Assembly: GCA_963755915.1 (NCBI GenBank)
Contig: CAVWLP010000002.1
Span: 608,001-672,000 of the forward strand
Source of the DNA: an uncultured Phycisphaerales bacterium
GTDB taxonomy: Bacteria; Planctomycetota; Phycisphaerae; Tepidisphaerales; Tepidisphaeraceae
DNA: 64,000 bases
Direction: 5' to 3'
Shown here in pieces: positions 1 to 64,000 of the stretch. Position numbers and translations under genes: made by a program. Within the stretch, counting starts at the first letter, position 1. Every line of letters begins with the position of its first letter. The notes beneath the pieces were generated by a model that did not search any database, was not told the DNA's origin, and was given only the letters and a program-made list of their open reading frames with translations.

Positions 1-199
1 AGTGCGCGATCACATGGTCATCACTGAAGGCCCAGAGTGCGGCCGACCACATGATGCTCAGGATAATCAGCACGTTGAGCAGCCAGGTGACATCGCCTTG
101 GATGAGGCCAAAACCGCTGTTGATCGCGTTGATGTACTGGTTGGCCACATCGTTGATCAGATCGGGGCCGTAATCCAGGGCCAGAATATTCATCGCCAT
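1..199 (-). CDS. trbL: P-type conjugative transfer protein TrbL (VirB6-like), N-terminal part, runs off the window
   Basis: Manual minus-strand translation from ATG at 199: MAMNILALDYGPDLINDVANQYINAINSGFGLIQGDVTWLLNVLIILSIMWSAALWAF. The INSGFGLI motif followed by a TM helix is typical of TrbL, and it lies directly after trbJ. Confidence 0.8.
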   Translation of the reverse strand, partial: MAMNILALDYGPDLINDVANQYINAINSGFGLIQGDVTWLLNVLIILSIMWSAALWAFSDDHVIAH

Positions 200-245
200 T
201 GCGCTCACCTCCTTTGAGTCATCCGAAAACAAGTGAATTCAGTTC

Positions 246-980
246 CTATTGGTTCGCGAGCGGGAAGGCGTTCACGAGTGACGAACTGGGCTGCTGGGGA
301 TTAGTCCAGTCACCGCGGACGGCTTGGCGCTGCTGCAGGGCGTAAGCTTCTTCCGCCTGTTCCTCTGCATTTCTCTCGACTTCACCTCGGGCGTCGGTGA
401 TTTCCTGGGCCTGAAGTGATTGAAGTTGCCCCACCAGCGTTCCTACTTCCTCATTGCCGGCCTGCACAGCGGCAGTGGCACCGGATGCGGAGTTGGAATG
501 ATTCACGTAATCTTGAATTCGCTGGGCGGTGGGTTGCAGGTTCAGGTAGGTTTCGTTTTGGACAGTGCGGTTTTCCACCAAAACGCTTCGCTCTTCCTGA
601 TCCCAGCCGGTTTCCATCGACTGATAATTTGCGTCCGTCATGCTCGCGTAGCTGCTCGGATCGTCGGGATACTGGCTGCTCAGCGCCGGTCCCGGATTGG
701 AGGAGGAGTACGTTGTGCCGGCCTGTCCGAACACCTGCTGCCAGATGCCCATACTCTGCAGGATTCCGGGCAATTCGGTGAAGTTCCAGCTTTTCAGCAT
801 CGCAAGCTGGTTCTGGACTTCCTCTTTGAATTGCTCGACGAGCCGGATGTCGTCCGTGACCTGGAGGACCGCTTCCACAAAGTTGGCTGGGTCAAAGACG
901 ATTTCCGCGCGAGCGAACGAGGGCACCAAGATGGCCGCAGCCACCGCACCGATCAAAAGTTGTTTCTTGAAGCGTGTCAT
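246..980 (-). CDS. trbJ: P-type conjugative transfer protein TrbJ (VirB5-like), copy 2
   Basis: Likely start MTRFKKQLLIGAVAAAILVPSFARA (signal peptide), then IVFDPANF, a Gln-rich helical body and SASGATAAVQAGN. The ORF track merges it with the upstream paralogue through a frameshift. Confidence 0.8.
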   Translation of the reverse strand: MTRFKKQLLIGAVAAAILVPSFARAEIVFDPANFVEAVLQVTDDIRLVEQFKEEVQNQLAMLKSWNFTELPGILQSMGIWQQVFGQAGTTYSSSNPGPALSSQYPDDPSSYASMTDANYQSMETGWDQEERSVLVENRTVQNETYLNLQPTAQRIQDYVNHSNSASGATAAVQAGNEEVGTLVGQLQSLQAQEITDARGEVERNAEEQAEEAYALQQRQAVRGDWTNPQQPSSSLVNAFPLANQ

Positions 981-1032
981 GACAAATCTCCATTTGTTCA
1001 GGCTGTTTTCAATTCTGAATTGCTTATTCCGG

Positions 1033-1812
1033 TTAGTTGGAGAATGGATCGACGACCGTCTCTGTCGGCGGCGCCGGGTTGTCCCAGCCGCGCGGACCCG
1101 CTCACGTTCTGCCGCGGCGTACGACAATTCCGACTGCTGCTTGGCCAGACTTTCAGTTTTAAGCCGGGAGCGCACCGTCTTCAGGGCCTCAAGTTTGACC
1201 AGTTCCCCCGATGCCACCGCAAGCAAGTCGTTGTGGGCCTGGATCGCGGAGGTTTCGCCGGAGGCTGAGTTGGATGCATCGACGATTCCCTGCACCTGCT
1301 GCGCAGTTGTCGTCATATCCTGGTAGTCTTGGTTTTCCAGTTGCCGGTTCTCCACCACGGCTTGGCGCTGGTCATCCGTCCAGGTCGATTCATCCGACTG
1401 GTACTGATCCCACGTGACATTGCTCATATCGGCGGGAAACCGAGAATCAAGCTGGCTGGCCGGATCGAGTGTGCTGTAGAGACTGGAGTCCAGTTGCCCT
1501 TCCATACCGGAAATGATTCCGGCAATGTTCGGCACGACATTGAGATTCAGGTGTTCCAGTTCCTTGACCTCGTTTTCGACCTGCTGGATAGCCTGGTCGA
1601 TTTCATCACCCAGGCACAACGTCCAAAATGTGTTCGACGAGCGACAAAGGATCGAGAACAATCGAGGCAAGAAAACCGGCTGACGCGGGACGGACAGGCC
1701 CAAGCAACATTGCAGCGCCAACCGCCAGCACGATGAGTGCGATTGCGCTACGCCGTGAGGATTTTGGCTTCGGAGTTGTTGCCGCTGACAATGTTATTTT
1801 CAGGTTGCTCAT
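1033..1812 (-). CDS. TrbJ-like protein, copy 1 (two apparent frameshifts)
   Basis: Signal peptide plus IVLDP (ORF 1606-1827), continuing as DEIDQAIQQVENE...SASGETSAIQAHN in the 246-1721 frame, and ending WDNPAPPTETVVDPFSN* at 1033. Parallels copy 2 throughout. Confidence 0.65.
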
Positions 1813-4273
1813 GACTGTTCCTTTCACAATCGAATTTGCTCACACGCTCGGACCAGCGCACCAGACCCCGCTCCTGTAGGTACGCAGCGTCAAACTGCTC
1901 TGGCCCGTGCTCCTTGAGGACTTTGGTGATGCGCACTTGATCCTGTGGCGATCCCGCTGCGCAGAATGCCAGCGCGAGCTCGCCTAGACCCAGCTCAAAG
2001 AGCCTGTTCCCGTCCCGACTCTGGTAGTAATAATCCCGCTTGGGGACGGCCTGCTGGAGGATTTGCAGTTGCCGTTCGTTGAGGCCGAACGACTCGTAAA
2101 CCTTTCGTGTACGCTCCTCCATCGCGTTGCCGTTGGGCAGGAAGATGCGCGTGGGGCAGTTCTCGATGATCGCCGGGGCGATAGCGCTTTCGGCGATATC
2201 CGAGAGACTCTGCGTGGCGAAGATAACCGCCACGTTCTTCTTTCGGAGAACCTTTAGCCACTCCCGGATCTTGGCGGCAAAGAGGGATTCGGTCAGATAC
2301 AGCCACGCCTCATCCAGAATCATCAGGGTGGGAGAGCCGTCGAACCGCTTTTCCAAACGCCGGAACAGATACGTCAGCACCGGCAGAAGCGCCGAGCGGC
2401 TGTGCATCAGGTGTTCCATCTCAAACGCCTGCCAGCGGGAGATGCGCTGGCCCTCACGCTCCGTCAGTGTGTCCTCGTTCGCGTCCAGTAAACGTCCATG
2501 CGGACCGTCGAGGGTGTAGCTGCGCAACGCCTGGCGCACATCCGCATCCTGGATCACGCCCAGCAACGTGCTGAGGGTGCGCTGATATCGGGGCATGGAA
2601 GCGAGATTGGTCAGCGCCGTCCAAAGCTCCTGCTTTGTCGCCGGCGTCACCTGGGCTTTTTCGCGGTGCAGCAGGTCCGCCACCCAGTCCTGCGCCCAGA
2701 CGAGTTCCGATTCATCTTCAATCCCCGCGAGAGGCTGGAAGCAAATCTCTTCCCCTTCCCCGGCCAGATCGTAAAAGTCGCCACCCATCGCCAGAGTCAT
2801 GGCGCGGCAACTGGCGCCCTTGTCAAAGATGTAAACTCGCGCATTCGGATATCGCAGCCATTGACACGATAGCAGGTTCAAGAGCGTGGATTTTCCAGCG
2901 CCGGTGGGACCGGCCACGATCGTGTGGCCGACATCGCCCTGGTGCAGCGAGAGTCGAAACGGCGTTGAACCCTTGGTGCGCGTGACCAGCAGTGGCGGAC
3001 CTTCCAAATGGGCACATCGCGCCGGCCCCGACCAGACAGCGCTCAGCGGCACCAGGTCGCAAACATTCAGTGAGGAGATCAGCGGGCGTCGCACATCGGC
3101 ATAGGCATGACCGGGCAGACCTCCCATCCACGCCTGTACCGCGTTGAAGTCTTCGATTTCGGAAATGAGACCCACTCCATCCACGACCTGCTGAACCGCG
3201 CGGGCTTTTTCAGTCGCGGTTTGCTCGTTTTCATCCCAAACCGTGAGCGTGAGGGTAAAACCCCCGAATGAGCAGTGATCGCCGCCGAGTTCCTGGAGTG
3301 CATCGTCTACATCCTGGGCCTTGTTCAAGCTGTCGGAATCTTCCAGCTTGCTTTCCTGTTTGGTGATCGCCTCCTTGAGCAGAGTCACCATTCCCTTGCG
3401 CTTGGAGAACCATTGGCGGCGGAGTTTGTTCAGGTAGCGCGTGGCGTCCGCCTTGTCCATCGGCAGATACCGGCAGACCCAGCGGTACTCGATCGGGAGT
3501 TCATTCAGACGGTCGAGCAGGCACGGGAGCGTGCGGTTGACATACGCGCGGATCGAGACGGTCTTGAGAAAGAGACGGCCGAGGCGCGGCGATAGCCCAC
3601 CGGATAGAGCCCGGTCGGTGATCATTTCATCCAGATAGAACGGAACATCCGGTACCGCGACGCTCAGCCGCCGATCCGAGATGCACGAGTGCAGGTAGGT
3701 CAGTATCTCGCCGTCGTCTAAAGGATGGACTTCAGGCATGAACGATGACATCAGATTGACGATTTGTTCGACTTGGCCCAGGAAGTGATCGAAATGGGCG
3801 CGATACGAGACCTGTCCGTCCTCATTGCTATTGGGCCGTTCGATGAACAGATCGCCAAGCCGTGTCATGCTTTCGGCCGGCGGCAGATAGGTGAAGGTGA
3901 TGAAGCACTGGCTTTCAAAGTGCTGGCTATCCGCCGCAAAGGAGTCCCGGCGTTCCCGATCAATCATTGCCGCGATCGCGCTGGGAAACTCGCTTCCCGG
4001 ATAGACATGGGCCAACCGCCTTGCGGCCTCCATATGCACGCACCAGTGAGAACCCAGGCGACGCAGGACGTTGTTCATCCTCGCCCGCGCGGCAACCAGT
4101 TCGTGTGGCGTGGAGCTATCCAGGTCCGGACCGCGGAAGGCGACCGTTTTCTGCAGGCTCCCGTCCTTGTTGAGCACAACGCCGGGCCCGATGAGGGTCG
4201 CCCACGGCAGATGGTCAGCGAGGCGCTGAGGATGTTTGCGGTATTCACCAAGGTTCCACATGAGACGTCTCAT
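1748..4273 (-). CDS. trbE: Conjugal transfer ATPase TrbE (VirB4 family)
   Basis: 841 aa; LADHLPWA...NKDGSLQ N-terminus, Walker A GPTGAGKS, Walker B LILDEAW, FATQS and NCPTRIFLPN motifs. Confidence 0.95.
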   Translation of the reverse strand: MRRLMWNLGEYRKHPQRLADHLPWATLIGPGVVLNKDGSLQKTVAFRGPDLDSSTPHELVAARARMNNVLRRLGSHWCVHMEAARRLAHVYPGSEFPSAIAAMIDRERRDSFAADSQHFESQCFITFTYLPPAESMTRLGDLFIERPNSNEDGQVSYRAHFDHFLGQVEQIVNLMSSFMPEVHPLDDGEILTYLHSCISDRRLSVAVPDVPFYLDEMITDRALSGGLSPRLGRLFLKTVSIRAYVNRTLPCLLDRLNELPIEYRWVCRYLPMDKADATRYLNKLRRQWFSKRKGMVTLLKEAITKQESKLEDSDSLNKAQDVDDALQELGGDHCSFGGFTLTLTVWDENEQTATEKARAVQQVVDGVGLISEIEDFNAVQAWMGGLPGHAYADVRRPLISSLNVCDLVPLSAVWSGPARCAHLEGPPLLVTRTKGSTPFRLSLHQGDVGHTIVAGPTGAGKSTLLNLLSCQWLRYPNARVYIFDKGASCRAMTLAMGGDFYDLAGEGEEICFQPLAGIEDESELVWAQDWVADLLHREKAQVTPATKQELWTALTNLASMPRYQRTLSTLLGVIQDADVRQALRSYTLDGPHGRLLDANEDTLTEREGQRISRWQAFEMEHLMHSRSALLPVLTYLFRRLEKRFDGSPTLMILDEAWLYLTESLFAAKIREWLKVLRKKNVAVIFATQSLSDIAESAIAPAIIENCPTRIFLPNGNAMEERTRKVYESFGLNERQLQILQQAVPKRDYYYQSRDGNRLFELGLGELALAFCAAGSPQDQVRITKVLKEHGPEQFDAAYLQERGLVRWSERVSKFDCERNSHEQPENNIVSGNNSEAKILTA

Positions 4274-4567
4274 TCAATTCAGGAGATCCAAATGCGTTGG
4301 CTGGCGGACATGGCGGCGGAAGATGTCAAACCAGTGCGGATCGCGCTTGCTCATCAGCACCGCTGTCGCGTGCATCGCCGCACCGGCTGGAAATCCCAGC
4401 CACCACAGGTGCAGGCCCATTCCGACGACCAGGGCCAGCGTGCCGTTGAGAATCGCAAAGGTCCGCGGCGCGCCGCCCATTAGGATCGGCTGCGTCAGTG
4501 CCACGTGCAGTGGCACCTCATAACCTTGGATTTCCTCTGGTCGCTCAGAAGTCCATAGCCTTACCAC
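4274..4567 (-). CDS. trbD: TrbD / VirB3 family protein
   Basis: VPLHVALTQPILMGGAPR...NGT...RDP motif, two TM segments, located between trbC and trbE. Confidence 0.9.
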   Translation of the reverse strand: MVRLWTSERPEEIQGYEVPLHVALTQPILMGGAPRTFAILNGTLALVVGMGLHLWWLGFPAGAAMHATAVLMSKRDPHWFDIFRRHVRQPTHLDLLN

Positions 4568-4926
4568 CCAGCGCCGCCGTCAAAACCGAAGAACGTCACG
4601 CCGAAGCTCGTGGCCGTCACGGCAATGGACACGCCCAGGAGCAAGCCCAGGATGCGCCGCAGTCCTCCGCCTTCACTAAACGCGAAGCCGAAGCCGAGCA
4701 CCACGATGGCCAGGATGCATAGTGCCTTGGCCACCGGACCCGTGAAGCTCGCCAGGATTTGGTTCAATGGGCCTTCCCACGGTAGTGGCTGGCCACCATT
4801 GGCAGCGGCTGCGCGGGCCGTGTTCGGAATCGCCACGGAAATTGCGGTGCCGACGAGGGTCGGCACTAGCAGAGAAGATCGACTCAGAATTCGGCCTTTC
4901 ATGGGATTACTCCTTTTGTTGTTCAC
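4561..4926 (-). CDS. trbC: TrbC / VirB2 family pilin
   Basis: Signal peptide, LPWEGPL...SFTGPVA motif, two hydrophobic helices, Gly-rich C-terminus. Confidence 0.9.
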   Translation of the reverse strand: MNNKRSNPMKGRILSRSSLLVPTLVGTAISVAIPNTARAAAANGGQPLPWEGPLNQILASFTGPVAKALCILAIVVLGFGFAFSEGGGLRRILGLLLGVSIAVTATSFGVTFFGFDGGAGW

Positions 4927-4960
4927 TACTGAATGGCATTGACTAATGCGATGCCTTATT

Positions 4961-5002
4961 CGGTATGGACAATACCGTACACATGCCGAACATCCGAGTC
5001 AA
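4961..5002 (-). promoter_or_regulatory. Putative sigma70 promoter of the trb operon with overlapping palindromic operator
   Basis: Minus strand TTGACT (4997-5002), 17 bp spacer, TACGGT (4974-4979). Palindrome CGGTAT-GGACA-ATACCG at 4961-4977 overlaps the -10 box. Confidence 0.55.
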
Positions 5003-5430
5003 GCAAAATGTTCGCAGTTTGTTTGGGTCAGATTGAATTTCCTGAGTAGGCAGAAATATTTACCTCGCGCGGCGGGGAGAGGAACTTCAATGGGTGGTGG
5101 CAATCCAATGCGTCACGCGGGACATGTCGATTAGGATATTGCCGCTCCCATTGGCAGAGATAGTGCTGCTTAAGATTTGGGAATCCCACTACTCGCCGCG
5201 TAGCTAAATCGAATCGGAGTCGCGCTTGGGGGAGAGAATCGAAAAAACGTGAGACTTTGAGACTGCTGCGTCTAACCTTTGGGAATTGATGTACTTCTGT
5301 CTCGGATTTTAGCCTCAACCGTCCAAAGTGATGGGACTGTTGCCATGGAAGCGATAGGAGAAAGATTGAAAACCACAGACAACTAAAGCCCCGCTGATCG
5401 AGACAGCGAACCGACTGAGCCCAGCGCGAT

Positions 5431-5682
5431 CTATTCCTCGTCGTGCGATCCCGCACCGATTCGCTGGCGATGCATTTGGGCCATCGCGGCACGTTCTTCC
5501 GCGCCCGCATCTAACCAGTGCAGTATCAGGGCCTCAATTACCCTTTTGGGATTTGACAAGTGCTGCGCGCAGTCGTCTTCAAAAGCAGCGAAGGTTTTGC
5601 TATCGAAACGATACGTCCGCTGGATCGTCTTGGGGTGTGGTTCCGGCTTCGACGTGCCGCGAGTCGAACGGGGGCTGGCCAT
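5431..5682 (-). CDS. Small ribbon-helix-helix (CopG/Arc-like) DNA-binding protein
   Basis: 83 aa; alternating beta pattern TIQRTYRF followed by two amphipathic helices (SKTFAAFEDDCAQH, NPKRVIEALILHWL). Lies upstream of the trb genes. Confidence 0.55.
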   Translation of the reverse strand: MASPRSTRGTSKPEPHPKTIQRTYRFDSKTFAAFEDDCAQHLSNPKRVIEALILHWLDAGAEERAAMAQMHRQRIGAGSHDEE

Positions 5683-5691
5683 AGTTTAAAC

Positions 5692-5726
5692 ATTCTATTG
5701 CAAATACGATGGTATGCAAGATACCA
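5692..5726 (-). promoter_or_regulatory. Putative promoter of the RHH gene with palindromic operator
   Basis: Minus strand TTGCAT (5714-5719), 16 bp spacer, TAGAAT (5692-5697), 9 bp before the ATG. Palindrome TGGTAT-GCAAG-ATACCA at 5710-5726 covers the -35 box. Confidence 0.55.
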
Positions 5727-6110
5727 AACAAACAATTTGAAGTTATTCGGGAAGAAACGGCTATGCGTATTCACCCGGCTTACAACAGCATCCATGCTGC
5801 GCTACAACACGTTTTGCCCACTGTAACCGGGTTTTCACGGCATTTTGTATCGAGCATGTGACCCAATCTATACGAATATCCGCGCCTCACGATGGTCGAT
5901 CGCCATCAGTAAATGCATGCCAACCGCTGTGGAAGGTGGCATAGCCGGACCGACGGTCCGTTTCTACTATTAAAAATGTCAAAGTATGGTGATCCCAATT
6001 GCCTGCTGGTTTCGGAAGGCGCCACCCCCAGAAAATGTTCGTTGTGAATAGATTTGACATTCGGCCATCATCTGGTTGAAATTCATCCACTTTTTGGACG
6101 ATAATCAACC

Positions 6111-7379
6111 ATGGCTCAACTTTCCCGCCATCTTGCCGGTCCCGTCCTGGCATCCCTCAAGGACAGTCCAGTCGTGTTCATTCAAGGCGCTCGGCAAACG
6201 GGTAAGAGCACCCTTGCCCAATCGCTTGCGGCGCTTGGGCATCCAGCTCGTTATCTTACGCTGGATGATGCCGCGACACTTGCCGCAGCCCAGGGCGATC
6301 CCCAGGGATTCGTCGCGGGCCTGAACGGTCCCGTGATCCTTGATGAAGTCCAACGAGCCGGCGGCCTTGCGCTGGCAATTAAGTCGGCTGTCGATGCTCA
6401 TCGAACACCGGGGCAATTCCTGTTAACCGGCTCTGCCAACGTTCTGTTGTTGCCCAAACTATCGGAGTCGTTGGCCGGCCGCATTGAAATTCATACTCTC
6501 TGGCCACTGTCGCAAGGTGAAATGGCCAAGGATCAGGACAACTTCATTGATGCCGTTTTCAAGAGCCGCTTTGTCGCTGACGATGTCAAAGGCGAAGGTT
6601 GGCAAAAGCTTGTCGAACGACTGGTTCAGGGGGGTTATCCGGAAATGCTCCAGCGCACTGATGCTCAGCGCCGCAGGGCATGGTTTGGCTCATATATCAC
6701 AACCATCCTCCAAAGAGACGTGCGCGATATCTCGAATATCCGCGACCTTGCCGATCTACCCCGACTCTTGACCTTGGTGGCCTCTCGCACAGCATCGCTA
6801 CTCGATTACGCGGACCTCTCGCGCAGCCTGGCAATGCCGCAAACCACGCTCAAGCGATACATGGGACTTTTGCAAGCGACGTTTCTCATTCAAATGCTTC
6901 CGGCGTGGTTTACCAATATCGGCAAACGGTTGGTCAAATCGCCCAAGTCGCTTTTGAACGACACCGGGTTGTTAGTCCACTTGCTCGGCGCCGACAGTGA
7001 TCGGCTGCGCAACGATCCAACGCTCGGTGGCAATGTGCTCGAAAACTTCGTAGCGATGGAATTGCTAAAACAGCGCGGCTGGTCCAAGTTGCAACCCAAT
7101 CTTTTCCACTTCCGAACCCACAACGGCGATGAAGTCGATCTTGTCCTTGAAGATCCGTCTGGCCGTATCGTGGGTATCGAGGTTAAGGCCTCGGCTTCCG
7201 TCAATGCCGGGAATTTTAAGGGACTGAAAGCGCTTGCGGATGCGACCGGTGATCGATTCCAGCGCGGCATTGTGCTCTACGCCGGAAACTCGGCGGTGCC
7301 ATTCGGCAAAAATCTACTGGGCGCTACCGATGCCATCCCTTTGGGAACAATACGAACAAACACACAAATAACCAGTTGA
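6111..7379 (+). CDS. AAA family ATPase with C-terminal DUF4143 (PD-(D/E)XK-like) domain
   Basis: Walker A GARQTGKS, Walker B ILDEVQR, LLTGS, GGYP, ENFV and EVDLV...GIEVK. A probable indel near 7317 would restore the usual NLWALP..LW ending. Confidence 0.9.
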   Translation: MAQLSRHLAGPVLASLKDSPVVFIQGARQTGKSTLAQSLAALGHPARYLTLDDAATLAAAQGDPQGFVAGLNGPVILDEVQRAGGLALAIKSAVDAHRTPGQFLLTGSANVLLLPKLSESLAGRIEIHTLWPLSQGEMAKDQDNFIDAVFKSRFVADDVKGEGWQKLVERLVQGGYPEMLQRTDAQRRRAWFGSYITTILQRDVRDISNIRDLADLPRLLTLVASRTASLLDYADLSRSLAMPQTTLKRYMGLLQATFLIQMLPAWFTNIGKRLVKSPKSLLNDTGLLVHLLGADSDRLRNDPTLGGNVLENFVAMELLKQRGWSKLQPNLFHFRTHNGDEVDLVLEDPSGRIVGIEVKASASVNAGNFKGLKALADATGDRFQRGIVLYAGNSAVPFGKNLLGATDAIPLGTIRTNTQITS

Positions 7380-7437
7380 GCTTACTCACTCTGAGCTTCC
7401 TGGCTATCAACCTTTTGCAAGTTGTCAAGCACCGTAA

Positions 7438-10400
7438 TCAGCCAACCTTGCCCCAACAACGATTCTTGCGGCGTAACACGGGCCGATAAGACGCGTCGGC
7501 GGAGGCAGCCTCCGTTTCCGTAATCCCGAGCTTGTGCATTTGCTCTCTAAGTTCTTGTATCTTTCGCAGGTCTTGTAAAACGGCCCTGTCCTGCGGCGTG
7601 GATTGTTGCGCTGTGATGTACCGTGCGAATTCCGCGGCGTTCACTTCTTGCTTCGCGCCGTTTCCACGGAATCTGCCGATAGACGATGCGAGTTCATCCT
7701 TGATCTCCTGGGTTCGGCTGCTGCCATCCGCATGGAAGAACACGGGCCGATAGTATCGCTGAAGTGTCAATCTCAATCGGTCCGCGTCGAGCCGGGCGAG
7801 GGTGATCGGCCGATTGGTTTGGTCGTGCCGAGTCGGAAGGTCATTGAAAATGACGATTCCATCGAGCCGGTCCTGAAAATCCTGGTCTCTTGTATCCTGT
7901 GAATCGACGCCCAATTCCTGCGAATCCTGAGGCTCGGGCAATGACGGCCGAGGCGAAATCACGGGAGGCGGCGCCGACTGAGCCACGAGCGCGATTCCCG
8001 AACCGGCCCGTTCGACATGAGATACCGACGGCGCGGGATGGTTAAAGATCGTGTCAGGTCCAAGAATCAGTTCACCAGTGGGATCGAGTGTTTCGTTGCC
8101 CAGGAGGTTGAATACGAGGGCCTCCACGAACAGACTCTGGTATCCGCGTAATGTCCCCGCCGGCAACGCAGTTGTCGCCCCATTGAACGTCACATCCCGC
8201 GCTTCAAGCTCGACATTGGTGTGCGAAAATTGAGTAATTCCCGGAGCGTTCACTGTTAAGCGATTGAGCGAGACGTTTGCTCCAATATCTCCATTAATCG
8301 CCGCATTGCCCGTGGAGACGAGCCTAAGATTTGCGGTGTCCGCAATCTCACCGTTGATCGGTCCGACTGAGAGGATCGCACCCGGGGTCTGTGTCTTAAG
8401 GGTAATGCTGACTGCGGGAACGAGTGCAGGACTGTCGATGGTAAGATTGCCGGACGTGTTGATGTTGGCCCCTAGCGTTACTTCGCCAATGCCGTTGACC
8501 GTCAGACTTGCCAGCGGAGTTGATCCACCGACGACTCCGTTGAACAGCTTGTTGTCGGCACTGGTAATCGTCAGATTGGAGTTGCCGTCCAGGGTGCTTT
8601 GGAACAAAACGCCGCTGCCGCTGAGGGTTTGAGTCGAAGCGCCGAGCGTAACGGCCGTGTCATAATTTTGTGCGCCGCTTGTCGTGACATTTCCATCCAA
8701 CGCTACAATGCCTGCACCGTTTGTTGTGAGGCTCGCCAGAGGAACCTTTGCGCCGACAGCATGATCAAAAGCCATCGCGCCGCCGGTCTGCACCGTCAGG
8801 CCGAACGGCCCATCCACCGTTGACGCGATATCAATTGCTCCAGTGCCGGAAGTCAGTTTCGTATTCGCGCCGAGTGTCACCGCGCCGTCCAACGAAATCG
8901 CGCCGGAGCCGTTGGTGGAAAACGCGCCTTCCACCGTCACTGGAGCGGTGACCGACCAGGAAGCGGCCGTCACCGGCGACGTGGTGCCCGCGCTGTTGAT
9001 CAGCGTAATCTGCTTGTTGATCGACACCGCATCCGAATACGTTCCCGGATCAACATGCAAATCGCCATTGGCGGTCACCAGCATAACGCCGTCGTCGATT
9101 CTTGCCGTGCCTTCCACTCGTACTGTCGTATCGGCCGATGTGCCAATCAATGTTCCGATGGAAACCGGAGCATGCAGCACGATCTCCGGCGCACCAACCG
9201 TTAACGCTGATGGTCCGGTCACGGTCGAATCAAATGTCATGGTGCCGGCGGATGATGTCAGCGTCTGGGGAGATGCGCCCAGCATTACGGCATCCTGATA
9301 CGTCTGGTTTCCGCTCGTCGTCATGTTTGCATCAATCGTGACGCCGTCGCCGCTGGTCGTGACGTTCGTCAATGGCGTTATTCCACCGACGGTCTGGGCG
9401 AATGTAGTTGATCCGCCGCTGTTAACGGTCAAGCCAAACGGCCCATCCACCGTATTGTGGAAGTCGATCGATCCACCACTGGAGACAAAGGTCATATTCG
9501 TTCCCAGCGTCACGGGATCGCCATAGCTCTGGTTCCCGGTGGTATCTATGGACGCGGTCAAAATCTTCGTCGTTTCCCCCGGATGATTCTGATTATCCGT
9601 AGTCAGGCTTGCCAGTGGAGTCGATCCGCCCACCGCCGCGTCGAATTCCGTAACGCCTCCCGTATTGATCGTGAGGGCCGATGCGCCGTTCACCGTTGAA
9701 GTAAACTGGACGTTTCCATCCCCCGTACTTGTCAGGACCGCATCGTGCGGCAATGTCACGGCATCGCCGTAGCTTTGCGGCCGGTGGTCGTCACGTTGGC
9801 CTCAAGCGTTGTTGCGCCGGCTCCGCTCGTTGTGATGCTCGCCATGGCCGAGGTTCCACCGACCGCGCCTTCCAATGTCTTACCGCCCGATGCGCTTAAC
9901 GTCAGATTCGATCCGCCATTGATCGTTCCCTGAAATGTGACGCTGCCACCACTGAGCGTCTGGGCTGTTCCTCCCAAATCGACGGGTCCGCCAAAATCCT
10001 GTGCTCCGGTTGTCGTCACGTTCGCGTCCAGGATCGTCGCACCGGTGCCGGCCGTTGTCAGGCTCGCCAGCGCCGTGGAGCCGCCAACGCTTGCATCGAA
10101 TGTCTTGTTGCCGTTGCTGTCGATTGTCAGATTTGAACCTCCATCCAGCGTCCCTTGGAACGTGATGTTGCCGCCGCTGATCGTCTGCAATGATCCTCCG
10201 AGCGTTACCGCTTCGCCATAGGTTTGCGCTCCCGTCGTCGTCACATTTCCGTCGAGAGCCGTGTCGCCGACTCCGGACGTTGTCAGACTCGCCAGCGCGA
10301 CAGAACCACCCACATTTTGATCGAATGTCTTGGCTCCGGCGCTGCTGACGGCAAGGTTTGAATTGCCATCCACGGCTCCCTGGAAGACCACACTGCCGCC

Positions 10401-13400
10401 CGACAATATTTGAGTGGAACCGCCAAGCGTTACCGTGTCGCCGTAGTTTTGCGCTCCGGTCGTCGTTACATTCGCATCCAGCGTTGTACCGCCAGCGCCC
10501 GTCGTGGTGAGGCTGGCAAGCGAAGCCGTGTTGCCAACATCGGCGGCGAAAGTCTTGTTTCCGCTGCTGCTAACGGTCAGGTTGGAATTACCATTGAGCG
10601 TACTTTGGAAATCAACGCTCGAACCGTTGAGCATTTGTGTGGAACCGCCAAACGTCACCGCATCGCCATAGATCTGAGCGCCGGCGGTCGTTACGTTGGC
10701 GTCCAGAACCGTCGCGCCGGCGCCGGCGGTGGTCAGACTCGCCAACGGCGTCGTTGCCCCTACATTGGCGCCAAAGATTTTTACACCTGCGCTGCTGACG
10801 GTCAAATTGGAATTGCCATCCACGGCATCCTGAAAGGTCACGCTTCCACCCGTCAAAGTTTGTGCAGTGCCGCCCAGACTCACGGAGTTGCCGTATATTT
10901 GCACCCCGGTCGTCGTGACGCCGGCGTCGAGTGTCGTGTTGCCAGCGCCGCTAGTCACAAGACTTGTCAAAGGAACAATTCCGCCGACTTCCGCGTCAAA
11001 CGCCTTGGTCCCAACACCGGAAACCGTCAAGTTGCTGCCGCCATTAACAGTTCCCTGAAATGTAACGGTGTCGCCACCGAATGTTTGCGCCGCGCCGCCG
11101 AGCGTCACCGGTCCACTGTAATTCTGAAGGCCGGTGGTACTGACATTCCCATCGAGCGTTGTCGTGCCAGCACCGGTCGTGCTGAGGCTCGCTAGCGCCG
11201 TGGTTCCACCCACCGAGCCGGTGAATGTTTTTCCGCCGGCGCTGTTGACAGTGAGAGCGGAATCGCCGTTGAGCGTTCCATCGAAAGTAATGCTTGTACC
11301 GCTGAGCGTCTGTGTTGAACCGCCAAGTGTCGCCGAATTGCCATAAATCTGTGCTCCGCTTGTCGTGACATTGGCATCGAGCGTCGCGATTCCAGCGCCG
11401 GATGTTGTCAGACTCGTCAGGGAAGTGGTTCCACCGACGTTACCCATGAATACTTCGTTGCCGGAACTGCTGACTGTCAAATTCGATCCGCCATCCAGTG
11501 TTCCATTGAAGCTGATGCCGCTGCCGCTGAGTATCTGGCTCGCTCCGCCCAACGCCGCGGCCTCGCCGTAGGTTTGCGTGCCGCTAGTCGTCACGTTTCC
11601 ATCGAGCGTCGTCACGCCGGCCCCGGCGGCCGTGAGACTTGCCAGCGGCGTGACGCCGCCGATAGAAGCGTAAAATATCTTGCTTCCCGCGCTACTGACA
11701 GTGAGATTGGAATTGCCGTTGAGTGTCCCCTGCATCGTGACGCTGCTGCCACTCAGGGTTTGCGTCGAGCCTCCGAGTGTCACCGCGCCGCTGAATGTTT
11801 GTGCTCCCGTCGTGGTGACGCCGCCGTCCAGGACCGTGGTCCCCGATCCCGTCGTCGTCAGGCTGGTGAGTGGCGTCGTTGAACCGACGGCGGCCTCGAA
11901 TGTTTTATTCCCGCTGCTGTTGACCGTCAGAGCCGAAGCGCCGTCCAATGTACCCTGGAATGTGATGGCTGATCCGCTCAAGGCTTGAGTTAAGCCGCCA
12001 AGACTTACTGGATCGCCGTACGTCTGGGCGCCAACGGTTGTCACGCTTGCGTCCAGAGTGGTGACGCCGCCGCTGGCCGTGGTTAGGCTTGCCAATACGG
12101 TGGTGCCTCCAACGATGCTGTCGAACACCTTGTTTCCCCCGCCGGCGACTGTCAGATTGGTATTGCCGTCCAGCGTGGACTGAAAGGTCACGTTAGCACC
12201 GCTCAGGGTTTGACTACCGCCGCCCAGCGTCACCGCATCTCCATAAACCTGCGATCCGGCGGTCGTCACGTTCGCATCGAGCATCGTCGCGCCTGCGCTG
12301 GCAGTCGCCAGGCTCGCCAGCGGCGTGATTGAGCCCACCGCCGCTGCAAAGGTCTTTGTACCCGCACTGGTAACGGTTAGATTCGAATTGCCGTTGAGCG
12401 TTCCCTGAAAATCGACGCTCCCACCATTGAGCGCCTGCGTTGTTCCACCCAATGTTACGGCTCCGCCGTAGCTTTGTGCTCCCGTTGTCGTGACACCAGC
12501 GTCCAGGATCGTGGCGCTTGAGCCGGTCGTCGTCAAGCTGGTCAGCGGAGTTGTCCCGCCCACGGCGGCTTCGAAGGTTTTGTTGCCTGAACTACTAACC
12601 GTGAGATTGGAAGGTCCATTCAATGTTCCTTGGAAATCGACGCTGCTCCCGCCAAGCATTTGAGTGACGCCACCCAACACAACGGCGTTGCCATAGATTT
12701 GTCCACCCGTGGTCGTCACGCCGGCATCCAGAATGGTATTGCCGCTGCCAGTGGTGGTGAGGCTGGTCAACGCTGTCGTGCTGCCGACCGCGTCTTCAAA
12801 CGTCTTGGCACCGCCGCTGGTGAGGGTTAGAGCGGAACCACCGTTCAACGTTCCTTGGAAATCAACGCTGCCGCCATTGAGCGCCTGGGTAACCCCACCC
12901 AATGACACGGCCCCACCGTAGGTTTGTCCCGCGGTGGTCGTTACATTTGCATTCAGAGTCGTCGTGCCGGCTCCGCTTGTCGTCAAGCTTGTTAACGCAG
13001 TTGCTCCGCCGACCGCTCCGGTAAATATTTTGCTCCCGGAACTGGTCACGGTCAGATCGGAAGCGCCGTTGAGCGTTCCCTGGAACGTCACGCTGCCTCC
13101 GTTCAAGATTTCGGACGAGCCGCCCAGCGTCAGGGCCGTGCCGTAGGTTTGCGCTCCGGTTGTCGTTATGGCCGCGTCGAGTATCGTGCCGCCCGCGCCG
13201 CTGGTTGTCAGGCCGGTCAGCGGTGTTGAGCCCCCGACAGTCGCGCTGAATGTCTTGATGCCCGCGGTGCTGACGGTCAGATTGGAAGCTCCGTTCAGGA
13301 TTCCCGCGAAATCAACGCTTCCGCCGCTGAGGGTCTGGGTAGCACCGCCGAGATTGAGAGCGGTGTTGTAGTTCTGCGCGCCGGTTGTCGTGACATTGGC

Positions 13401-16400
13401 ATCCAATGTCGTCGCGCCGGAGCCACTGGTCGTCAGGCTCGTCAGTACCGTCGAGCCGCCCACGGCCGCCTCAAAGGTTTTGCTGCCTGCGCTGCTCACT
13501 GTTAAATCGGAGGTGCCGTTGAGCGTTCCCTGAAAATCCAGGCTCCCGCCGCTGAGAGTTTGTGACGTACCGCCCAGAGTCACGGCTCCGCCGTACGTTT
13601 GCGCCCCTGTGGTTGCCACACCGCCGTCCAGTACGGTCGTTCCCGACCCAGTCGTCGCCAGGCTGGTCAGCGGCGTAATTGCGCCGACGGATGCGTCAAA
13701 CGTTTTGCTGCCGCTGCTGCTGAGCGTCAAAGCCGATACGCCATCCACGGCTCCCTGAAACGTGACCGCGCTGCCGCTGAGTGTTTGCGTGGTTCCGCCC
13801 AGCGTGACCGCATTGTTGAAGCTCTGCGCCCGGTGGTGGTCACGTTGGCATCCAGCGTCGTCGTGCCGGCACCCGTGGTCGTCAGGCTCGTCAGGGCCGT
13901 CGTCGCGCCTATGGCACCGGTGAAGACCTTGTTGCCGGCGCTGGTGACGGTCAGGTTGGAAGCCCCGTTCAGCGTTCCCCCAAAGCTGACGCTGCCGCCG
14001 CTGAGCACTTGAGTCGCTCCGCCCAATGTGACGGCTCCACTATAGCTTTGTGCGCCGGTCGTTGTGACACCCGCGTTGAGGACGGTTGTTCCCACGCCAC
14101 TGGTTGCAAGGCTCGTCAATCCGGAGACTGTGTTCTCGAATGTTTTGGTTCCGCTGCTGCTCACGGTCAGGTTGAAAGGCCCGCTGACTGTTGATTGAAA
14201 GTCGATCGCACCGGTTCCGGAAGTCAGTGATGTATCCCCGCCGAGCGTGACCGCGCCGCCGAGCGTAAAAACGCCCGTTCCCGGCGCGGCAAACGCCCCG
14301 TTGATCGTCACAGGCGAGGTGGTCGTTAAGGAATTGACTGTTATGGGCGAAGACGTGCCCGAGCTATTGTCCAATGTGATATTCTTGTTGATAGAAACCG
14401 CCTCGTTGTACGTGCCCGGCGCGATGCCGAGCGTTCCGCCCGTCGCCAAAAGCGACAGACCCTGGCTGATGCTGCCAGCCGTGCCGACGTTCACCGTCGT
14501 ATCCGCCGCGTTACCAGTCAGGCTGGCGACGCTGATTGCACCGTTGAGCGTCACGCTGGGAGAGTTGACGGTCAGTCCAAATGCACTCGTTACGGTTGAA
14601 TTGAACGCAATAGTTCCACCGGTCGACCGGAATGTTTGCGATGCCACGTTAAGTGCGATGGGATCGCCATAGGTCTGGTTTCCGCTGGTCGTGACGCCGG
14701 CGAGGAAGATGTCCGCGCCGCCGCCGGTCGTCGTGAAGCTGGCCAGCGGAGTAATACCGCCGACGGCCCCTGTAAACGTCTTGGCCAAGACGCTGCCGAC
14801 GGTCAGATTGGACGCGCCGTCCAAGGTGCTGGCGAACGTGATGGCTCCGCCACCGCTCAATGTCTGCGTCGAGCCGCCGAGTGTGACGGCGGTTCCGTGG
14901 GATTCGCACAACGAGGTTATCACGTTGCCATTGATCGCCACTCCACCGGTTCCGGTGGTCGTGAGGCTGGTCAACGCGGTAGTTCCGCCGACGGAACCGC
15001 CGAATGTTTTAGTCCCGGTGCTGGTCACCGTCAGGGCGGAGCTTCCATCCACCGTGCTCTGAAAGTTGACGCTTCCGCCCGTCAGGGTCTGCGCAGTCCC
15101 GCCGAGTGTGACGGCGTCGCCGTAACTTTGTGCGCCGGTTGTCGTCACGGCGCCATCCAGTGTTGTGCCGCCACCACCACTGGTCGTCAGGTTCGTCAGT
15201 CCAGTCACGGCGTTTTCGAACGTCTTCGCTCCGCCGCTGGTGACGGCCAGAGTGCTTGCGCCCGTGATCGTCGATTGAAAGTCGATGGCTCCGGTCCCGG
15301 ACGCAAATGTTGAATTACCCAGCAACGTCAGCGCACGGACAGAGTGATTGCGCCCGAACCGCTCGCCGCAAAAGCGCCTTGCATCGTCACTGGCGATGCG
15401 ATCGACCAGGAAGCGGCCGTTACCGGCGAAGCCGTTCCGCCTGTGTTCACAACGGCAAAGTTGTGCGTGATCGACACCGCGTCGGAATACGTCGCCGGAT
15501 CAATGTTCAATGTCTGCAAAATGTTCGAGAGAGCGCGGTTCCATTGTTGATGCTGCCGCCCGAATGCACGTTGACGGTCAGGTTCGTCAGGCCCGGCACA
15601 AGCTGGCCATTCAGCGTGATCGGCGCTGAAAGATTCACGGTCGGCGCATCTAGCGTGAGATTATGCGAATTAGTGTTTCCGCTGGCATTGACGGCGTTGT
15701 TCACGCTGATGCTGACCGTCGCCAGGATGCTTACGTTGGCCAGGTTGAGTGCGGAAACGAGCGAAGCCGGTGTCTGATCGCCGCCGCTGCTCGCGATGGT
15801 CCAGGTCAAGGGATCCATCAGCAGCGTGCCGGTTCCGGCCGGCCCGGTCAGATCGGCCGAGCCGTCAAAAAGAAGCTTGCCGCCGCTGGATACCTCCGCC
15901 GAACCGCCGGCGCCGCCGCCGCTGCCGCGCGCCGAAATCTGGCCGGCAAAGTCGGTGGACTGGTTCGACCAGACCACGATCGCGCCGCCATTGCCATCGG
16001 CCAGTGCATCGGCTTTGAGCGTGGAGTCGGCGGAAAGGGTTGTGTCATTTGCCGCGGGAATTGTGCCCTCGCCATGCGATTCGCCGCCGATATAAATCGT
16101 GCCGCCTCCGGCGGAACCCGAAGCATCGACGGACGCGCTGTTCAGAGTGACATCGCCGCCTGTTACCACAACTCGCCCGCCTGTCTGTCTGGCACCGTGC
16201 GATGACGCCTCGAGCCGTCCAGAGACCTCAACGTTGCCGCTTCCCCCGTTGAGAATGATTTGCCCGGCAGTGGTTGATCCCGTGTGGTTAATGGCCAGGG
16301 AATAGATGTCGCCAACGGCGCTGGAATTGTGATTGATCGTCGCCCCCGGGGCGACTTTGACCAACACATCATCGTTGGCATGGCCGATATACACATCGTT

Positions 16401-16988
16401 CCCCGCCGCCATCACGACGGCACCCCGGTCGGCATTGATCGTGCCGGTATTGACGACTTGGCCGCCGATCAAGCTGACACCATTGGCGTAAATGCCGCCG
16501 GAGTTGGAGACGATGCCGGTGACTCCAGTGAAATGATCGACGCCGCCGAGAAAATCCGCATTGGAAAGATGTCCCCCGGCGGCAACGAGCTGGCCGACAT
16601 CCACCATCGCTGTGGAACCGAAGTAAACGCCCTGTTGGTTGAGAATATAGACTTGACCATTGCCGCGCAGCACGCCGTCGATTTCCGTCGGCTCCAGGCC
16701 CAGCACGCGATTGAGCACACGCGCCGAAGCAAACGGCTGGACAAATGTGACCGTTTCGCCGCGGGCGATGTTGAAACTCTGGTAGTTGATGATGGCATTG
16801 TTCCCGGCCGTAATCGTCAATCGTGGGCCGGCTTGAGAAAACGACGCCTGCCCCGATACGACCTGGGCGCCTCTGGGAGAAGCCTGCGCGGCTTCCATCA
16901 ACAGCGGCAGGAACAATGCCTGACAAGCGGCTGCCACCGGCAGAACCAATTTGGAAATGAGCGGTCTAATTCGTTTCGAACGGTTCAT
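7438..16988 (-). CDS. Giant filamentous-haemagglutinin-like TpsA exoprotein/adhesin (~3,180 aa), split by frameshifts
   Basis: Start MNRSKRIRPL at 16988 with GGAGG RBS, signal peptide, TPS domain (AIINYQSFNI...VLNRV...GNGQVYILNQQGV). Gly/Thr/Ser-rich beta-helix repeats continue through ORFs 15328-15519, 13727-15325, 9756-13748 and 7438-9759. Confidence 0.85.
9760..14200 (-). repeat. Degenerate coding tandem repeat, 225 bp / 75 aa unit, about 19-20 copies
   Basis: Unit ~ NGxSNLTVSSxGxKTFxxxVGxTTxLTSLTTxGxGxTTLDAxVTTTGAQTYGxAVTLGGxTQxLSGGSVxFQGTL. The motif ccgtaggtttg recurs about 225 bp apart (near 12916 and 13142). Confidence 0.9.
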
Positions 16989-17002
16989 GGCACATCCCTC
17001 CG

Positions 17003-18905
17003 CTAATAGAGAAGCGTGACATCCAGATTGAATCTTCCGTCTCCCGCGCCAGGAGACGCCCGGCACGTTCAGTGAATTGAGCGCCCAGGCATAATCCGTC
17101 GTAACGGTCAGATTGTCCTTGAGGCGAAACGTAATTCCGACTCCAGCTCCCGCCAGGCAGGCGGAATTCGGCTCATTGTTGGCGGCGCCGTGGCTGTTGC
17201 CGACGATGGCCGCATCGATGAACGCGGTCGGCACAAGGTCCCAATCGGGCTGCGCGTACGCCGCCGGCGGCTGGTATCGAAAATCGTCGCCCAGCACACC
17301 CGGCCGATGGCCCAGGAATGTGCCCGGCGTGCCTATTCCCAGCGCTCGCGGCAAGTGAAAGCGGTACTCCAGGCTGGCGATTCCCGCCGAGTCGCCCGCA
17401 ATCACCGATTCAGGATAGCCGCGTACCGAATAGAGTCCGCCCGCCGCCTGCTGGTATTCCGGAATCAGGCGGTGATCGAAGGCATACTGGCCGCGAAGTG
17501 TTCCGACAATCTCATTGGCAAGCTTTGCGTGCGGCGACTGCGGATCATCGAAATCACCTGAAAAAAGTAGAGGTTCCAGATAGAAGGACTCGCCGATGTT
17601 GCCGCGTAACAGGACATAATTGCCGTCCGTATTGAGCCGGCCTAGAGCGTCTCGATCAACGGCGCTAGAAATGCGCGTGGCATTTGTCTCACCCGTGACC
17701 TGAATGCGGGTGGAATCGGTCTCGGTGTTCCGTTCGACCCGGACGCCCAGGTATGGAACAAAGAATTCGGCTTTGCCTTGCTCGTCCAACGTATTGTCAT
17801 TCACGCGAAACTCGTCTTCCCTGCCGCCCACGATGGCGTCAGCGAACCATTGCCGATGCTGGAAGAAGTTCCACGACAACTCGCCGCCGGCTGTCCAGCC
17901 GCTGCCGTCCAGATTGATCTGGGTCAGTCCAACGTCGCTTGCGGTAAATTGATTCCACGTGCCATAAATTTTGAAGCGAAGGCGGTCGTCAGAGGTCATT
18001 GGAAGATCGTAAGAACCGTCGAACTCCTGCGTGGGGCCAAATGATGCCGTGGAATAATTCAAGCTCAGGATGTCATCGTGATGGGTCAACTGGTTGTCGA
18101 CGAAGCCGAATTTCTCTCGCCATTCGCTGGTGTCCCTTGTGCCGGTATTGGAAAGCTCCGCGTAGACAAACCAGGGCTTGGTTTGTCGGACCAGATAATC
18201 CACGGTGACTTCGTCCTCGTTGCCATCGGAGGAGAGGGCCATTTCCACGTGCCGGCCCGGCTGTCGATTTAACAAAGCCAGGTAGTCTTCCAGCTCGTCC
18301 TTGTTGAGCAGATCGCGGCGCGTCGTCGGCTGCACGGGCGAATTGCGGCGAATCCGTTCCTCCGACATTCTGTTGATTCCCCCATCCGGATCCTTTTCAG
18401 CCCCGTCGCCGGAGACAATGCTCCTGACATCCTTCACCACTCCGACCACGACCACAAACTCGATTGTCCGCGGCATTGCCGCCGCGTCGGCGGGAAGATG
18501 ATCCAAATCCAGGTCCTTCGGATATACCAACACCCCGACGATTCCGGCACTATTGATGAACTCCTGAATTTGCTTCTCCAAGTCTCTGACCCCATTGGCC
18601 GAAACGAGCGGCGCATCTTGCGAAAGTCCCGCCAGAGACAAACGCGTCATCTCGCCCGAACCCTGACGCGACACATATCCGCCGGGGACTTTCTTCAGTT
18701 CGATCGGACATTGAAGAATGTTTTGCACCGGCGGCAAGCCCGCGTGTTCCTTGGCGTATTTCACGGAAAACGCCTCCACTCTTAATTGAGGTGTTTCCGT
18801 AAGCACCGTCGAAGGCGCGGTAGCGGGGATATTTGACGCGGCGATCGAGAAACTTTGCAGTCCGATGATGACAATGATCGCGCCAATCAACCATGAACAA
18901 TCCAT
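17003..18905 (-). CDS. TpsB outer-membrane transporter (ShlB/FhaC/HecB family)
   Basis: Signal peptide, POTRA-like region, SNTG motif, GGLYSVRGY loop-6 motif. A frameshift near 17050 hides the real C-terminus GRFNLDVTLLY* (stop at 17003), a typical beta-barrel ending. Confidence 0.88.
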
Positions 18906-19320
18906 GACGCTCTTACGTGTTTCGCAAGTTCGAAAAACTGCTCGCATTAGTCGATCCTTCGCGCCGCTTCATCGGAACGCTTGGCGAATTGAGTGCGCTC
19001 GATAACCCTGGCCAAATGTGTACCGCAGAATCGAGGAATCACTGCCTCGGCGTTCTGGCGCGTATCCTTCCTCTGCCGACTTCAACTCGGCGAAATCGTT
19101 GGAATGAATCACTATAGATTTAAATTTATCTACAATCGTAATTATCGCGCCCAGCGGAATGTTAGATGCGCCACCGTGCGCCGCGCGAATGTAATGCGTT
19201 TCACCGTCGGTCCGCTGCTTGAACGGGACGGTGGAGACTTGTCAGGCGTCTTTAAGAGTTTCGTGATCTTCAAGAACGATTGGTTCAAGGAGTTTCATCA
19301 AGCGGTCGAACATTTCAAAT

Positions 19321-20869
19321 ATGATGGAGGACCTGAGTCGATCGGAAGAACGCCGCATTGCCGCATTGCGGCATCTCAACATACTCGACACCCCTCGGGA
19401 GAAAGCATTTGACGATGTGGCGCAGCTGGCCGCGCAACTTCTCGCAGCGCCCATCGCGCTGGTGTCTCTGATCGAACGGGACCGCCAATGGTTCAAAGCG
19501 TGTGTGGGTCTGAATGTCAGTGAGACATCCCGCGAAGTATCGTTCTGCTCGCATGCGATTGCGCAAGAGAACCTGGAAGCTGTTTTCGTTATCCCGGATG
19601 CGACACAGGATCCAAGATTTTGCAATAATCCCCTTGTGACCGGTCCGCCCCACATCCGCTTGTACGCCGGCACTCCGCTCGTAACAGCTAACGGGCAGCC
19701 GGTCGGCTCGCTCTGCGTCATCGATACAAGGCCCGGGCAACCGACGCAGAAACAGCTTGAGGCACTGAGAGTTTTAGCGCACAGCGTCGTGGCGCAGATG
19801 GAATTGCGGCAAAGCGCCCAGGACCTGCGCGAGAGCGAAGAACTCAACCGACTGATCGTGAATAACGCGCTGGATGCCGTCATTACCGTCGATGCGGAAC
19901 GACGTGTAATGGCCTGGAACCCGCGGGCCCAGGCTATCTTCGGTTTGTCGGAAGCCGAAACGCGCGGACAGGCACTCGAACAACTGATCGTTCCAGCGGA
20001 TTCGCGTGTCGGTGACACCGCTCTCTTTTCCAGTTTATTCGCCATCGACAACGATACTCGTCTTAACCGACATATCGAAACGTCGCTGAGAAGACATGAC
20101 GGCAAGACATTTCCCGCAGAACTCTGCGTATCGCCGTTGCAGACGCGTGACGGTTGGATGTTTTCAGTCTTTGTGCGCGACATTTCAAAGCGCAAACGGG
20201 AAGAATCGGAACGCCTGGAGGCGGAGACGCGCAACGTGGTTATCTTCGCCATGGCGCGGCTCGCCGAATCGCGTGATCCCGAAACCGGCGCGCATATCGA
20301 GCGGGTTCAGAGTTATTGCCAGGCCCTGGCCGAACAGCTTGCGAGGACTGGACAACACCAGAGCCTCGTCGATCCCGAATTCATCCATTTGATGTATACG
20401 ACCAGCCCGCTGCATGATATTGGCAAGGTTGGCATTCCCGATGATGTATTGCTCAAGCCCGGCCGCTTGAGCGACCGTGAATTTGAGATCATGAAGACGC
20501 ACGCGACCATCGGAGCGGAAACGTTGGAAGCGGCGATGGCGCGATTTCCTAATACCCGGTTCCTGCGGTTGGCGCAACATTGCCGCAACCCATCACGAAC
20601 GCTTCGATGGAACGGGGTATCCAAATGGCTTGAAGGGAGAGGACATTCCGCTCTGTGGACGAATCGTCGCGCTCGCCGACGTGTACGATGCGCTGACAAG
20701 CCGGCGCGTCTACAAGGCCGCGTTTACGCACGATGTTGCCCGAGGGATCATCGTGAGAGAATCAGGCAAGCAGTTTGATCCCGCCATGGTGGCCGCGTTC
20801 CTGGTGATCGAGAGCAAATTCGAGGCGATCTACAAGCGGTTTGCCGAAACGAACTCTGTAGCCGCCTGA
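19321..20869 (+). CDS. GAF-PAS-HD-GYP cyclic di-GMP phosphodiesterase (frameshift ~20575)
   Basis: GAF (ERRIAAL...LDTPRE...SFCSHAI...YAGTPL), PAS (DAVITVD...WNP), ESRDPETGAH, LHDIGKVGIPD. After the frameshift: HHERFDGTGYP...ALADVYDALTSRRVYK...GKQFDP. Confidence 0.9.
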
Positions 20870-20944
20870 ACGACTCCGTTTTTGTTTCAAGGCATGAGTT
20901 TTCCTGGCGAGTGGAGTGCCTGGACTTTTTCACGGATTGACACG

Positions 20945-21500
20945 ATGACAATTCGAAGAAAACTTTACCTCGGCTTCGTTGGCTCAGCGATATCTGTCGT
21001 GGTGGTCGGGGCGTTTAGCATTCACAGCTTGTCCGTGAAAGCCGGTTCCCTGCGCGAAACCATCGGTACGACACTCCGCGAAGTGAAGGACACCAGCTTG
21101 GCCGCTGAATCGGCAGTCGCCCTAGACGCAAAGATCGACGAGTTCGTAGACGCGATTGACTACAAACAAACCGCCCAAGCTCAGGCCGCAAAAAGCCAGA
21201 TCGCCAACAATTTCCAAAGCTTGGCTGACGCGACCGGTGGACTACGGGATGAGTCAGACGGAATTTTGAAGGCTGCGGACAGCCAGGATGAGATTCGGTA
21301 AGAAAGAGAGCATATGACCCAGGTCGACGAATTGGATGCCGACCGTGCGAAGTTACAGAGAAATTGGGACGCGATTTGTGCCGGCCTGGAGCATCAAGGT
21401 CGGGTTGATAATGGCCTTCTGCGCCTCAATGATGTGGAGAATCACCGCTTAGTATCCAAATCGCTTGATCTGCAACAAGGGGCGAGAACCGAAATCTCCG
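20945..21500 (+). pseudogene. N-terminal remnant of a membrane sensor (MCP or histidine-kinase type, four-helix periplasmic domain)
   Basis: MTIRRKLYLGF, one TM helix and a helical sensor domain, with a frame break at ~21300. No second TM, HAMP or output domain follows. Confidence 0.6.
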
Positions 21501-21632
21501 ATATGCACCTTCTAACTCGCCGCTCAGGAGTCCGGATGCGCCACCAACGATCAACAATTCAACCGTCTTGCTCGTCGTGAGATATTCTCCCAACGCGATA
21601 AGCGCCGATTTGATCGTTCCTGCGTCCAACAT
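21500..21632 (-). pseudogene. N-terminal remnant of a DUF6036-like nucleotidyltransferase
   Basis: MLDAGTIKSALIALGEYL...VELLIVGGASGLL resembles the start of this family. It breaks off before the expected TxDxD motif. Confidence 0.5.
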
Positions 21633-21837
21633 CTGTCACCATATACGTCAGTAAAACCGTACTGATAATTACCTAACAAATCCAACGAAAAGTAGATAAT
21701 CCGTAATTGCTTGTATTGGATATGCTTACAGCTTCACGAATTGGTCGTTCGCCCTCTCTATGGTGGCCGAATCCTCGCTCGGTAACCGCAATTTTGGCCA
21801 TATCACATGGATAATACCGAGAGATTTTATTATACCA

Positions 21838-21866
21838 TTGACTTATCTAGTACCAAACAATACCCT
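21838..21866 (+). promoter_or_regulatory. Putative sigma70 promoter of the DUF1580 gene
   Basis: TTGACT (21838-21843), 17 bp spacer, TACCCT (21861-21866), in an AT-rich intergenic region with RTACC half-sites. Confidence 0.45.
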
Positions 21867-21923
21867 AACCCGTGTAGAGGCTCGCTCAAGTTGATTTAAT
21901 TTGGGTCTGTATGGAACACTGTC

Positions 21924-22301
21924 GTGATTGATATCGGAAATGAGCAACTTGTATCGCTGCGCAACGTCCCGAAGCTTCTGCCGACGCGCGGCAATGGCAA
22001 GCGCATCCACATCAGCGCCGTGTATCGTTGGGTCCAGAGGGGCATTCGCGGCAGCCGACTGGAAGTGATCCGCGTGGGCGGTACGACCTATACAAGTCGT
22101 GAGGCGCTACAACGATTTGCCTCACCCTCAGACGCATCCCGCGCGACGGTAGGCCATGGTTCAGCGGCGCGCGAGCGGCAAATTGACAAGGCAGTCCGAC
22201 GGGTTCAAGCTATTCTTTATCCCGGCAGGCGAGTTCCGGAATCGAGTTGCAACGGTCCACGAACTCCAACCGACAGTGCCTGTCCGCCCCGAACGAGTTG
22301 A
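21924..22301 (+). CDS. DUF1580 family HTH protein (putative excisionase / recombination directionality factor)
   Basis: MIDIGNEQLVSL...LLP...GKRIHISAVYRW..RG.RG.RLE...VGG..YTS.EALQRF matches the planctomycete DUF1580 pattern. Adjacent to the integrase. Confidence 0.85.
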   Translation: MIDIGNEQLVSLRNVPKLLPTRGNGKRIHISAVYRWVQRGIRGSRLEVIRVGGTTYTSREALQRFASPSDASRATVGHGSAARERQIDKAVRRVQAILYPGRRVPESSCNGPRTPTDSACPPRTS

Positions 22302-22354
22302 TAGCGGGAACGTCGCGCTGAACTGTACTTACACTTCGCTTCAAAAACGGTTCA

Positions 22355-22384
22355 GCCCCGCTAGCCTTAAAGGGGCCGCGGGGC
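22355..22384. terminator. GC-rich hairpin between convergent DUF1580 and integrase genes
   Basis: GCCCCGC ... GCGGGGC inverted repeat; no clear U-tract. Confidence 0.3.
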
Positions 22385-22424
22385 CGCACGGCGAATGAAT
22401 TCACCGGTACCGTATCGCTTCATC

Positions 22425-23654
22425 TTAACCCACTTCGGCCATGATTCGCTGCGCCGCAGCCACATTTTTTTCGGCGTAAACTTGCGTAACGAGCAATGTT
22501 TTGTGTCCGAGGATTACTTGGGCCGCCTCAAGCCCGAATTCCTTGCGAAGGTGGGTGGCGGCGCTATGCCTCAGTTGATTGGGGTGCCATCCCGGTACTA
22601 GCTTAACCTCCGCCGACACGGTCGGATTGTCCGCGTGTGCCTTGAGATCGGCCTTCTTGCAAGCATATTGGATCGCTCGATGGTACGCCTCCACCGTGTA
22701 GGCGTCGCCGGGCTGCCGTTTGGGCTTTCGGCGACGATTGCTTCCCGGTATGTTCCCGCAGGACATGGGCGTTTTTGCGCGGCCGACAACAATGCCCGGC
22801 GTTCGGCGACGGCATCAGCAGGCGAGAATAAGCAGCGATCGACGGCGCGATCCACAAAAAAAGGTCGGATAATCGTTTGGGCCTTAGGACCAAGATAGAT
22901 TGTCCGCACATGGCCATGATGCGCTGTCTTGTGTTGCGCGGCTTGTAAAGCCAGAGGGGTCCACTCGTGTCGATGTCCACGGGTCGCATTCGAATCACTT
23001 CGCCCGGCCGCATCCCTGTCAGCAGTTGCAATTCGATCATTGGCGCACTTGGCGCGACAGCATGGGAAGAACGGCCTGCACGATTTCGTCACTCACTGGC
23101 GTCACCGGCGCCGTTTCCCTCGCATCAGACCGGCCAGCGCGAATCCCGCCACCGCTTGCAAGGCGTGATATGTCGAAGCGGGGACCATTTCATTCTCGGT
23201 TGCAAATCGGAAAACTCGTTTTACCCGCCCCACCTGCTTGTTGATGTAGCTGCGCGCCCAGCCGAGACGAATCATCTCTTGGCGCACGGCCTTGAGTGCC
23301 AATGGTCCGAATTCACAGGCGGGCGTGCGGCCATACAATCGCTCTAGCGGCCGAGTCGCATCGCGGAAGTTGTCGAATTCGCTGGTCAGGGTACTATCGG
23401 GGCGACGGTAGTAGGACCGGGCATGTTCGTAAAACGCGGCAAGAATTTCGTCGACCGCATAATCGGCGTGATTTGCGCTGGACCGATACGCGCCCGCCGG
23501 CCAACCATTCGGCGATCGCACGATCGTACGCATCGCGACTCTCGTTGGACCCGAACTCGCCGAGATAGATATCTCGATCATTGATGGTGACGACCGCTTT
23601 GCCGGAAGGTTTGTGATGACGATACGCAGGAACAGCGTTTGAACGACGGGACAT
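22425..23654 (-). CDS. Tyrosine recombinase / integrase (several frameshifts)
   Basis: N-terminus PAYRHHKPSGKAVVTINDRDIYLG, FGPLALKAVRQ, and catalytic motifs TGMRPGE, HKT, HPNQLRH, LGH and TQVY spread over ORFs 23394-23654, 23102-23716, 22598-23092, 22603-23040 and 22425-22766. Confidence 0.92.
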
Positions 23655-23672
23655 TGCAGCCTCCAGTCTGGA

Positions 23673-23696
23673 ATTAGCCGGTAATTACCGGCTAAT
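23673..23696. promoter_or_regulatory. Perfect 24-bp palindrome upstream of the integrase
   Basis: ATTAGCCGGTAATTACCGGCTAAT is its own reverse complement, 19 bp before the integrase ATG. Confidence 0.7.
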
Positions 23697-23770
23697 CGGT
23701 GACTTTGAGGCCGCACTGCCCGACGCAGGCAGGTACGCTAAATTAAGCGTTCGGCCAGATTTATAAAGAA

Positions 23771-23842
23771 CTCGGCAGGCAGGACTCGAACCTGCAACCA
23801 GCCGGTTAACAGCCGGCTGCTCTACCATTGAGCTACTGCCGA
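23771..23842 (-). tRNA. tRNA-Asn (GTT)
   Basis: TCGGCAG-TAGCTCAATGGTAGAGC-A-GCCGG-CTGTTAA-CCGGC-TGGTT-GCAGG-TTCGAGT-CCTGC-CTGCCGA-G folds into a full cloverleaf. CCA is not encoded. Confidence 0.97.
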
Positions 23843-23860
23843 AAATAGGGCAAGCAGATG

Positions 23861-23888
23861 ACTTTATCGGCAGGGAAGGGGGTGTCAA
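23861..23888 (-). promoter_or_regulatory. sigma70 promoter of tRNA-Asn
   Basis: Minus strand TTGACA (23883-23888), 16 bp spacer, TAAAGT (23861-23866), 18 bp before the tRNA. Confidence 0.7.
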
Positions 23889-24082
23889 GGAGGAAGGAAA
23901 ATTCGGCTGCGGCGGGCCGATTTTGACGGAAGATTGTGGCGTGGCGGCGTTCGCGGCTTGAGATTTAACTGAAAAAAAAAGGCTCCTTTGGCAGTATCGT
24001 GTTTAATGCTACCCCCTTCCGATGCTAAACTGACCTTACCCGTCCGCGCAGCAAACTACGGGCTGACTTTCTGCTTTTCCTG

Positions 24083-27000
24083 ATGACCGCGATGAACCGT
24101 TATGAGGCATTCGGCGCGCTATTCTGCACGCAGTGGCTGGCCATCGCGCTGGCGGTGATGATTCCCCTGAAATCGTGGGGAGGCGATGCGCGATACGACA
24201 TGGGGGGCCTGATCGACCTGGCGGCGGTTCGTGGCGTGGTGGCGACGGCCAGCGATAATCTGCGCAAGGATCAGCCATGTGCGGCATTTCTTCTGCACCG
24301 GGCGGAAGGGGAGATTCGTTTTAACAATAACTACGGGCCCTGCTGGTGGATGATGCAGTTGCCAGGCGAATATGAGGTCTCAGATATTCGGCTGTCGTTT
24401 CGGGATGTGATTACGTCGATTGGTCTTCAGATCAGAACGGCGGACGATCCGCCGGCGGACTGGAACAGTGTTCCGATTGTAGCGGCGTTTGATGGGGCGC
24501 TTCAGCGGGCAGTGAATGGGCAGCACATTGTCGAATTGCACTTCGACGCCAGGAGGGCGAAATACGTCCGCATCGAATTCCTTGGACAGAACGGTGGGGA
24601 GCATGGGGCGGGATCGGGGCACCAGGACCTGGTGGTGAGCGGATTGCAGGTGTGGGGGCCGAATGATCCGCCGGTTGGCAAAGCGATTTCGGTTGCACAA
24701 TCCGCCTGGGCGGACGGCGCGTGCACATTGCACGACTGCACGACGGACGATCGCGCGGCGGATGGAACGGTTACACCGCGACCGCCAAGAGACTGCGATC
24801 AATTGGTGGGCGACAACGATCCGGGGGCGACTGGGGATGCGGTGATTGCGACATTTTTTGCCGCGGGAAGTCCGACGACGGCGATAGAGCAAACCGATCA
24901 GCCCGCGAGTTTTGTCGTCACGCTGAAAAACCGGGTGAATGTGACGACGGTGGCCTATTCCGCCACGAGTGACGATAGGGTTGAGCGTCCTCGGGACGTG
25001 AGGATTTACACGTCGGCCTTCACGATGGGAGACGCGTGGAGGCTTCAAAAAGAAGTGCGGGATATCCAGAGCGGCAGCTACGAGGAGATCGCGCTGGACA
25101 AGCCGGCGGCGGCGCAGCGCGTGCGGTTCGATGTCGAGCGGGTGTGGAATCCCAGGATCGACCTGCAGCGGAAGGCGGCGGAGGGGCACCTGGCGAGCTT
25201 TACGTGTACGGCGAAAGCTTGCCGGCGGATATCGCGTATTCAACGCCCGAGGCATGTCAGGCGAGCTGCCAGATTCTGGATGGGCAGGGGAAGATCGTTC
25301 GACTGCTGCAGTTGCCGACGCCGGTGCAGCCGGGAAGGCACGGCATCGACTGGGACGGGCTGGATGACCTGGGTAATTTGATGCCGGGGGGGACGTATGA
25401 CGCACGCGTCATCCTCAATCCGGCGGTGTACAAGAACATGGGCGCGATCGGGAATACCGCGACACCGGCGACGATCGATCAGAATCCTTCGCAGATTGGG
25501 TCGGTTGCGACCGATGCCGCGGGGAATGTTTACACCGCGGATGGTTGGGACGAGGCGTCGCAGGATTTTCGAAAATGGGACCGCGATACGGGGGCGCATG
25601 TTTTCGACGCTCATGGCGAGATCCGCAGCGGAAATCCCAACGGATTGGCGTATGCGATCGCGGTGGATGACAAATATATCTTCTGCGCGACGACGTCCCA
25701 CACGGATCACGGGCAGCAGCATATTCGGCGATTCCGGCTGGCGGATGGAGAGCCGGCGCCGTTTCCCGCGGCTGGGGCGACGGGGGGACATATTCTCGTG
25801 CACGATCGGCCGGATGATGAGATTCCAGGCGGGACGGACGAAGCGACCGCGAAAGACATGCGCACGCCGCTGCATGCTATGGCGGTGGCGGGAGACAAGC
25901 TGTTTGTGAGCGACACGCTGGCGGGAAAGATTCTGAGTTTCGATCGGGAGACGGGATCGCCAGGGGGGTCGCTCGATTCGAACATGCCGCTGGCGCTGGC
26001 CGTGGATTCCAAGGGGCGCCTTTGGGTGGGGCATGAGGATGGGTCGATCAGCGTCCGCGAGCAGGATGGGTCACAGTTTCGCGTAGCGTACACGGGTCTG
26101 GGCCACATCCAGGCGATGGCGTTTGGGCCGGACGATACGCTTTACGTCGCAGACAGCGCGGCGGGGAGGGTGCTGGTCTATTCGCCCAACGGCGCGAGCC
26201 GAATCTTTGGGCAGAAGGCGGCGCCGGGGGATTATGCCCCGGATCATTTTTACACGATTACGGCACTTACTGTGGACCGAATAGGAAATCTTATCGTTGC
26301 CCAGGAACTTCCGGTGGACGGCTCACGCCTGACGCGATTTTCGCCGGATGGAAAAGTGATCTGGGACCAGCTTGGGGGGGAATTCTGCAACACGGGGAAT
26401 TTCTCAGCCGAACATCCGGACGAGATTTTGACCCAGGACCTGCACCGCTACATCGTGGATAAGCGGACGGGGAAATGGGAATTCCGCGGATCGGTGCTCG
26501 ACGGCGAGGCGCGATATCTGCGCTGGCCCCATGGGCCTATGCGGGTGCTGAAACTGGGGACGGGGGAATTTATCTGCCAGGGATTTGGCGATGGGCTGCA
26601 GGTCTATCGGCGTGAGGGGGATGTGTTTCGGCTCTGCTCGATGTTCGGCTGCGTGAATCCGCTGCCGGGGGGAATCTTTCGGGATGCGATGACGATCCCG
26701 GACGATCAGCGGCCGCAGAAAAAGCTCTGGTCGTGGCAGGACGCCAACGGCGACGGGAAGGTGGATGACGAGGAGATCGAATGGGAGGAGGATTCCGACG
26801 GCGCCGGCCAGTGGAGCCACTTCGGAATCAACGTCGACCAGCACGGCAATGCGCTGCTGTGCGAGTTCAACAATTCGATCATGGAAGTTCCAATGACGGG
26901 GTTTGACGACAAGGGGAACCCGGTTTACGAGATGCTGGAAAGGCGGATTGTGATTCCGCCGGATGGGTCGCCCAGCCCGGTTCTGTCGGACCCGATCATG

Positions 27001-27498
27001 GCCGTGCGGGGCGACGACGGGAGCATTTATGCGTTCAGCCGAAGCAAGGTATTTCCTGCCCCGCCGGAAAGCGGCGGAGGGTGGATGGCGGGATGGATGC
27101 TGGCGAGATATGACAGCGACGGTAACCTGCTGTGGTACACGCGGCTGCCAGAGGCCTGCCCGGGGATGGATCATATTCCGGGCGGAGGTGTGATGCTGGT
27201 CTCGATGAAATCAGGGAAGAATGGATGCGATATTTATCACTACACGCCGGATGGGGCGTTGATCGGCATCTTTCATCCTTCGCCGCAGTTTCTGGATCCC
27301 GGGGGGATTCCGGACAACACGGGCTCGCTGAGCGTGAGCCGCGATCCGCGCGACGGGTTGCTCGATGTGCTGGTGGAGGATTGTTTGGGGAACCGGTTTT
27401 ACTGGTACCGGGTGGACGATCATCGCAAGCCGACGGAGCTGCATATCGGCGTTCAGCTTATCGCGCCGGGCAGTGCGCTTAAGAGCAATCCGTCTTAA
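24083..27498 (+). CDS. Large secreted protein: discoidin/F5-8-like domains, FlgD-Ig domain and NHL beta-propeller (frameshift ~25200)
   Basis: Signal peptide; AKYVRIEF and AQRVRFDV beta-sandwich motifs; ILDGQGKIVRLL...WDGLDDLGN (FlgD-Ig); NHL-type repeats (LAVDSKGRLWV, FGPDDTLYVAD); DANGDGKVD calcium motif. Confidence 0.7.
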
Positions 27499-28313
27499 TC
27501 GGCTTTCGCTTTCAGAAGCGCCCATTCCTGAGGCGAGTTGCGGAGTTCTTCGAGGGCGATGGCGCGGTCGCCGTCAGGCAGGAAGGAAACCAGAGAATAT
27601 TGGGCCGGATCGCGGGGCTGGGTGCCGGCGAGTTCGAAGCTGTGGGTCGGCTCGAAGCGCAAGCGCAGCGCTTCGGTGACGCCGGGGCGGAAAATTTCGT
27701 GAAGCTCGACGAGGATGTCGGCGTTACTCAGGCCGGGAATCGCCAGAGGATCGAGCAGATCGAATTCGAATCCCTCGCAATCGCAGATGATGAGCGTGCG
27801 GCCGCGGACGGCACTGGCGAGGGCTTCAATGGTGCATTTGCCGCGGATGGTCACGCGGTCTTCGACGTCGTTGAGGCGGGCCATTTCGGCGCAAAGCTGG
27901 CGCGAAAGGGGGTCGAGATCGAACCCGATGACGCTCGCTGCCTCGAGCCGGCGGGCCATGCCGATGACGTAGTATCCCTCGGCGCAGCCGATGTCGATCA
28001 CGCGTTCGTAGGGCTCTTCACAGAGTTGTTCGATCCACGAATGCAATTCACATTCGTAGGAGCCGACGAGCTTGGGGGCGATGGTGCTGCCGGTGGCGCG
28101 GCTGACATATTTCATTCCAGCGAACGGGCCGGCCTGAACGACGTGACCGTGGCGGGCGACGTAGCGGTCGAGCACGCGCGGCAACCCGCGCCGGCGGGCG
28201 ACGCCGTCGTTGTGCATCCGCCGGCGAAACGAAAACCACCGATCCGCAAGATTTGGGGAAAGCCGGTAGAGGATGGATTTCAGCGCTTGTTTCATACTTG
28301 GATGAAACGGCAA
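27495..28313 (-). CDS. Class I SAM-dependent methyltransferase (FkbM-like)
   Basis: GPFAGMKY, PKLVGSYE, VIDIGCAEGYY, ICDCEGFE, LVELH. Confidence 0.8.
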   Translation of the reverse strand: MPFHPSMKQALKSILYRLSPNLADRWFSFRRRMHNDGVARRRGLPRVLDRYVARHGHVVQAGPFAGMKYVSRATGSTIAPKLVGSYECELHSWIEQLCEEPYERVIDIGCAEGYYVIGMARRLEAASVIGFDLDPLSRQLCAEMARLNDVEDRVTIRGKCTIEALASAVRGRTLIICDCEGFEFDLLDPLAIPGLSNADILVELHEIFRPGVTEALRLRFEPTHSFELAGTQPRDPAQYSLVSFLPDGDRAIALEELRNSPQEWALLKAKAD

Positions 28314-28382
28314 ACCATTTCGTTTTGAACAAATGCCCCATGGGCGCGATCGGGCGCCCCCCCTACGCGGGCGGGAGTTTCC

Positions 28383-29555
28383 TTAGACGCTGACGGTCTC
28401 CTGCGTCTTGGGCTTGCGCCGGTAGGAGAGGGCGTCGGACGGGACGAAAGTTCCCAGAGATGCCGGTGGAGCCGGGCGGTGAAGGCTGGAGTGTTTATCC
28501 ATGTTGGGGCCGCCGTGCTCGCGCACGTAAAACGAGCAGTTGTTGCACGGGCTGGGGAAATCTCCCTCGGGAACCGGGCCCTTGCGAAAGAGCTGGCGGG
28601 CACGGCGGACGGAGGGATGATTATAAATTTCGCGAACGCTCATTTCCTCGAGGCTCGCGTACTCGGCGACGTTTTGATAGATCAGGCAGCGCGCCATTTT
28701 GCCGTTTGAATTGAGCACGAGCGATCGCCACAGGAAATAGCAGGGATAGCGCGAATTGACCTGCCCGATATCGAGCTTGCCGTCCTGGAACGTCGTGCCG
28801 TCTTCGGGAAGCCAATAGTCCTGAAGGTGCGTGTGGAATTCCATTCCGCGCAGGGGGGCGAAGCGTATGAATACGCCCAGGTCGTCGGCGATCGACTTCG
28901 CCAGTCCCATTTCGTGGACGTTGTATTTATGAACGAGGAACTGCCATTCGATTTCGATGCGGGACCGCTGGCGGCGTTTTTCGTCGACGAAGCGGCGCAT
29001 TCCCAGCAGGGCGTCATCGACGCTGCCGCCGGTGCGATAGCGCTCGTAGGTTTCCTGGGTGAGTCCGTCGATGGCGCAGACGACATGATCGAGCCCGCTG
29101 GCGACGACTTCCTCGGCGATTTTCGGCTTGACCAGCGTGCAGTTGGTCGACATGAGCGTGAAGATTCGGCGGCGATGCGATTTTTCGATGATCTGGCGGG
29201 TGCGCGCCCAGTCGAGCAGCGGCTCGCCCTGCCCGTAAATCTGGCACTGGAAGAGATAGTCGCCCGCCTCTTCCAGAAGACGGTCATAGAGTTCCATCGA
29301 AAGTTTTCCGGCTTCGGGGCCGTGACGGGCATCGGGGAAAATTTGCCGGTCGCACAATGGGCAATCTAGGTTGCAGTAGTAAAGCGGCTCAAGAAACAGG
29401 GTGTAGGGCATTGACCGCACGTAATCGGCGCGGCGGCGATAGGCCAGTTCGGTGCGAATGGCGTTAAGGAATTTCTTCGGCGAGCCATAGCGCAAAACCG
29501 ACCGACCGTACACACGCCACAACCGCCCCGGATTTCGGTAATTCAAAAGCTTCAT
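28383..29555 (-). CDS. Radical SAM / SPASM-domain protein
   Basis: CNLDCPLC (CxxxCxxC), GQGEPLL, STN, IDG; C-terminal CYFLW...C...CNNC. Confidence 0.9.
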   Translation of the reverse strand: MKLLNYRNPGRLWRVYGRSVLRYGSPKKFLNAIRTELAYRRRADYVRSMPYTLFLEPLYYCNLDCPLCDRQIFPDARHGPEAGKLSMELYDRLLEEAGDYLFQCQIYGQGEPLLDWARTRQIIEKSHRRRIFTLMSTNCTLVKPKIAEEVVASGLDHVVCAIDGLTQETYERYRTGGSVDDALLGMRRFVDEKRRQRSRIEIEWQFLVHKYNVHEMGLAKSIADDLGVFIRFAPLRGMEFHTHLQDYWLPEDGTTFQDGKLDIGQVNSRYPCYFLWRSLVLNSNGKMARCLIYQNVAEYASLEEMSVREIYNHPSVRRARQLFRKGPVPEGDFPSPCNNCSFYVREHGGPNMDKHSSLHRPAPPASLGTFVPSDALSYRRKPKTQETVSV

Positions 29556-29885
29556 AGGTAGAACTACTTAAAAAAAGAGCATGAAAACAGCACAAACGGC
29601 CGGTCAGGACAGTGAACGCAAATCAGATACCGGGTAATTTCCAGGATTCATTTTGAGGAAAAAATATTGTTATGTGAATTTCGCGCGATGAGTTTTTGGG
29701 GGTTTGGGCGGTTTCGATTCTGCTTTGAGATTCAGGCTCGCTGGGATAAAATTCACCCGGTTCCTGGGTGCTAGCCGAAGCTGCTGAATCCTTCCGATGG
29801 CCGGCCTGGAAATTCATGTTCAAACTTATGCTCGAGGCTGAGGGAATCGTTCCCGCGGGGAAGCGTACTGCCGATTTCAATCGCG

Positions 29886-31001
29886 TTGCGGCGATGCTGC
29901 GCGGTCAGTTTCGGATTGATCCTTCCGCATATTTTCTATGTTAACGACCTGAGTCATCCCTTTCAGACAGGGGTGCTGTTTTGTCTTTTCCCGACGGGAG
30001 TATTAATCGGCCAGTCGATTTTTCGCGGTCGTGCCGGCGCGCCGCTTATGCAGGCAGTTTTGATGACGCTTACGTATTTTTTAATCGCCATGTCGGCGAT
30101 TGCGCTGCCCGTCGGAATTGGCGCGCTGCGGATGGCGCAGTTAGCGATTTTTCTCATGGGGTTGTTTGCGGCGGATACGAACGGGCAATCTCGATTTGAA
30201 CTGCCAATCCTGGGAATTTCTGTCGGGGCACTGGTTAGCGTAATGCTAACCTGGAGTTATGCTCGCAGCGCCGAGCGGTATGACATCTCGGAGTTGATGA
30301 TGCCCGCACTGGCAGTAGCAATCGTTTCGGCAGCGACGTCGGCTTTGTTATTTTTGGGCGGGGGCTTGTCGATCGCGTCTGAAACGTTTACGGACCGGAA
30401 GTCAATTCGCGGGGACCTCTCCAGGGTGGATCGCCATGTGCTTTGTGCAATCGGCATTTCTGCATTGACTGCGCTGGCCGGGGCGATCGTCTGTACGCTC
30501 ACGCCAATGATGCTGTGGGAATCTTTCGGATTGGGGCCAAGCGCAACGTCGGTTGTATTCGCGATAGCCGGATTGGTCATCGTCTGTGTGAATCTCATCG
30601 TTGGGTATGTCCTGCGCAAATCAGATTCCGCATTTCGAACGTACATCATTGGGGGAATCGGGCTGGCGTTTCTCGGCATCGGCGCGGCAGCACTGATGTG
30701 GTCTCCGTCCACACAATCGGGCCTCCTCGTTTTCAACGGTGTCGCGGCGTTTTCAATCGGTTGGGGTGTTTGGCGGCCCGCCCGATTTAGGATCACCCGT
30801 GCTTTACTTGCAGGACAGCCCGGGGAGGCGATCCTGAAATTGAACGACCTGGCAGTTTTGCTGGCGTGGATTATGGGGCCGATTCTGGCGGCGTCTGTCT
30901 TCTATGCCCACGAACGAACGTCATTCGGTTTAGCGGGCCTGGCGATCATCCTGGCTGGGATGTATTTGGGTGCGACGTTGCGAAGAAGTAAGCAGGCATA
31001 A
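29886..31001 (+). CDS. Multi-pass membrane protein, MFS-like transporter
   Basis: About 11-12 hydrophobic segments, IMGPILA motif near the C-terminus. The start is uncertain and may be frameshifted. Confidence 0.55.
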   Translation: MRRCCAVSFGLILPHIFYVNDLSHPFQTGVLFCLFPTGVLIGQSIFRGRAGAPLMQAVLMTLTYFLIAMSAIALPVGIGALRMAQLAIFLMGLFAADTNGQSRFELPILGISVGALVSVMLTWSYARSAERYDISELMMPALAVAIVSAATSALLFLGGGLSIASETFTDRKSIRGDLSRVDRHVLCAIGISALTALAGAIVCTLTPMMLWESFGLGPSATSVVFAIAGLVIVCVNLIVGYVLRKSDSAFRTYIIGGIGLAFLGIGAAALMWSPSTQSGLLVFNGVAAFSIGWGVWRPARFRITRALLAGQPGEAILKLNDLAVLLAWIMGPILAASVFYAHERTSFGLAGLAIILAGMYLGATLRRSKQA

Positions 31002-31013
31002 ATCTTTGAACGA

Positions 31014-32681
31014 TTACGCGGTGGCCGGTTCCGCGACTGCGCTGCGTGGCGGTTTGGCCGGCAGTTGCCGATCTGCAAAGGCGGCAGCCGGAAACCCGGC
31101 GGAACTGGAAAGGGTCTTTTTTATTTCGTCCGCGGCCCGCAGCGCCAGGGCCATGAGCGTGAGCGTCGGGTTCGAGAAACCGCCCGTGGGGAAAACGGCG
31201 CTGCCGGCAATATAGAGATTCGAATAGCCGTGCACGCGACAGCGGGGATCGACGACGCTGGTGGAAAGATCGGTGCCCATTCGCGTCGTTCCCATGTGAT
31301 GGCTGGCGTCGGTATAGCCGCCGTGCAGACCCTTCTCGCGGCCTTGGATCGGGACGGTATCGACATCCATGTCGGCGACGCCGAGGCGTTTCCACTGTTT
31401 TGCGATCGCGCTGGCGAGCACGGAAATCGAGCGGGCCTCCAGTTCCGTCGGTTTCCAGTCGAGCACGGTTCGCCGCATTCCCAGAGAATCGCGCGAATTG
31501 CTGAGCGTGACCCGGCTGTGCGGGTTTGGCTGCTGCTCGACGCTGATACCGAAGCAGGGCTGGGACGTGCCGACGGAGGCGACCTGTTTTTTGAGATACC
31601 TGCGGTAGACGGTGCGCATCACGCGGTCGGGCCGATTGGCGATTCGCAGCAAGGTGCGCGGCACGTGCGGGCGAAGCTGAGCGTTGCGGATTGAGGAGAC
31701 GACGAGTTTGGCGGCGTCGATCGGATCATCTTCCTGCGCCGGATAAAAGACTTCGCCGCCGGCGTGGAGAATTCGCTCGGATCTCTGAAGCGATTCGCCG
31801 GCCGCGAGCTTGATGCAGTGGCGGATGTCCGAGAGGCGGAAGGAATCAAACCATCGGCTGAACTGCCGGCGATCGGTCGGCCGCAGGGGGAAGACAACGC
31901 CGGGGTGGTCCTGGAAATATCGCCCGACGACGTCGCGGCTGTTGCCGATGCCGGTAGGTTCGACGGAGTTGGACGCGAGCAATAAACGGGCGGTTTCGAT
32001 TCCGCCGCAGCAGACGATGAAGATACGGGCGCGGACGGTGAGGCGTTTTCCGTCGAGCGAGCGCACTTTCACCTCATGCGCGGCCGAGGCGTCGGGAGTG
32101 CTTTCGATGGACGTGACATTCGCGTCGGTGAGGACCTGGATATTTTCGGCGGCGCGTATCGCAGCGCCATGCGCGCGCGCGAAGTTCGGCATGGGGGAAA
32201 AAGTGGAGTAATACGTTTCGATCTCGCCGGGCAGATATTCGGGCGGCTTGGCAACCGAATCGGGCCAGTCGGCAATATCGTGAGAACCGGGGGCCAATTG
32301 CATGACCTCATGGGCGCGGGGATAGAAGGGGGCGAGATCGCTGCGTGAAATCGGCCACCCGCTGTGCTCGACCCAGTCGCGCTTTTGGAAGTCGATGTCG
32401 AAAAGCGGCAGGCACTGCCCGGCCCAGAGCGTGGTGGTTCCCCCAAGAGCGCGCACCCGGCCGATGTGGATTCCGTTGTGCCTGAGGCCGACGACTTCGC
32501 TGCGGTATGGGTCCTGGTATCGGCTGTCGATGGTGGCGCCGCCGGCTTCAAGGACGATCACCTGGTGGGGCGAGTTGATGAACTCGCGCGCGATTGTAAT
32601 TCCCGCTGCGCCGCTGCCGATGATGCAGAGGTCGGTGGGCAGGCAATCGACGGATCCGATTTCGCCCAGGGTTTTGATCAT
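31014..32681 (-). CDS. GMC family FAD-dependent oxidoreductase
   Basis: IIGSGAAG FAD motif, LGGTTTLWAG, GGIETARLLL, VGRYFQDH, HHMGTTRMG, NPTLT. Confidence 0.92.
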   Translation of the reverse strand: MIKTLGEIGSVDCLPTDLCIIGSGAAGITIAREFINSPHQVIVLEAGGATIDSRYQDPYRSEVVGLRHNGIHIGRVRALGGTTTLWAGQCLPLFDIDFQKRDWVEHSGWPISRSDLAPFYPRAHEVMQLAPGSHDIADWPDSVAKPPEYLPGEIETYYSTFSPMPNFARAHGAAIRAAENIQVLTDANVTSIESTPDASAAHEVKVRSLDGKRLTVRARIFIVCCGGIETARLLLASNSVEPTGIGNSRDVVGRYFQDHPGVVFPLRPTDRRQFSRWFDSFRLSDIRHCIKLAAGESLQRSERILHAGGEVFYPAQEDDPIDAAKLVVSSIRNAQLRPHVPRTLLRIANRPDRVMRTVYRRYLKKQVASVGTSQPCFGISVEQQPNPHSRVTLSNSRDSLGMRRTVLDWKPTELEARSISVLASAIAKQWKRLGVADMDVDTVPIQGREKGLHGGYTDASHHMGTTRMGTDLSTSVVDPRCRVHGYSNLYIAGSAVFPTGGFSNPTLTLMALALRAADEIKKTLSSSAGFPAAAFADRQLPAKPPRSAVAEPATA

Positions 32682-32709
32682 AAGATTGTCCCTCTCGCGC
32701 TTGCGATCT

Positions 32710-34047
32710 TCAGCCGTTTTCCAGCGGGGCGCCGGCCAGGTCGTCGAATCGATTTATCGTGCGAGGTTCTTCCGCGCCGTCGAATGCTTTTTCGTAGACG
32801 CGGTGGATTTTCCTGACCATTTGATCGATCGTGAAATGGCTGAGAATGCGCTGGCGGCCAAGGCGGCCGGTTTTTTCGCGGAATTCGCGGTCGGCGAGGA
32901 ACCGTAGGATGGCCTGGGCCATGGCGGTCACGTCGCCCATGGGAACGAGAAGCCCCGTCACCCCGTGCAGCACGATTTCCGGCACCCCCCCGCCGTTGGT
33001 GGCGACGATCGGTTTTCCCGCTTCCATTCCTTCGATGATGACCTGCCCGAACGGCTCGCCGGTGATCGAGGCGTGGACGAGCAGATCCATTTTGGCGATG
33101 AGGCGCTTGGCATCGGGCACGTGGCCTGTCATTTCCATGACATCTTCAAGTTCACGCAGCGTCACGAGCTGGCGGATTTCGTCCTCGTAGTCCCCTTCGT
33201 TGAACAGCGCCCCGCCGATGATCTGGAACCGCACGTTGGCGAATTCGCGGCGCACGATGGCCGCGGCTTCGATAAAAATGTGCTGGCCCTTCCATGGAGT
33301 GATGCGGCCGACGAGGCCGACGGTGAGGATTCTGCCTGGCTCGTCAACCGGGGCCGGCGGAAGTTCACGGAGATTAATGCCATCATGTATGACGTGGAAA
33401 CGGCGCGCCAGGGCGGGAGCATTGGGCGACACGTGCGCATCGCGATACGATTTGAGCCGCAGCGTTTTCAGCGTCGCCATCGAATTTGCGATCACTTGCT
33501 GTGGAATGATGTGCGCGAGCCGGCGAAAAACGCGGGCAACGATCGGCGGTAGATAGTCATCGGAAATCCGGTCGCGGAGATGCCAGATGATCGGAACCCG
33601 CGCGAACCGCGCGGCGATGCCGCCGATCAGATTGGCCTTGAGGGAATTGGTGTGCACGATGGCGATCTCATGGCGGCGAATGAACCGTCGCAGTTCGAGA
33701 ATGAAGAGGAAAATCCTGACGAGCCCGAATATCCGCAGCAGGCTCCCGAGCCCCAGCGAATCCTTGCGCGCGTCGGTGACCGACCGGTCGAGCGGAAGAA
33801 CGTGCGTCTCGATGCCCATCGCCAGGAGCCGATCAACGAGGGGCCCTTCGGAAAACACCGCGACGACCGGTTGATATCTGGGCCCGATGTTGGCGACCAT
33901 ATGGATCAGGGCGAGTTCAGCGCCGCCGAGCTTGGCAGTGTGATCGATGTAGAGGACGCGGCGCTGCGCAGCCGGCGGAAGGACCGGATCGGCAAGAGGC
34001 CGATGCATCGGCAGGCGCAAATTGATGCTGGCGACGTTTAACATCAT
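32710..34047 (-). CDS. Glycosyltransferase family 4
   Basis: RVLYIDHTAKLGGAE, VGRITPWKGQH, EPFGQVIIEGM. Confidence 0.9.
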   Translation of the reverse strand: MMLNVASINLRLPMHRPLADPVLPPAAQRRVLYIDHTAKLGGAELALIHMVANIGPRYQPVVAVFSEGPLVDRLLAMGIETHVLPLDRSVTDARKDSLGLGSLLRIFGLVRIFLFILELRRFIRRHEIAIVHTNSLKANLIGGIAARFARVPIIWHLRDRISDDYLPPIVARVFRRLAHIIPQQVIANSMATLKTLRLKSYRDAHVSPNAPALARRFHVIHDGINLRELPPAPVDEPGRILTVGLVGRITPWKGQHIFIEAAAIVRREFANVRFQIIGGALFNEGDYEDEIRQLVTLRELEDVMEMTGHVPDAKRLIAKMDLLVHASITGEPFGQVIIEGMEAGKPIVATNGGGVPEIVLHGVTGLLVPMGDVTAMAQAILRFLADREFREKTGRLGRQRILSHFTIDQMVRKIHRVYEKAFDGAEEPRTINRFDDLAGAPLENG

Positions 34048-35229
34048 GATGCGAGCGGCCTTGTCTGTTGCAGGATGATGATCAGACGGTTGGCGATGGC
34101 CGGCCAGGAATAGAGCCGATTGAACATTTCCAATCCGGCGGCGCCGATCTGGGCGCGAAGCTGCGCATCGGAGGCGAGGCGCAGGACGGCGGCGTCGAAG
34201 GCGGCATCGTCGCTCGCGGGGGTCAGGAGCATTGCCTTGCCGTCGGCGGCGATGAGCTGCGGATCGGTGTGATGTCCGCGCGTGCCGACGACGGGGATTC
34301 CATGCTGAAGCGCCGCCATCATCGCGCCGCGGCGCGTCGAAACGCCGTCGGAATAGGTGGCCAGGAAAATGTCCAGAGCTGCCAAACGCCGTGAGACTTC
34401 GGCGCGGGGAAAGGCCCGTCGGCGATGAGGGGCACATCGCGGATGGCGCTGCGAACGGCCGCGGCGTGCGGGCCGATGTAAATGAGGCGCACGCGGCGTC
34501 CGGTCGCGGCGATGGCGCGGCGCTGGATTGCAGCGGCTCAAGAAGCCGGGAAACGTGCGCCGTGCCGAAGACTCCCAGGGCGATCTCATCGTCCTGGAGC
34601 CCGAGCTTTGCGCGGGCTTCGGCGCGGCTGATCTGCTCGCGGGGAATATTCGAGCCGACGGGAAGGTGATGCACGGCGCCGCGGCAGAAGCCATTCTGGC
34701 GGCGATCCGCCCAGGGCTCGATCGAGAAACAGACGCTGTCGGCGATGCGTCCAAGCTGGAAGAACTGCCAGCGCTGCCAGGGAGTCATCACCAGGAACTT
34801 CCAGTTGGACATGGGGACGTAGATTTCGTGCATCATGACGACGATGGGAATCACCGGCGCGTGCTTGCGGATGCATTTGAGCACGCGGGGAAGCTCCAGG
34901 TTCAGGCCCCACCGGCCGTAGGCGAAGGGGTTGTATTGAAGCAGCAGGGCATCGGGCAGGTCGCCGATGACCGTGTCGGCGATTTTCCAGACCGAGCGGC
35001 GCTGATCGGGATTGAAGGTGGGGAGAACCTGCACGCCGGGAATCGGATCGGCGGTTTCGTGCGAATTACCGACGATGGTGACGTCCAGCGATTTGGAGAG
35101 TTCCGTCGCGAGAAGGGCCGTGTAATCACCGATGCCGTCGAGCATCGGCGGCAGTGCCGGGGCGACGATGTAGAGCTTGCGCTTCGTGCGAGTTTTTGCG
35201 GGGATCGCGGAATACTCGGTCTTGCGCAA
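34044..35229 (-). CDS. Glycosyltransferase family 4 (frameshifted ~34400-34520)
   Basis: PPMLDGIGDYT, QYNPFAYG, PVGSNIP; C-terminus DGVSTRRGAMMAALQHGIPV...YSWPAIA in ORF 34044-34754. Confidence 0.8.
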
Positions 35230-35279
35230 TCTGGGTGGCGACTTCGAGGGGAACGTGGAGTGCCGATATTGTGGGTGTA

Positions 35280-36311
35280 TTAGTCAGCATAGGCGGATGT
35301 ACTCAGTGATGGAGAGCGGACCTGGTTGGTTTCGTTGCTCGCCGTGCGTTTGCGGCGCACGATCGACGTGCCGAGGTTTCCACACACCGCCAAAGTCATC
35401 GCGCCAACGGCGCGCCCCGTGGGGCCCATGGCCAGGGAATCGGCCAATGCTCGGCGCGCTTCGGCGCGGCGGCCCAAATGCACGAGGTGTAACCCTTTGT
35501 CCGCCAGCGCCCTCCTGCGAAGCGCCCACAGCTTCGGATGGATCGGCTCCAGTGCCGGATCGGCAAGCATCGCCTCCAGGCGGAACAGATGTCCTTCGAC
35601 CATGTAGAGCGGCGCTTCGGCGCTCATGCCGCCCGCATCGGCGCGATAATTGGCCAGCCGTCGCGGAACATAAAATGCTCCGCGCCCGGTTCGAAGGCAT
35701 TGATAAAACAGCCACAGATCGTTGCTCCCCGTGGCCTTTTCGGAAACATATTGGGGCGAAAGATCGTGGCTTCGGAAAAGACAGGCGGCAATCGAAATGC
35801 TGCAATCGACCAGCGCCGATCGCAGCGGGTCGGGCAGCCGGCCCGGGGGAAGCAGATTTCGCATGAACCGCGCGGACATCTCATTGCTTTCGCCGTTGCA
35901 GCGCCGGCCGCCGACATCCATCACCCATTGATCGCAGAAGGAAACGGACAGCGCCGGATCAGACAGCAGCGGAGCCAATAATTCTTCGACGAAGGTCGGC
36001 TCCAGGGCATCGTCGTCGTGGAGAATGGCGAGGAATTCCCCGCGCACGGTTTCGAGGCCAAATTTCCAGTTGCCCGGCAGGCCGAGGTTCACGCCGTGGC
36101 GAATTAATCGAACGCGCGGATCGCCGGTGAAAGGGGCGGCCGACGCGGCGGTGTCGTCGGGGGAGCAATCGTCCAGGATCAGGATCTCGAGATTCGCATA
36201 GGTCTGCCCGACGGCGCTGCGAACGGCCTGCGGCAAGAGCGCGGCTCGCTTAAAGGTGGGGATCAGAATTGTGACCAGCGGGGTGTTCATCTGGAATAAT
36301 GTGTCAGGCAT
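35280..36311 (-). CDS. Glycosyltransferase family 2
   Basis: LVTILIPTFKR, ILDDCSPD, ILHDDD. Confidence 0.9.
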   Translation of the reverse strand: MPDTLFQMNTPLVTILIPTFKRAALLPQAVRSAVGQTYANLEILILDDCSPDDTAASAAPFTGDPRVRLIRHGVNLGLPGNWKFGLETVRGEFLAILHDDDALEPTFVEELLAPLLSDPALSVSFCDQWVMDVGGRRCNGESNEMSARFMRNLLPPGRLPDPLRSALVDCSISIAACLFRSHDLSPQYVSEKATGSNDLWLFYQCLRTGRGAFYVPRRLANYRADAGGMSAEAPLYMVEGHLFRLEAMLADPALEPIHPKLWALRRRALADKGLHLVHLGRRAEARRALADSLAMGPTGRAVGAMTLAVCGNLGTSIVRRKRTASNETNQVRSPSLSTSAYAD

Positions 36312-37287
36312 TGAGCCGATCGCGGTGCAGATAACGGAAGAGCCAATATCCCGGCGACCCGCCGGACAGCAGCACGCGGTCGATGATCGCCTTGGGCGTG
36401 AGGCGCACGTGCCCGCAGATTTCCTCGGCGCGGCGCATCAGCTTTTCGCCCTTGTCGCGATCGCCGTTGGTGCTGGCAGTGATTCCGGCGGAGAGGACCC
36501 CCTCGGCGGCGACCCTGCGGAGCGTAGGCAATTCGCTTGCGAGTTCGGGCCGGGCACGGGCCCACTGGGCGATGACGTCGGGAAACTCCTGCATTTCGCG
36601 GAGCATATCGCCGTCGCGGGCGCTGCGGGTTGTGACGCTCTGTTCGTGGACGCGATAAACCGTGAAGGCCTTGGGAATGGCGCGAACGTAGCGGGCGCTG
36701 GCGGCGAGGCGAAGATGGTACTCGATGTCGACATGAACGCGCAGATCGGGACGCGGTTTGCCGACTGTTTTGATCAGCGTCCGGCGGACAAACATCGCCG
36801 AGGGAAGCCAGAGGTTTCGGGTGATCTGATGCTTAAAGGCCTGGAGGCCGGTGAAAAGCTCATTAAACACCTGCCGGGCCGGCTTCAGCGGATTGATCTT
36901 TTCGCGGGAGACGAGCCAGTTTCCGTAGACCATGTCGATTTCCGAATCGGCCGCGAATTCGTCGCGGGCGGTTTGGAGCGCTTCGGGAAGCCAGTAGTCG
37001 TCGGCGTGCAAAATGCCGACGATCGGCGCGGTTCCCAGATCCAGCGCGCTGGCCCAGTTTGCGGCTTGGCCGATGTTGGTCTCGTGGCGGAGATATTTGA
37101 TGCGGGGATTTTCCCGGTATGGCTCGAGAACGGTTTGCGTGTCATCCGATGACGCGTCATCACAGATGAACAGTTCCCACGAAGAGCAGGTTTGCTGCAA
37201 AACGCTGTCGATGGCCTGGCGGAGGTATCGGCCATAGTTGCGTGTGAGGATGATGACGGTGAAAACCGGCGAAGCGGAGGAGCTCAT
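36304..37287 (-). CDS. Glycosyltransferase family 2
   Basis: Likely start MSSSASPVFTVIILTRNYG; CDDASSD, LHADDYW. Confidence 0.9.
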   Translation of the reverse strand: MSSSASPVFTVIILTRNYGRYLRQAIDSVLQQTCSSWELFICDDASSDDTQTVLEPYRENPRIKYLRHETNIGQAANWASALDLGTAPIVGILHADDYWLPEALQTARDEFAADSEIDMVYGNWLVSREKINPLKPARQVFNELFTGLQAFKHQITRNLWLPSAMFVRRTLIKTVGKPRPDLRVHVDIEYHLRLAASARYVRAIPKAFTVYRVHEQSVTTRSARDGDMLREMQEFPDVIAQWARARPELASELPTLRRVAAEGVLSAGITASTNGDRDKGEKLMRRAEEICGHVRLTPKAIIDRVLLSGGSPGYWLFRYLHRDRLNA

Positions 37288-38252
37288 TTTCCACCCTCCG
37301 ATTCGGTCTTGAAGCCGCGCTTGACGGTTCCGAATCCCCGCCAGGCGAGGCGCAGCGCGGCGGCGACAATCCGCGTGAGGGGGGCGGGCCGGGTTTGAGC
37401 TTGCACCACGCCCGCGTTCTTGGCCAGCTCCCAATGCTTGGCCCAGGTGAGATAGTTGTAGTAGGCGAACATCACGGACATGAGCAAACCGAACACGCCT
37501 TCGCGATAACTTTCAAGATAGATATATCGATGCAGAAAGTTCTTCAGCATTCCCGGAACCGGATTTCTGGGCGGGAGGGGATTTTTCTTAAATGCTTCCA
37601 CCGCTTCCAGGGAGGTGTAGCGGTTCATGGTTTCGACATATTGGGCAATCGAGTCCTTGGAGTAATGCTGGAGATATTCGTTCAACTCGCCGACGGCGCC
37701 ATCGACGCGCAATTGCTCGTGGACGGCCCGCGAACTCCAGCGACCCGCGTCGCGGCGTACCAGACGTGTTTGCCAGGAGGGACCTTGCGTGTAATGCGTG
37801 GGGACGCCGAAGAAGTTTTCGCGGCGGCGCATCATGAACGCGGCGGGACTTTCGGGGCCGCTGGCGTTAACTATCGCGCGAATCTCCGCGGCGAGGGCGG
37901 GCGTGACGCGCTCATCGGCATCGACATAAAGCACCCAGTCGCCGGTCGTCTTCTCCATCGCGAAGTTGCGCTGGTCGGAATATCCGCCGGGTTTGTTGGG
38001 CCCGAGCAGGTCGCTGCGGTAAACCAGCGAGGTGTAGCATTGTGCGACCTGCACCGTGTCGTCGGTGCTGAAGCTGTCGACGACAATCGTTTCGTCGGCC
38101 CAGAGAAGACTTTCCAGGCACGGCCCCACCCGCTTGGCTTCGTTAAAGGTGAGGACAATCGCGGAGATGCGCGGGCGGGCGACCTGGGGCACGGATGGGC
38201 CGGCGGCGGTTTCGGCGATTTCGGTAACGGCTTGCGAGTTTAAAATGCGCAT
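37284..38252 (-). CDS. Glycosyltransferase family 2 (WaaE/KdtX-like beta-glucosyltransferase)
   Basis: ISAIVLTFNE, VVDSFSTD, QRNFA, YVDADER, VHE. Confidence 0.9.
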   Translation of the reverse strand: MRILNSQAVTEIAETAAGPSVPQVARPRISAIVLTFNEAKRVGPCLESLLWADETIVVDSFSTDDTVQVAQCYTSLVYRSDLLGPNKPGGYSDQRNFAMEKTTGDWVLYVDADERVTPALAAEIRAIVNASGPESPAAFMMRRRENFFGVPTHYTQGPSWQTRLVRRDAGRWSSRAVHEQLRVDGAVGELNEYLQHYSKDSIAQYVETMNRYTSLEAVEAFKKNPLPPRNPVPGMLKNFLHRYIYLESYREGVFGLLMSVMFAYYNYLTWAKHWELAKNAGVVQAQTRPAPLTRIVAAALRLAWRGFGTVKRGFKTESEGGK

Positions 38253-39493
38253 GATGGTGCGAGCGAGGTTGCTCGGTATCCCGTCAATGAATGAAAAACG
38301 TCAAGATGAAGCTGGGTAACGGCGGGCCAGTTATATCGTGTTGACTGAATTTCACGGCCGGCGGCGCCGAGGCGATTGCGCAGGTTTTCGTCCTCAAGAA
38401 GCCTGACCAGTGCCGTAGCGATCGCCGAAGGATCCTGCTCGACGCAGAATCCCGTTTCGCCGTCGGCGATCAGCTCGCGAACCGCCGGAGCAAGCCCTCC
38501 GACGACGGGCTTCCCATAGCTCCACGCCTCGACGTAAACGATGCCGAAGGCCTCGGTGGTTGAGGGCATGCAGAAAACGTCGCAGGCGGCGAGTGCATCG
38601 GCCTTTTCAGATTCGCCGGCGATGCCCAGATCGAGATACGCCCGGGCCGGCACGGGCGGATAAGGCATATCGCATTTGGGTCCAATCGCAATTAAGCATG
38701 CGTCTGGGATGGTTTCGAGAACTTTTGTCATCGCCTCGCACAGCGAGTGAAAACCCTTGTGCGCATCCGGCGGCCGACGAACAGGACAACCGGCCGCTTT
38801 CCAAGCCCGTGTTTCTGGCGGAACGCGTGGCCATCGCCGCTGGCATCGGCTACAGGCGCAAGCCACACGCGCACGAGGCGATCGCGCGAAACGCCCAGCG
38901 ATTGCAGATGCTGAATCTCGTGCTGCGACTGGCAAAAGACCGCGTCGGCCTGGCAATATAGATCGACGTCCAGCGGGCTGTCCCCCCAGGTCCGCGGATG
39001 CACGGCCGGCAAGATGGTGAAAGCCGCTCCCCGCCTGCGCGGCGTCGAGCGCGGCGAAGCCCAGAAGCTCGCGACCCGCGCCGATAAAGTGAATCACGTC
39101 ACACTCCGCCGGCAACGCGCGGGCCAGCGAACGCTCAAACGCCCGTGAAAATATCTTCGGCGGCAACATTCGAAGCGCGCGGCGATCGGTCATGTGATGA
39201 AGCTGCCGGAGAATCGGCGCCCAGGCGGGCGACGGACCGACGAGGTTCGTTGGAATGCCGTCAATGGGCGCGCCATCGCCCGATGACGGCGCGGCATAAT
39301 CCATCGGCCCCGCTTCGACACGATCGAAACGGGCCACGGTGGAAACGGTGATTGATTCCGATTGAAGCTCGCGCACGAGCATCCGGGCATAGGCCGAGAG
39401 GCCGCCTGCGGTCGAGCGGCTTTCGCCCGAGACGATGCAGACTCGTAGCGGGGGAAGATCATGACCGGGATTTGCGGCGGCAGTCAGAGGCAT
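38240..39493 (-). CDS. Glycosyltransferase family 4 (compensating frameshifts ~38760-39040)
   Basis: GGLSAY, HKG, DVFCMPSTTEAFGIVYVEAWSYGKPV. Confidence 0.85.
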   Translation of the reverse strand: MPLTAAANPGHDLPPLRVCIVSGESRSTAGGLSAYARMLVRELQSESITVSTVARFDRVEAGPMDYAAPSSGDGAPIDGIPTNLVGPSPAWAPILRQLHHMTDRRALRMLPPKIFSRAFERSLARALPAECDVIHFIGAGRELLGFAALDAAQAGSGFHHLAGRASADLGGQPAGRRSILPGRRGLLPVAARDSASAIAGRFARSPRARVACACSRCQRRWPRVPPETRAWKAAGCPVRRPPDAHKGFHSLCEAMTKVLETIPDACLIAIGPKCDMPYPPVPARAYLDLGIAGESEKADALAACDVFCMPSTTEAFGIVYVEAWSYGKPVVGGLAPAVRELIADGETGFCVEQDPSAIATALVRLLEDENLRNRLGAAGREIQSTRYNWPAVTQLHLDVFHSLTGYRATSLAPSCAF

Positions 39494-39509
39494 AGTCGCC
39501 TTTGCGATT

Positions 39510-40702
39510 TCAGTTCACTTGCGGCTCAAGGATCGGATCCCGTGGCATCAACGCAGGCGCCGGCTGCTCGCCGGCCTGGGCGGCCGCGAGAATCTGCTGC
39601 ATCACGCGGCGTTGCGAAAGGCGCGGACGCCAGTATCGCGCGATATCTTTTGGCGAGCGGCGGCCGTCTTCCCACGCTTCAAGCTCCTCTTCGAGGGCTT
39701 CGTGAAGCGATGAGGCGCGATGACTCGCCGAAGCCGTGCCGAATGGGCCTGCCCGGGCGATTTCGAGAAATGCCGGGATCGGCGTCCCCACGACACTGCA
39801 CCCGGACGCCAGCGCTTCATTGGCCGAGATCGGCGCACCTTCCCACCGCGATGCAAATAGCAGCACGCGGGCGGCCATCAGGTGCCTGGGAATTTCGTTA
39901 AGCGGAATCTGCTCGTGACAATCGATTCTCCCCGTTTGGCGGGCCAAATCTCCGCATAGGGCATTTGCCCCCGGACCGATGATCGTGAATCGTGTATCGC
40001 TGGACCTCGCGAGTTGCCGCCGGATGATCGCCCGCAAAAGCCGCGGATTTTTCTGGGGCGCTGTCCAACGTCCGATGGCGACGACTGCTTTCGGACGCTC
40101 GGTCGGCACATCTGCCTTCAAGAACAGATCATCCACGCAATGCGGCGCGACGACGATCTTCCGGGCCAGATAACCGCGTCCCAGATGCTTCAGCACCCGG
40201 CGCAGATTCTTAGCAGCCTCGTGCGTTTCGATCGCGACCGCGTGCGACGCCGCGATCGTGCGAACGAGCGACTGATCTTCCGCTCGATGCCGAATCAGAT
40301 AGCGATGAACGAAGCTCTTAAATTCAACAAACTTTCGCCCTGCCGGCGCCGCTTCAACCATGCAGCGGAAAAAGCTGCGGGGAAAGGCCCGGATGCTTTG
40401 CATGCCGTCGCTATCGGCGCGGGAGACGACGCGGCGCCTGCGGCGCTGAGGGCCTCTGATATCTGCGGATGTTGGAACCACAGAAACGTCACCGCGACAT
40501 CGATTCCGAGCTGCCGCCAGGTCGATGGATCAGCCATCTGCTCCATGGATTGCTCGACGATCGAAATCTCGGTCGGCCCGCGCAGATATTTGGAGGTCAC
40601 GAGCAGGCTCTCGTGTCCCATTTCCTCGAAGTGCCGCACATAAGCGGCGATATCGATGGTGCCCGGCACGAGTGGAATTGGATGAACGACGGCGATCTTC
40701 AT
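39510..40702 (-). CDS. Glycosyltransferase family 4 (frameshifted)
   Basis: Start MKIAVVHP at 40702; IGRWTAPQKN and SRWEGAPISANEALASG in ORF 39510-40481. Confidence 0.8.
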
Positions 40703-40706
40703 TTTG

Positions 40707-41960
40707 TCATCGCTGCATGGCCAGGGCGTTATCGCTTTCAGATTGCGGGGCATCGATCGACCACCCAAAGTCGGCAAATACGGTTCCCTTCGCCGTGCCG
40801 TCCTCGCCGGCGGAATGTGCGTAGGGCACGACGGGGCTGACAGCGATTTCGCAGGCGTCTTCGAAGGTGTCGATGATCCCGCAGCCGCACAGATACATGT
40901 CGACGCGATATTTTCCCGGCCGAAGCCAGGGGGAATTGATTCGGAAGGAGCCGGAGATTTGCGGATCGTCGCCAAGCCAGACACCGACGAGGCGCGAATC
41001 GCACTGGCAGACGACGTTTCCCATGTTGTCCACGACATGGGCCGAGACGAACATCCGCCCCACCGCCGAGCGGAACCGCTTGATCTTGAAGGCAATTTCC
41101 TTGGTTTCGTCTGAATCGAAGAGCCGCTTGGAGGGACTGACTTCGACGAAGCGGTATTCGCCGGAGCCGGGCCGGGCGCGGGTCGGAAGTGTTGTGATGC
41201 GCCGCTGACTGAAGCGCTTCCATATACATCGCCGCGCCGGATGTCACGTTGCCGTCGTAGGCGATTTCGCCGCGATTCATCACCAGCACACGGTTGCAAA
41301 GCTGGGTTACCGAAGACATGTTGTGGCTAACGAAAAGAACCGTGCGGCCATTTCGCGCGACTTCACGAATCCGGCCCAAGCATTTTCCTGGAATTCGGCG
41401 TCCCCGACGCTAAGCACTTCATCAACAATGAGAATCTCCGGATCGAGATGAGCCGCCACGGCAAACGCCAAACGAACGTACATGCCGCTGCTGTAGCGCT
41501 TCACCGGGGTATCGAGGAATGCGTGAACACCGGAGAATTCGACGATTTCGTCGAACCGGTCGCGGATTTCACTGCGCTTCATGCCGAGGATCGTGCCGTT
41601 GAGATAAATGTTTTCCCGGCCGGTGAGTTCGGCGCTGAAACCAGTTCCTACTTCGAGCAAGCTGCCGACGCGGCCGAAGAGATCGATCCCCCCCGCCGTC
41701 GGCGGGGTGATGCGGCTCAGCAGCTTGAAGAGGGTGCTCTTGCCGGCGCCGTTTCGCCCGATCACACCCACGACATCTCCCCGCTTCACATCGAACGAAA
41801 CGTCCTTGACCGCCCAGAACGTCTCTTGCTCGACGCGGCGCAGGGGATGGCGCAGCCGGTGTACGACCGCCTCGGCCAGGGTTGTGGCGCGCTGCGATGC
41901 ATGCGCAATGGTGTATGCCTTGGAGAGCCCGCGCACCGAGATCATCGTTTCAGATGACAT
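40707..41960 (-). CDS. wzt: Polysaccharide ABC transporter ATP-binding subunit with Wzt C-terminal domain (frameshifted)
   Basis: GRNGAGKST, LEVGTGF, PVKRYSSGMYVRLAFAVA, VDEVL, FVSHN, C-terminal LRPGKY. Confidence 0.9.
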
Positions 41961-42848
41961 CCGCGAACCTCCTTTCCATGCGTTTGAATGCGATAATCGA
42001 AAAGACCAGCAACGAAATACATACGACGGCGGAATAGATCAGCCATTTGAGCGGGGGTGGCGCCGTGCCCAGCAGCGACCACCGGCACGCCTCCAGGGGC
42101 GCGCTCAGGGGATTCAGGTAATAAATCTTCAGCAGCTTCTTCGGCACGGCCGAGGCGCCATACGGAATCGGGCTGGCCATGAGGAAAAACTGGATGAAAA
42201 CCGGAAGCACGTATTGAACGTCGCGATAGCTTACCGAGAGCGCCGTCGCCCAGAGCCCCATCCCCAGCCCACCTGCGACGAACATCAACAGCCAGATGGG
42301 AAGCAGCAGGAGCGCGTGGGTCGGCGGCGTGCGATAGCAGAGCATGAGCAGCGCCATCATGCCGCAGGAAACTCCGAAATCGACCAGCGACGAGCCGAGG
42401 CAGGAAAGCGGCAGAACCAGCCGGGGGAAAAAGATCTTTGAGATCAGGTTGGAATTGGTCACCAGGCACGTTCCGGCGCGGGTGACAATGTTGCTGAACA
42501 GATTCCACCCCAACATTCCGGCGAATGAAAAGAGGAAATAGGGAACCCCATCGCTGGGAAGCTTGGCGACGAGGCCGAAGACGAAGGTGAAGATTCCCGC
42601 GGCCATCAGCGGCTGCAATACGACCCAGGAAACTCCCAGGGCCGTCTGCTTATAGCGCAGCTTGACGTCGCGCACGGTCAGCGATCCCAGCAGATCGCGG
42701 AACTCGACGATTTCACCGAGCCCAAGGCTCGTCCACCGCGAAGGGGGCCGAATGCGCACCAGCGGGGGCGCTGATTCTGCTGCGCAGGCGGGGCCTCCGA
42801 TGCGATTGACTCTGTCTCAGATGAATCCAGTACGCTGCTCATTCTCAT
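41950..42848 (-). CDS. wzm: Polysaccharide ABC transporter permease
   Basis: RDVKLRYKQTALGVSWVVLQP, LISKIFFPR, YRDV, LNP, ERRFADVI. The start is uncertain (frameshift near 42780). Confidence 0.92.
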
Positions 42849-44125
42849 GTTTCGCTGCCTGTCTGAAACGGAAGCGTTTTTCCCGCCGCGCGGACGAGGT
42901 CGAGGACATTCTCAACCACCCGCCGGGCGAAGCTTCCGGAACAAAATCGCGCCGCCTTGTTTCGCGCTGCCCGTCCGATGCGGTGCCGCAGGTCCCGGTC
43001 TGCCAGAAGCTCGAGCACCGTGAGGCGAAGTGAATCCGCGTTGCCGGCAGTCCATAAAAGTCCGTCAACTCCGGGGCAGATAATCTCGGTCGGGCCGGCG
43101 GTGTTGGTCGCGGCAACTGGTTTCCCAAGCGCCATGGCTTCCACGACGACAATCCCAAACGGCTCCTGATTCGATGCGTGAACCACGACGTCCATCGCCT
43201 GCATCCAGTGCGGCACATTGTGCTGTAGCCCGGCGAAGCTCACGTGATCCACAAGATTCGCCTCCGCCACGCGGCGTTTGAGAAACGCGGGATAATCCGG
43301 CTCCAACGCGTGCTCGCCGCCGACGATGACGCAATGACAATCGGGAAACTCCCGCAGGATTCCCGGCATCGCGTCGATGAGATGATGCATCCCCTTCCAT
43401 CGCTGAAGGCGTCCGACGATTCCGATGAGCGCCCCGCGCACCGGCAGCCCGAGCTGCCGACGGCATTCCAGCGGCGATGGCAGCCGATCGGGATCGAATC
43501 GCTGAAGGCTTACGCCGGGATAGACGGTCCGCACGGCCCGATTCGGCCACAATCTTTGCTGGGCCTGCCGGGCGCTATCGGAACAGGTGAGAATCCCGCA
43601 CGCGGGCACGACAGTCGCGAGCCGTTCCTGAATGCTCGGCGGATCGGGATACCCAAGCTGATACCAAACGGAAGGTACACCTGCCAACGCGGCGGCGATT
43701 CCGCCGTACAGATGGCTCTTGGCGATCCAGTTAATCACGACATCGACATGATGGCTGCGAATCAGCCGGCGGATTTTCAGGATTGCCAGCGCCACGCGAT
43801 GCGGCTGGCGCAGCCTGCCCGTGTCGATCACGAGGGCTTCGACGCCCCACTTGCGCACGGTCTGCACCATCGGGCCATCCGACATGAAGACGGCCAGCCA
43901 ATCGATGTTCAGGCCGCGGCCGTGTTCGATGAGATCGAGGAACATCAGCTCCCCCCCGCCGCGCTGTGAGGAGAGGGGCATCAACACCATGATTTTGCAT
44001 CGCGGCGGCACCGTGGACTCGGCGGGCCGGCCGGGGTCGCGCGAAATCTCGCCCAGGCCGCTCCCGATGCGCGGATTTGGAGGTAGTTCGAACATCGCGT
44101 CAAATGAACGTGATTCGAGAAACAT
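42845..44125 (-). CDS. Glycosyltransferase family 4
   Basis: RGGGE, VGRLQRWKGMH, EPFGIVVVEAMALGKPV. Confidence 0.9.
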   Translation of the reverse strand: MFLESRSFDAMFELPPNPRIGSGLGEISRDPGRPAESTVPPRCKIMVLMPLSSQRGGGELMFLDLIEHGRGLNIDWLAVFMSDGPMVQTVRKWGVEALVIDTGRLRQPHRVALAILKIRRLIRSHHVDVVINWIAKSHLYGGIAAALAGVPSVWYQLGYPDPPSIQERLATVVPACGILTCSDSARQAQQRLWPNRAVRTVYPGVSLQRFDPDRLPSPLECRRQLGLPVRGALIGIVGRLQRWKGMHHLIDAMPGILREFPDCHCVIVGGEHALEPDYPAFLKRRVAEANLVDHVSFAGLQHNVPHWMQAMDVVVHASNQEPFGIVVVEAMALGKPVAATNTAGPTEIICPGVDGLLWTAGNADSLRLTVLELLADRDLRHRIGRAARNKAARFCSGSFARRVVENVLDLVRAAGKTLPFQTGSET

Positions 44126-45284
44126 CAGCTTAGAGCGGCCTCGTAAACTCCGCGGATCTGGCGGGCGATCACCGGCCAGTGAAATCTGCCGCGGGCGTAG
44201 CGTGCGCACGCGTCGCCGGCGGGCAAGACGCTGGGATTGAGGATCGCCTCCGAAATTGCATCCGCCAGCGCCCGCGCGTCGAAGCCGCGGGTCACCAGCC
44301 GGGAGTCCAGATCACGAACCACCTCCGGCAGCCCCCCCACCGGGGTTACCAGCACGGGCGTCCCCGCGGCCAGCGATTCGACGGCGGAAAGGCCGAAGCC
44401 TTCGAGCGATTGCGAAGGCATCACCGAAAAATCGGCCGCTCGATAAATCAGCGGCAACTTGTCGTCCGGGACGAAACCCAGCAGGCGAACATTCTTCTCA
44501 AGATTCAGCCGCGAGATCCGCGCCTGAAGCTGGTCCGCAAGCCTTCCCTTGCCCACCAGCACGCAAAGCGCCTCCGGCGCTGTTTCGTGAACCCGTTGCA
44601 TGGCGTCGATCAGGCTCTCCAGTCCCATCCGGCTCACCAGCCGGCGAACCGACAGAATGATCGGCCGATCGACCGGCAGATCAAACTCGCGTCGGGCATC
44701 GGCGCAGGTATCCGGACCACCGAGTCAAACCGCCCGAAATCCACGCCACCAGGAATCACATGCACGCGTTGCGAATCGATTCCATATTGCTGGCAGAGCA
44801 GATTCCGAAACGCCGCGGAAAGCGTGATGAACGCCACCGCGCGGCGGTAGACGCTGCGCTCGACCCAGCGCTTCATCCAGGTTGTCATCCGCGCCTCCCC
44901 CTCGCGGCGCGATTCGCCCGCCCACGGCCCATGAAAATGCACCACCATCCGCCGACCCTGCGCCACCAGCGCCTTCATGGCCGGATGGGCATACAGAGAA
45001 AAATGCGCCGAGACCAGACAGCGCTGGCCCAGCTCCGCCAGAATCTGCGCCGTGGCGTTTCGGCACGCGAACCAGCGTTTGACCAGGCTGTCTCCGCGGT
45101 TGGCGAAGGCACGGACCTGGCCATTCGATTCGGCCGCGACTCGACCCGTTCCGATCACCAGCCCCCGGCAATCGACGTTGACCCCCGGCAGCGCGCGGAG
45201 GAGCTCGTAATAATAGCGGTCCAGTCCGCCCGGATTCTCGGGAAACCAACCGGCGCCGATCTGTAATGTACTTAGAGATGTCAT
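44125..45284 (-). CDS. Glycosyltransferase family 4 (frameshift ~44640-44720)
   Basis: GWFPENPGGLDRY, HFHGPW, IPGGVD; second part RMGLE...LEGFGLSAVESLAAGTPV. Confidence 0.88.
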
Positions 45285-45300
45285 CGTGATGCCGCGGATT

Positions 45301-46650
45301 TCACGCGTTCAAGGTCGTCGGCTCTTTCTCGGCCGAAGTCGTGGGCCCTTCCAACGGGTCCGACGAAACGAGGTCACTCAAGGATTTCTGCGAGGTTGCC
45401 CTGTGGAGAAGGCCGATCAGTTCGTCGGCGATTTTTCCGGCGTCGAAGGCCGCCAGCGCCGCGTGGCGAGCCTGTTGGCGAAGCGTGGTCCTGTTTTGCA
45501 AAGCACGAGAGACGGCGTCGGCGACCGACTCTGCGCTGTACTGCCCGAATTGAACCCCGCCGTCGCCCATATAGTCGCCCGTTCCATTCGTGGGGCCCAA
45601 AACCACCGGTGTCCCGCATGCCAGCGCTTCGGCGATCGTTGACCCGAAATTCTCATCCTCGCTCGGTTGCACGACTACCGAAGCCGATTGAAGCAGCGCA
45701 ATGACCTGCTCGCGCGGAAGACTCGGAATATGCCGCAGCCGATGCGGGGAGGGGAATTGTTCCAGCAGCTTTGCGTATCCCGGGGTGAAATCGAATCCAC
45801 CGACGACCAGAACATCGGGATCGACACCGCTCCTTGTCAGCTCGCAGCAGGCATCGAGGAAAAGATCCAGCCGCTTGCGCGGAACCGTGCGGCCAATCCA
45901 GAGAATCGTCGGTCGGACGTCCGAGGCGCCTTCCTCCGCTGCCGGTGAAAACTGTTTGAGATCAACCGGATACGCCATCGCGTGGATCAACTGCGAGGGG
46001 ATTCCATAGCTCGAGAGAATTTTCCGCGACCATTCGCTGCCCACGATGAATAGATCGGTGCAATCGAAACGCGGAAGTCCCAGCGTTCCGCGATAAGCGG
46101 CGTATAGCCGCAGGGGCAGATAACTTCGCCATCCACACAACCGCAGAATCTGTTTTCTGTGTCGCACGACCGAGCTGGCATCGGTTTGGGGCGGTCCCTG
46201 CACCCAGCTCACGACCGGAATGTCGCCGATGCGTCCCCACGACCAGTCCCCGAGCCAAAGCTGCACGTCGTACGGACTTTCGACATGATGCCGGCGCATC
46301 GCGGCCAGGACTTTTGCCGCGAAGATGTGATGGGCGATCTGTCCCAGAAGATGCCGCAGGACCGTCCCGCCGCGCTTGGGGCAGCGGCGGATGATTCGGT
46401 CGGACGTCGGCGTTGGGACCTCGACGAACCGGTAATTGGGAAGCGACTCGAATTCGCGCGGGCGTACGAAAGACGTCTTATTGAAAAAATCGATCTGATG
46501 CCCGCGTTCCAGGAGCTGGCGGAGGATCAGGAACCCCGCGGTGGAAACGCTGCCGGCGCGCGGATCGGCGAAGCCGTAACAGGCGATGCGAAGCGGCGAA
46601 TTTCGTCGGTTGGTTGTCATGCGATTAAAGCGATGCCCCGGCCGGTTCAA
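45301..46650 (-). CDS. Glycosyltransferase family 4
   Basis: WIGRTVPRKRLD, PSEDENFGSTIAEALACGTPV. Confidence 0.88.
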   Translation of the reverse strand: MNRPGHRFNRMTTNRRNSPLRIACYGFADPRAGSVSTAGFLILRQLLERGHQIDFFNKTSFVRPREFESLPNYRFVEVPTPTSDRIIRRCPKRGGTVLRHLLGQIAHHIFAAKVLAAMRRHHVESPYDVQLWLGDWSWGRIGDIPVVSWVQGPPQTDASSVVRHRKQILRLCGWRSYLPLRLYAAYRGTLGLPRFDCTDLFIVGSEWSRKILSSYGIPSQLIHAMAYPVDLKQFSPAAEEGASDVRPTILWIGRTVPRKRLDLFLDACCELTRSGVDPDVLVVGGFDFTPGYAKLLEQFPSPHRLRHIPSLPREQVIALLQSASVVVQPSEDENFGSTIAEALACGTPVVLGPTNGTGDYMGDGGVQFGQYSAESVADAVSRALQNRTTLRQQARHAALAAFDAGKIADELIGLLHRATSQKSLSDLVSSDPLEGPTTSAEKEPTTLNA

Positions 46651-47792
46651 GCGCCGGCGCCTCGTTTTGTTCCGCCGCGCCGGCGCGCGGGAATTTCATC
46701 GGCAAGGCCCAGAATATCTCGAATGAATTCGGTGACGCGCCGGACCTGACGATCGCGATCGAATTCCTGCATCGCCGTGGGAATCGCCCGCTGTTTCTCG
46801 GCGATTTGGGTCCGGTCCATTCGGGCCATCAGCCGGGAAAGTTGCTGGATAAACTGCTCTTCCCAGGGCGTGCGTCCGGCCAGCCGCCAGAGCCAGCCGT
46901 CGTCCAGGTCGTACGCCATCGGAATCCGTCCGGTGATCACCGGTAATCCGGCGGCCAGGTATTCGCTGAGCTTCGTCGTGTAACGGAAACTGCCGACGCC
47001 ATCGACGCTTTGCGGGAGGCTTGCGACATCGAACGCCGCCAGATGATCCGCCACCTGAGAGCCCGGCACTTCGCCGAGGAGGAAAATATCTTTTCCGAGG
47101 CGATCGGCGGCGATTTCGCGCAACCGATCCAAACCGCACCCGCCGCCAACAACAACGACCGCGACTCGCCGCGAGGGCGATAGTTGCAGAATCGCCCTCA
47201 CCAGTTCCGAGCCATAGCAGTAAGCAAGGCGGCGATTCCAGACCAGCGATCCCAGAAGCCCGAAGACAATCGTTTCGTCGTCGATGCCCAGACGTCCGCG
47301 CAACCTGGCCCGCGCTTCGGCGCGATGCGCCGGATCACTCGGCGGCCCCCAGCCCGCGGCAGTCATCGCGCACGGCGCACCCAGCGTCAGCGCCCGTCCT
47401 GCAAGGTACGGCGTCCATCCAATGAATCCGGACGACAACCGGCAGAGCATCCGCTCGTATATCGCAAATGCCGGCCCCAGCACCGGCCGAATCGCGGCCA
47501 CGAACCGCGCGACCGCATCACCGCTGCTGACCACGAATCGCGTTCCTAGCAGGATTCGCGCCAGCAGAACCGGCACGCCGCCCGCAACCCCGGTCCCTTC
47601 CATCACCACCAGGTCGGGCCGCTCACGCCAAAGCGTTTTGAGAAACTCGACGGCGCTCCTGCGTTTATTCGCCTTATCAAATCGCACAAATTCCGCGCCC
47701 ACCGCGCTCATTAGCGTGCGCAAGCGATCCTCTTCGTTGGTGCCCGTCCCCTTGGTGGCGAGAGCCAGGATTTTTGGACGCCCGCTCAGCAT
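46647..47792 (-). CDS. Glycosyltransferase (GT-B, family 4-like)
   Basis: Likely start MLSGRPKILALAT; PDLVVMEGTG, FDVASLPQ...TTKLSEYLAAGLPV. Confidence 0.85.
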   Translation of the reverse strand: MLSGRPKILALATKGTGTNEEDRLRTLMSAVGAEFVRFDKANKRRSAVEFLKTLWRERPDLVVMEGTGVAGGVPVLLARILLGTRFVVSSGDAVARFVAAIRPVLGPAFAIYERMLCRLSSGFIGWTPYLAGRALTLGAPCAMTAAGWGPPSDPAHRAEARARLRGRLGIDDETIVFGLLGSLVWNRRLAYCYGSELVRAILQLSPSRRVAVVVVGGGCGLDRLREIAADRLGKDIFLLGEVPGSQVADHLAAFDVASLPQSVDGVGSFRYTTKLSEYLAAGLPVITGRIPMAYDLDDGWLWRLAGRTPWEEQFIQQLSRLMARMDRTQIAEKQRAIPTAMQEFDRDRQVRRVTEFIRDILGLADEIPARRRGGTKRGAGA

Positions 47793-48988
47793 GCCAGCGC
47801 CTCGGAATTCGATTCCGCCGGCTCGGCTTGGCCCAGCGGGGAAACTTCGCGCGGGCGATTCTTCGCCGCCGCCGCGAAAAGCTCCAGGTACGCCCGCGAC
47901 ATCGACTCCCACGAATATCGTTCCGCGATCCCCCGTGCGGCGATCCCCGCCGCGCGGCGCTGCTGTGGAGATTGAATCAATTTCCGCAGCGCCGCCGCAA
48001 GTGCTCGAAAATCATTCGGGTCTTCCAAGATTTGCGCCGCGGCGGAATCGAGCACCTCGCATCCGCCGGCGCTGCGAGCCGTGATGATCGGTACGCCGGA
48101 CGCGGCCGCCTCGAGCAGCACGAGCGTTCCGGCCTCATATCGGGATGGAAACACAAACATGTCGCACGCCCGCATGAACTGGGAGACGTTTGTCCGGAAC
48201 CCCATGAAATGCGCCCGCTCGGCAACCTGTAGCGTTGTCGCCATCGCCGGAAACGGGCTATTTCTCTCGGCCCCCAGAATCGCCAAATGAAGCCCGGGCA
48301 CGAGAACCAGCGCCTTCAGCACGGTATCCAAATTCTTGCGCGGGGTGCGGATGTCCCCGACGAACAGTGCCAGCGGAACATCCGCCTTTAGCCCCAGTTC
48401 ACTGCGCAACTGCGAATTCGATTCAATCTGCGGCGTGAATTCGTTGAGGTCTACGCCGTTGTAAATCACGCGTATCCGCTCGCCCGGAACTCCGATCGAA
48501 ATCAGCTCCTCCCGAATCTTCTCCGACGGGGCTACGACCATTCCCGCGTTGCGATAGGCCCGTTTTTCCCAGCTCGTGTTCAGCCGCGAATAGAGATATT
48601 GATACCAGCCATACGGCCCCCTCTCGAACCGCGACGTATGCACCGGCGACTTGATCCACGCTCCATGCACGAACTGGCAGAGATTTACATCATGCGGCAC
48701 GTCCAGCGTGAAGCCGGCACCGACAATCACATCCGCCTCGTGCCCGCGTTCGGCAATCACACGATTTGCCGACCTTGCGAAAACGCGCACGCCGAGCACG
48801 TTTGGCCGGTGTGGATGCTGCGCGACATACGTCCATTTCGCGCCGTCCGAGATCAATTCCGGCGCAACCTGGTCGGCGATCAACTCCACGCTGTGCCCAC
48901 TGCGTACCGCGTGGCGGACGATCTCGTAATTGATCCGCCCCTGGCCATTCCCGCGGATGAAATTGTGAGCGACAAATTGAATCTTCAT
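47786..48988 (-). CDS. Glycosyltransferase family 4
   Basis: GNGQGRIN, IYNGVD, PRKNLD, FPSRYEAGTLVLLEAAASG. Confidence 0.9.
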   Translation of the reverse strand: MKIQFVAHNFIRGNGQGRINYEIVRHAVRSGHSVELIADQVAPELISDGAKWTYVAQHPHRPNVLGVRVFARSANRVIAERGHEADVIVGAGFTLDVPHDVNLCQFVHGAWIKSPVHTSRFERGPYGWYQYLYSRLNTSWEKRAYRNAGMVVAPSEKIREELISIGVPGERIRVIYNGVDLNEFTPQIESNSQLRSELGLKADVPLALFVGDIRTPRKNLDTVLKALVLVPGLHLAILGAERNSPFPAMATTLQVAERAHFMGFRTNVSQFMRACDMFVFPSRYEAGTLVLLEAAASGVPIITARSAGGCEVLDSAAAQILEDPNDFRALAAALRKLIQSPQQRRAAGIAARGIAERYSWESMSRAYLELFAAAAKNRPREVSPLGQAEPAESNSEALAC

Positions 48989-49005
48989 CGATGAATCAGT
49001 CCGTT

Positions 49006-50456
49006 TCAGGTTGCCGCCAGTTGGGGACCAGCGTTGTCTTCCCCCTCCGGCTCCTGCTGCTCTTCGGGCTCCTCAATTTCGTCGCTCATTACGCTGGCCG
49101 CATGACGCTCGGAATCCGCCGTCAGGCAAACGCCAAACAGGGCCGCGTTGATCAGGAAAACGTCCATCCCCTCCTGATTGGAGAAGATCGGAAAGACGAA
49201 CGTGGCCGCCGTGGCGGCAAGCGTGTAACCGAAGACCACCCCCGCCCAGCAACCGAGATCTCCATCGCGCTGCCACAGCGCATGCGCCAGCGCCGTTCGC
49301 ATGAGTACCAGCAGCAATGCAATGTAAAGCAGGATCAGCGGAATGCCGCCGTCATAAAGCAGCGACTGCCACATCATCTCTGCCCAGAGGGGGTCGGTGC
49401 CGTTCCCGAAATAGTGGCACATCATTCCCCATCGCCCCAGGCCGGCACCAGGGGGTATTCATGCGTCGCGTCGTGAATCACATCTTCAAGGAACCCGCCG
49501 CGGTTGGCGTAAAAAACGGTCGTGGGATCCGAGGCGATGAGGGTGAGAAACCGATCGACCGTCGATTGGCCGCCGATATTGAACGCCGCCGTCGCCCCAA
49601 CCAGCACCACGCCGAACGCGATCCCAAGAAACAGGCTCGCCCGTCCATAGGACCTTCGAAAGAGCAGCACCATCACCAGCGCCACTGTGGCGATGCCCGC
49701 GATGATGAGGTTCGTGCGCATCTGGCAAATGAAGATGCAGAAGAGCCCCGCGACCATGCCGCAAACCGACGCGACGCGGATAAACGTGCTGCGGCTTGTC
49801 AGCAGCAGCCCGGTGCCGAGGATGATCGAATAGACGCCGCCCGTTGACGCTCCGCCGGGAACGTCGGTGAGCCCCTTGGGCCGGATGACTTTCGTCCCAT
49901 CCGCCAGCACGAAAATGTGGGGCATCAGGGATTGATCGTCGTAATTCGCCGACAGGGCTCCGTCGAATTTTCCGGGATACTGCACTTGCAGCACGCCCAT
50001 CACCGCGCTGGCCGTATAGAAGAGCCACATCACCAGCATGAGCTGTTGAAAAGTTCGCCGGGTAATTTGGAGCTTTCCGACCCAGATCAGCGGCGCAAGG
50101 ATCGAAAAGTACAGACCAATCTGCGCAACCCGGGCGACCATCGCATTGCCGTTTGGATTGATCAGCGAGATCGCCAGCACCGCAAGGATATATTGAATCA
50201 GCTTCGTCGCTGGATGGGCCTCCCCATTGCCGCGGATCAGCATTGCGAAGACCAGGCTGATGAGATACATCCCGACGCGGAGGGGCAGCCGCAGCGCGGT
50301 GTCCCCGGCGGTGAACAGTCCCAGCTCAAAGAGAAAGCTGGTGATCACGAAGACCAGCAGCCAGCGATCGCCCAATCTGCCGCCCGACTCGGACGTGCGC
50401 GCGGATTGTCCCTCCTCCTGGCGAGCGAGGGTCGGATTGGCCAGACTCATCGTCAT
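49006..50456 (-). CDS. Wzy polymerase / O-antigen-ligase-like membrane protein (frameshift ~49440)
   Basis: About 11-12 TM segments, periplasmic loops with RPKG, CQMRT and DRF. The frameshift falls in the expected PxGAGLG motif; continues as WAEMMW...DGG. Confidence 0.65.
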
Positions 50457-53256
50457 TGGATCAGCTCAGGCTGCTCCTTCCGTGCCTTCTGCTTAGCGGC
50501 CCCCGACATCTCCATGGTTGCGATCGCCGCTTCGGTCATCTCCCCATCCGACAACCCGAACATGCTGTTGCGGTTGCTCTCCAGCCGCTGGACGAGGAAA
50601 TCGGTCCACTCTTTGCGGGTGACGCCGGCAAATTTCTCGCGGAAACGAGCGATCGAAAATCGCTCCGCGTTGGCGCGGATCGCCTTGGGATCCCACTGCC
50701 GCCCCTCGAAGTCTTCGATTGCCTCCATCAGGGCTTCGGCCGTCTGATCCTTGAACAGAAGCCCCGTGACTCCGTGGATCACGCTTTCCGTCACACCGCC
50801 GCGACCGTATGCGATGACCGGCGTTCCGCAGGCCTGTGCCTCCACTGGTGTGATGCCAAAATCTTCTTCGGCCGCAAAAACAAACGCCCGCGCCCGCTGC
50901 ATATATTGCCGCAGCCGGTCCGGCGTCTGATATCCCAGGAGCCGAACATTCGGTGAGATGTTGGCGCGGTATTTCTCCAACTCTGGCCCTTCGCCGATCA
51001 CCAGCAGCCGCCGGTTCGGCATCCTCTTGAAGGCCTCGATTGCCAGATCGATCCGCTTATAGGGAACCAGGCGTGAAGCCGTCAGATAAAAATCTTCCTT
51101 CTCCTCGCAAAGCGTGAACCGTTCGGTATCCACGGGCGGATAGACCGTTGTCGTAAATCGCCGGTAGAGCTTCCGCACGCGCCTGCCCACAAAATCTGAA
51201 TTGGTCACAAACACGTCCACCCCGTGGGCCGAGCGGATGTCCCAGTTGCGGATGTAATGCAGCAGCACCCGCGCCAGCGCGGTTTTCACCGTCGAAAGCA
51301 ATCCGCCTTCGGACTTATTCAGATACTGGTTTTGCAAATCCCATGCGAACCGCACGGGCGTGTGGCAATAGCAGATGTGAAGCTGGTCGGGCCGGGTCAG
51401 CACGCCCTTGGCCACCAGATACGAACTGGAAATCACGATGTCGTAGCCGGAAATATCGACCTGCTCGATTGCCAGCGGCATCAGCGGCAAATAAGCGCGG
51501 TGGTGCTTGCGCCGCCACGGCATGCGCTGGATGAACGTCGACTGCACCGGCTTGTTGCGGATAAACCCGCGAAGGTGCTCCGGCAGGAAATCAAACAGTG
51601 CAAACAAATCGGCATGCGGAAACAGCGCGATGAGCTGCTCGAGCACCCGCTCCGCGCCGGCGTAGGTGTAGAGAAAATCATGCACGATCGCCACGCGCAG
51701 CTTCGAGAAGACTTCCCCGATTTCGTCGGGAACCGCAACGTCCGGGGCGTGATGAACGACACTTCCACCGGCACTGACGCTTTCCCGGCCCGGCCCGCTG
51801 TCGGGAAGATGCGCCAGACTCGACTCTCCCATCAGCCGCGAAAACAGAGCAATCCGCTGACCGGAAGTCTCCAGGAACTCCCCACCGGAAGCTTCCACAT
51901 AAATCCGCAGCGTCTCCCCGCTGCGGCGCTGGGGAATGGGAATTTCGGCGGTAATCGAATCCGCCTCGGCGATCTCAGTATCCCCTCTCCGCCAGCGCAT
52001 GGTCGTTTTCGATGCATCGCGCCTGGTCAGCGGCATGCTCACCTGGGCGAAATCGAGCTCGTCCGCCGCCTTGCAGACGTGCTGCCACCACGAATCGAAC
52101 GTCATGGCTTCGCGGAATGCCACCTGGAGCGACGCAAAGACTGTCTGATACCGCCTCGCCTCGCGGCGAATCGCATTGTTCCGTCGCACCGCGCTGAGCG
52201 TCTGGCGTGCCTGCACGGAACCGGCCACGCGGAACATGATGCACAAAAGCGAGATGTAGCCCAACGACGCCAGAACGGTCGCCCAGGCATTTCCGATCAT
52301 GCCGAACAGATCCACGCCTGCCGCGGCCAGCGTGACGAGATAAAGCACCAGCACCGCCTGGCGGGGCGCCAGTCCAACATCAAGGAGCCGATGATGAATG
52401 TGCCCCTTCTCCGCGGCAAAAATCGATTGCCTCTGAAGAATCGCCCGCCGCACGAAGGTCAGCAGCGTATCCAGCAGGGGCACGGAAAGGGCAAGGGCCG
52501 GGAAGATCAGGCTGCGCGTCGTCCCAATGGCGTGGTTCGACATCGCGCACGCCCCGGCCAGCAGGAAGCCGATGAACATGCTTCCGCAGTCCCCCATGAA
52601 CACCTTGGCCGGATTCGAATTGAAGACCAGGAACCCCAGCAGCGCTCCGACGAGCGAAATGGCCAGCAGCACGGTCACCGGCGCACCGCCCACGGCCGCC
52701 CCCAGCGCCAAAACGCCGGCGGCGATCGCCACAATTCCGCTCGCAAGCCCGTCGAGGCCGTCAACAAAATTCACCGCCACGGTGACGCCGACGAGCCAGA
52801 GCATCGTCAGGGGCCAGGCAAACGGCCCCAGGTTCAGCACCACCGTTCCGTCGATGACGATCTGCCGCACGGCGCCCCCGCCGCGCAGAAGAGTGCCGAA
52901 ACCGCCAGCAGGACGCACAGCTTGTATTTCGCCGAAACATTGATGATGTCGTCGACCAGCCCGAGCAGAAAAACGCAGATCGCCGCCGCGATCAGGGTGA
53001 TGGTGGTGTTGAAGGGGATCACCGCCGGCCGGCTGGAAACGTAGAGGCTGGCGAAAATCACGAACGAAATGATCGAAGCCTGGGCGATCGCGACGCCCCC
53101 GATTCGCGGAACCGGGGTGCGGTGCACCTTTCGCACCCCCGGCTCATCCACCAGCCCAAACGCCCCGGCCAGCCGAATGCCAAGCGGGGTCAGGGCCAGC
53201 ACCAGCGCGAGGGATCCCCCAAAAGTTAAAATGGCATAGGCAAGTAATGGTGACAT
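50453..53256 (-). CDS. WecA/MraY-family initiating phosphotransferase fused to a GT4 glycosyltransferase (frameshift ~52880)
   Basis: DEPGVRKVH...PRIGG, GLVDD, NFVDGLDGLA, FNSNPAKVFMGDCG, HIHHRL. Then in frame: RVAIVHDFL..YAGAERVL, YCHTP, SRLVPYKR, EEDFGITPVEAQACG. Confidence 0.85.
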
Positions 53257-53341
53257 GAGATCTGTACTCCTTTATCGAAGCTCCAACCGGGATATGAGTT
53301 GAAAAGATGACGCAGGCCTGGGACGGCCGAATCTCTGGGCC

Positions 53342-53890
53342 CTAGGACAGGCTCTCGAGATTTTCAGGGGCGATTTCCAAACTCGCCCCCTGTCCCAGCA
53401 TGCGAATCTGCAAGACAAGGCGCGTCGAAGCGTCCTTGCGAATGACCACGCCTTCAATGCCCCGCAAGGGGCCCCGGACGACGCGGCAGAACGTGCCTAC
53501 CGCGATCGATGGATACGGATCCAGTTTCGTGCCAGACTGGATCGTAAATCGAATTGCCTCCAGCTCGACGAGGAACCGCTCCTTCTGCCGAACCGGAAAT
53601 ACGTGTGCCACCCGGTTCGTGCGCAGGGCCGCCTGGCGGTCCTCCGCATCCCCGGCAAAAAAGACATAAGACTGGAAAAGAGGTGAAAGCACTTTGCGCC
53701 GGCGGCCCCCCCAGACCATCACGCGCTCGTGCATGGGAAGATAGTAGGCGATTTTCTGCGCCAGCAGCTCCCGCACGAATGACTTTTCCGCGCGCGACCG
53801 CGTGTGCGCAACCCACCACTCGCCGGCGATCTCGCTCAGTGAGCCGATCCATTCCGGAATCATGGGTGGATTTTCTTCAAGTAACAGCAT
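53342..53890 (-). CDS. NusG-paralogue transcription antiterminator (UpxY/LoaP/RfaH-like)
   Basis: NGN domain WWVAHTRSRAEK...YYLP...PLFQSYVF; KOW motif VGTFCRVVRGPLRGIEG. Confidence 0.88.
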   Translation of the reverse strand: MLLLEENPPMIPEWIGSLSEIAGEWWVAHTRSRAEKSFVRELLAQKIAYYLPMHERVMVWGGRRRKVLSPLFQSYVFFAGDAEDRQAALRTNRVAHVFPVRQKERFLVELEAIRFTIQSGTKLDPYPSIAVGTFCRVVRGPLRGIEGVVIRKDASTRLVLQIRMLGQGASLEIAPENLESLS

Positions 53891-54096
53891 GAGTTTTTTC
53901 GATTCAGTATCGGGGGGTCGGTTCGGACTTCGTCCCCGTCGGCGCACCGGCCGTTTTTCTAGCGATAGGATTCACTCAATCGCTCCGCGGGAGCCGACGC
54001 TGGTCGGCGGACGCATCGCGCTCACCCACGCGGGTTTCCGCGCCCTGGGCGCGAAGCTTTTACATCATCGCCGCTGCATTCGATTCGCCCGATGGA

Positions 54097-56394
54097 TCAA
54101 ACCTGTGACCCAACGTCTTCCGAACGCGCCGCGACAATAGCGGTGTCGTTGCCCGCATGACTGTTTCCGTTTCCTGCCCCACTGCCATTGCCCCCCCCAT
54201 TTCCTCCGTTGCCATTCCCCCCATTGCCGTTGCCCGCAAGTGCACCGCCGTGCCGTCACGGCTCGTTGGCGCTGGTGCAAGGCCACATCGTAGAAATTCG
54301 TCATATGACTGGGCCGCGACAGATGGCTCGCGGTCACGTCGTTTACCACGTACCCCATCATGTTGGCGTTGACCGATGTCAGGGCCTCGCGTGCCCGCTC
54401 GGCGATCCGCCGGATCGATTTGTTGGCCCGAAGCACCAGGATCGTCGCGTCGCACGACGCGGCAAGGATCGCGCATCGGCGAAGGGCATGATCGGCGGTG
54501 AGTCGATCAGAACCTGGTCATATTCCGATCCCGCCGCCTGGAGCAGATCAAGAAACGCGTCGCTGTTGAGCAGATCGGCCGGGTTCAGCGGCACGGGCCC
54601 GCACGCGAGGACTTCGAGTCCGCTGATTTTCGTCCGTTGGACCGCTTCGCGCAGGGTTGCACTACCGCTGATCACGCTGGTGACCCCGATTTCGTTGCTC
54701 AGATCAAAGGTCCGATGGAGATCGGGATGCCGCCAGTTGGCGTCGATCAGGAGCACGCGCCGGTCGCTCTGCGCAACCGCGATGGCCAGGTTGCTCGCCA
54801 GCAGCGATTTTCCGTCGCCCGAGGCGGGGGAAGTAATCAGGATGGTCTTGGTATGCTCGCGGGTGCGGAAGCCAAAGTGAATCGCAGTTCGCAATGTGCG
54901 GAACGCCTCGGCAGCGTCCGATCGCGGGCGAAGCTGAACTTCCAGCCCGCGCTTTGCCGTCGACGATCGCGACGAAATCCGGGGAACCATTCCAAGTTCC
55001 GGCAAGCCCAGCAGGGTGGAGAATTCCTCGAGCGAGCGAACCCGCTGGTCGAGCATTTCACGCACGAACCCCAGGCACAGGCCAAGGATCAAACCTGCGA
55101 TAACCCCTTCACCCAATGCCTGTGCCCGGCGCGGCCGCACCGGAATCGGGCCGGGCGTCGCGGCCTCGAGAACCGATACCGTGAGCGCACCGACGTTTTC
55201 CGTGACGTTCACTTCCTTCATCCGGCTGTCGAGAAGATCCAGCTCCGCTTCGATCCGCCGAACTTCTTCGTTCATCTGGTCGTATTCGATCCCCTTGAGA
55301 TTGCTGTCGACCGCCAGGTGACTCTCGGTGATTTCCTGCGCTTTCAGTTCCAGGACGCGCCGATTCTCGACCCGAAGCAGATCCGTGAGATCGCCGAAGA
55401 TTTCCCCCCCAAGCCGCTCAAGGCGGCCCAACTTTTCGATCACCTGGTTGTTTTGAGATCCCAGGCTGTCCGTCAGATCACCCAGGTCCCGCCGCGTCGT
55501 TTCATATTCCTGGATTAAAAGAGGATCCAGGAGCCCCGCAAGACTGCTCAACTGAAGTTGATTGAACAAATGCCCGATCCCCACCTGGTTGGTTGGGTTT
55601 CCCCGGGCCAGCGAGGTCAGATATTCCAGCTCACTTACGGTCTGCTGAGCCTGCAAAAGGTTCGACCTCACCACGGAAAGATGATCCATGGCCGCGGTGC
55701 CCATCCCCGTCTGGAACGACATTTCCGGATTTGCCTTGCGGAAATCCTCGAGACTGCGCTCTACTTTCGCCAGTTCCGCTTCATGCCGGTCCATTTCCTG
55801 CTGGAGGATGTTCAGCACTTCTACCGCCGTCGAGCGGTGCTGTTTGCTTTGATACTCGATGTACGATTGAACGACGCCATTGACGATATCCGCCGCATCT
55901 TGAGGATCGGTTGATTCCATCGACACCGTGGCAAGATTCGCCTGCTTGCCCGGCTCGGCAGTCACCGTCCCCTTGAGGAATCCCACCGGATCGGTCATTC
56001 CCTCCAGCACGTGAGCGTGCGCCACGACAGGCAATTGCGCTGCGCTGCTCAGGTTGGCGGTCGAAGTGATCACCTGGCATTGCGTATACAGGTATCCGCC
56101 CGGAACCGAGTCGTCTTCGCTCAACTGGTCGTTGATGGCCTTGGGAACCGACTGCTGGATGTAAACGACGGCACTGCTGCTGTAGATGGGCGTCGCGTGT
56201 TCGAGATAAAAGAAGCTTCCGATGATGGAGGCAACCAGACATGCGGCGATCAGCCATCGCTGCCGCCAAACGATCGTGAGAATCCCGACCGAAGTTCGAC
56301 CGGGATCACCGGCGTGGTTCGACGAAACGACGATCTTCGACGGCCGCTGCGTCGCCAGCGCCAGGCTGGTTTCAAACCGCTGTGAATTTAGCAT
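54097..56394 (-). CDS. wzc: Wzc-like polysaccharide co-polymerase / BY-kinase (frameshifts in the C-terminus)
   Basis: Wzz N-terminus (WRQRWLI..TPIYSS), coiled coil, second TM, AEAFRTLRT, Walker A SPASGDGKS, VLIDSPP. The reconstructed tail ends ...SEDVGSQV* at 54097. Confidence 0.88.
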
Positions 56395-57513
56395 TTCATT
56401 CCCTACTCGAATCGCAAAAGACTACGTCTGTCCAACACTACAGGATGTTTTAAACCGGGAGTCCTTGCGGTCGCAGGCTGTTTGCCCATCCCCGAGCGGT
56501 TCTTCGAACACCCACGGCGGTTGTCAAAAGGTCAGACCCAACCTGCCACCTGAATAATCCCGCTGCCGGCCATCGTGCCGTCTTTCGCGCCGATCCACTG
56601 AATGAATACCCGCCCCGAAAAGCCAGACCCGGCGCACGGCATGCGAAATGACTTTGTTTCTGCAACGAGAAATCCAGCGGGAAACATATGACCGCTGATT
56701 CTGCCCCGAATGTCGGCACGAAATCTCCGAGACTTCGCGCTGGAACATCGGCGCTGCGATAAAGATTCAAGCCCCGAACCGCAGAAAGGTCGAAAAATGA
56801 TCAACGAAACCGCGACTGTGCGCGGAAATGCATTCCCAGCATGCCGACCTTCACCCTCTTAACATTCTTACCCGACGGTGAAGGGCGTCGCATGATCACC
56901 CACTGATTCTTCCACAAACACGGATTCGAAAAGCCCGAACCGCATCACTCCTTGTTTTGATTCAACTGCTTCACCTCCAAAGTTAAACGTGAAATAGAGC
57001 CCAACTGCTCCTTTTCCAAAAGGACACCCGACTTGTTCAATCGTTCACAACGATGTGGGCGCTTTTCACTTAAGCACTCAACGCGCCAATGCGTCCATTC
57101 ACCCAGACTTAAATGCAAATCTCAGACCGTTATAGCACTATTTGTCTCTCCGGCCGCAGATTTTGCGCATTGCAAATACATCGGCCCAGCCCAAAGCCCC
57201 CGGGGCACGCCGCTGCAAACGCCAATATCCGCGATAAAAAGCCAAGCAGAAATGAATTGTCAAAAATCGCGCAAGCACCGCTTGAGGAATATGAATTAGA
57301 ATTCGAATTGCGTGAAAGTGGAGTCTGAGGCGGCGTAAAAGGTACGCTCGAAAACGCCGCGGCTATCGGATTGCAAGCAAAGTAGGCAGACATTTGTCCC
57401 TTCCCAAATCAATCAGGCGAAACTATATCGCTCGAAAATCATATGTGTCAAGCAATATATCCCAACGGGACGCATTTGATTTCGAATCAGCTTCGAATTT
57501 TTCCGGCGCTGAT

Positions 57514-59298
57514 TCAGTACAAACCCACGCGCGGCATTCTCCCGCGCAACCATTCACTCCTGCTTAAGAGCGCACTGTCGAATTGTTCAGACATACCCGA
57601 CCGAAGTTCGGGCAATTGCGCAATTTTGGATTCACCAACTTGCCCCAAGTGCATCTGCGCCGGAAATGGCGTGATTGACCGCACATAGAACCCGGAATCA
57701 TCCTCCCACGAGACCGACCCGCTCGGCTCCGCCTCCGACATCAGTTTGTCCAGGGTCGGTACCACCATTGGTGGGCTCTGCAACCCAAACAAATCCCCAT
57801 ATCCGAGGTACATCCGGCTCAGAAGCAGCCAGGCCTGATATCCCTGCGGCATGTTCCGCGGAAGATCGTTGAACTGGAAGCTGCCGAATTGCGCGGGCGC
57901 CCAGTTCCTTCATTACTGTCTGGTATCGCGGATTATCGAGAATCGACTTCCCATCCGGCTGCCGATTGATCGCGGCCACAATGATCTGCGGATAAAGCGC
58001 GCCATACCACCGCCCATCCTTGATCGCCCAAGACGGAGAAATGAACGGCGTCGCCAGATAATGCACGGTCACGCCGTTGCTCGTGAACTGGCGAATTTCC
58101 AATGTCAGCTTGACGGTCGAATTCGACAGTTGCTGGCGAACCGCGACGTTCGCAATATTCTCCAGTGCCGTGAGCGATGTCTGCAACCGATCCGGATTAC
58201 GCGGCTGATTGATGATCGTCAACCCCAGCGCGCCGCGCCCGCGGTGGCGGGATCAACGTAATAACCCCACTGCGGCCCGATCGCTCCCAGAAAATCCTTC
58301 TGAAGATCAAACCCCAACATCTGACTGACCTGCTGGAGCGCCTGGTGGAATTGATTTGCCGTGTCCGGGCTGATCTGCTGTATGCCATTGTCGATCTGAG
58401 TGAAGAGCGCGCTCAGATCAACCGAACAGCCGCCGGCCATCGTCGCGGACATGGGAATGAGCGAGAGAAAATCCTGCCCGAGCGGCACATTCGCCGCGGG
58501 CGCGAACAATCCCGTTCGCGTTCCCGGCGCGGAAACAAAGAGGCGTGATCCCCAGTTTTTGCCGTCAAATCCGTCCGTCCCAATCGCATATTTGAGCCCG
58601 CCCAATCCCAGCGCATCGCGAATCTGCGGCCACATCGCCGCCGATTGCTGCGGCGCGAACTTCTCGACCAGCCCATCGGTCGTTTTCAAAAGCGCCGCAC
58701 CATCCACGTACATCGCCACCACCGGGTCACTCAATCCGTGCGACATCGCATCCTGGAACTGGGCGTTTTGCGCCAGCGGGTCGGACGGATGTTCCGGATA
58801 ATCAAACGTCGCAACCACCAACAGCGTTCCGAATGTCTGAAGGCGCAGCGGCGTGCCTTGCGGGGCTTGCGAAATGATTTGGGACACCTTCTGCGAAAGC
58901 GCGGCCGCGTCATCCCCGGCATCGCACAGGATCGCGATCCTGGGGACGGGCTGGCCAGTCGCCGGCAGATCCACGCCCCCAAAATAAATTGCCGTCGGGT
59001 GATGCAGGACGGACATCGCCAGGTTCATCACCAGCCGCGCCTGCTGGGCCGCGTCCTCATCGCCGCTGGTGAGCGAATCGACCAGTCTTGGAATCGAATC
59101 CGAAAAGAGCTGCGAAAGCTGGGACGCGTCCATCACCGCTTTCAGATGCGAATTCGCATATCCCGCCCCGAGGTCATCCGACCCCTTGCACCCGATAAAA
59201 ATCTGCGCATCGGCGGGGATTCGATCGGCCAGTGTTTGCGAAAAGGCCGCGACAGGGGTGACGAGGATCGCCAGTAAGGCTACAATGGTTGCCCGCAT
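57514..59298 (-). CDS. Secreted hypothetical protein (DUF3352-like, frameshifted)
   Basis: Signal peptide MRATIVALLAILVTPVAAFSQ then LADRIPADA; continues through ORFs 58219-, 57698- and 57514-. Confidence 0.6.
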
Positions 59299-61593
59299 AG
59301 TCTTCTCCAAAAAGGATGGGCACGAATTTTCTTCGAGAGATCTACAAACATCTTGCCGCGCCCTTCCAGCAGCCGCAAGGGGCGGGTATGAGCCGGTCCT
59401 CGCCGGCTCGGCGACACGGCGCTCACCAGGAAAATCGCGGCGATTCCAATCGTCAGCCATCCCAGGTCGGGATGCATGCGGTTCACGATGCCGTGGGTCA
59501 GCGGCGCGATTTCGACCGGCCCGCGCATGACGCGCACAAAAAACGTAATGCATCCGATCACCGTCAGCACCAGGTGCCAGAGGGACATGCGCACGGAAAC
59601 GGCGACCATGATCGCGGTCATCGCGGCCGGAAACATCGGATACCGGGCCGACATCTGCGTGAGAATCGCCGGGAAAATCACCCACGGCGAAATAATCGCG
59701 ATGAGGAAATGCGGATCGCCCCGCCGCAGATGAATCGCCGCCCCAACGCCGCACAGAAATACGCACAAAAAGAAAACCGCCCCCAGGAACTGGCGCATGT
59801 CCGGCTCGATCGGACTGGTATTCAGCGGCGTCTGAAGCGAACCGACGGGATCATGCACGCCCCAGTCAAATCGCTCGTGCAAAATCGCCGCCAGGTTGCT
59901 CAGCGATTCGTTCCCGATTTCCATCTGCGTGTGCTTGATCGTGCCAAACTCAAATCCCACGTCCCACCAGGAGAATTTTCCTCCCAAGCTAAACGCTGTC
60001 AGCCATAGTGAAATCGTAAACACAACCGCGAGCCAAAAGGCAATAAACTGCCGCGGCATGATCCAGGGCAGCACGAGAATCGCCGCGGAAAATAAAATCA
60101 GCACGCATCTCGCGCCCCACCCGACTCGCCCAGACGCGCAACACGAGCAAGGCCGCGCAAAGCATCGCGATCCCAACCGCCGCTGAAACGACCCAGCAGA
60201 GAACCTCCGGCGCGGCTTCGTCGGATGGCTTGCGCCGAATCCGCCGCATCGTCCATGGCAAAACCTCCCGCAAATATCCCGCGATCGGCTCGTGGAAAAA
60301 CGAGAGCAGTACCACCATCACCGCCGCAAAAACCGTCGCAAAAATATAGCTTGATGCAAAGGGCGAAGTCACCAGCCACGGCCAGACGCAAATCCCCGCC
60401 CCCATCGCCATACCGACGACGATCCGCAAAAACCGCATCGGCCAACCTGCGATGAGCGGCGCAAGCACCAGCACCGGCGCGGCGAACAATATCTGCCCCT
60501 TGAACATGCAGCCGATGCCGATCAAAACCCCCGCCGCGAACCACCCATTCACCGAAACCAGGATCGCCGCTCCGAAGAAAGCGGGGAAAATCCACGGATC
60601 CCACTGCGGCCACCCGTGGCTGTCGATGATGATCGCCGGATTCAGCCAGAAAAATGTCGCCGCCACGATTCCACACACCGGCCCTCGAAAAGGCGATGGT
60701 AGAAACCGTGCCAGCGCGACCACCGACACAAACTTCAGCATAACAAACAGCCACCAGGCAAGGCTCGTAAACCGCTCGTCAATCGGCCCTGTCGCAGGCG
60801 CGGGAAGATAAACCGACCAGTTGACGTATCGAGACAGAACCGCACAAATCCCCAGGGCCGCTACGGGCAGCAAAAGCATCGGATCGCCCCACCCGCCGCC
60901 GTCGAACTTCGCGCCGCGCTGCACCCAGATCCAAACGAGCAAAACAATTTCCAGCGCCCCAACGGCCGTGCAGGCGGTATTGCTTGTCAGCAGCGGCCGG
61001 GCAACCTCGTCGGTCACAAGGCGTGTCTTGCCGGTCGCGGGATCATGAAAGATCTGGGGCCGAAATGGAAATCGCGTCAACCCGGGAAATTCCCCCTGCA
61101 CGTGCCAGGTCCAGAGCGTCACGGCCAGCAGGCGCAGGGGCGGATAATCCATCGCCTCCACCCGGTCGGGATAGGGATGGTCGTAATCCCCGACCCAGGC
61201 CTGAATGATCTGCCCGTACACCGGCCGCAAACGTCGCCAGCGCTCGAGGAGATTGTGCAAATTCAGCGGCGGATCGAGCAGCCCGGGTCCGGGAGTGCCG
61301 ACCGTCGCAGAACCTGGCGACGATATTTCTTCCGCGCTTCGCAGGAGCGCATCCGAATGCACGAGCGCATTCTGAATGTCATCGACGCGATAGGCCACCC
61401 AATAGGCCCAGAAATCTTCTCGCACCTGGACGCCAATCACCGCGACCTGATGGGCGAACCAGATCAGCAGGATTGCCACGACAATGGTTGCGCCAAGCAG
61501 GGACAGATTTCCGCGAAGCGGGATGCTCTTGCGGCCCCGCGATGAGCCTGTCGCTTCCAAAACCGTAACCGATAGTTGGTTCCCCTGGCTCAT
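59280..61593 (-). CDS. Polytopic membrane protein, probable GT-C fold glycosyltransferase (frameshift ~60100)
   Basis: DYPP motif, NPAIIIDSHGWPQWD, FKGQ and MSARY among many TM segments, resembling GT87/mannosyltransferase-like proteins. Confidence 0.6.
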
Positions 61594-61693
61594 TGGCGTG
61601 CCGCCAGTGTACACGCTGTTGGTCCACTGTCGTGCTTCCGCCAATCAATTTCGGCCCGCTCACATTCCTGGCCGGAATCGTCTGCAATTCACG

Positions 61694-63134
61694 CTACAGC
61701 CCGTCGGTCGGCGTTTGCGGGCGAACCCCGATTGAAATCTCCGTTCCATCCGCCCCATGAGCCATGAAGCAAATTCCCGTATCTCCCTTCTGGAAACGGA
61801 TCGGTCCCACCTCCCCAAAAATTTCCGTCGGGGCCTGCGCCAAATACGCCGGAACCAGATCACCAAGGGAATTGGGCCAGGCGCCCTTATCCTGCGCGAT
61901 ACTGCGCGGCCGCGACCAGCGCGCGCGTCATTTGATCTTCCAGCAACTCGGCGCGGCAACGGTCCTCGCATTTCCAGGTGCTGGGCGATGTGGCACTGAT
62001 AATCATGTCGGCGATGCGCTGGCTATAGGCGTCCCTGGTTTCCCCGGGCTGCGGCGCGAGGGTGGGCTGGGCAGCGGCGGCGTTTCGCATGGCGCTGATT
62101 CCAAGATCGAACAATTGGCGAGCGACCACTTCGTCGCGAACGGAGGGTGATTGCAGAATCTTCCGCATCTGGTCCAGCGTGCCGTTGATCGTCCGCATGA
62201 CCGAATCCCAGTCCACCGAGCCCCGATCGATTTGCCGAATACGCCTCAGGAACCGGGCATCATTGCCGGTCCAGGACTGGAAAAGATCGGTTCTGCCCAG
62301 GGCGATCCATTGCGCAAAGTCGAGCATGCTCCAGCGTTCGCCCGAGTCCTCGGCGTCCCATAGCGGGGTCGGCGGCGGCACGCTGTCTAACGCTGCGGCG
62401 AGCTTGGCGCACTGGCGCTGGAAAATATCCCGGTTCCCACGGCAGCACCGATCGCTCGGTCCGCCAGATAATCATTGGCCGCGTCAACCAGGTGGCCGAG
62501 GTAGGTGTACCCATCGCAGCGCCGGGTAAGGCGCTTCGCCGCGATCACGTCGGCGAGGAATCCGTCGAAATCGGCCTGGTTGGCCCGCAGAAGGGCGCGG
62601 GCACAAAGCGCGTTCGACATTAGCCGAATTTGATTGAGCTCCGGCAGAAGGACCATGGCGAACGTCCCGTTGATGGAGACGGCCGGCGCCACCACTGGGG
62701 CTTCGCCGCGGCCTGCTCGGCCAAATCCAGCCAGGGCTTCTGGTTGGTGAGATAATCGGCGTAAGCGGGAAAATCGGCCGCCTTCCACAAATGCTCCTCC
62801 GACTGATCAAACGGGCCTGTCCCGCCGAAGTCCTTCCATGTGGAATCATTTTGGGTCAGATTCGCCGCTCCGAGCAGAACGATTGTTTTTGCGAGCCAGC
62901 TTCGCGGAAATTCCTTTGGACCGACGGCTCGAATGTAATCGATGAATCCATTTTTATCCGGAGTCACGCGTTGCCCAAAGCGGGCATTGAGGGCGGCCAC
63001 ATAATCGACGCTGCCATCCTGCGCAGCGGCCCGGTGATCGCGGTTGTCTCAGGCGAAACCGTAAACGGAGGGTTGGCAATTGCCGCGGCCGAGGAAACGA
63101 GCAGGCAAAAAACTGCCGGGAAAGTAATTTTCAT
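61694..63134 (-). CDS. Secreted helical hypothetical protein (multiple frameshifts)
   Basis: Signal peptide MKITFPAVFCLLVSSAAAIA, FTVSPETTAITGPL, AALN, LLPELNQIR, WPNSLGDLVPAYL pieced together across several ORFs. Confidence 0.55.
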
Positions 63135-63223
63135 AATCGAATCCTGCCTCACCTCATATGACGTAATCCCTGACAATTCTTGCTGGATTGGATTAGATCA
63201 ACCCGCCGGGGGGTTATATAGTG

Positions 63224-64000
63224 ATGCAAATGCTCAAGAAACCGTTACTGGCCGGGGGGCTGCTTGCAGGGGTGCTTTCCCTCGCAGCCTGGGGCCAGGC
63301 GCCTGCGACCCGCCGCTCTCCTGACGCCATCGTCGCCGATATGGCATCGACCACCGACCAGTTGCAACAGATGTTGCTTGGCGATCCGCTTGAATCGGCC
63401 GAATCCCGCCAAAAGGCCGCGCCGCAGATGATGCCGCTGATCAACCACGTTCTGTCGCTGATCGATGAGCTACAGGTATCGCAGCCGGGCGGCAAGGCCG
63501 AACTCGATGCATCAAAGATGCAGTTCTACACGCTTGCGGCCATCCTCGACGATCCGACTCAGATCGCGGGTCTGAAAACAATTGCCGCCGGAACGGATCT
63601 CGACGCCACCCGCGCCAAGGCCGAGCTGGCGATCGCCGATTTCGACAAGGCCGACAGCGACCCCGAGAGAAACAAAGCCCTCGACCGGTTCGACGCCGCC
63701 GTCCTCGCCGCCCCCGGCGACGACCCCATATTGAATCTGCTTACCAGCGCGACTCTGGATTCGTCCGGCTCTGCTTCCATTTATCAGCACCTGCTCAAAA
63801 TCGTAAAGGACGACGCCTCAGCGGCATCGGCCGACGAGTTGAACATCTTTTACGCCAGTCAATTGCAGCAGCTGCAAATGGTCGGCAAACCTCTCACCGT
63901 CGAAGGGCCAACCCTTGGCGGTCAGAACTTCTCGAGCGCCCAGTGGACAGGTAAAGTAATCCTCGTCGATTTCTGGGCTACCTGGTGTCCCCAGTGCATC
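63224..64000 (+). CDS. TlpA-family thiol:disulfide oxidoreductase (redoxin), truncated by the window end
   Basis: Starts MQMLKKPLLAGGLLAG (signal peptide); the same frame ends the window with GKVILVDFWATWCPQC. Confidence 0.88.
   Translation, partial: MQMLKKPLLAGGLLAGVLSLAAWGQAPATRRSPDAIVADMASTTDQLQQMLLGDPLESAESRQKAAPQMMPLINHVLSLIDELQVSQPGGKAELDASKMQFYTLAAILDDPTQIAGLKTIAAGTDLDATRAKAELAIADFDKADSDPERNKALDRFDAAVLAAPGDDPILNLLTSATLDSSGSASIYQHLLKIVKDDASAASADELNIFYASQLQQLQMVGKPLTVEGPTLGGQNFSSAQWTGKVILVDFWATWCPQCI

Follow-up and report, generated by a model that had tools for sequence, protein, structure and literature searches.

A palindrome shared by two promoters points to a probable ribbon-helix-helix autorepressor of a planctomycete conjugation operon

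What holds the mating machinery of a planctomycete conjugative element in check? How conjugation is regulated has been worked out closely for a few proteobacterial and Gram-positive elements, and our literature search found no work on the regulation of conjugative elements in Planctomycetota. The question is raised here by a locus from an uncultured Phycisphaerales bacterium, analyzed within a window of 64,000 nucleotides (the whole stretch of DNA examined). A gene for an 83-aa protein appears to head a mating-pair-formation module (trbC-D-E-J-L) in an integrative conjugative element of Phycisphaerae/Tepidisphaeraceae (Planctomycetota), and the same palindrome lies on that gene's own promoter (5711-5725) and on the promoter of the transfer genes (4962-4976). 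We argue that the 83-aa protein is probably an autoregulated ribbon-helix-helix (RHH) repressor of the T4SS/pilus operon and the candidate binder of both sites. The genes, with the DNA that separates them, are as follows.

2..232, minus strand: 5' part of trbL, an ORF open at its 3' end that runs off the left end of the window; a homologous piece follows trbJ in related loci
246..1721, minus strand: trbJ-like ORF of uncertain start with two TrbJ-like halves (NCBIfam TrbJ at residues 41-217 and 249-471, both under the curated cut-off)
1748..4273, minus strand: trbE, VirB4 ATPase (NCBIfam TrbE equivalog, 1194.7 bits against a cut-off of 1020)
4274..4567, minus strand: trbD, VirB3 (Pfam VirB3, E = 2.3e-10)
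4561..4902, minus strand: trbC, VirB2 pilin, first gene of the trbC-D-E-J-L operon (Pfam TrbC, E = 5.4e-18)
5003..5430, minus strand: variable non-coding spacer between the RHH gene and the trbC promoter (PtrbC), poorly conserved and of different length between loci
5390-5410: terminator-like hairpin within the spacer
5431..5682, minus strand: gene of the 83-aa RHH-like protein, assigned from its ORF, its relatives, AF2 models and a homodimer model

The trbC gene starts at an ATG (4902-4900) that is conserved in related loci and is preceded by a Shine-Dalgarno sequence, AAGGAG (4915-4910). Searching 4800-6200 against Rfam at E <= 1 returned no match. A 160-aa ORF at 5028-5510 on the minus strand was considered as a gene and set aside; it has no Pfam match and its region is unconserved, so the DNA was treated as non-coding. 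Between 4880 and 6120 there are also 10-nt repeats, AAAATGTTCG (5005 and 6032) and GTTTGTTTGG/CCAAACAAAC (5017 and 5724), at about the level expected by chance for 1.2 kb.

Direct reading of the letters gives CGGTATGGACAATACCG at 4961-4977 and TGGTATGCAAGATACCA at 5710-5726. Exact copies of GGTAT-N5-ATACC number two in the 64 kb, at 4962-4976 and 5711-5725, against a mean of 0.00 for GGTATNNNNNATACC in 100 dinucleotide-preserving shuffles, none of which held two or more. Allowing up to one mismatch returned the same two sites and no further one, with 0.44 expected. We compared 46 related loci, mostly from Phycisphaerales/Tepidisphaeraceae MAGs. Over 610 kb of related loci, 47 exact sites were found versus 0.37 expected, and 46 of these occupy the promoter position of trbC or of the RHH gene; the one extra palindrome away from both positions corresponds to background (0.37 expected). 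Neither of the two proteobacterial trb modules used as controls carries the motif near trbC. The positions of both palindromes relative to the putative promoters are listed below.

4935..4955, minus strand: leader hairpin or second palindrome (GGCAT...ATGCC, inner GCATT-AGTC-AATGC), from folding of leaders
4962..4976, no strand: O_trb, an exact GGTAT-N5-ATACC, spanning about -9 to +6 of the putative trbC promoter
4974..4979, minus strand: putative -10 of PtrbC, TACGGT
4997..5002, minus strand: putative -35 of PtrbC, TTGACT
5692..5697, minus strand: putative -10 of the RHH promoter, TAGAAT
5711..5725, no strand: O_rhh, an exact GGTAT-CTTGC-ATACC, spanning about -40 to -26 of the putative RHH promoter
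5714..5719, minus strand: putative -35 of the RHH promoter, TTGCAT, a hexamer conserved in related loci and lying inside the operator

A sigma-70 consensus scan of the window flagged neither promoter and nothing on the minus strand, because the hexamers in the window score under the scan threshold: TTGACT/TACGGT matches the consensus at 8 of 12 positions (TACGGT alone at 3 of 6) and TTGCAT at 3 of 6. Little is known of planctomycete promoters in general. We therefore assigned both promoters from hexamers shared by related loci, not from the scan. At PtrbC, TTGAC is present in 31/31 aligned copies (TTGACT in 30) and is followed 17-18 nt later by TA[C/T/A]GGT, again in 31/31. O_trb overlaps this conserved promoter, its left arm opening with the three bases that end TACGGT.

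O_trb is exact, with invariant arms, in all 32 copies that have the layout RHH gene followed by trbCDEJL, and across the 31 copies tabulated its spacer takes 10 forms. In the closest relatives, the entire ~140 nt around PtrbC is conserved. Across related loci, divergence has reached the leader and TrbC (40-60% identity) but not the O_trb arms, and in more distant loci the arms are still exact with spacer, flanks and leader all altered. The linkage of the RHH gene to O_trb persists despite an unconserved spacer of 183-2173 nt: 29 copies have 183-457 nt from the RHH stop codon to O_trb, and two others have 1390 and 2173 nt. Beyond this variable spacer, conservation resumes sharply about 40 nt upstream of the trbC -35. 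Both palindromes occur far above chance, are under selection, and overlap conserved promoter hexamers. The first-pass annotation had reported the paired palindromes, had placed them over the -10 of trbC and the -35 of the RHH gene, and had named, among the findings that would count against its reading, a motif at background frequency or one missing upstream of orthologues. The letters and the hexamers conserved across related loci agree with its placement, and the frequency and conservation just given, together with the O_rhh counts below, point the same way.

At the RHH gene, conservation takes another form. O_rhh is complete in 16 of 31 readable copies and has one mismatch in one more; in 14, only the right half is present. 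Copies without a complete O_rhh still have CTTGCATACC, made up of the -35 hexamer and the right arm, and CTTG[C/T]ATACC occurs in 30/30 copies examined, CTTGCATACC in 29 of these. The invariant part at this promoter could be mainly the -35 hexamer. TAGAAT, TACAAT or TAAAAT stands at the -10 position in most related loci; in the window it ends 9 nt before the ATG, and the mRNA would therefore be nearly leaderless. Transcription is predicted to start near 5685 at this promoter and near 4967 at PtrbC. The proposal that a shared operator links the RHH gene to the trb operon holds without exception on the trbC side (32/32), whereas the gene's own site lacks the left arm in 14 of 31 copies.

Additional ATRCC half-sites had also been proposed beside O_trb. 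ATGCC is present at 4951-4955 and 4983-4987, and intervals of 11, 10 and 11 nt separate the starts at 4951, 4962, 4972 and 4983, so that the half-sites are in helical phase here. These half-sites are not conserved, however: at the two places, relatives read CCAT, TCAT or GACAT, and GGCAA, GGGAG or GGGGG. The copy at 4951 belongs instead to the separate leader hairpin or palindrome at 4935..4955. Of 12 leaders folded, most have a predicted stem-loop just past the operator, at modest z-scores of -0.05 to -3.8; its position is kept and its sequence differs between subgroups. RNAalifold found no consensus structure in a mixed alignment of 21 trbC leaders, because the subgroups do not align.

The 83-aa protein starts with a basic tail, continues into a strand at residues 18-26 (KTIQRTYRF) and has three helices (residues 28-41, 45-58 and 61-76). 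No Pfam or NCBIfam model matches it. We found 218 relatives. A separate search of 1.84 billion proteins returned only 37 representative clusters of the family. Some distant members have other ribbon sequences, such as the TLLRAYRF and TVFRGYRL types. Two AF2 monomer models (pLDDT 66.9 and 79.3) leave residues 1-27 without regular structure and form the same three helices. Each chain shows the RHH order, an extended segment with QRTYRF followed by helices 28-41 and 45-58, with a third helix (61-76) as an extra; the invariance of the strand is partly by construction, as related loci were retrieved with peptide patterns that include KT[VI]QRTYRF. Modeled as a homodimer, the protein scored 0.63 (best of three controls, 0.00), passing a mark reached by 20 of 30 proteins solved as one-chain pairs and by 1 of 23 solved as single chains; this pass may reflect likeness to solved structures, because many RHH dimers have been solved. 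The runs agree in at least 89% of contacts, with a partner pLDDT of at least 71. Symmetric contacts (23:23, 25:21 and 27:20) would pair residues 20-27 into an antiparallel ribbon, and helix 45-58 is predicted to pack on its twin.

Sequence and fold comparisons of the 83-aa protein point in the same direction without statistical significance. The best PDB profile match is the RHH protein ParG of plasmid TP228 (PDB 1p94; E = 0.44, not significant), which spans the end of the strand, helix 1 and helix 2 (RFD...FE..CA......V...L...WL). A first fold search gave 0 matches, and the best fold match is the RHH antitoxin RelB (E = 3.6, not significant). One of 31 family members matches Pfam RHH_9 (E = 0.001), and the named language-model neighbours shown are RHH_1, RHH_3, RHH_5, RHH_9, RHH_10, NikA-like or HicB, with scores of 0.92-0.94 that serve as leads only. 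The JGI label "IscX/YfhJ" carried by some relatives was rejected (IscX match, E = 0.74). Given the modeled dimer, the succession of strand and helices, and weak similarities that are to RHH proteins only, the 83-aa protein is most likely an RHH protein, from a distinct family, as the first-pass annotation had supposed.

Taken together, it is reasonably probable that a dimer of the 83-aa protein reads the GGTAT arms and represses both the trbC-D-E-J-L operon and its own gene. The paired N-terminal strands (QRTYRF) would read one GGTAT half-site, and two dimers would fill the arms of GGTAT-N5-ATACC; with 10 bp between their centres, both arms lie on one face of the helix. We infer this dimer-of-dimers stoichiometry, the direction of regulation, and the choice of this protein over another as binder of both sites. 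At PtrbC, where the site reaches from the 3' half of the -10 to about +6, a bound repressor would bar RNA polymerase and so silence the pilin/T4SS operon. At the RHH gene's promoter, the site encloses the -35 hexamer, and binding would produce negative autoregulation and a low, steady repressor level. Some signal would presumably lift repression. An autoregulated repressor of transfer had been the first-pass reading of the locus, and it can be kept as probable, with its sites conserved and above background and its protein likely RHH.

Other readings fit parts of these data. A 15-bp palindrome with 5-bp arms one helical turn (10 bp) apart suits an HTH dimer equally well, and both sites might be operators of a different regulator encoded elsewhere in the element, with the 83-aa protein acting as, e.g., an antitoxin, partition adaptor or excision regulator. 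Most of the element lies beyond the left end of the window, leaving room for another regulator gene; Xre/HTH and CI-like genes lie upstream in related loci; and the best fold and sequence matches are an antitoxin (RelB) and a partition protein (ParG), respectively. We nevertheless regard this arrangement as unlikely. The upstream neighbours of the RHH gene are variable cargo, and those bearing HTH domains differ by locus, whereas O_trb is accompanied by the RHH gene every time (32/32). No toxin-sized ORF follows the RHH gene, the 183-457 nt downstream being unconserved non-coding DNA, and one of the two sites lies on the RHH gene's own promoter.

It is harder still to see the 83-aa protein as a relaxosome accessory factor of the TraY/NikA/TrwA/MobC kind, with the palindromes related to oriT and any promoter effect secondary. 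Such RHH proteins are common in conjugative elements and often autoregulate, as described, e.g., for pLS20 Aux1/2, PcfF and RA3 MobC; a NikA-like cluster (score 0.93) is among the language-model neighbours, and in 12 of 16 paralogue loci the DNA downstream of the RHH gene includes a gene for a DUF3363/MobA-type relaxase. An accessory factor would share an operon with its relaxase, but the nearby relaxases at paralogues are convergent with the RHH gene and do not share its operon, and within the DNA examined only one of 30 trb-linked loci has a relaxase match (L009, a fragment). Both sites also sit at fixed distances on promoter hexamers in many loci. The MOB_P-type nic motif YATCCTGY has no match in window positions 1-7892, and a scan for nic-like motifs was at background (6 found, 5.6 expected), with none near the locus.

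The sign of regulation could in principle be reversed, the protein binding its sites as an activator or dual regulator of trbC. TraY is an RHH protein able to activate, AmrZ is reported to do so too, and the putative trbC -10 is weak in the window (TACGGT, 3/6) and could need help. Against this, the site spans about -9 to +6, a stretch in which a bound protein normally gets in the way of polymerase, and the trbC -35 is near consensus and conserved, which makes activation a very improbable reading. That the two palindromes are coincidental, or passengers of generally conserved DNA as the ~140 nt conserved as a whole around PtrbC in the closest relatives might suggest, is scarcely credible, given the 0.00 expected in the window and arms that stay exact in distant loci while spacer, flanks and leader change.

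The proposed repression by the 83-aa protein has precedents in known systems. Repressors of the Arc/Mnt/CopG group control their own synthesis: a pair of RHH dimers covers promoter elements by occupying two half-sites spaced by about one helical turn. The 83-aa protein differs in having no significant sequence or fold match to this group, and it adds a third helix (61-76) and a tail of ~17 residues. ParG is an autorepressor with a flexible N-terminal tail ahead of its RHH fold; unlike ParG, the 83-aa gene has no ParA/ParF partner gene beside it. Another comparison is with pPNAP01 of Polaromonas naphthalenivorans, a Tn4371-like MPF_T module in which a CopG-family RHH gene lies directly ahead of a homologous trb operon; the TrbE of this type of module is ~53% identical to that of the window. 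There, the RHH gene is part of a traG-copG-trbB-trbC run, between traG and trbB, whereas in the window trbC is directly downstream with no trbB in between, the upstream gene is not traG, and the RHH gene has its own putative promoter. The pPNAP01 protein is 150 aa long, with a match to Pfam RHH_1 (E = 0.0005), and the 83-aa protein matches no Pfam model. An hhalign comparison of the pPNAP01-type CopG protein with the planctomycete family gave a probability of 2.3%, which does not support homology, and the pPNAP01 locus holds no GGTAT-N5-ATACC at up to one mismatch. We found no literature on the function of the Tn4371-like CopG-family gene.

A further parallel is ArtA of S. aureus plasmid pSK41 (PMC2777438). 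ArtA is described as a small RHH protein whose N-terminal region is extended and basic and which has no sequence homology to characterised DNA-binding proteins; it can bind as a dimer or dimer of dimers and is a transcriptional regulator of conjugation genes. The 83-aa protein is likewise small, with a basic N-terminal tail and a link to conjugation genes, which it would regulate by our reading. ArtA differs in coming from a Gram-positive plasmid and in its operator, ACATGACATG; its binding and regulation were measured, whereas the 83-aa protein is known here from sequence and models. Searches of all PDB sequences with the 83-aa protein returned no ArtA chain at E <= 10.

An RHH autorepressor acting on transfer promoters is an established principle, so what the locus adds is annotation and a model system; the mechanism itself is not new. 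A protein family missed by current domain libraries is now defined, and the locus offers a compact, testable switch of one 83-aa protein, two 15-bp sites and two short promoters. Its layout recurs in dozens of soil and peat Phycisphaerae genomes.

Beyond the trb-linked copies, the family includes paralogues without a trb operon. One apparent feature of their loci, a 238-aa protein "matching" across every RHH gene, was rejected as the antisense frame of the conserved RHH coding sequence. Upstream of the 15 non-trb-linked paralogues examined, GGTAT occurs 19 times in 2250 nt versus 1.3 per kb elsewhere, a count reached in 0 of 2000 random draws, and several pairs are 9 nt apart, in line with GGTAT as the half-site that is read; the paralogue loci are related to one another and are not independent samples, and the enrichment may partly reflect promoters, because many copies sit inside TATAAT-like boxes (GGTATAAT). 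A speculative extension, more doubtful than not by a wide measure, is that the invariant QRTYRF ribbon of this planctomycete-restricted family, which has no Pfam model, serves two kinds of promoter: the pilus/T4SS promoter, through inverted GGTAT arms over -10/+1, and an excision promoter, through direct repeats 9 nt apart at paralogues divergent from xis/int. Repressors of co-resident elements would then cross-repress. If true, this would amount to an immunity network of the prophage kind, in which excision and mating-pore expression are tied together across several ICEs per cell. Up to five copies with the same ribbon occur in a single MAG.

The two palindromes put forward in the first-pass annotation as operators are present in the window sequence, with GGTAT-N5-ATACC lying ahead of trbC (4962-4976) and ahead of the gene for an 83-residue ribbon-helix-helix (RHH)-like protein (5711-5725). 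The ATGCC pentamers at 4951 and 4983, taken there as extra half-sites, also occur and are spaced 11, 10, and 11 nt with the palindrome arms. GGTATNNNNNATACC matches exactly twice in 64 kb, compared with a mean of 0.00 in 100 dinucleotide-preserving shuffles (0/100 with two), and tolerating one mismatch adds no window site. Chance was considered as a rival explanation; from base composition, 0.37 sites are expected across 610 kb, and the 48 fetched loci contain 47 exact sites (31 at trbC, 15 at the RHH promoter, and 1 extra). Near trbC of two proteobacterial trb modules used as controls, no palindrome was found at one mismatch or fewer. The relevant features of the window are as follows.

2-232, minus strand: 5' piece of trbL, at the left end of the window
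246-1721, minus strand: trbJ-like ORF with two TrbJ-like halves (residues 41-217 and 249-471)
1748-4273, minus strand: trbE/VirB4 (NCBIfam TrbE equivalog, 1194.7 bits against a cut-off of 1020)
4274-4567, minus strand: trbD/VirB3
4561-4902, minus strand: trbC/VirB2 pilin gene (ATG 4902-4900, AAGGAG 4915-4910)
4903-5430: non-coding stretch between trbC and the 83-aa ORF
5002-4997 and 4979-4974, minus strand: trbC promoter hexamers (TTGACT and TA[C/T/A]GGT), predicted from conservation across loci
5431-5682, minus strand: 83-aa ORF (RHH gene), without a Pfam or NCBIfam match
5719-5714 and 5697-5692, minus strand: -35 and -10 of the RHH promoter, predicted from conservation across loci
6111-7379, plus strand: DUF4143/AAA_14 ATPase gene, divergent from the 83-aa ORF

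The conjugation operon extends past the window's left end, and most of the element therefore lies outside the window. The doubled TrbJ-like pattern is seen again in related loci. No trbB is present between the regulator gene and trbC (4903-5682), and the operon of a Phenylobacterium plasmid likewise begins at trbC. Among related elements, TrbC is 40-60% identical, TrbD mostly 82-97%, and TrbE 69-94%, which points to rapid divergence of the exposed pilin.

Searching 5.8 billion sequence clusters gave 218 relatives of the 83-aa protein at E ≤ 0.01, none carrying a Pfam domain, and 1.84 billion proteins yielded only 37 representative clusters of the family at E ≤ 0.001. Invariant positions in 34 aligned relatives (63-89% identity) are T19, Q21-F26, F34-E35, D37-A39, and N44-P45-K46. 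Scanning genomes with the peptide patterns NPKRVIEA and KT[VI]QRTYRF retrieved 46 loci, nearly all from Phycisphaerales/Tepidisphaeraceae MAGs, several with multiple copies; strand sameness among them is partly by construction because the patterns include KT[VI]QRTYRF. The prefix JALYJB01 is common to the contigs of five loci (L003, L009, L011, L015, and L017), and CAWJPJ01 to those of four (L010, L019, L023, and L032). Another five (L013, L020, L026, L038, and L041) come from MAGs assigned to other phyla, where they sit on short contigs, and reflect either gene transfer or binning error. Frame shifts, possibly assembly errors, split many trbE and RHH matches in the long-read MAGs.

The window layout, RHH gene followed by trbC-D-E-J-L, recurs in 30 loci and in a second copy inside one of them (L022), whereas upstream neighbors vary by locus. 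In the 8 kb upstream of the RHH gene in six loci (L001, L003, L005, L014, L021, and L043) and at window 6111-7379, this cargo includes AbiEii/AbiEi, RES-Xre, Fic, a JAB/ThiF/multiubiquitin set accompanied by an AAA ATPase and a subtilase, and, in the window, DUF4143. The spot is rich in defence or toxin-antitoxin-type domains. Upstream conservation begins only ~65 nt before the RHH start codon, so the RHH gene heads the conserved module and abuts the variable cargo region.

Exact GGTAT-N5-ATACC precedes trbC in all 32 trb-linked copies (the window, 30 loci, and the second L022 copy). Among the 31 tabulated copies the palindrome has 10 different spacers, most often TGTCC (17 copies) or TGACC (5 copies), with eight further variants, and the trbC leader, unlike the palindrome arms, differs almost wholly between subgroups. 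A TTGAC(T) element precedes the left arm by 20-21 nt, with TTGAC in 31/31 copies and TTGACT in 30/31; 17-18 nt beyond it comes TA[C/T/A]GGT, the last three bases of which open that arm. These positions predict a +1 near 4967 and an operator spanning about -9 to +6. Between the RHH stop codon and the trbC promoter, the sequence is unconserved and spans 183-457 nt in 29 copies, with insertions extending it to 1390 and 2173 nt in two others; the two genes therefore have separate promoters. Across these alignments the palindrome moves with trbC, which has the RHH gene as its constant upstream partner. Just past the operator, the trbC leader contains a hairpin or second palindrome (window 4935-4955, minus strand) at the same place in L001-L046, the compared loci, with sequences that differ by subgroup (GCATT-AGTC-AATGC, TCGAAT-T-ATTCGA, GGATC-AAGT-GATCC, and GAATC-GAGT-GATTC). 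This element may be a stem-loop in the RNA or another operator.

Of 30 copies examined at the RHH gene's own promoter, 29 carry CTTGCATACC and L042 carries CTTGTATACC; the motif ends 26-29 nt before the ATG in 27 of the 30. Most copies have TAGAAT, TACAAT, or TAAAAT 16 nt after TTGCAT. As the -10 lies only 9 nt before the ATG, the RHH mRNA would be nearly leaderless. The spacer CTTGC is invariant because the -35 hexamer falls inside the site, and the bases ACC past this hexamer are also conserved, a hint that the right half-site matters in all copies. GGTAT, the left arm, occurs in 16 of the 31 readable copies and, with one mismatch, also in L020; the other 14 have AACCC (six closely related loci) or GATGA-like sequences in its place. 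The full palindrome, putatively autoregulatory, belongs to only about half of the lineage. The sole exact site outside the two promoter positions, L001:3828-3842, adjoins TTGACT. It falls between genes, 4.2 kb ahead of the RHH gene and close to a CI/LexA-like gene (HTH plus S24 peptidase, L001:2195-2947). The existence, selection, and placement of the palindromes are established.

An initial fold search with the 83-aa protein gave no hits, and matches to ParG (E = 0.44), IscX (E = 0.74), and RelB (E = 3.6) were not significant. RHH_9 from Pfam matched 1 of 31 relatives (E = 0.001), and the named language-model neighbors among those shown were RHH_1, RHH_3, RHH_5, RHH_9, RHH_10, NikA-like, or HicB (0.92-0.94). 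Two AlphaFold 2 monomer models (pLDDT 66.9 and 79.3) place helices at 28-41, 45-58, and 61-76, with residues 1-27 lacking regular structure. The homodimer model scored 0.63 (best of three controls, 0.00), passing a mark that was attained by 20 of 30 proteins with a solved one-chain-pair structure and by 1 of 23 with a solved single-chain structure; contact agreement between runs was at least 89% and partner pLDDT at least 71. Contacts 23:23, 25:21, and 27:20 form a two-fold antiparallel ribbon, and 52:52 and 49:49 pack helix 2 on its twin. The predicted dimer resembles the RHH architecture, a likeness rather than proof because many RHH dimers are already solved. The protein is thus likely an RHH protein.

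On the favored reading, two RHH dimers would occupy the two arms, one helical turn apart. Occupancy over the -10/+1 of trbC would repress the pilus/T4SS operon, and occupancy over the -35 of the RHH gene's promoter would provide negative autoregulation. We infer the identity of the binder, its stoichiometry, the direction of regulation, and the inducing signal; rival explanations are a relaxosome accessory factor, a different binder, or an activator. The earlier proposal of an autoregulated RHH repressor of transfer is largely right. The nearest functional counterpart is ArtA of pSK41, an RHH regulator of conjugation genes whose basic N-terminus is extended (PMC2777438). By position, the closest is the CopG-family gene between traG and trbB in Tn4371-like modules (pPNAP01, traG-CopG-trbB-trbC), but that protein has no detectable homology to the 83-aa family (probability 2.3%) and its locus lacks the palindrome. 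A literature search, with most subscription journals outside it, found nothing on the 83-aa family or on conjugation regulation in Planctomycetota. The locus is an unannotated instance of a well-known type of switch, of moderate value, mainly as an annotation gain and a compact model in a little-studied phylum.

A paralogue, 59-79% identical, occurs in another setting in 16 loci (listed as L022-L036, L044, and L045), eight of them with gene annotation. All eight have a recombinase gene just upstream on the opposite strand (tyrosine integrase in six, serine recombinase in two), with an HTH_17/AlpA-type excisionase-like gene intervening in three; a convergent DUF3363/MobA-type relaxase gene lies downstream in 12 of 16. 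Upstream regions (150 nt each) of 15 paralogue copies contain 19 GGTAT/ATACC pentamers (8.4/kb versus 1.3/kb across all loci), a count reached in 0 of 2000 random draws (maximum, 10). Several form direct pairs 9 nt apart (GGTATaatcGGTAT, GGTATtattGGTAT) in a short region shared with the divergent recombinase/xis promoter. This enrichment should be read with caution, since the loci are related to one another and many pentamers belong to GGTATAAT, a -10-like box. In full, the layout is a recombinase gene and xis-like gene reading away from the RHH gene on one side, with a 238-aa ORF and then the DUF3363 relaxase gene reading toward it on the other. Antisense to the conserved RHH coding sequence lies an open frame (window ~5387-5560, plus strand), which forms the last ~43 codons of the 238-aa ORF in paralogue loci; in the window it is an open frame only, not a listed ORF.

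Elsewhere in the window, 7438-18947 (minus strand) includes ORFs that are very large and rich in repeats (773, 1330, and 532 aa; no Pfam match where tested), along with a 1146-aa ORF combining ShlB/FhaC and TPS domains; the region may be an adhesin locus of the two-partner-secretion type. The window's sole tRNA gene is tRNA-Asn (GTT), at 23770-23843 on the minus strand.
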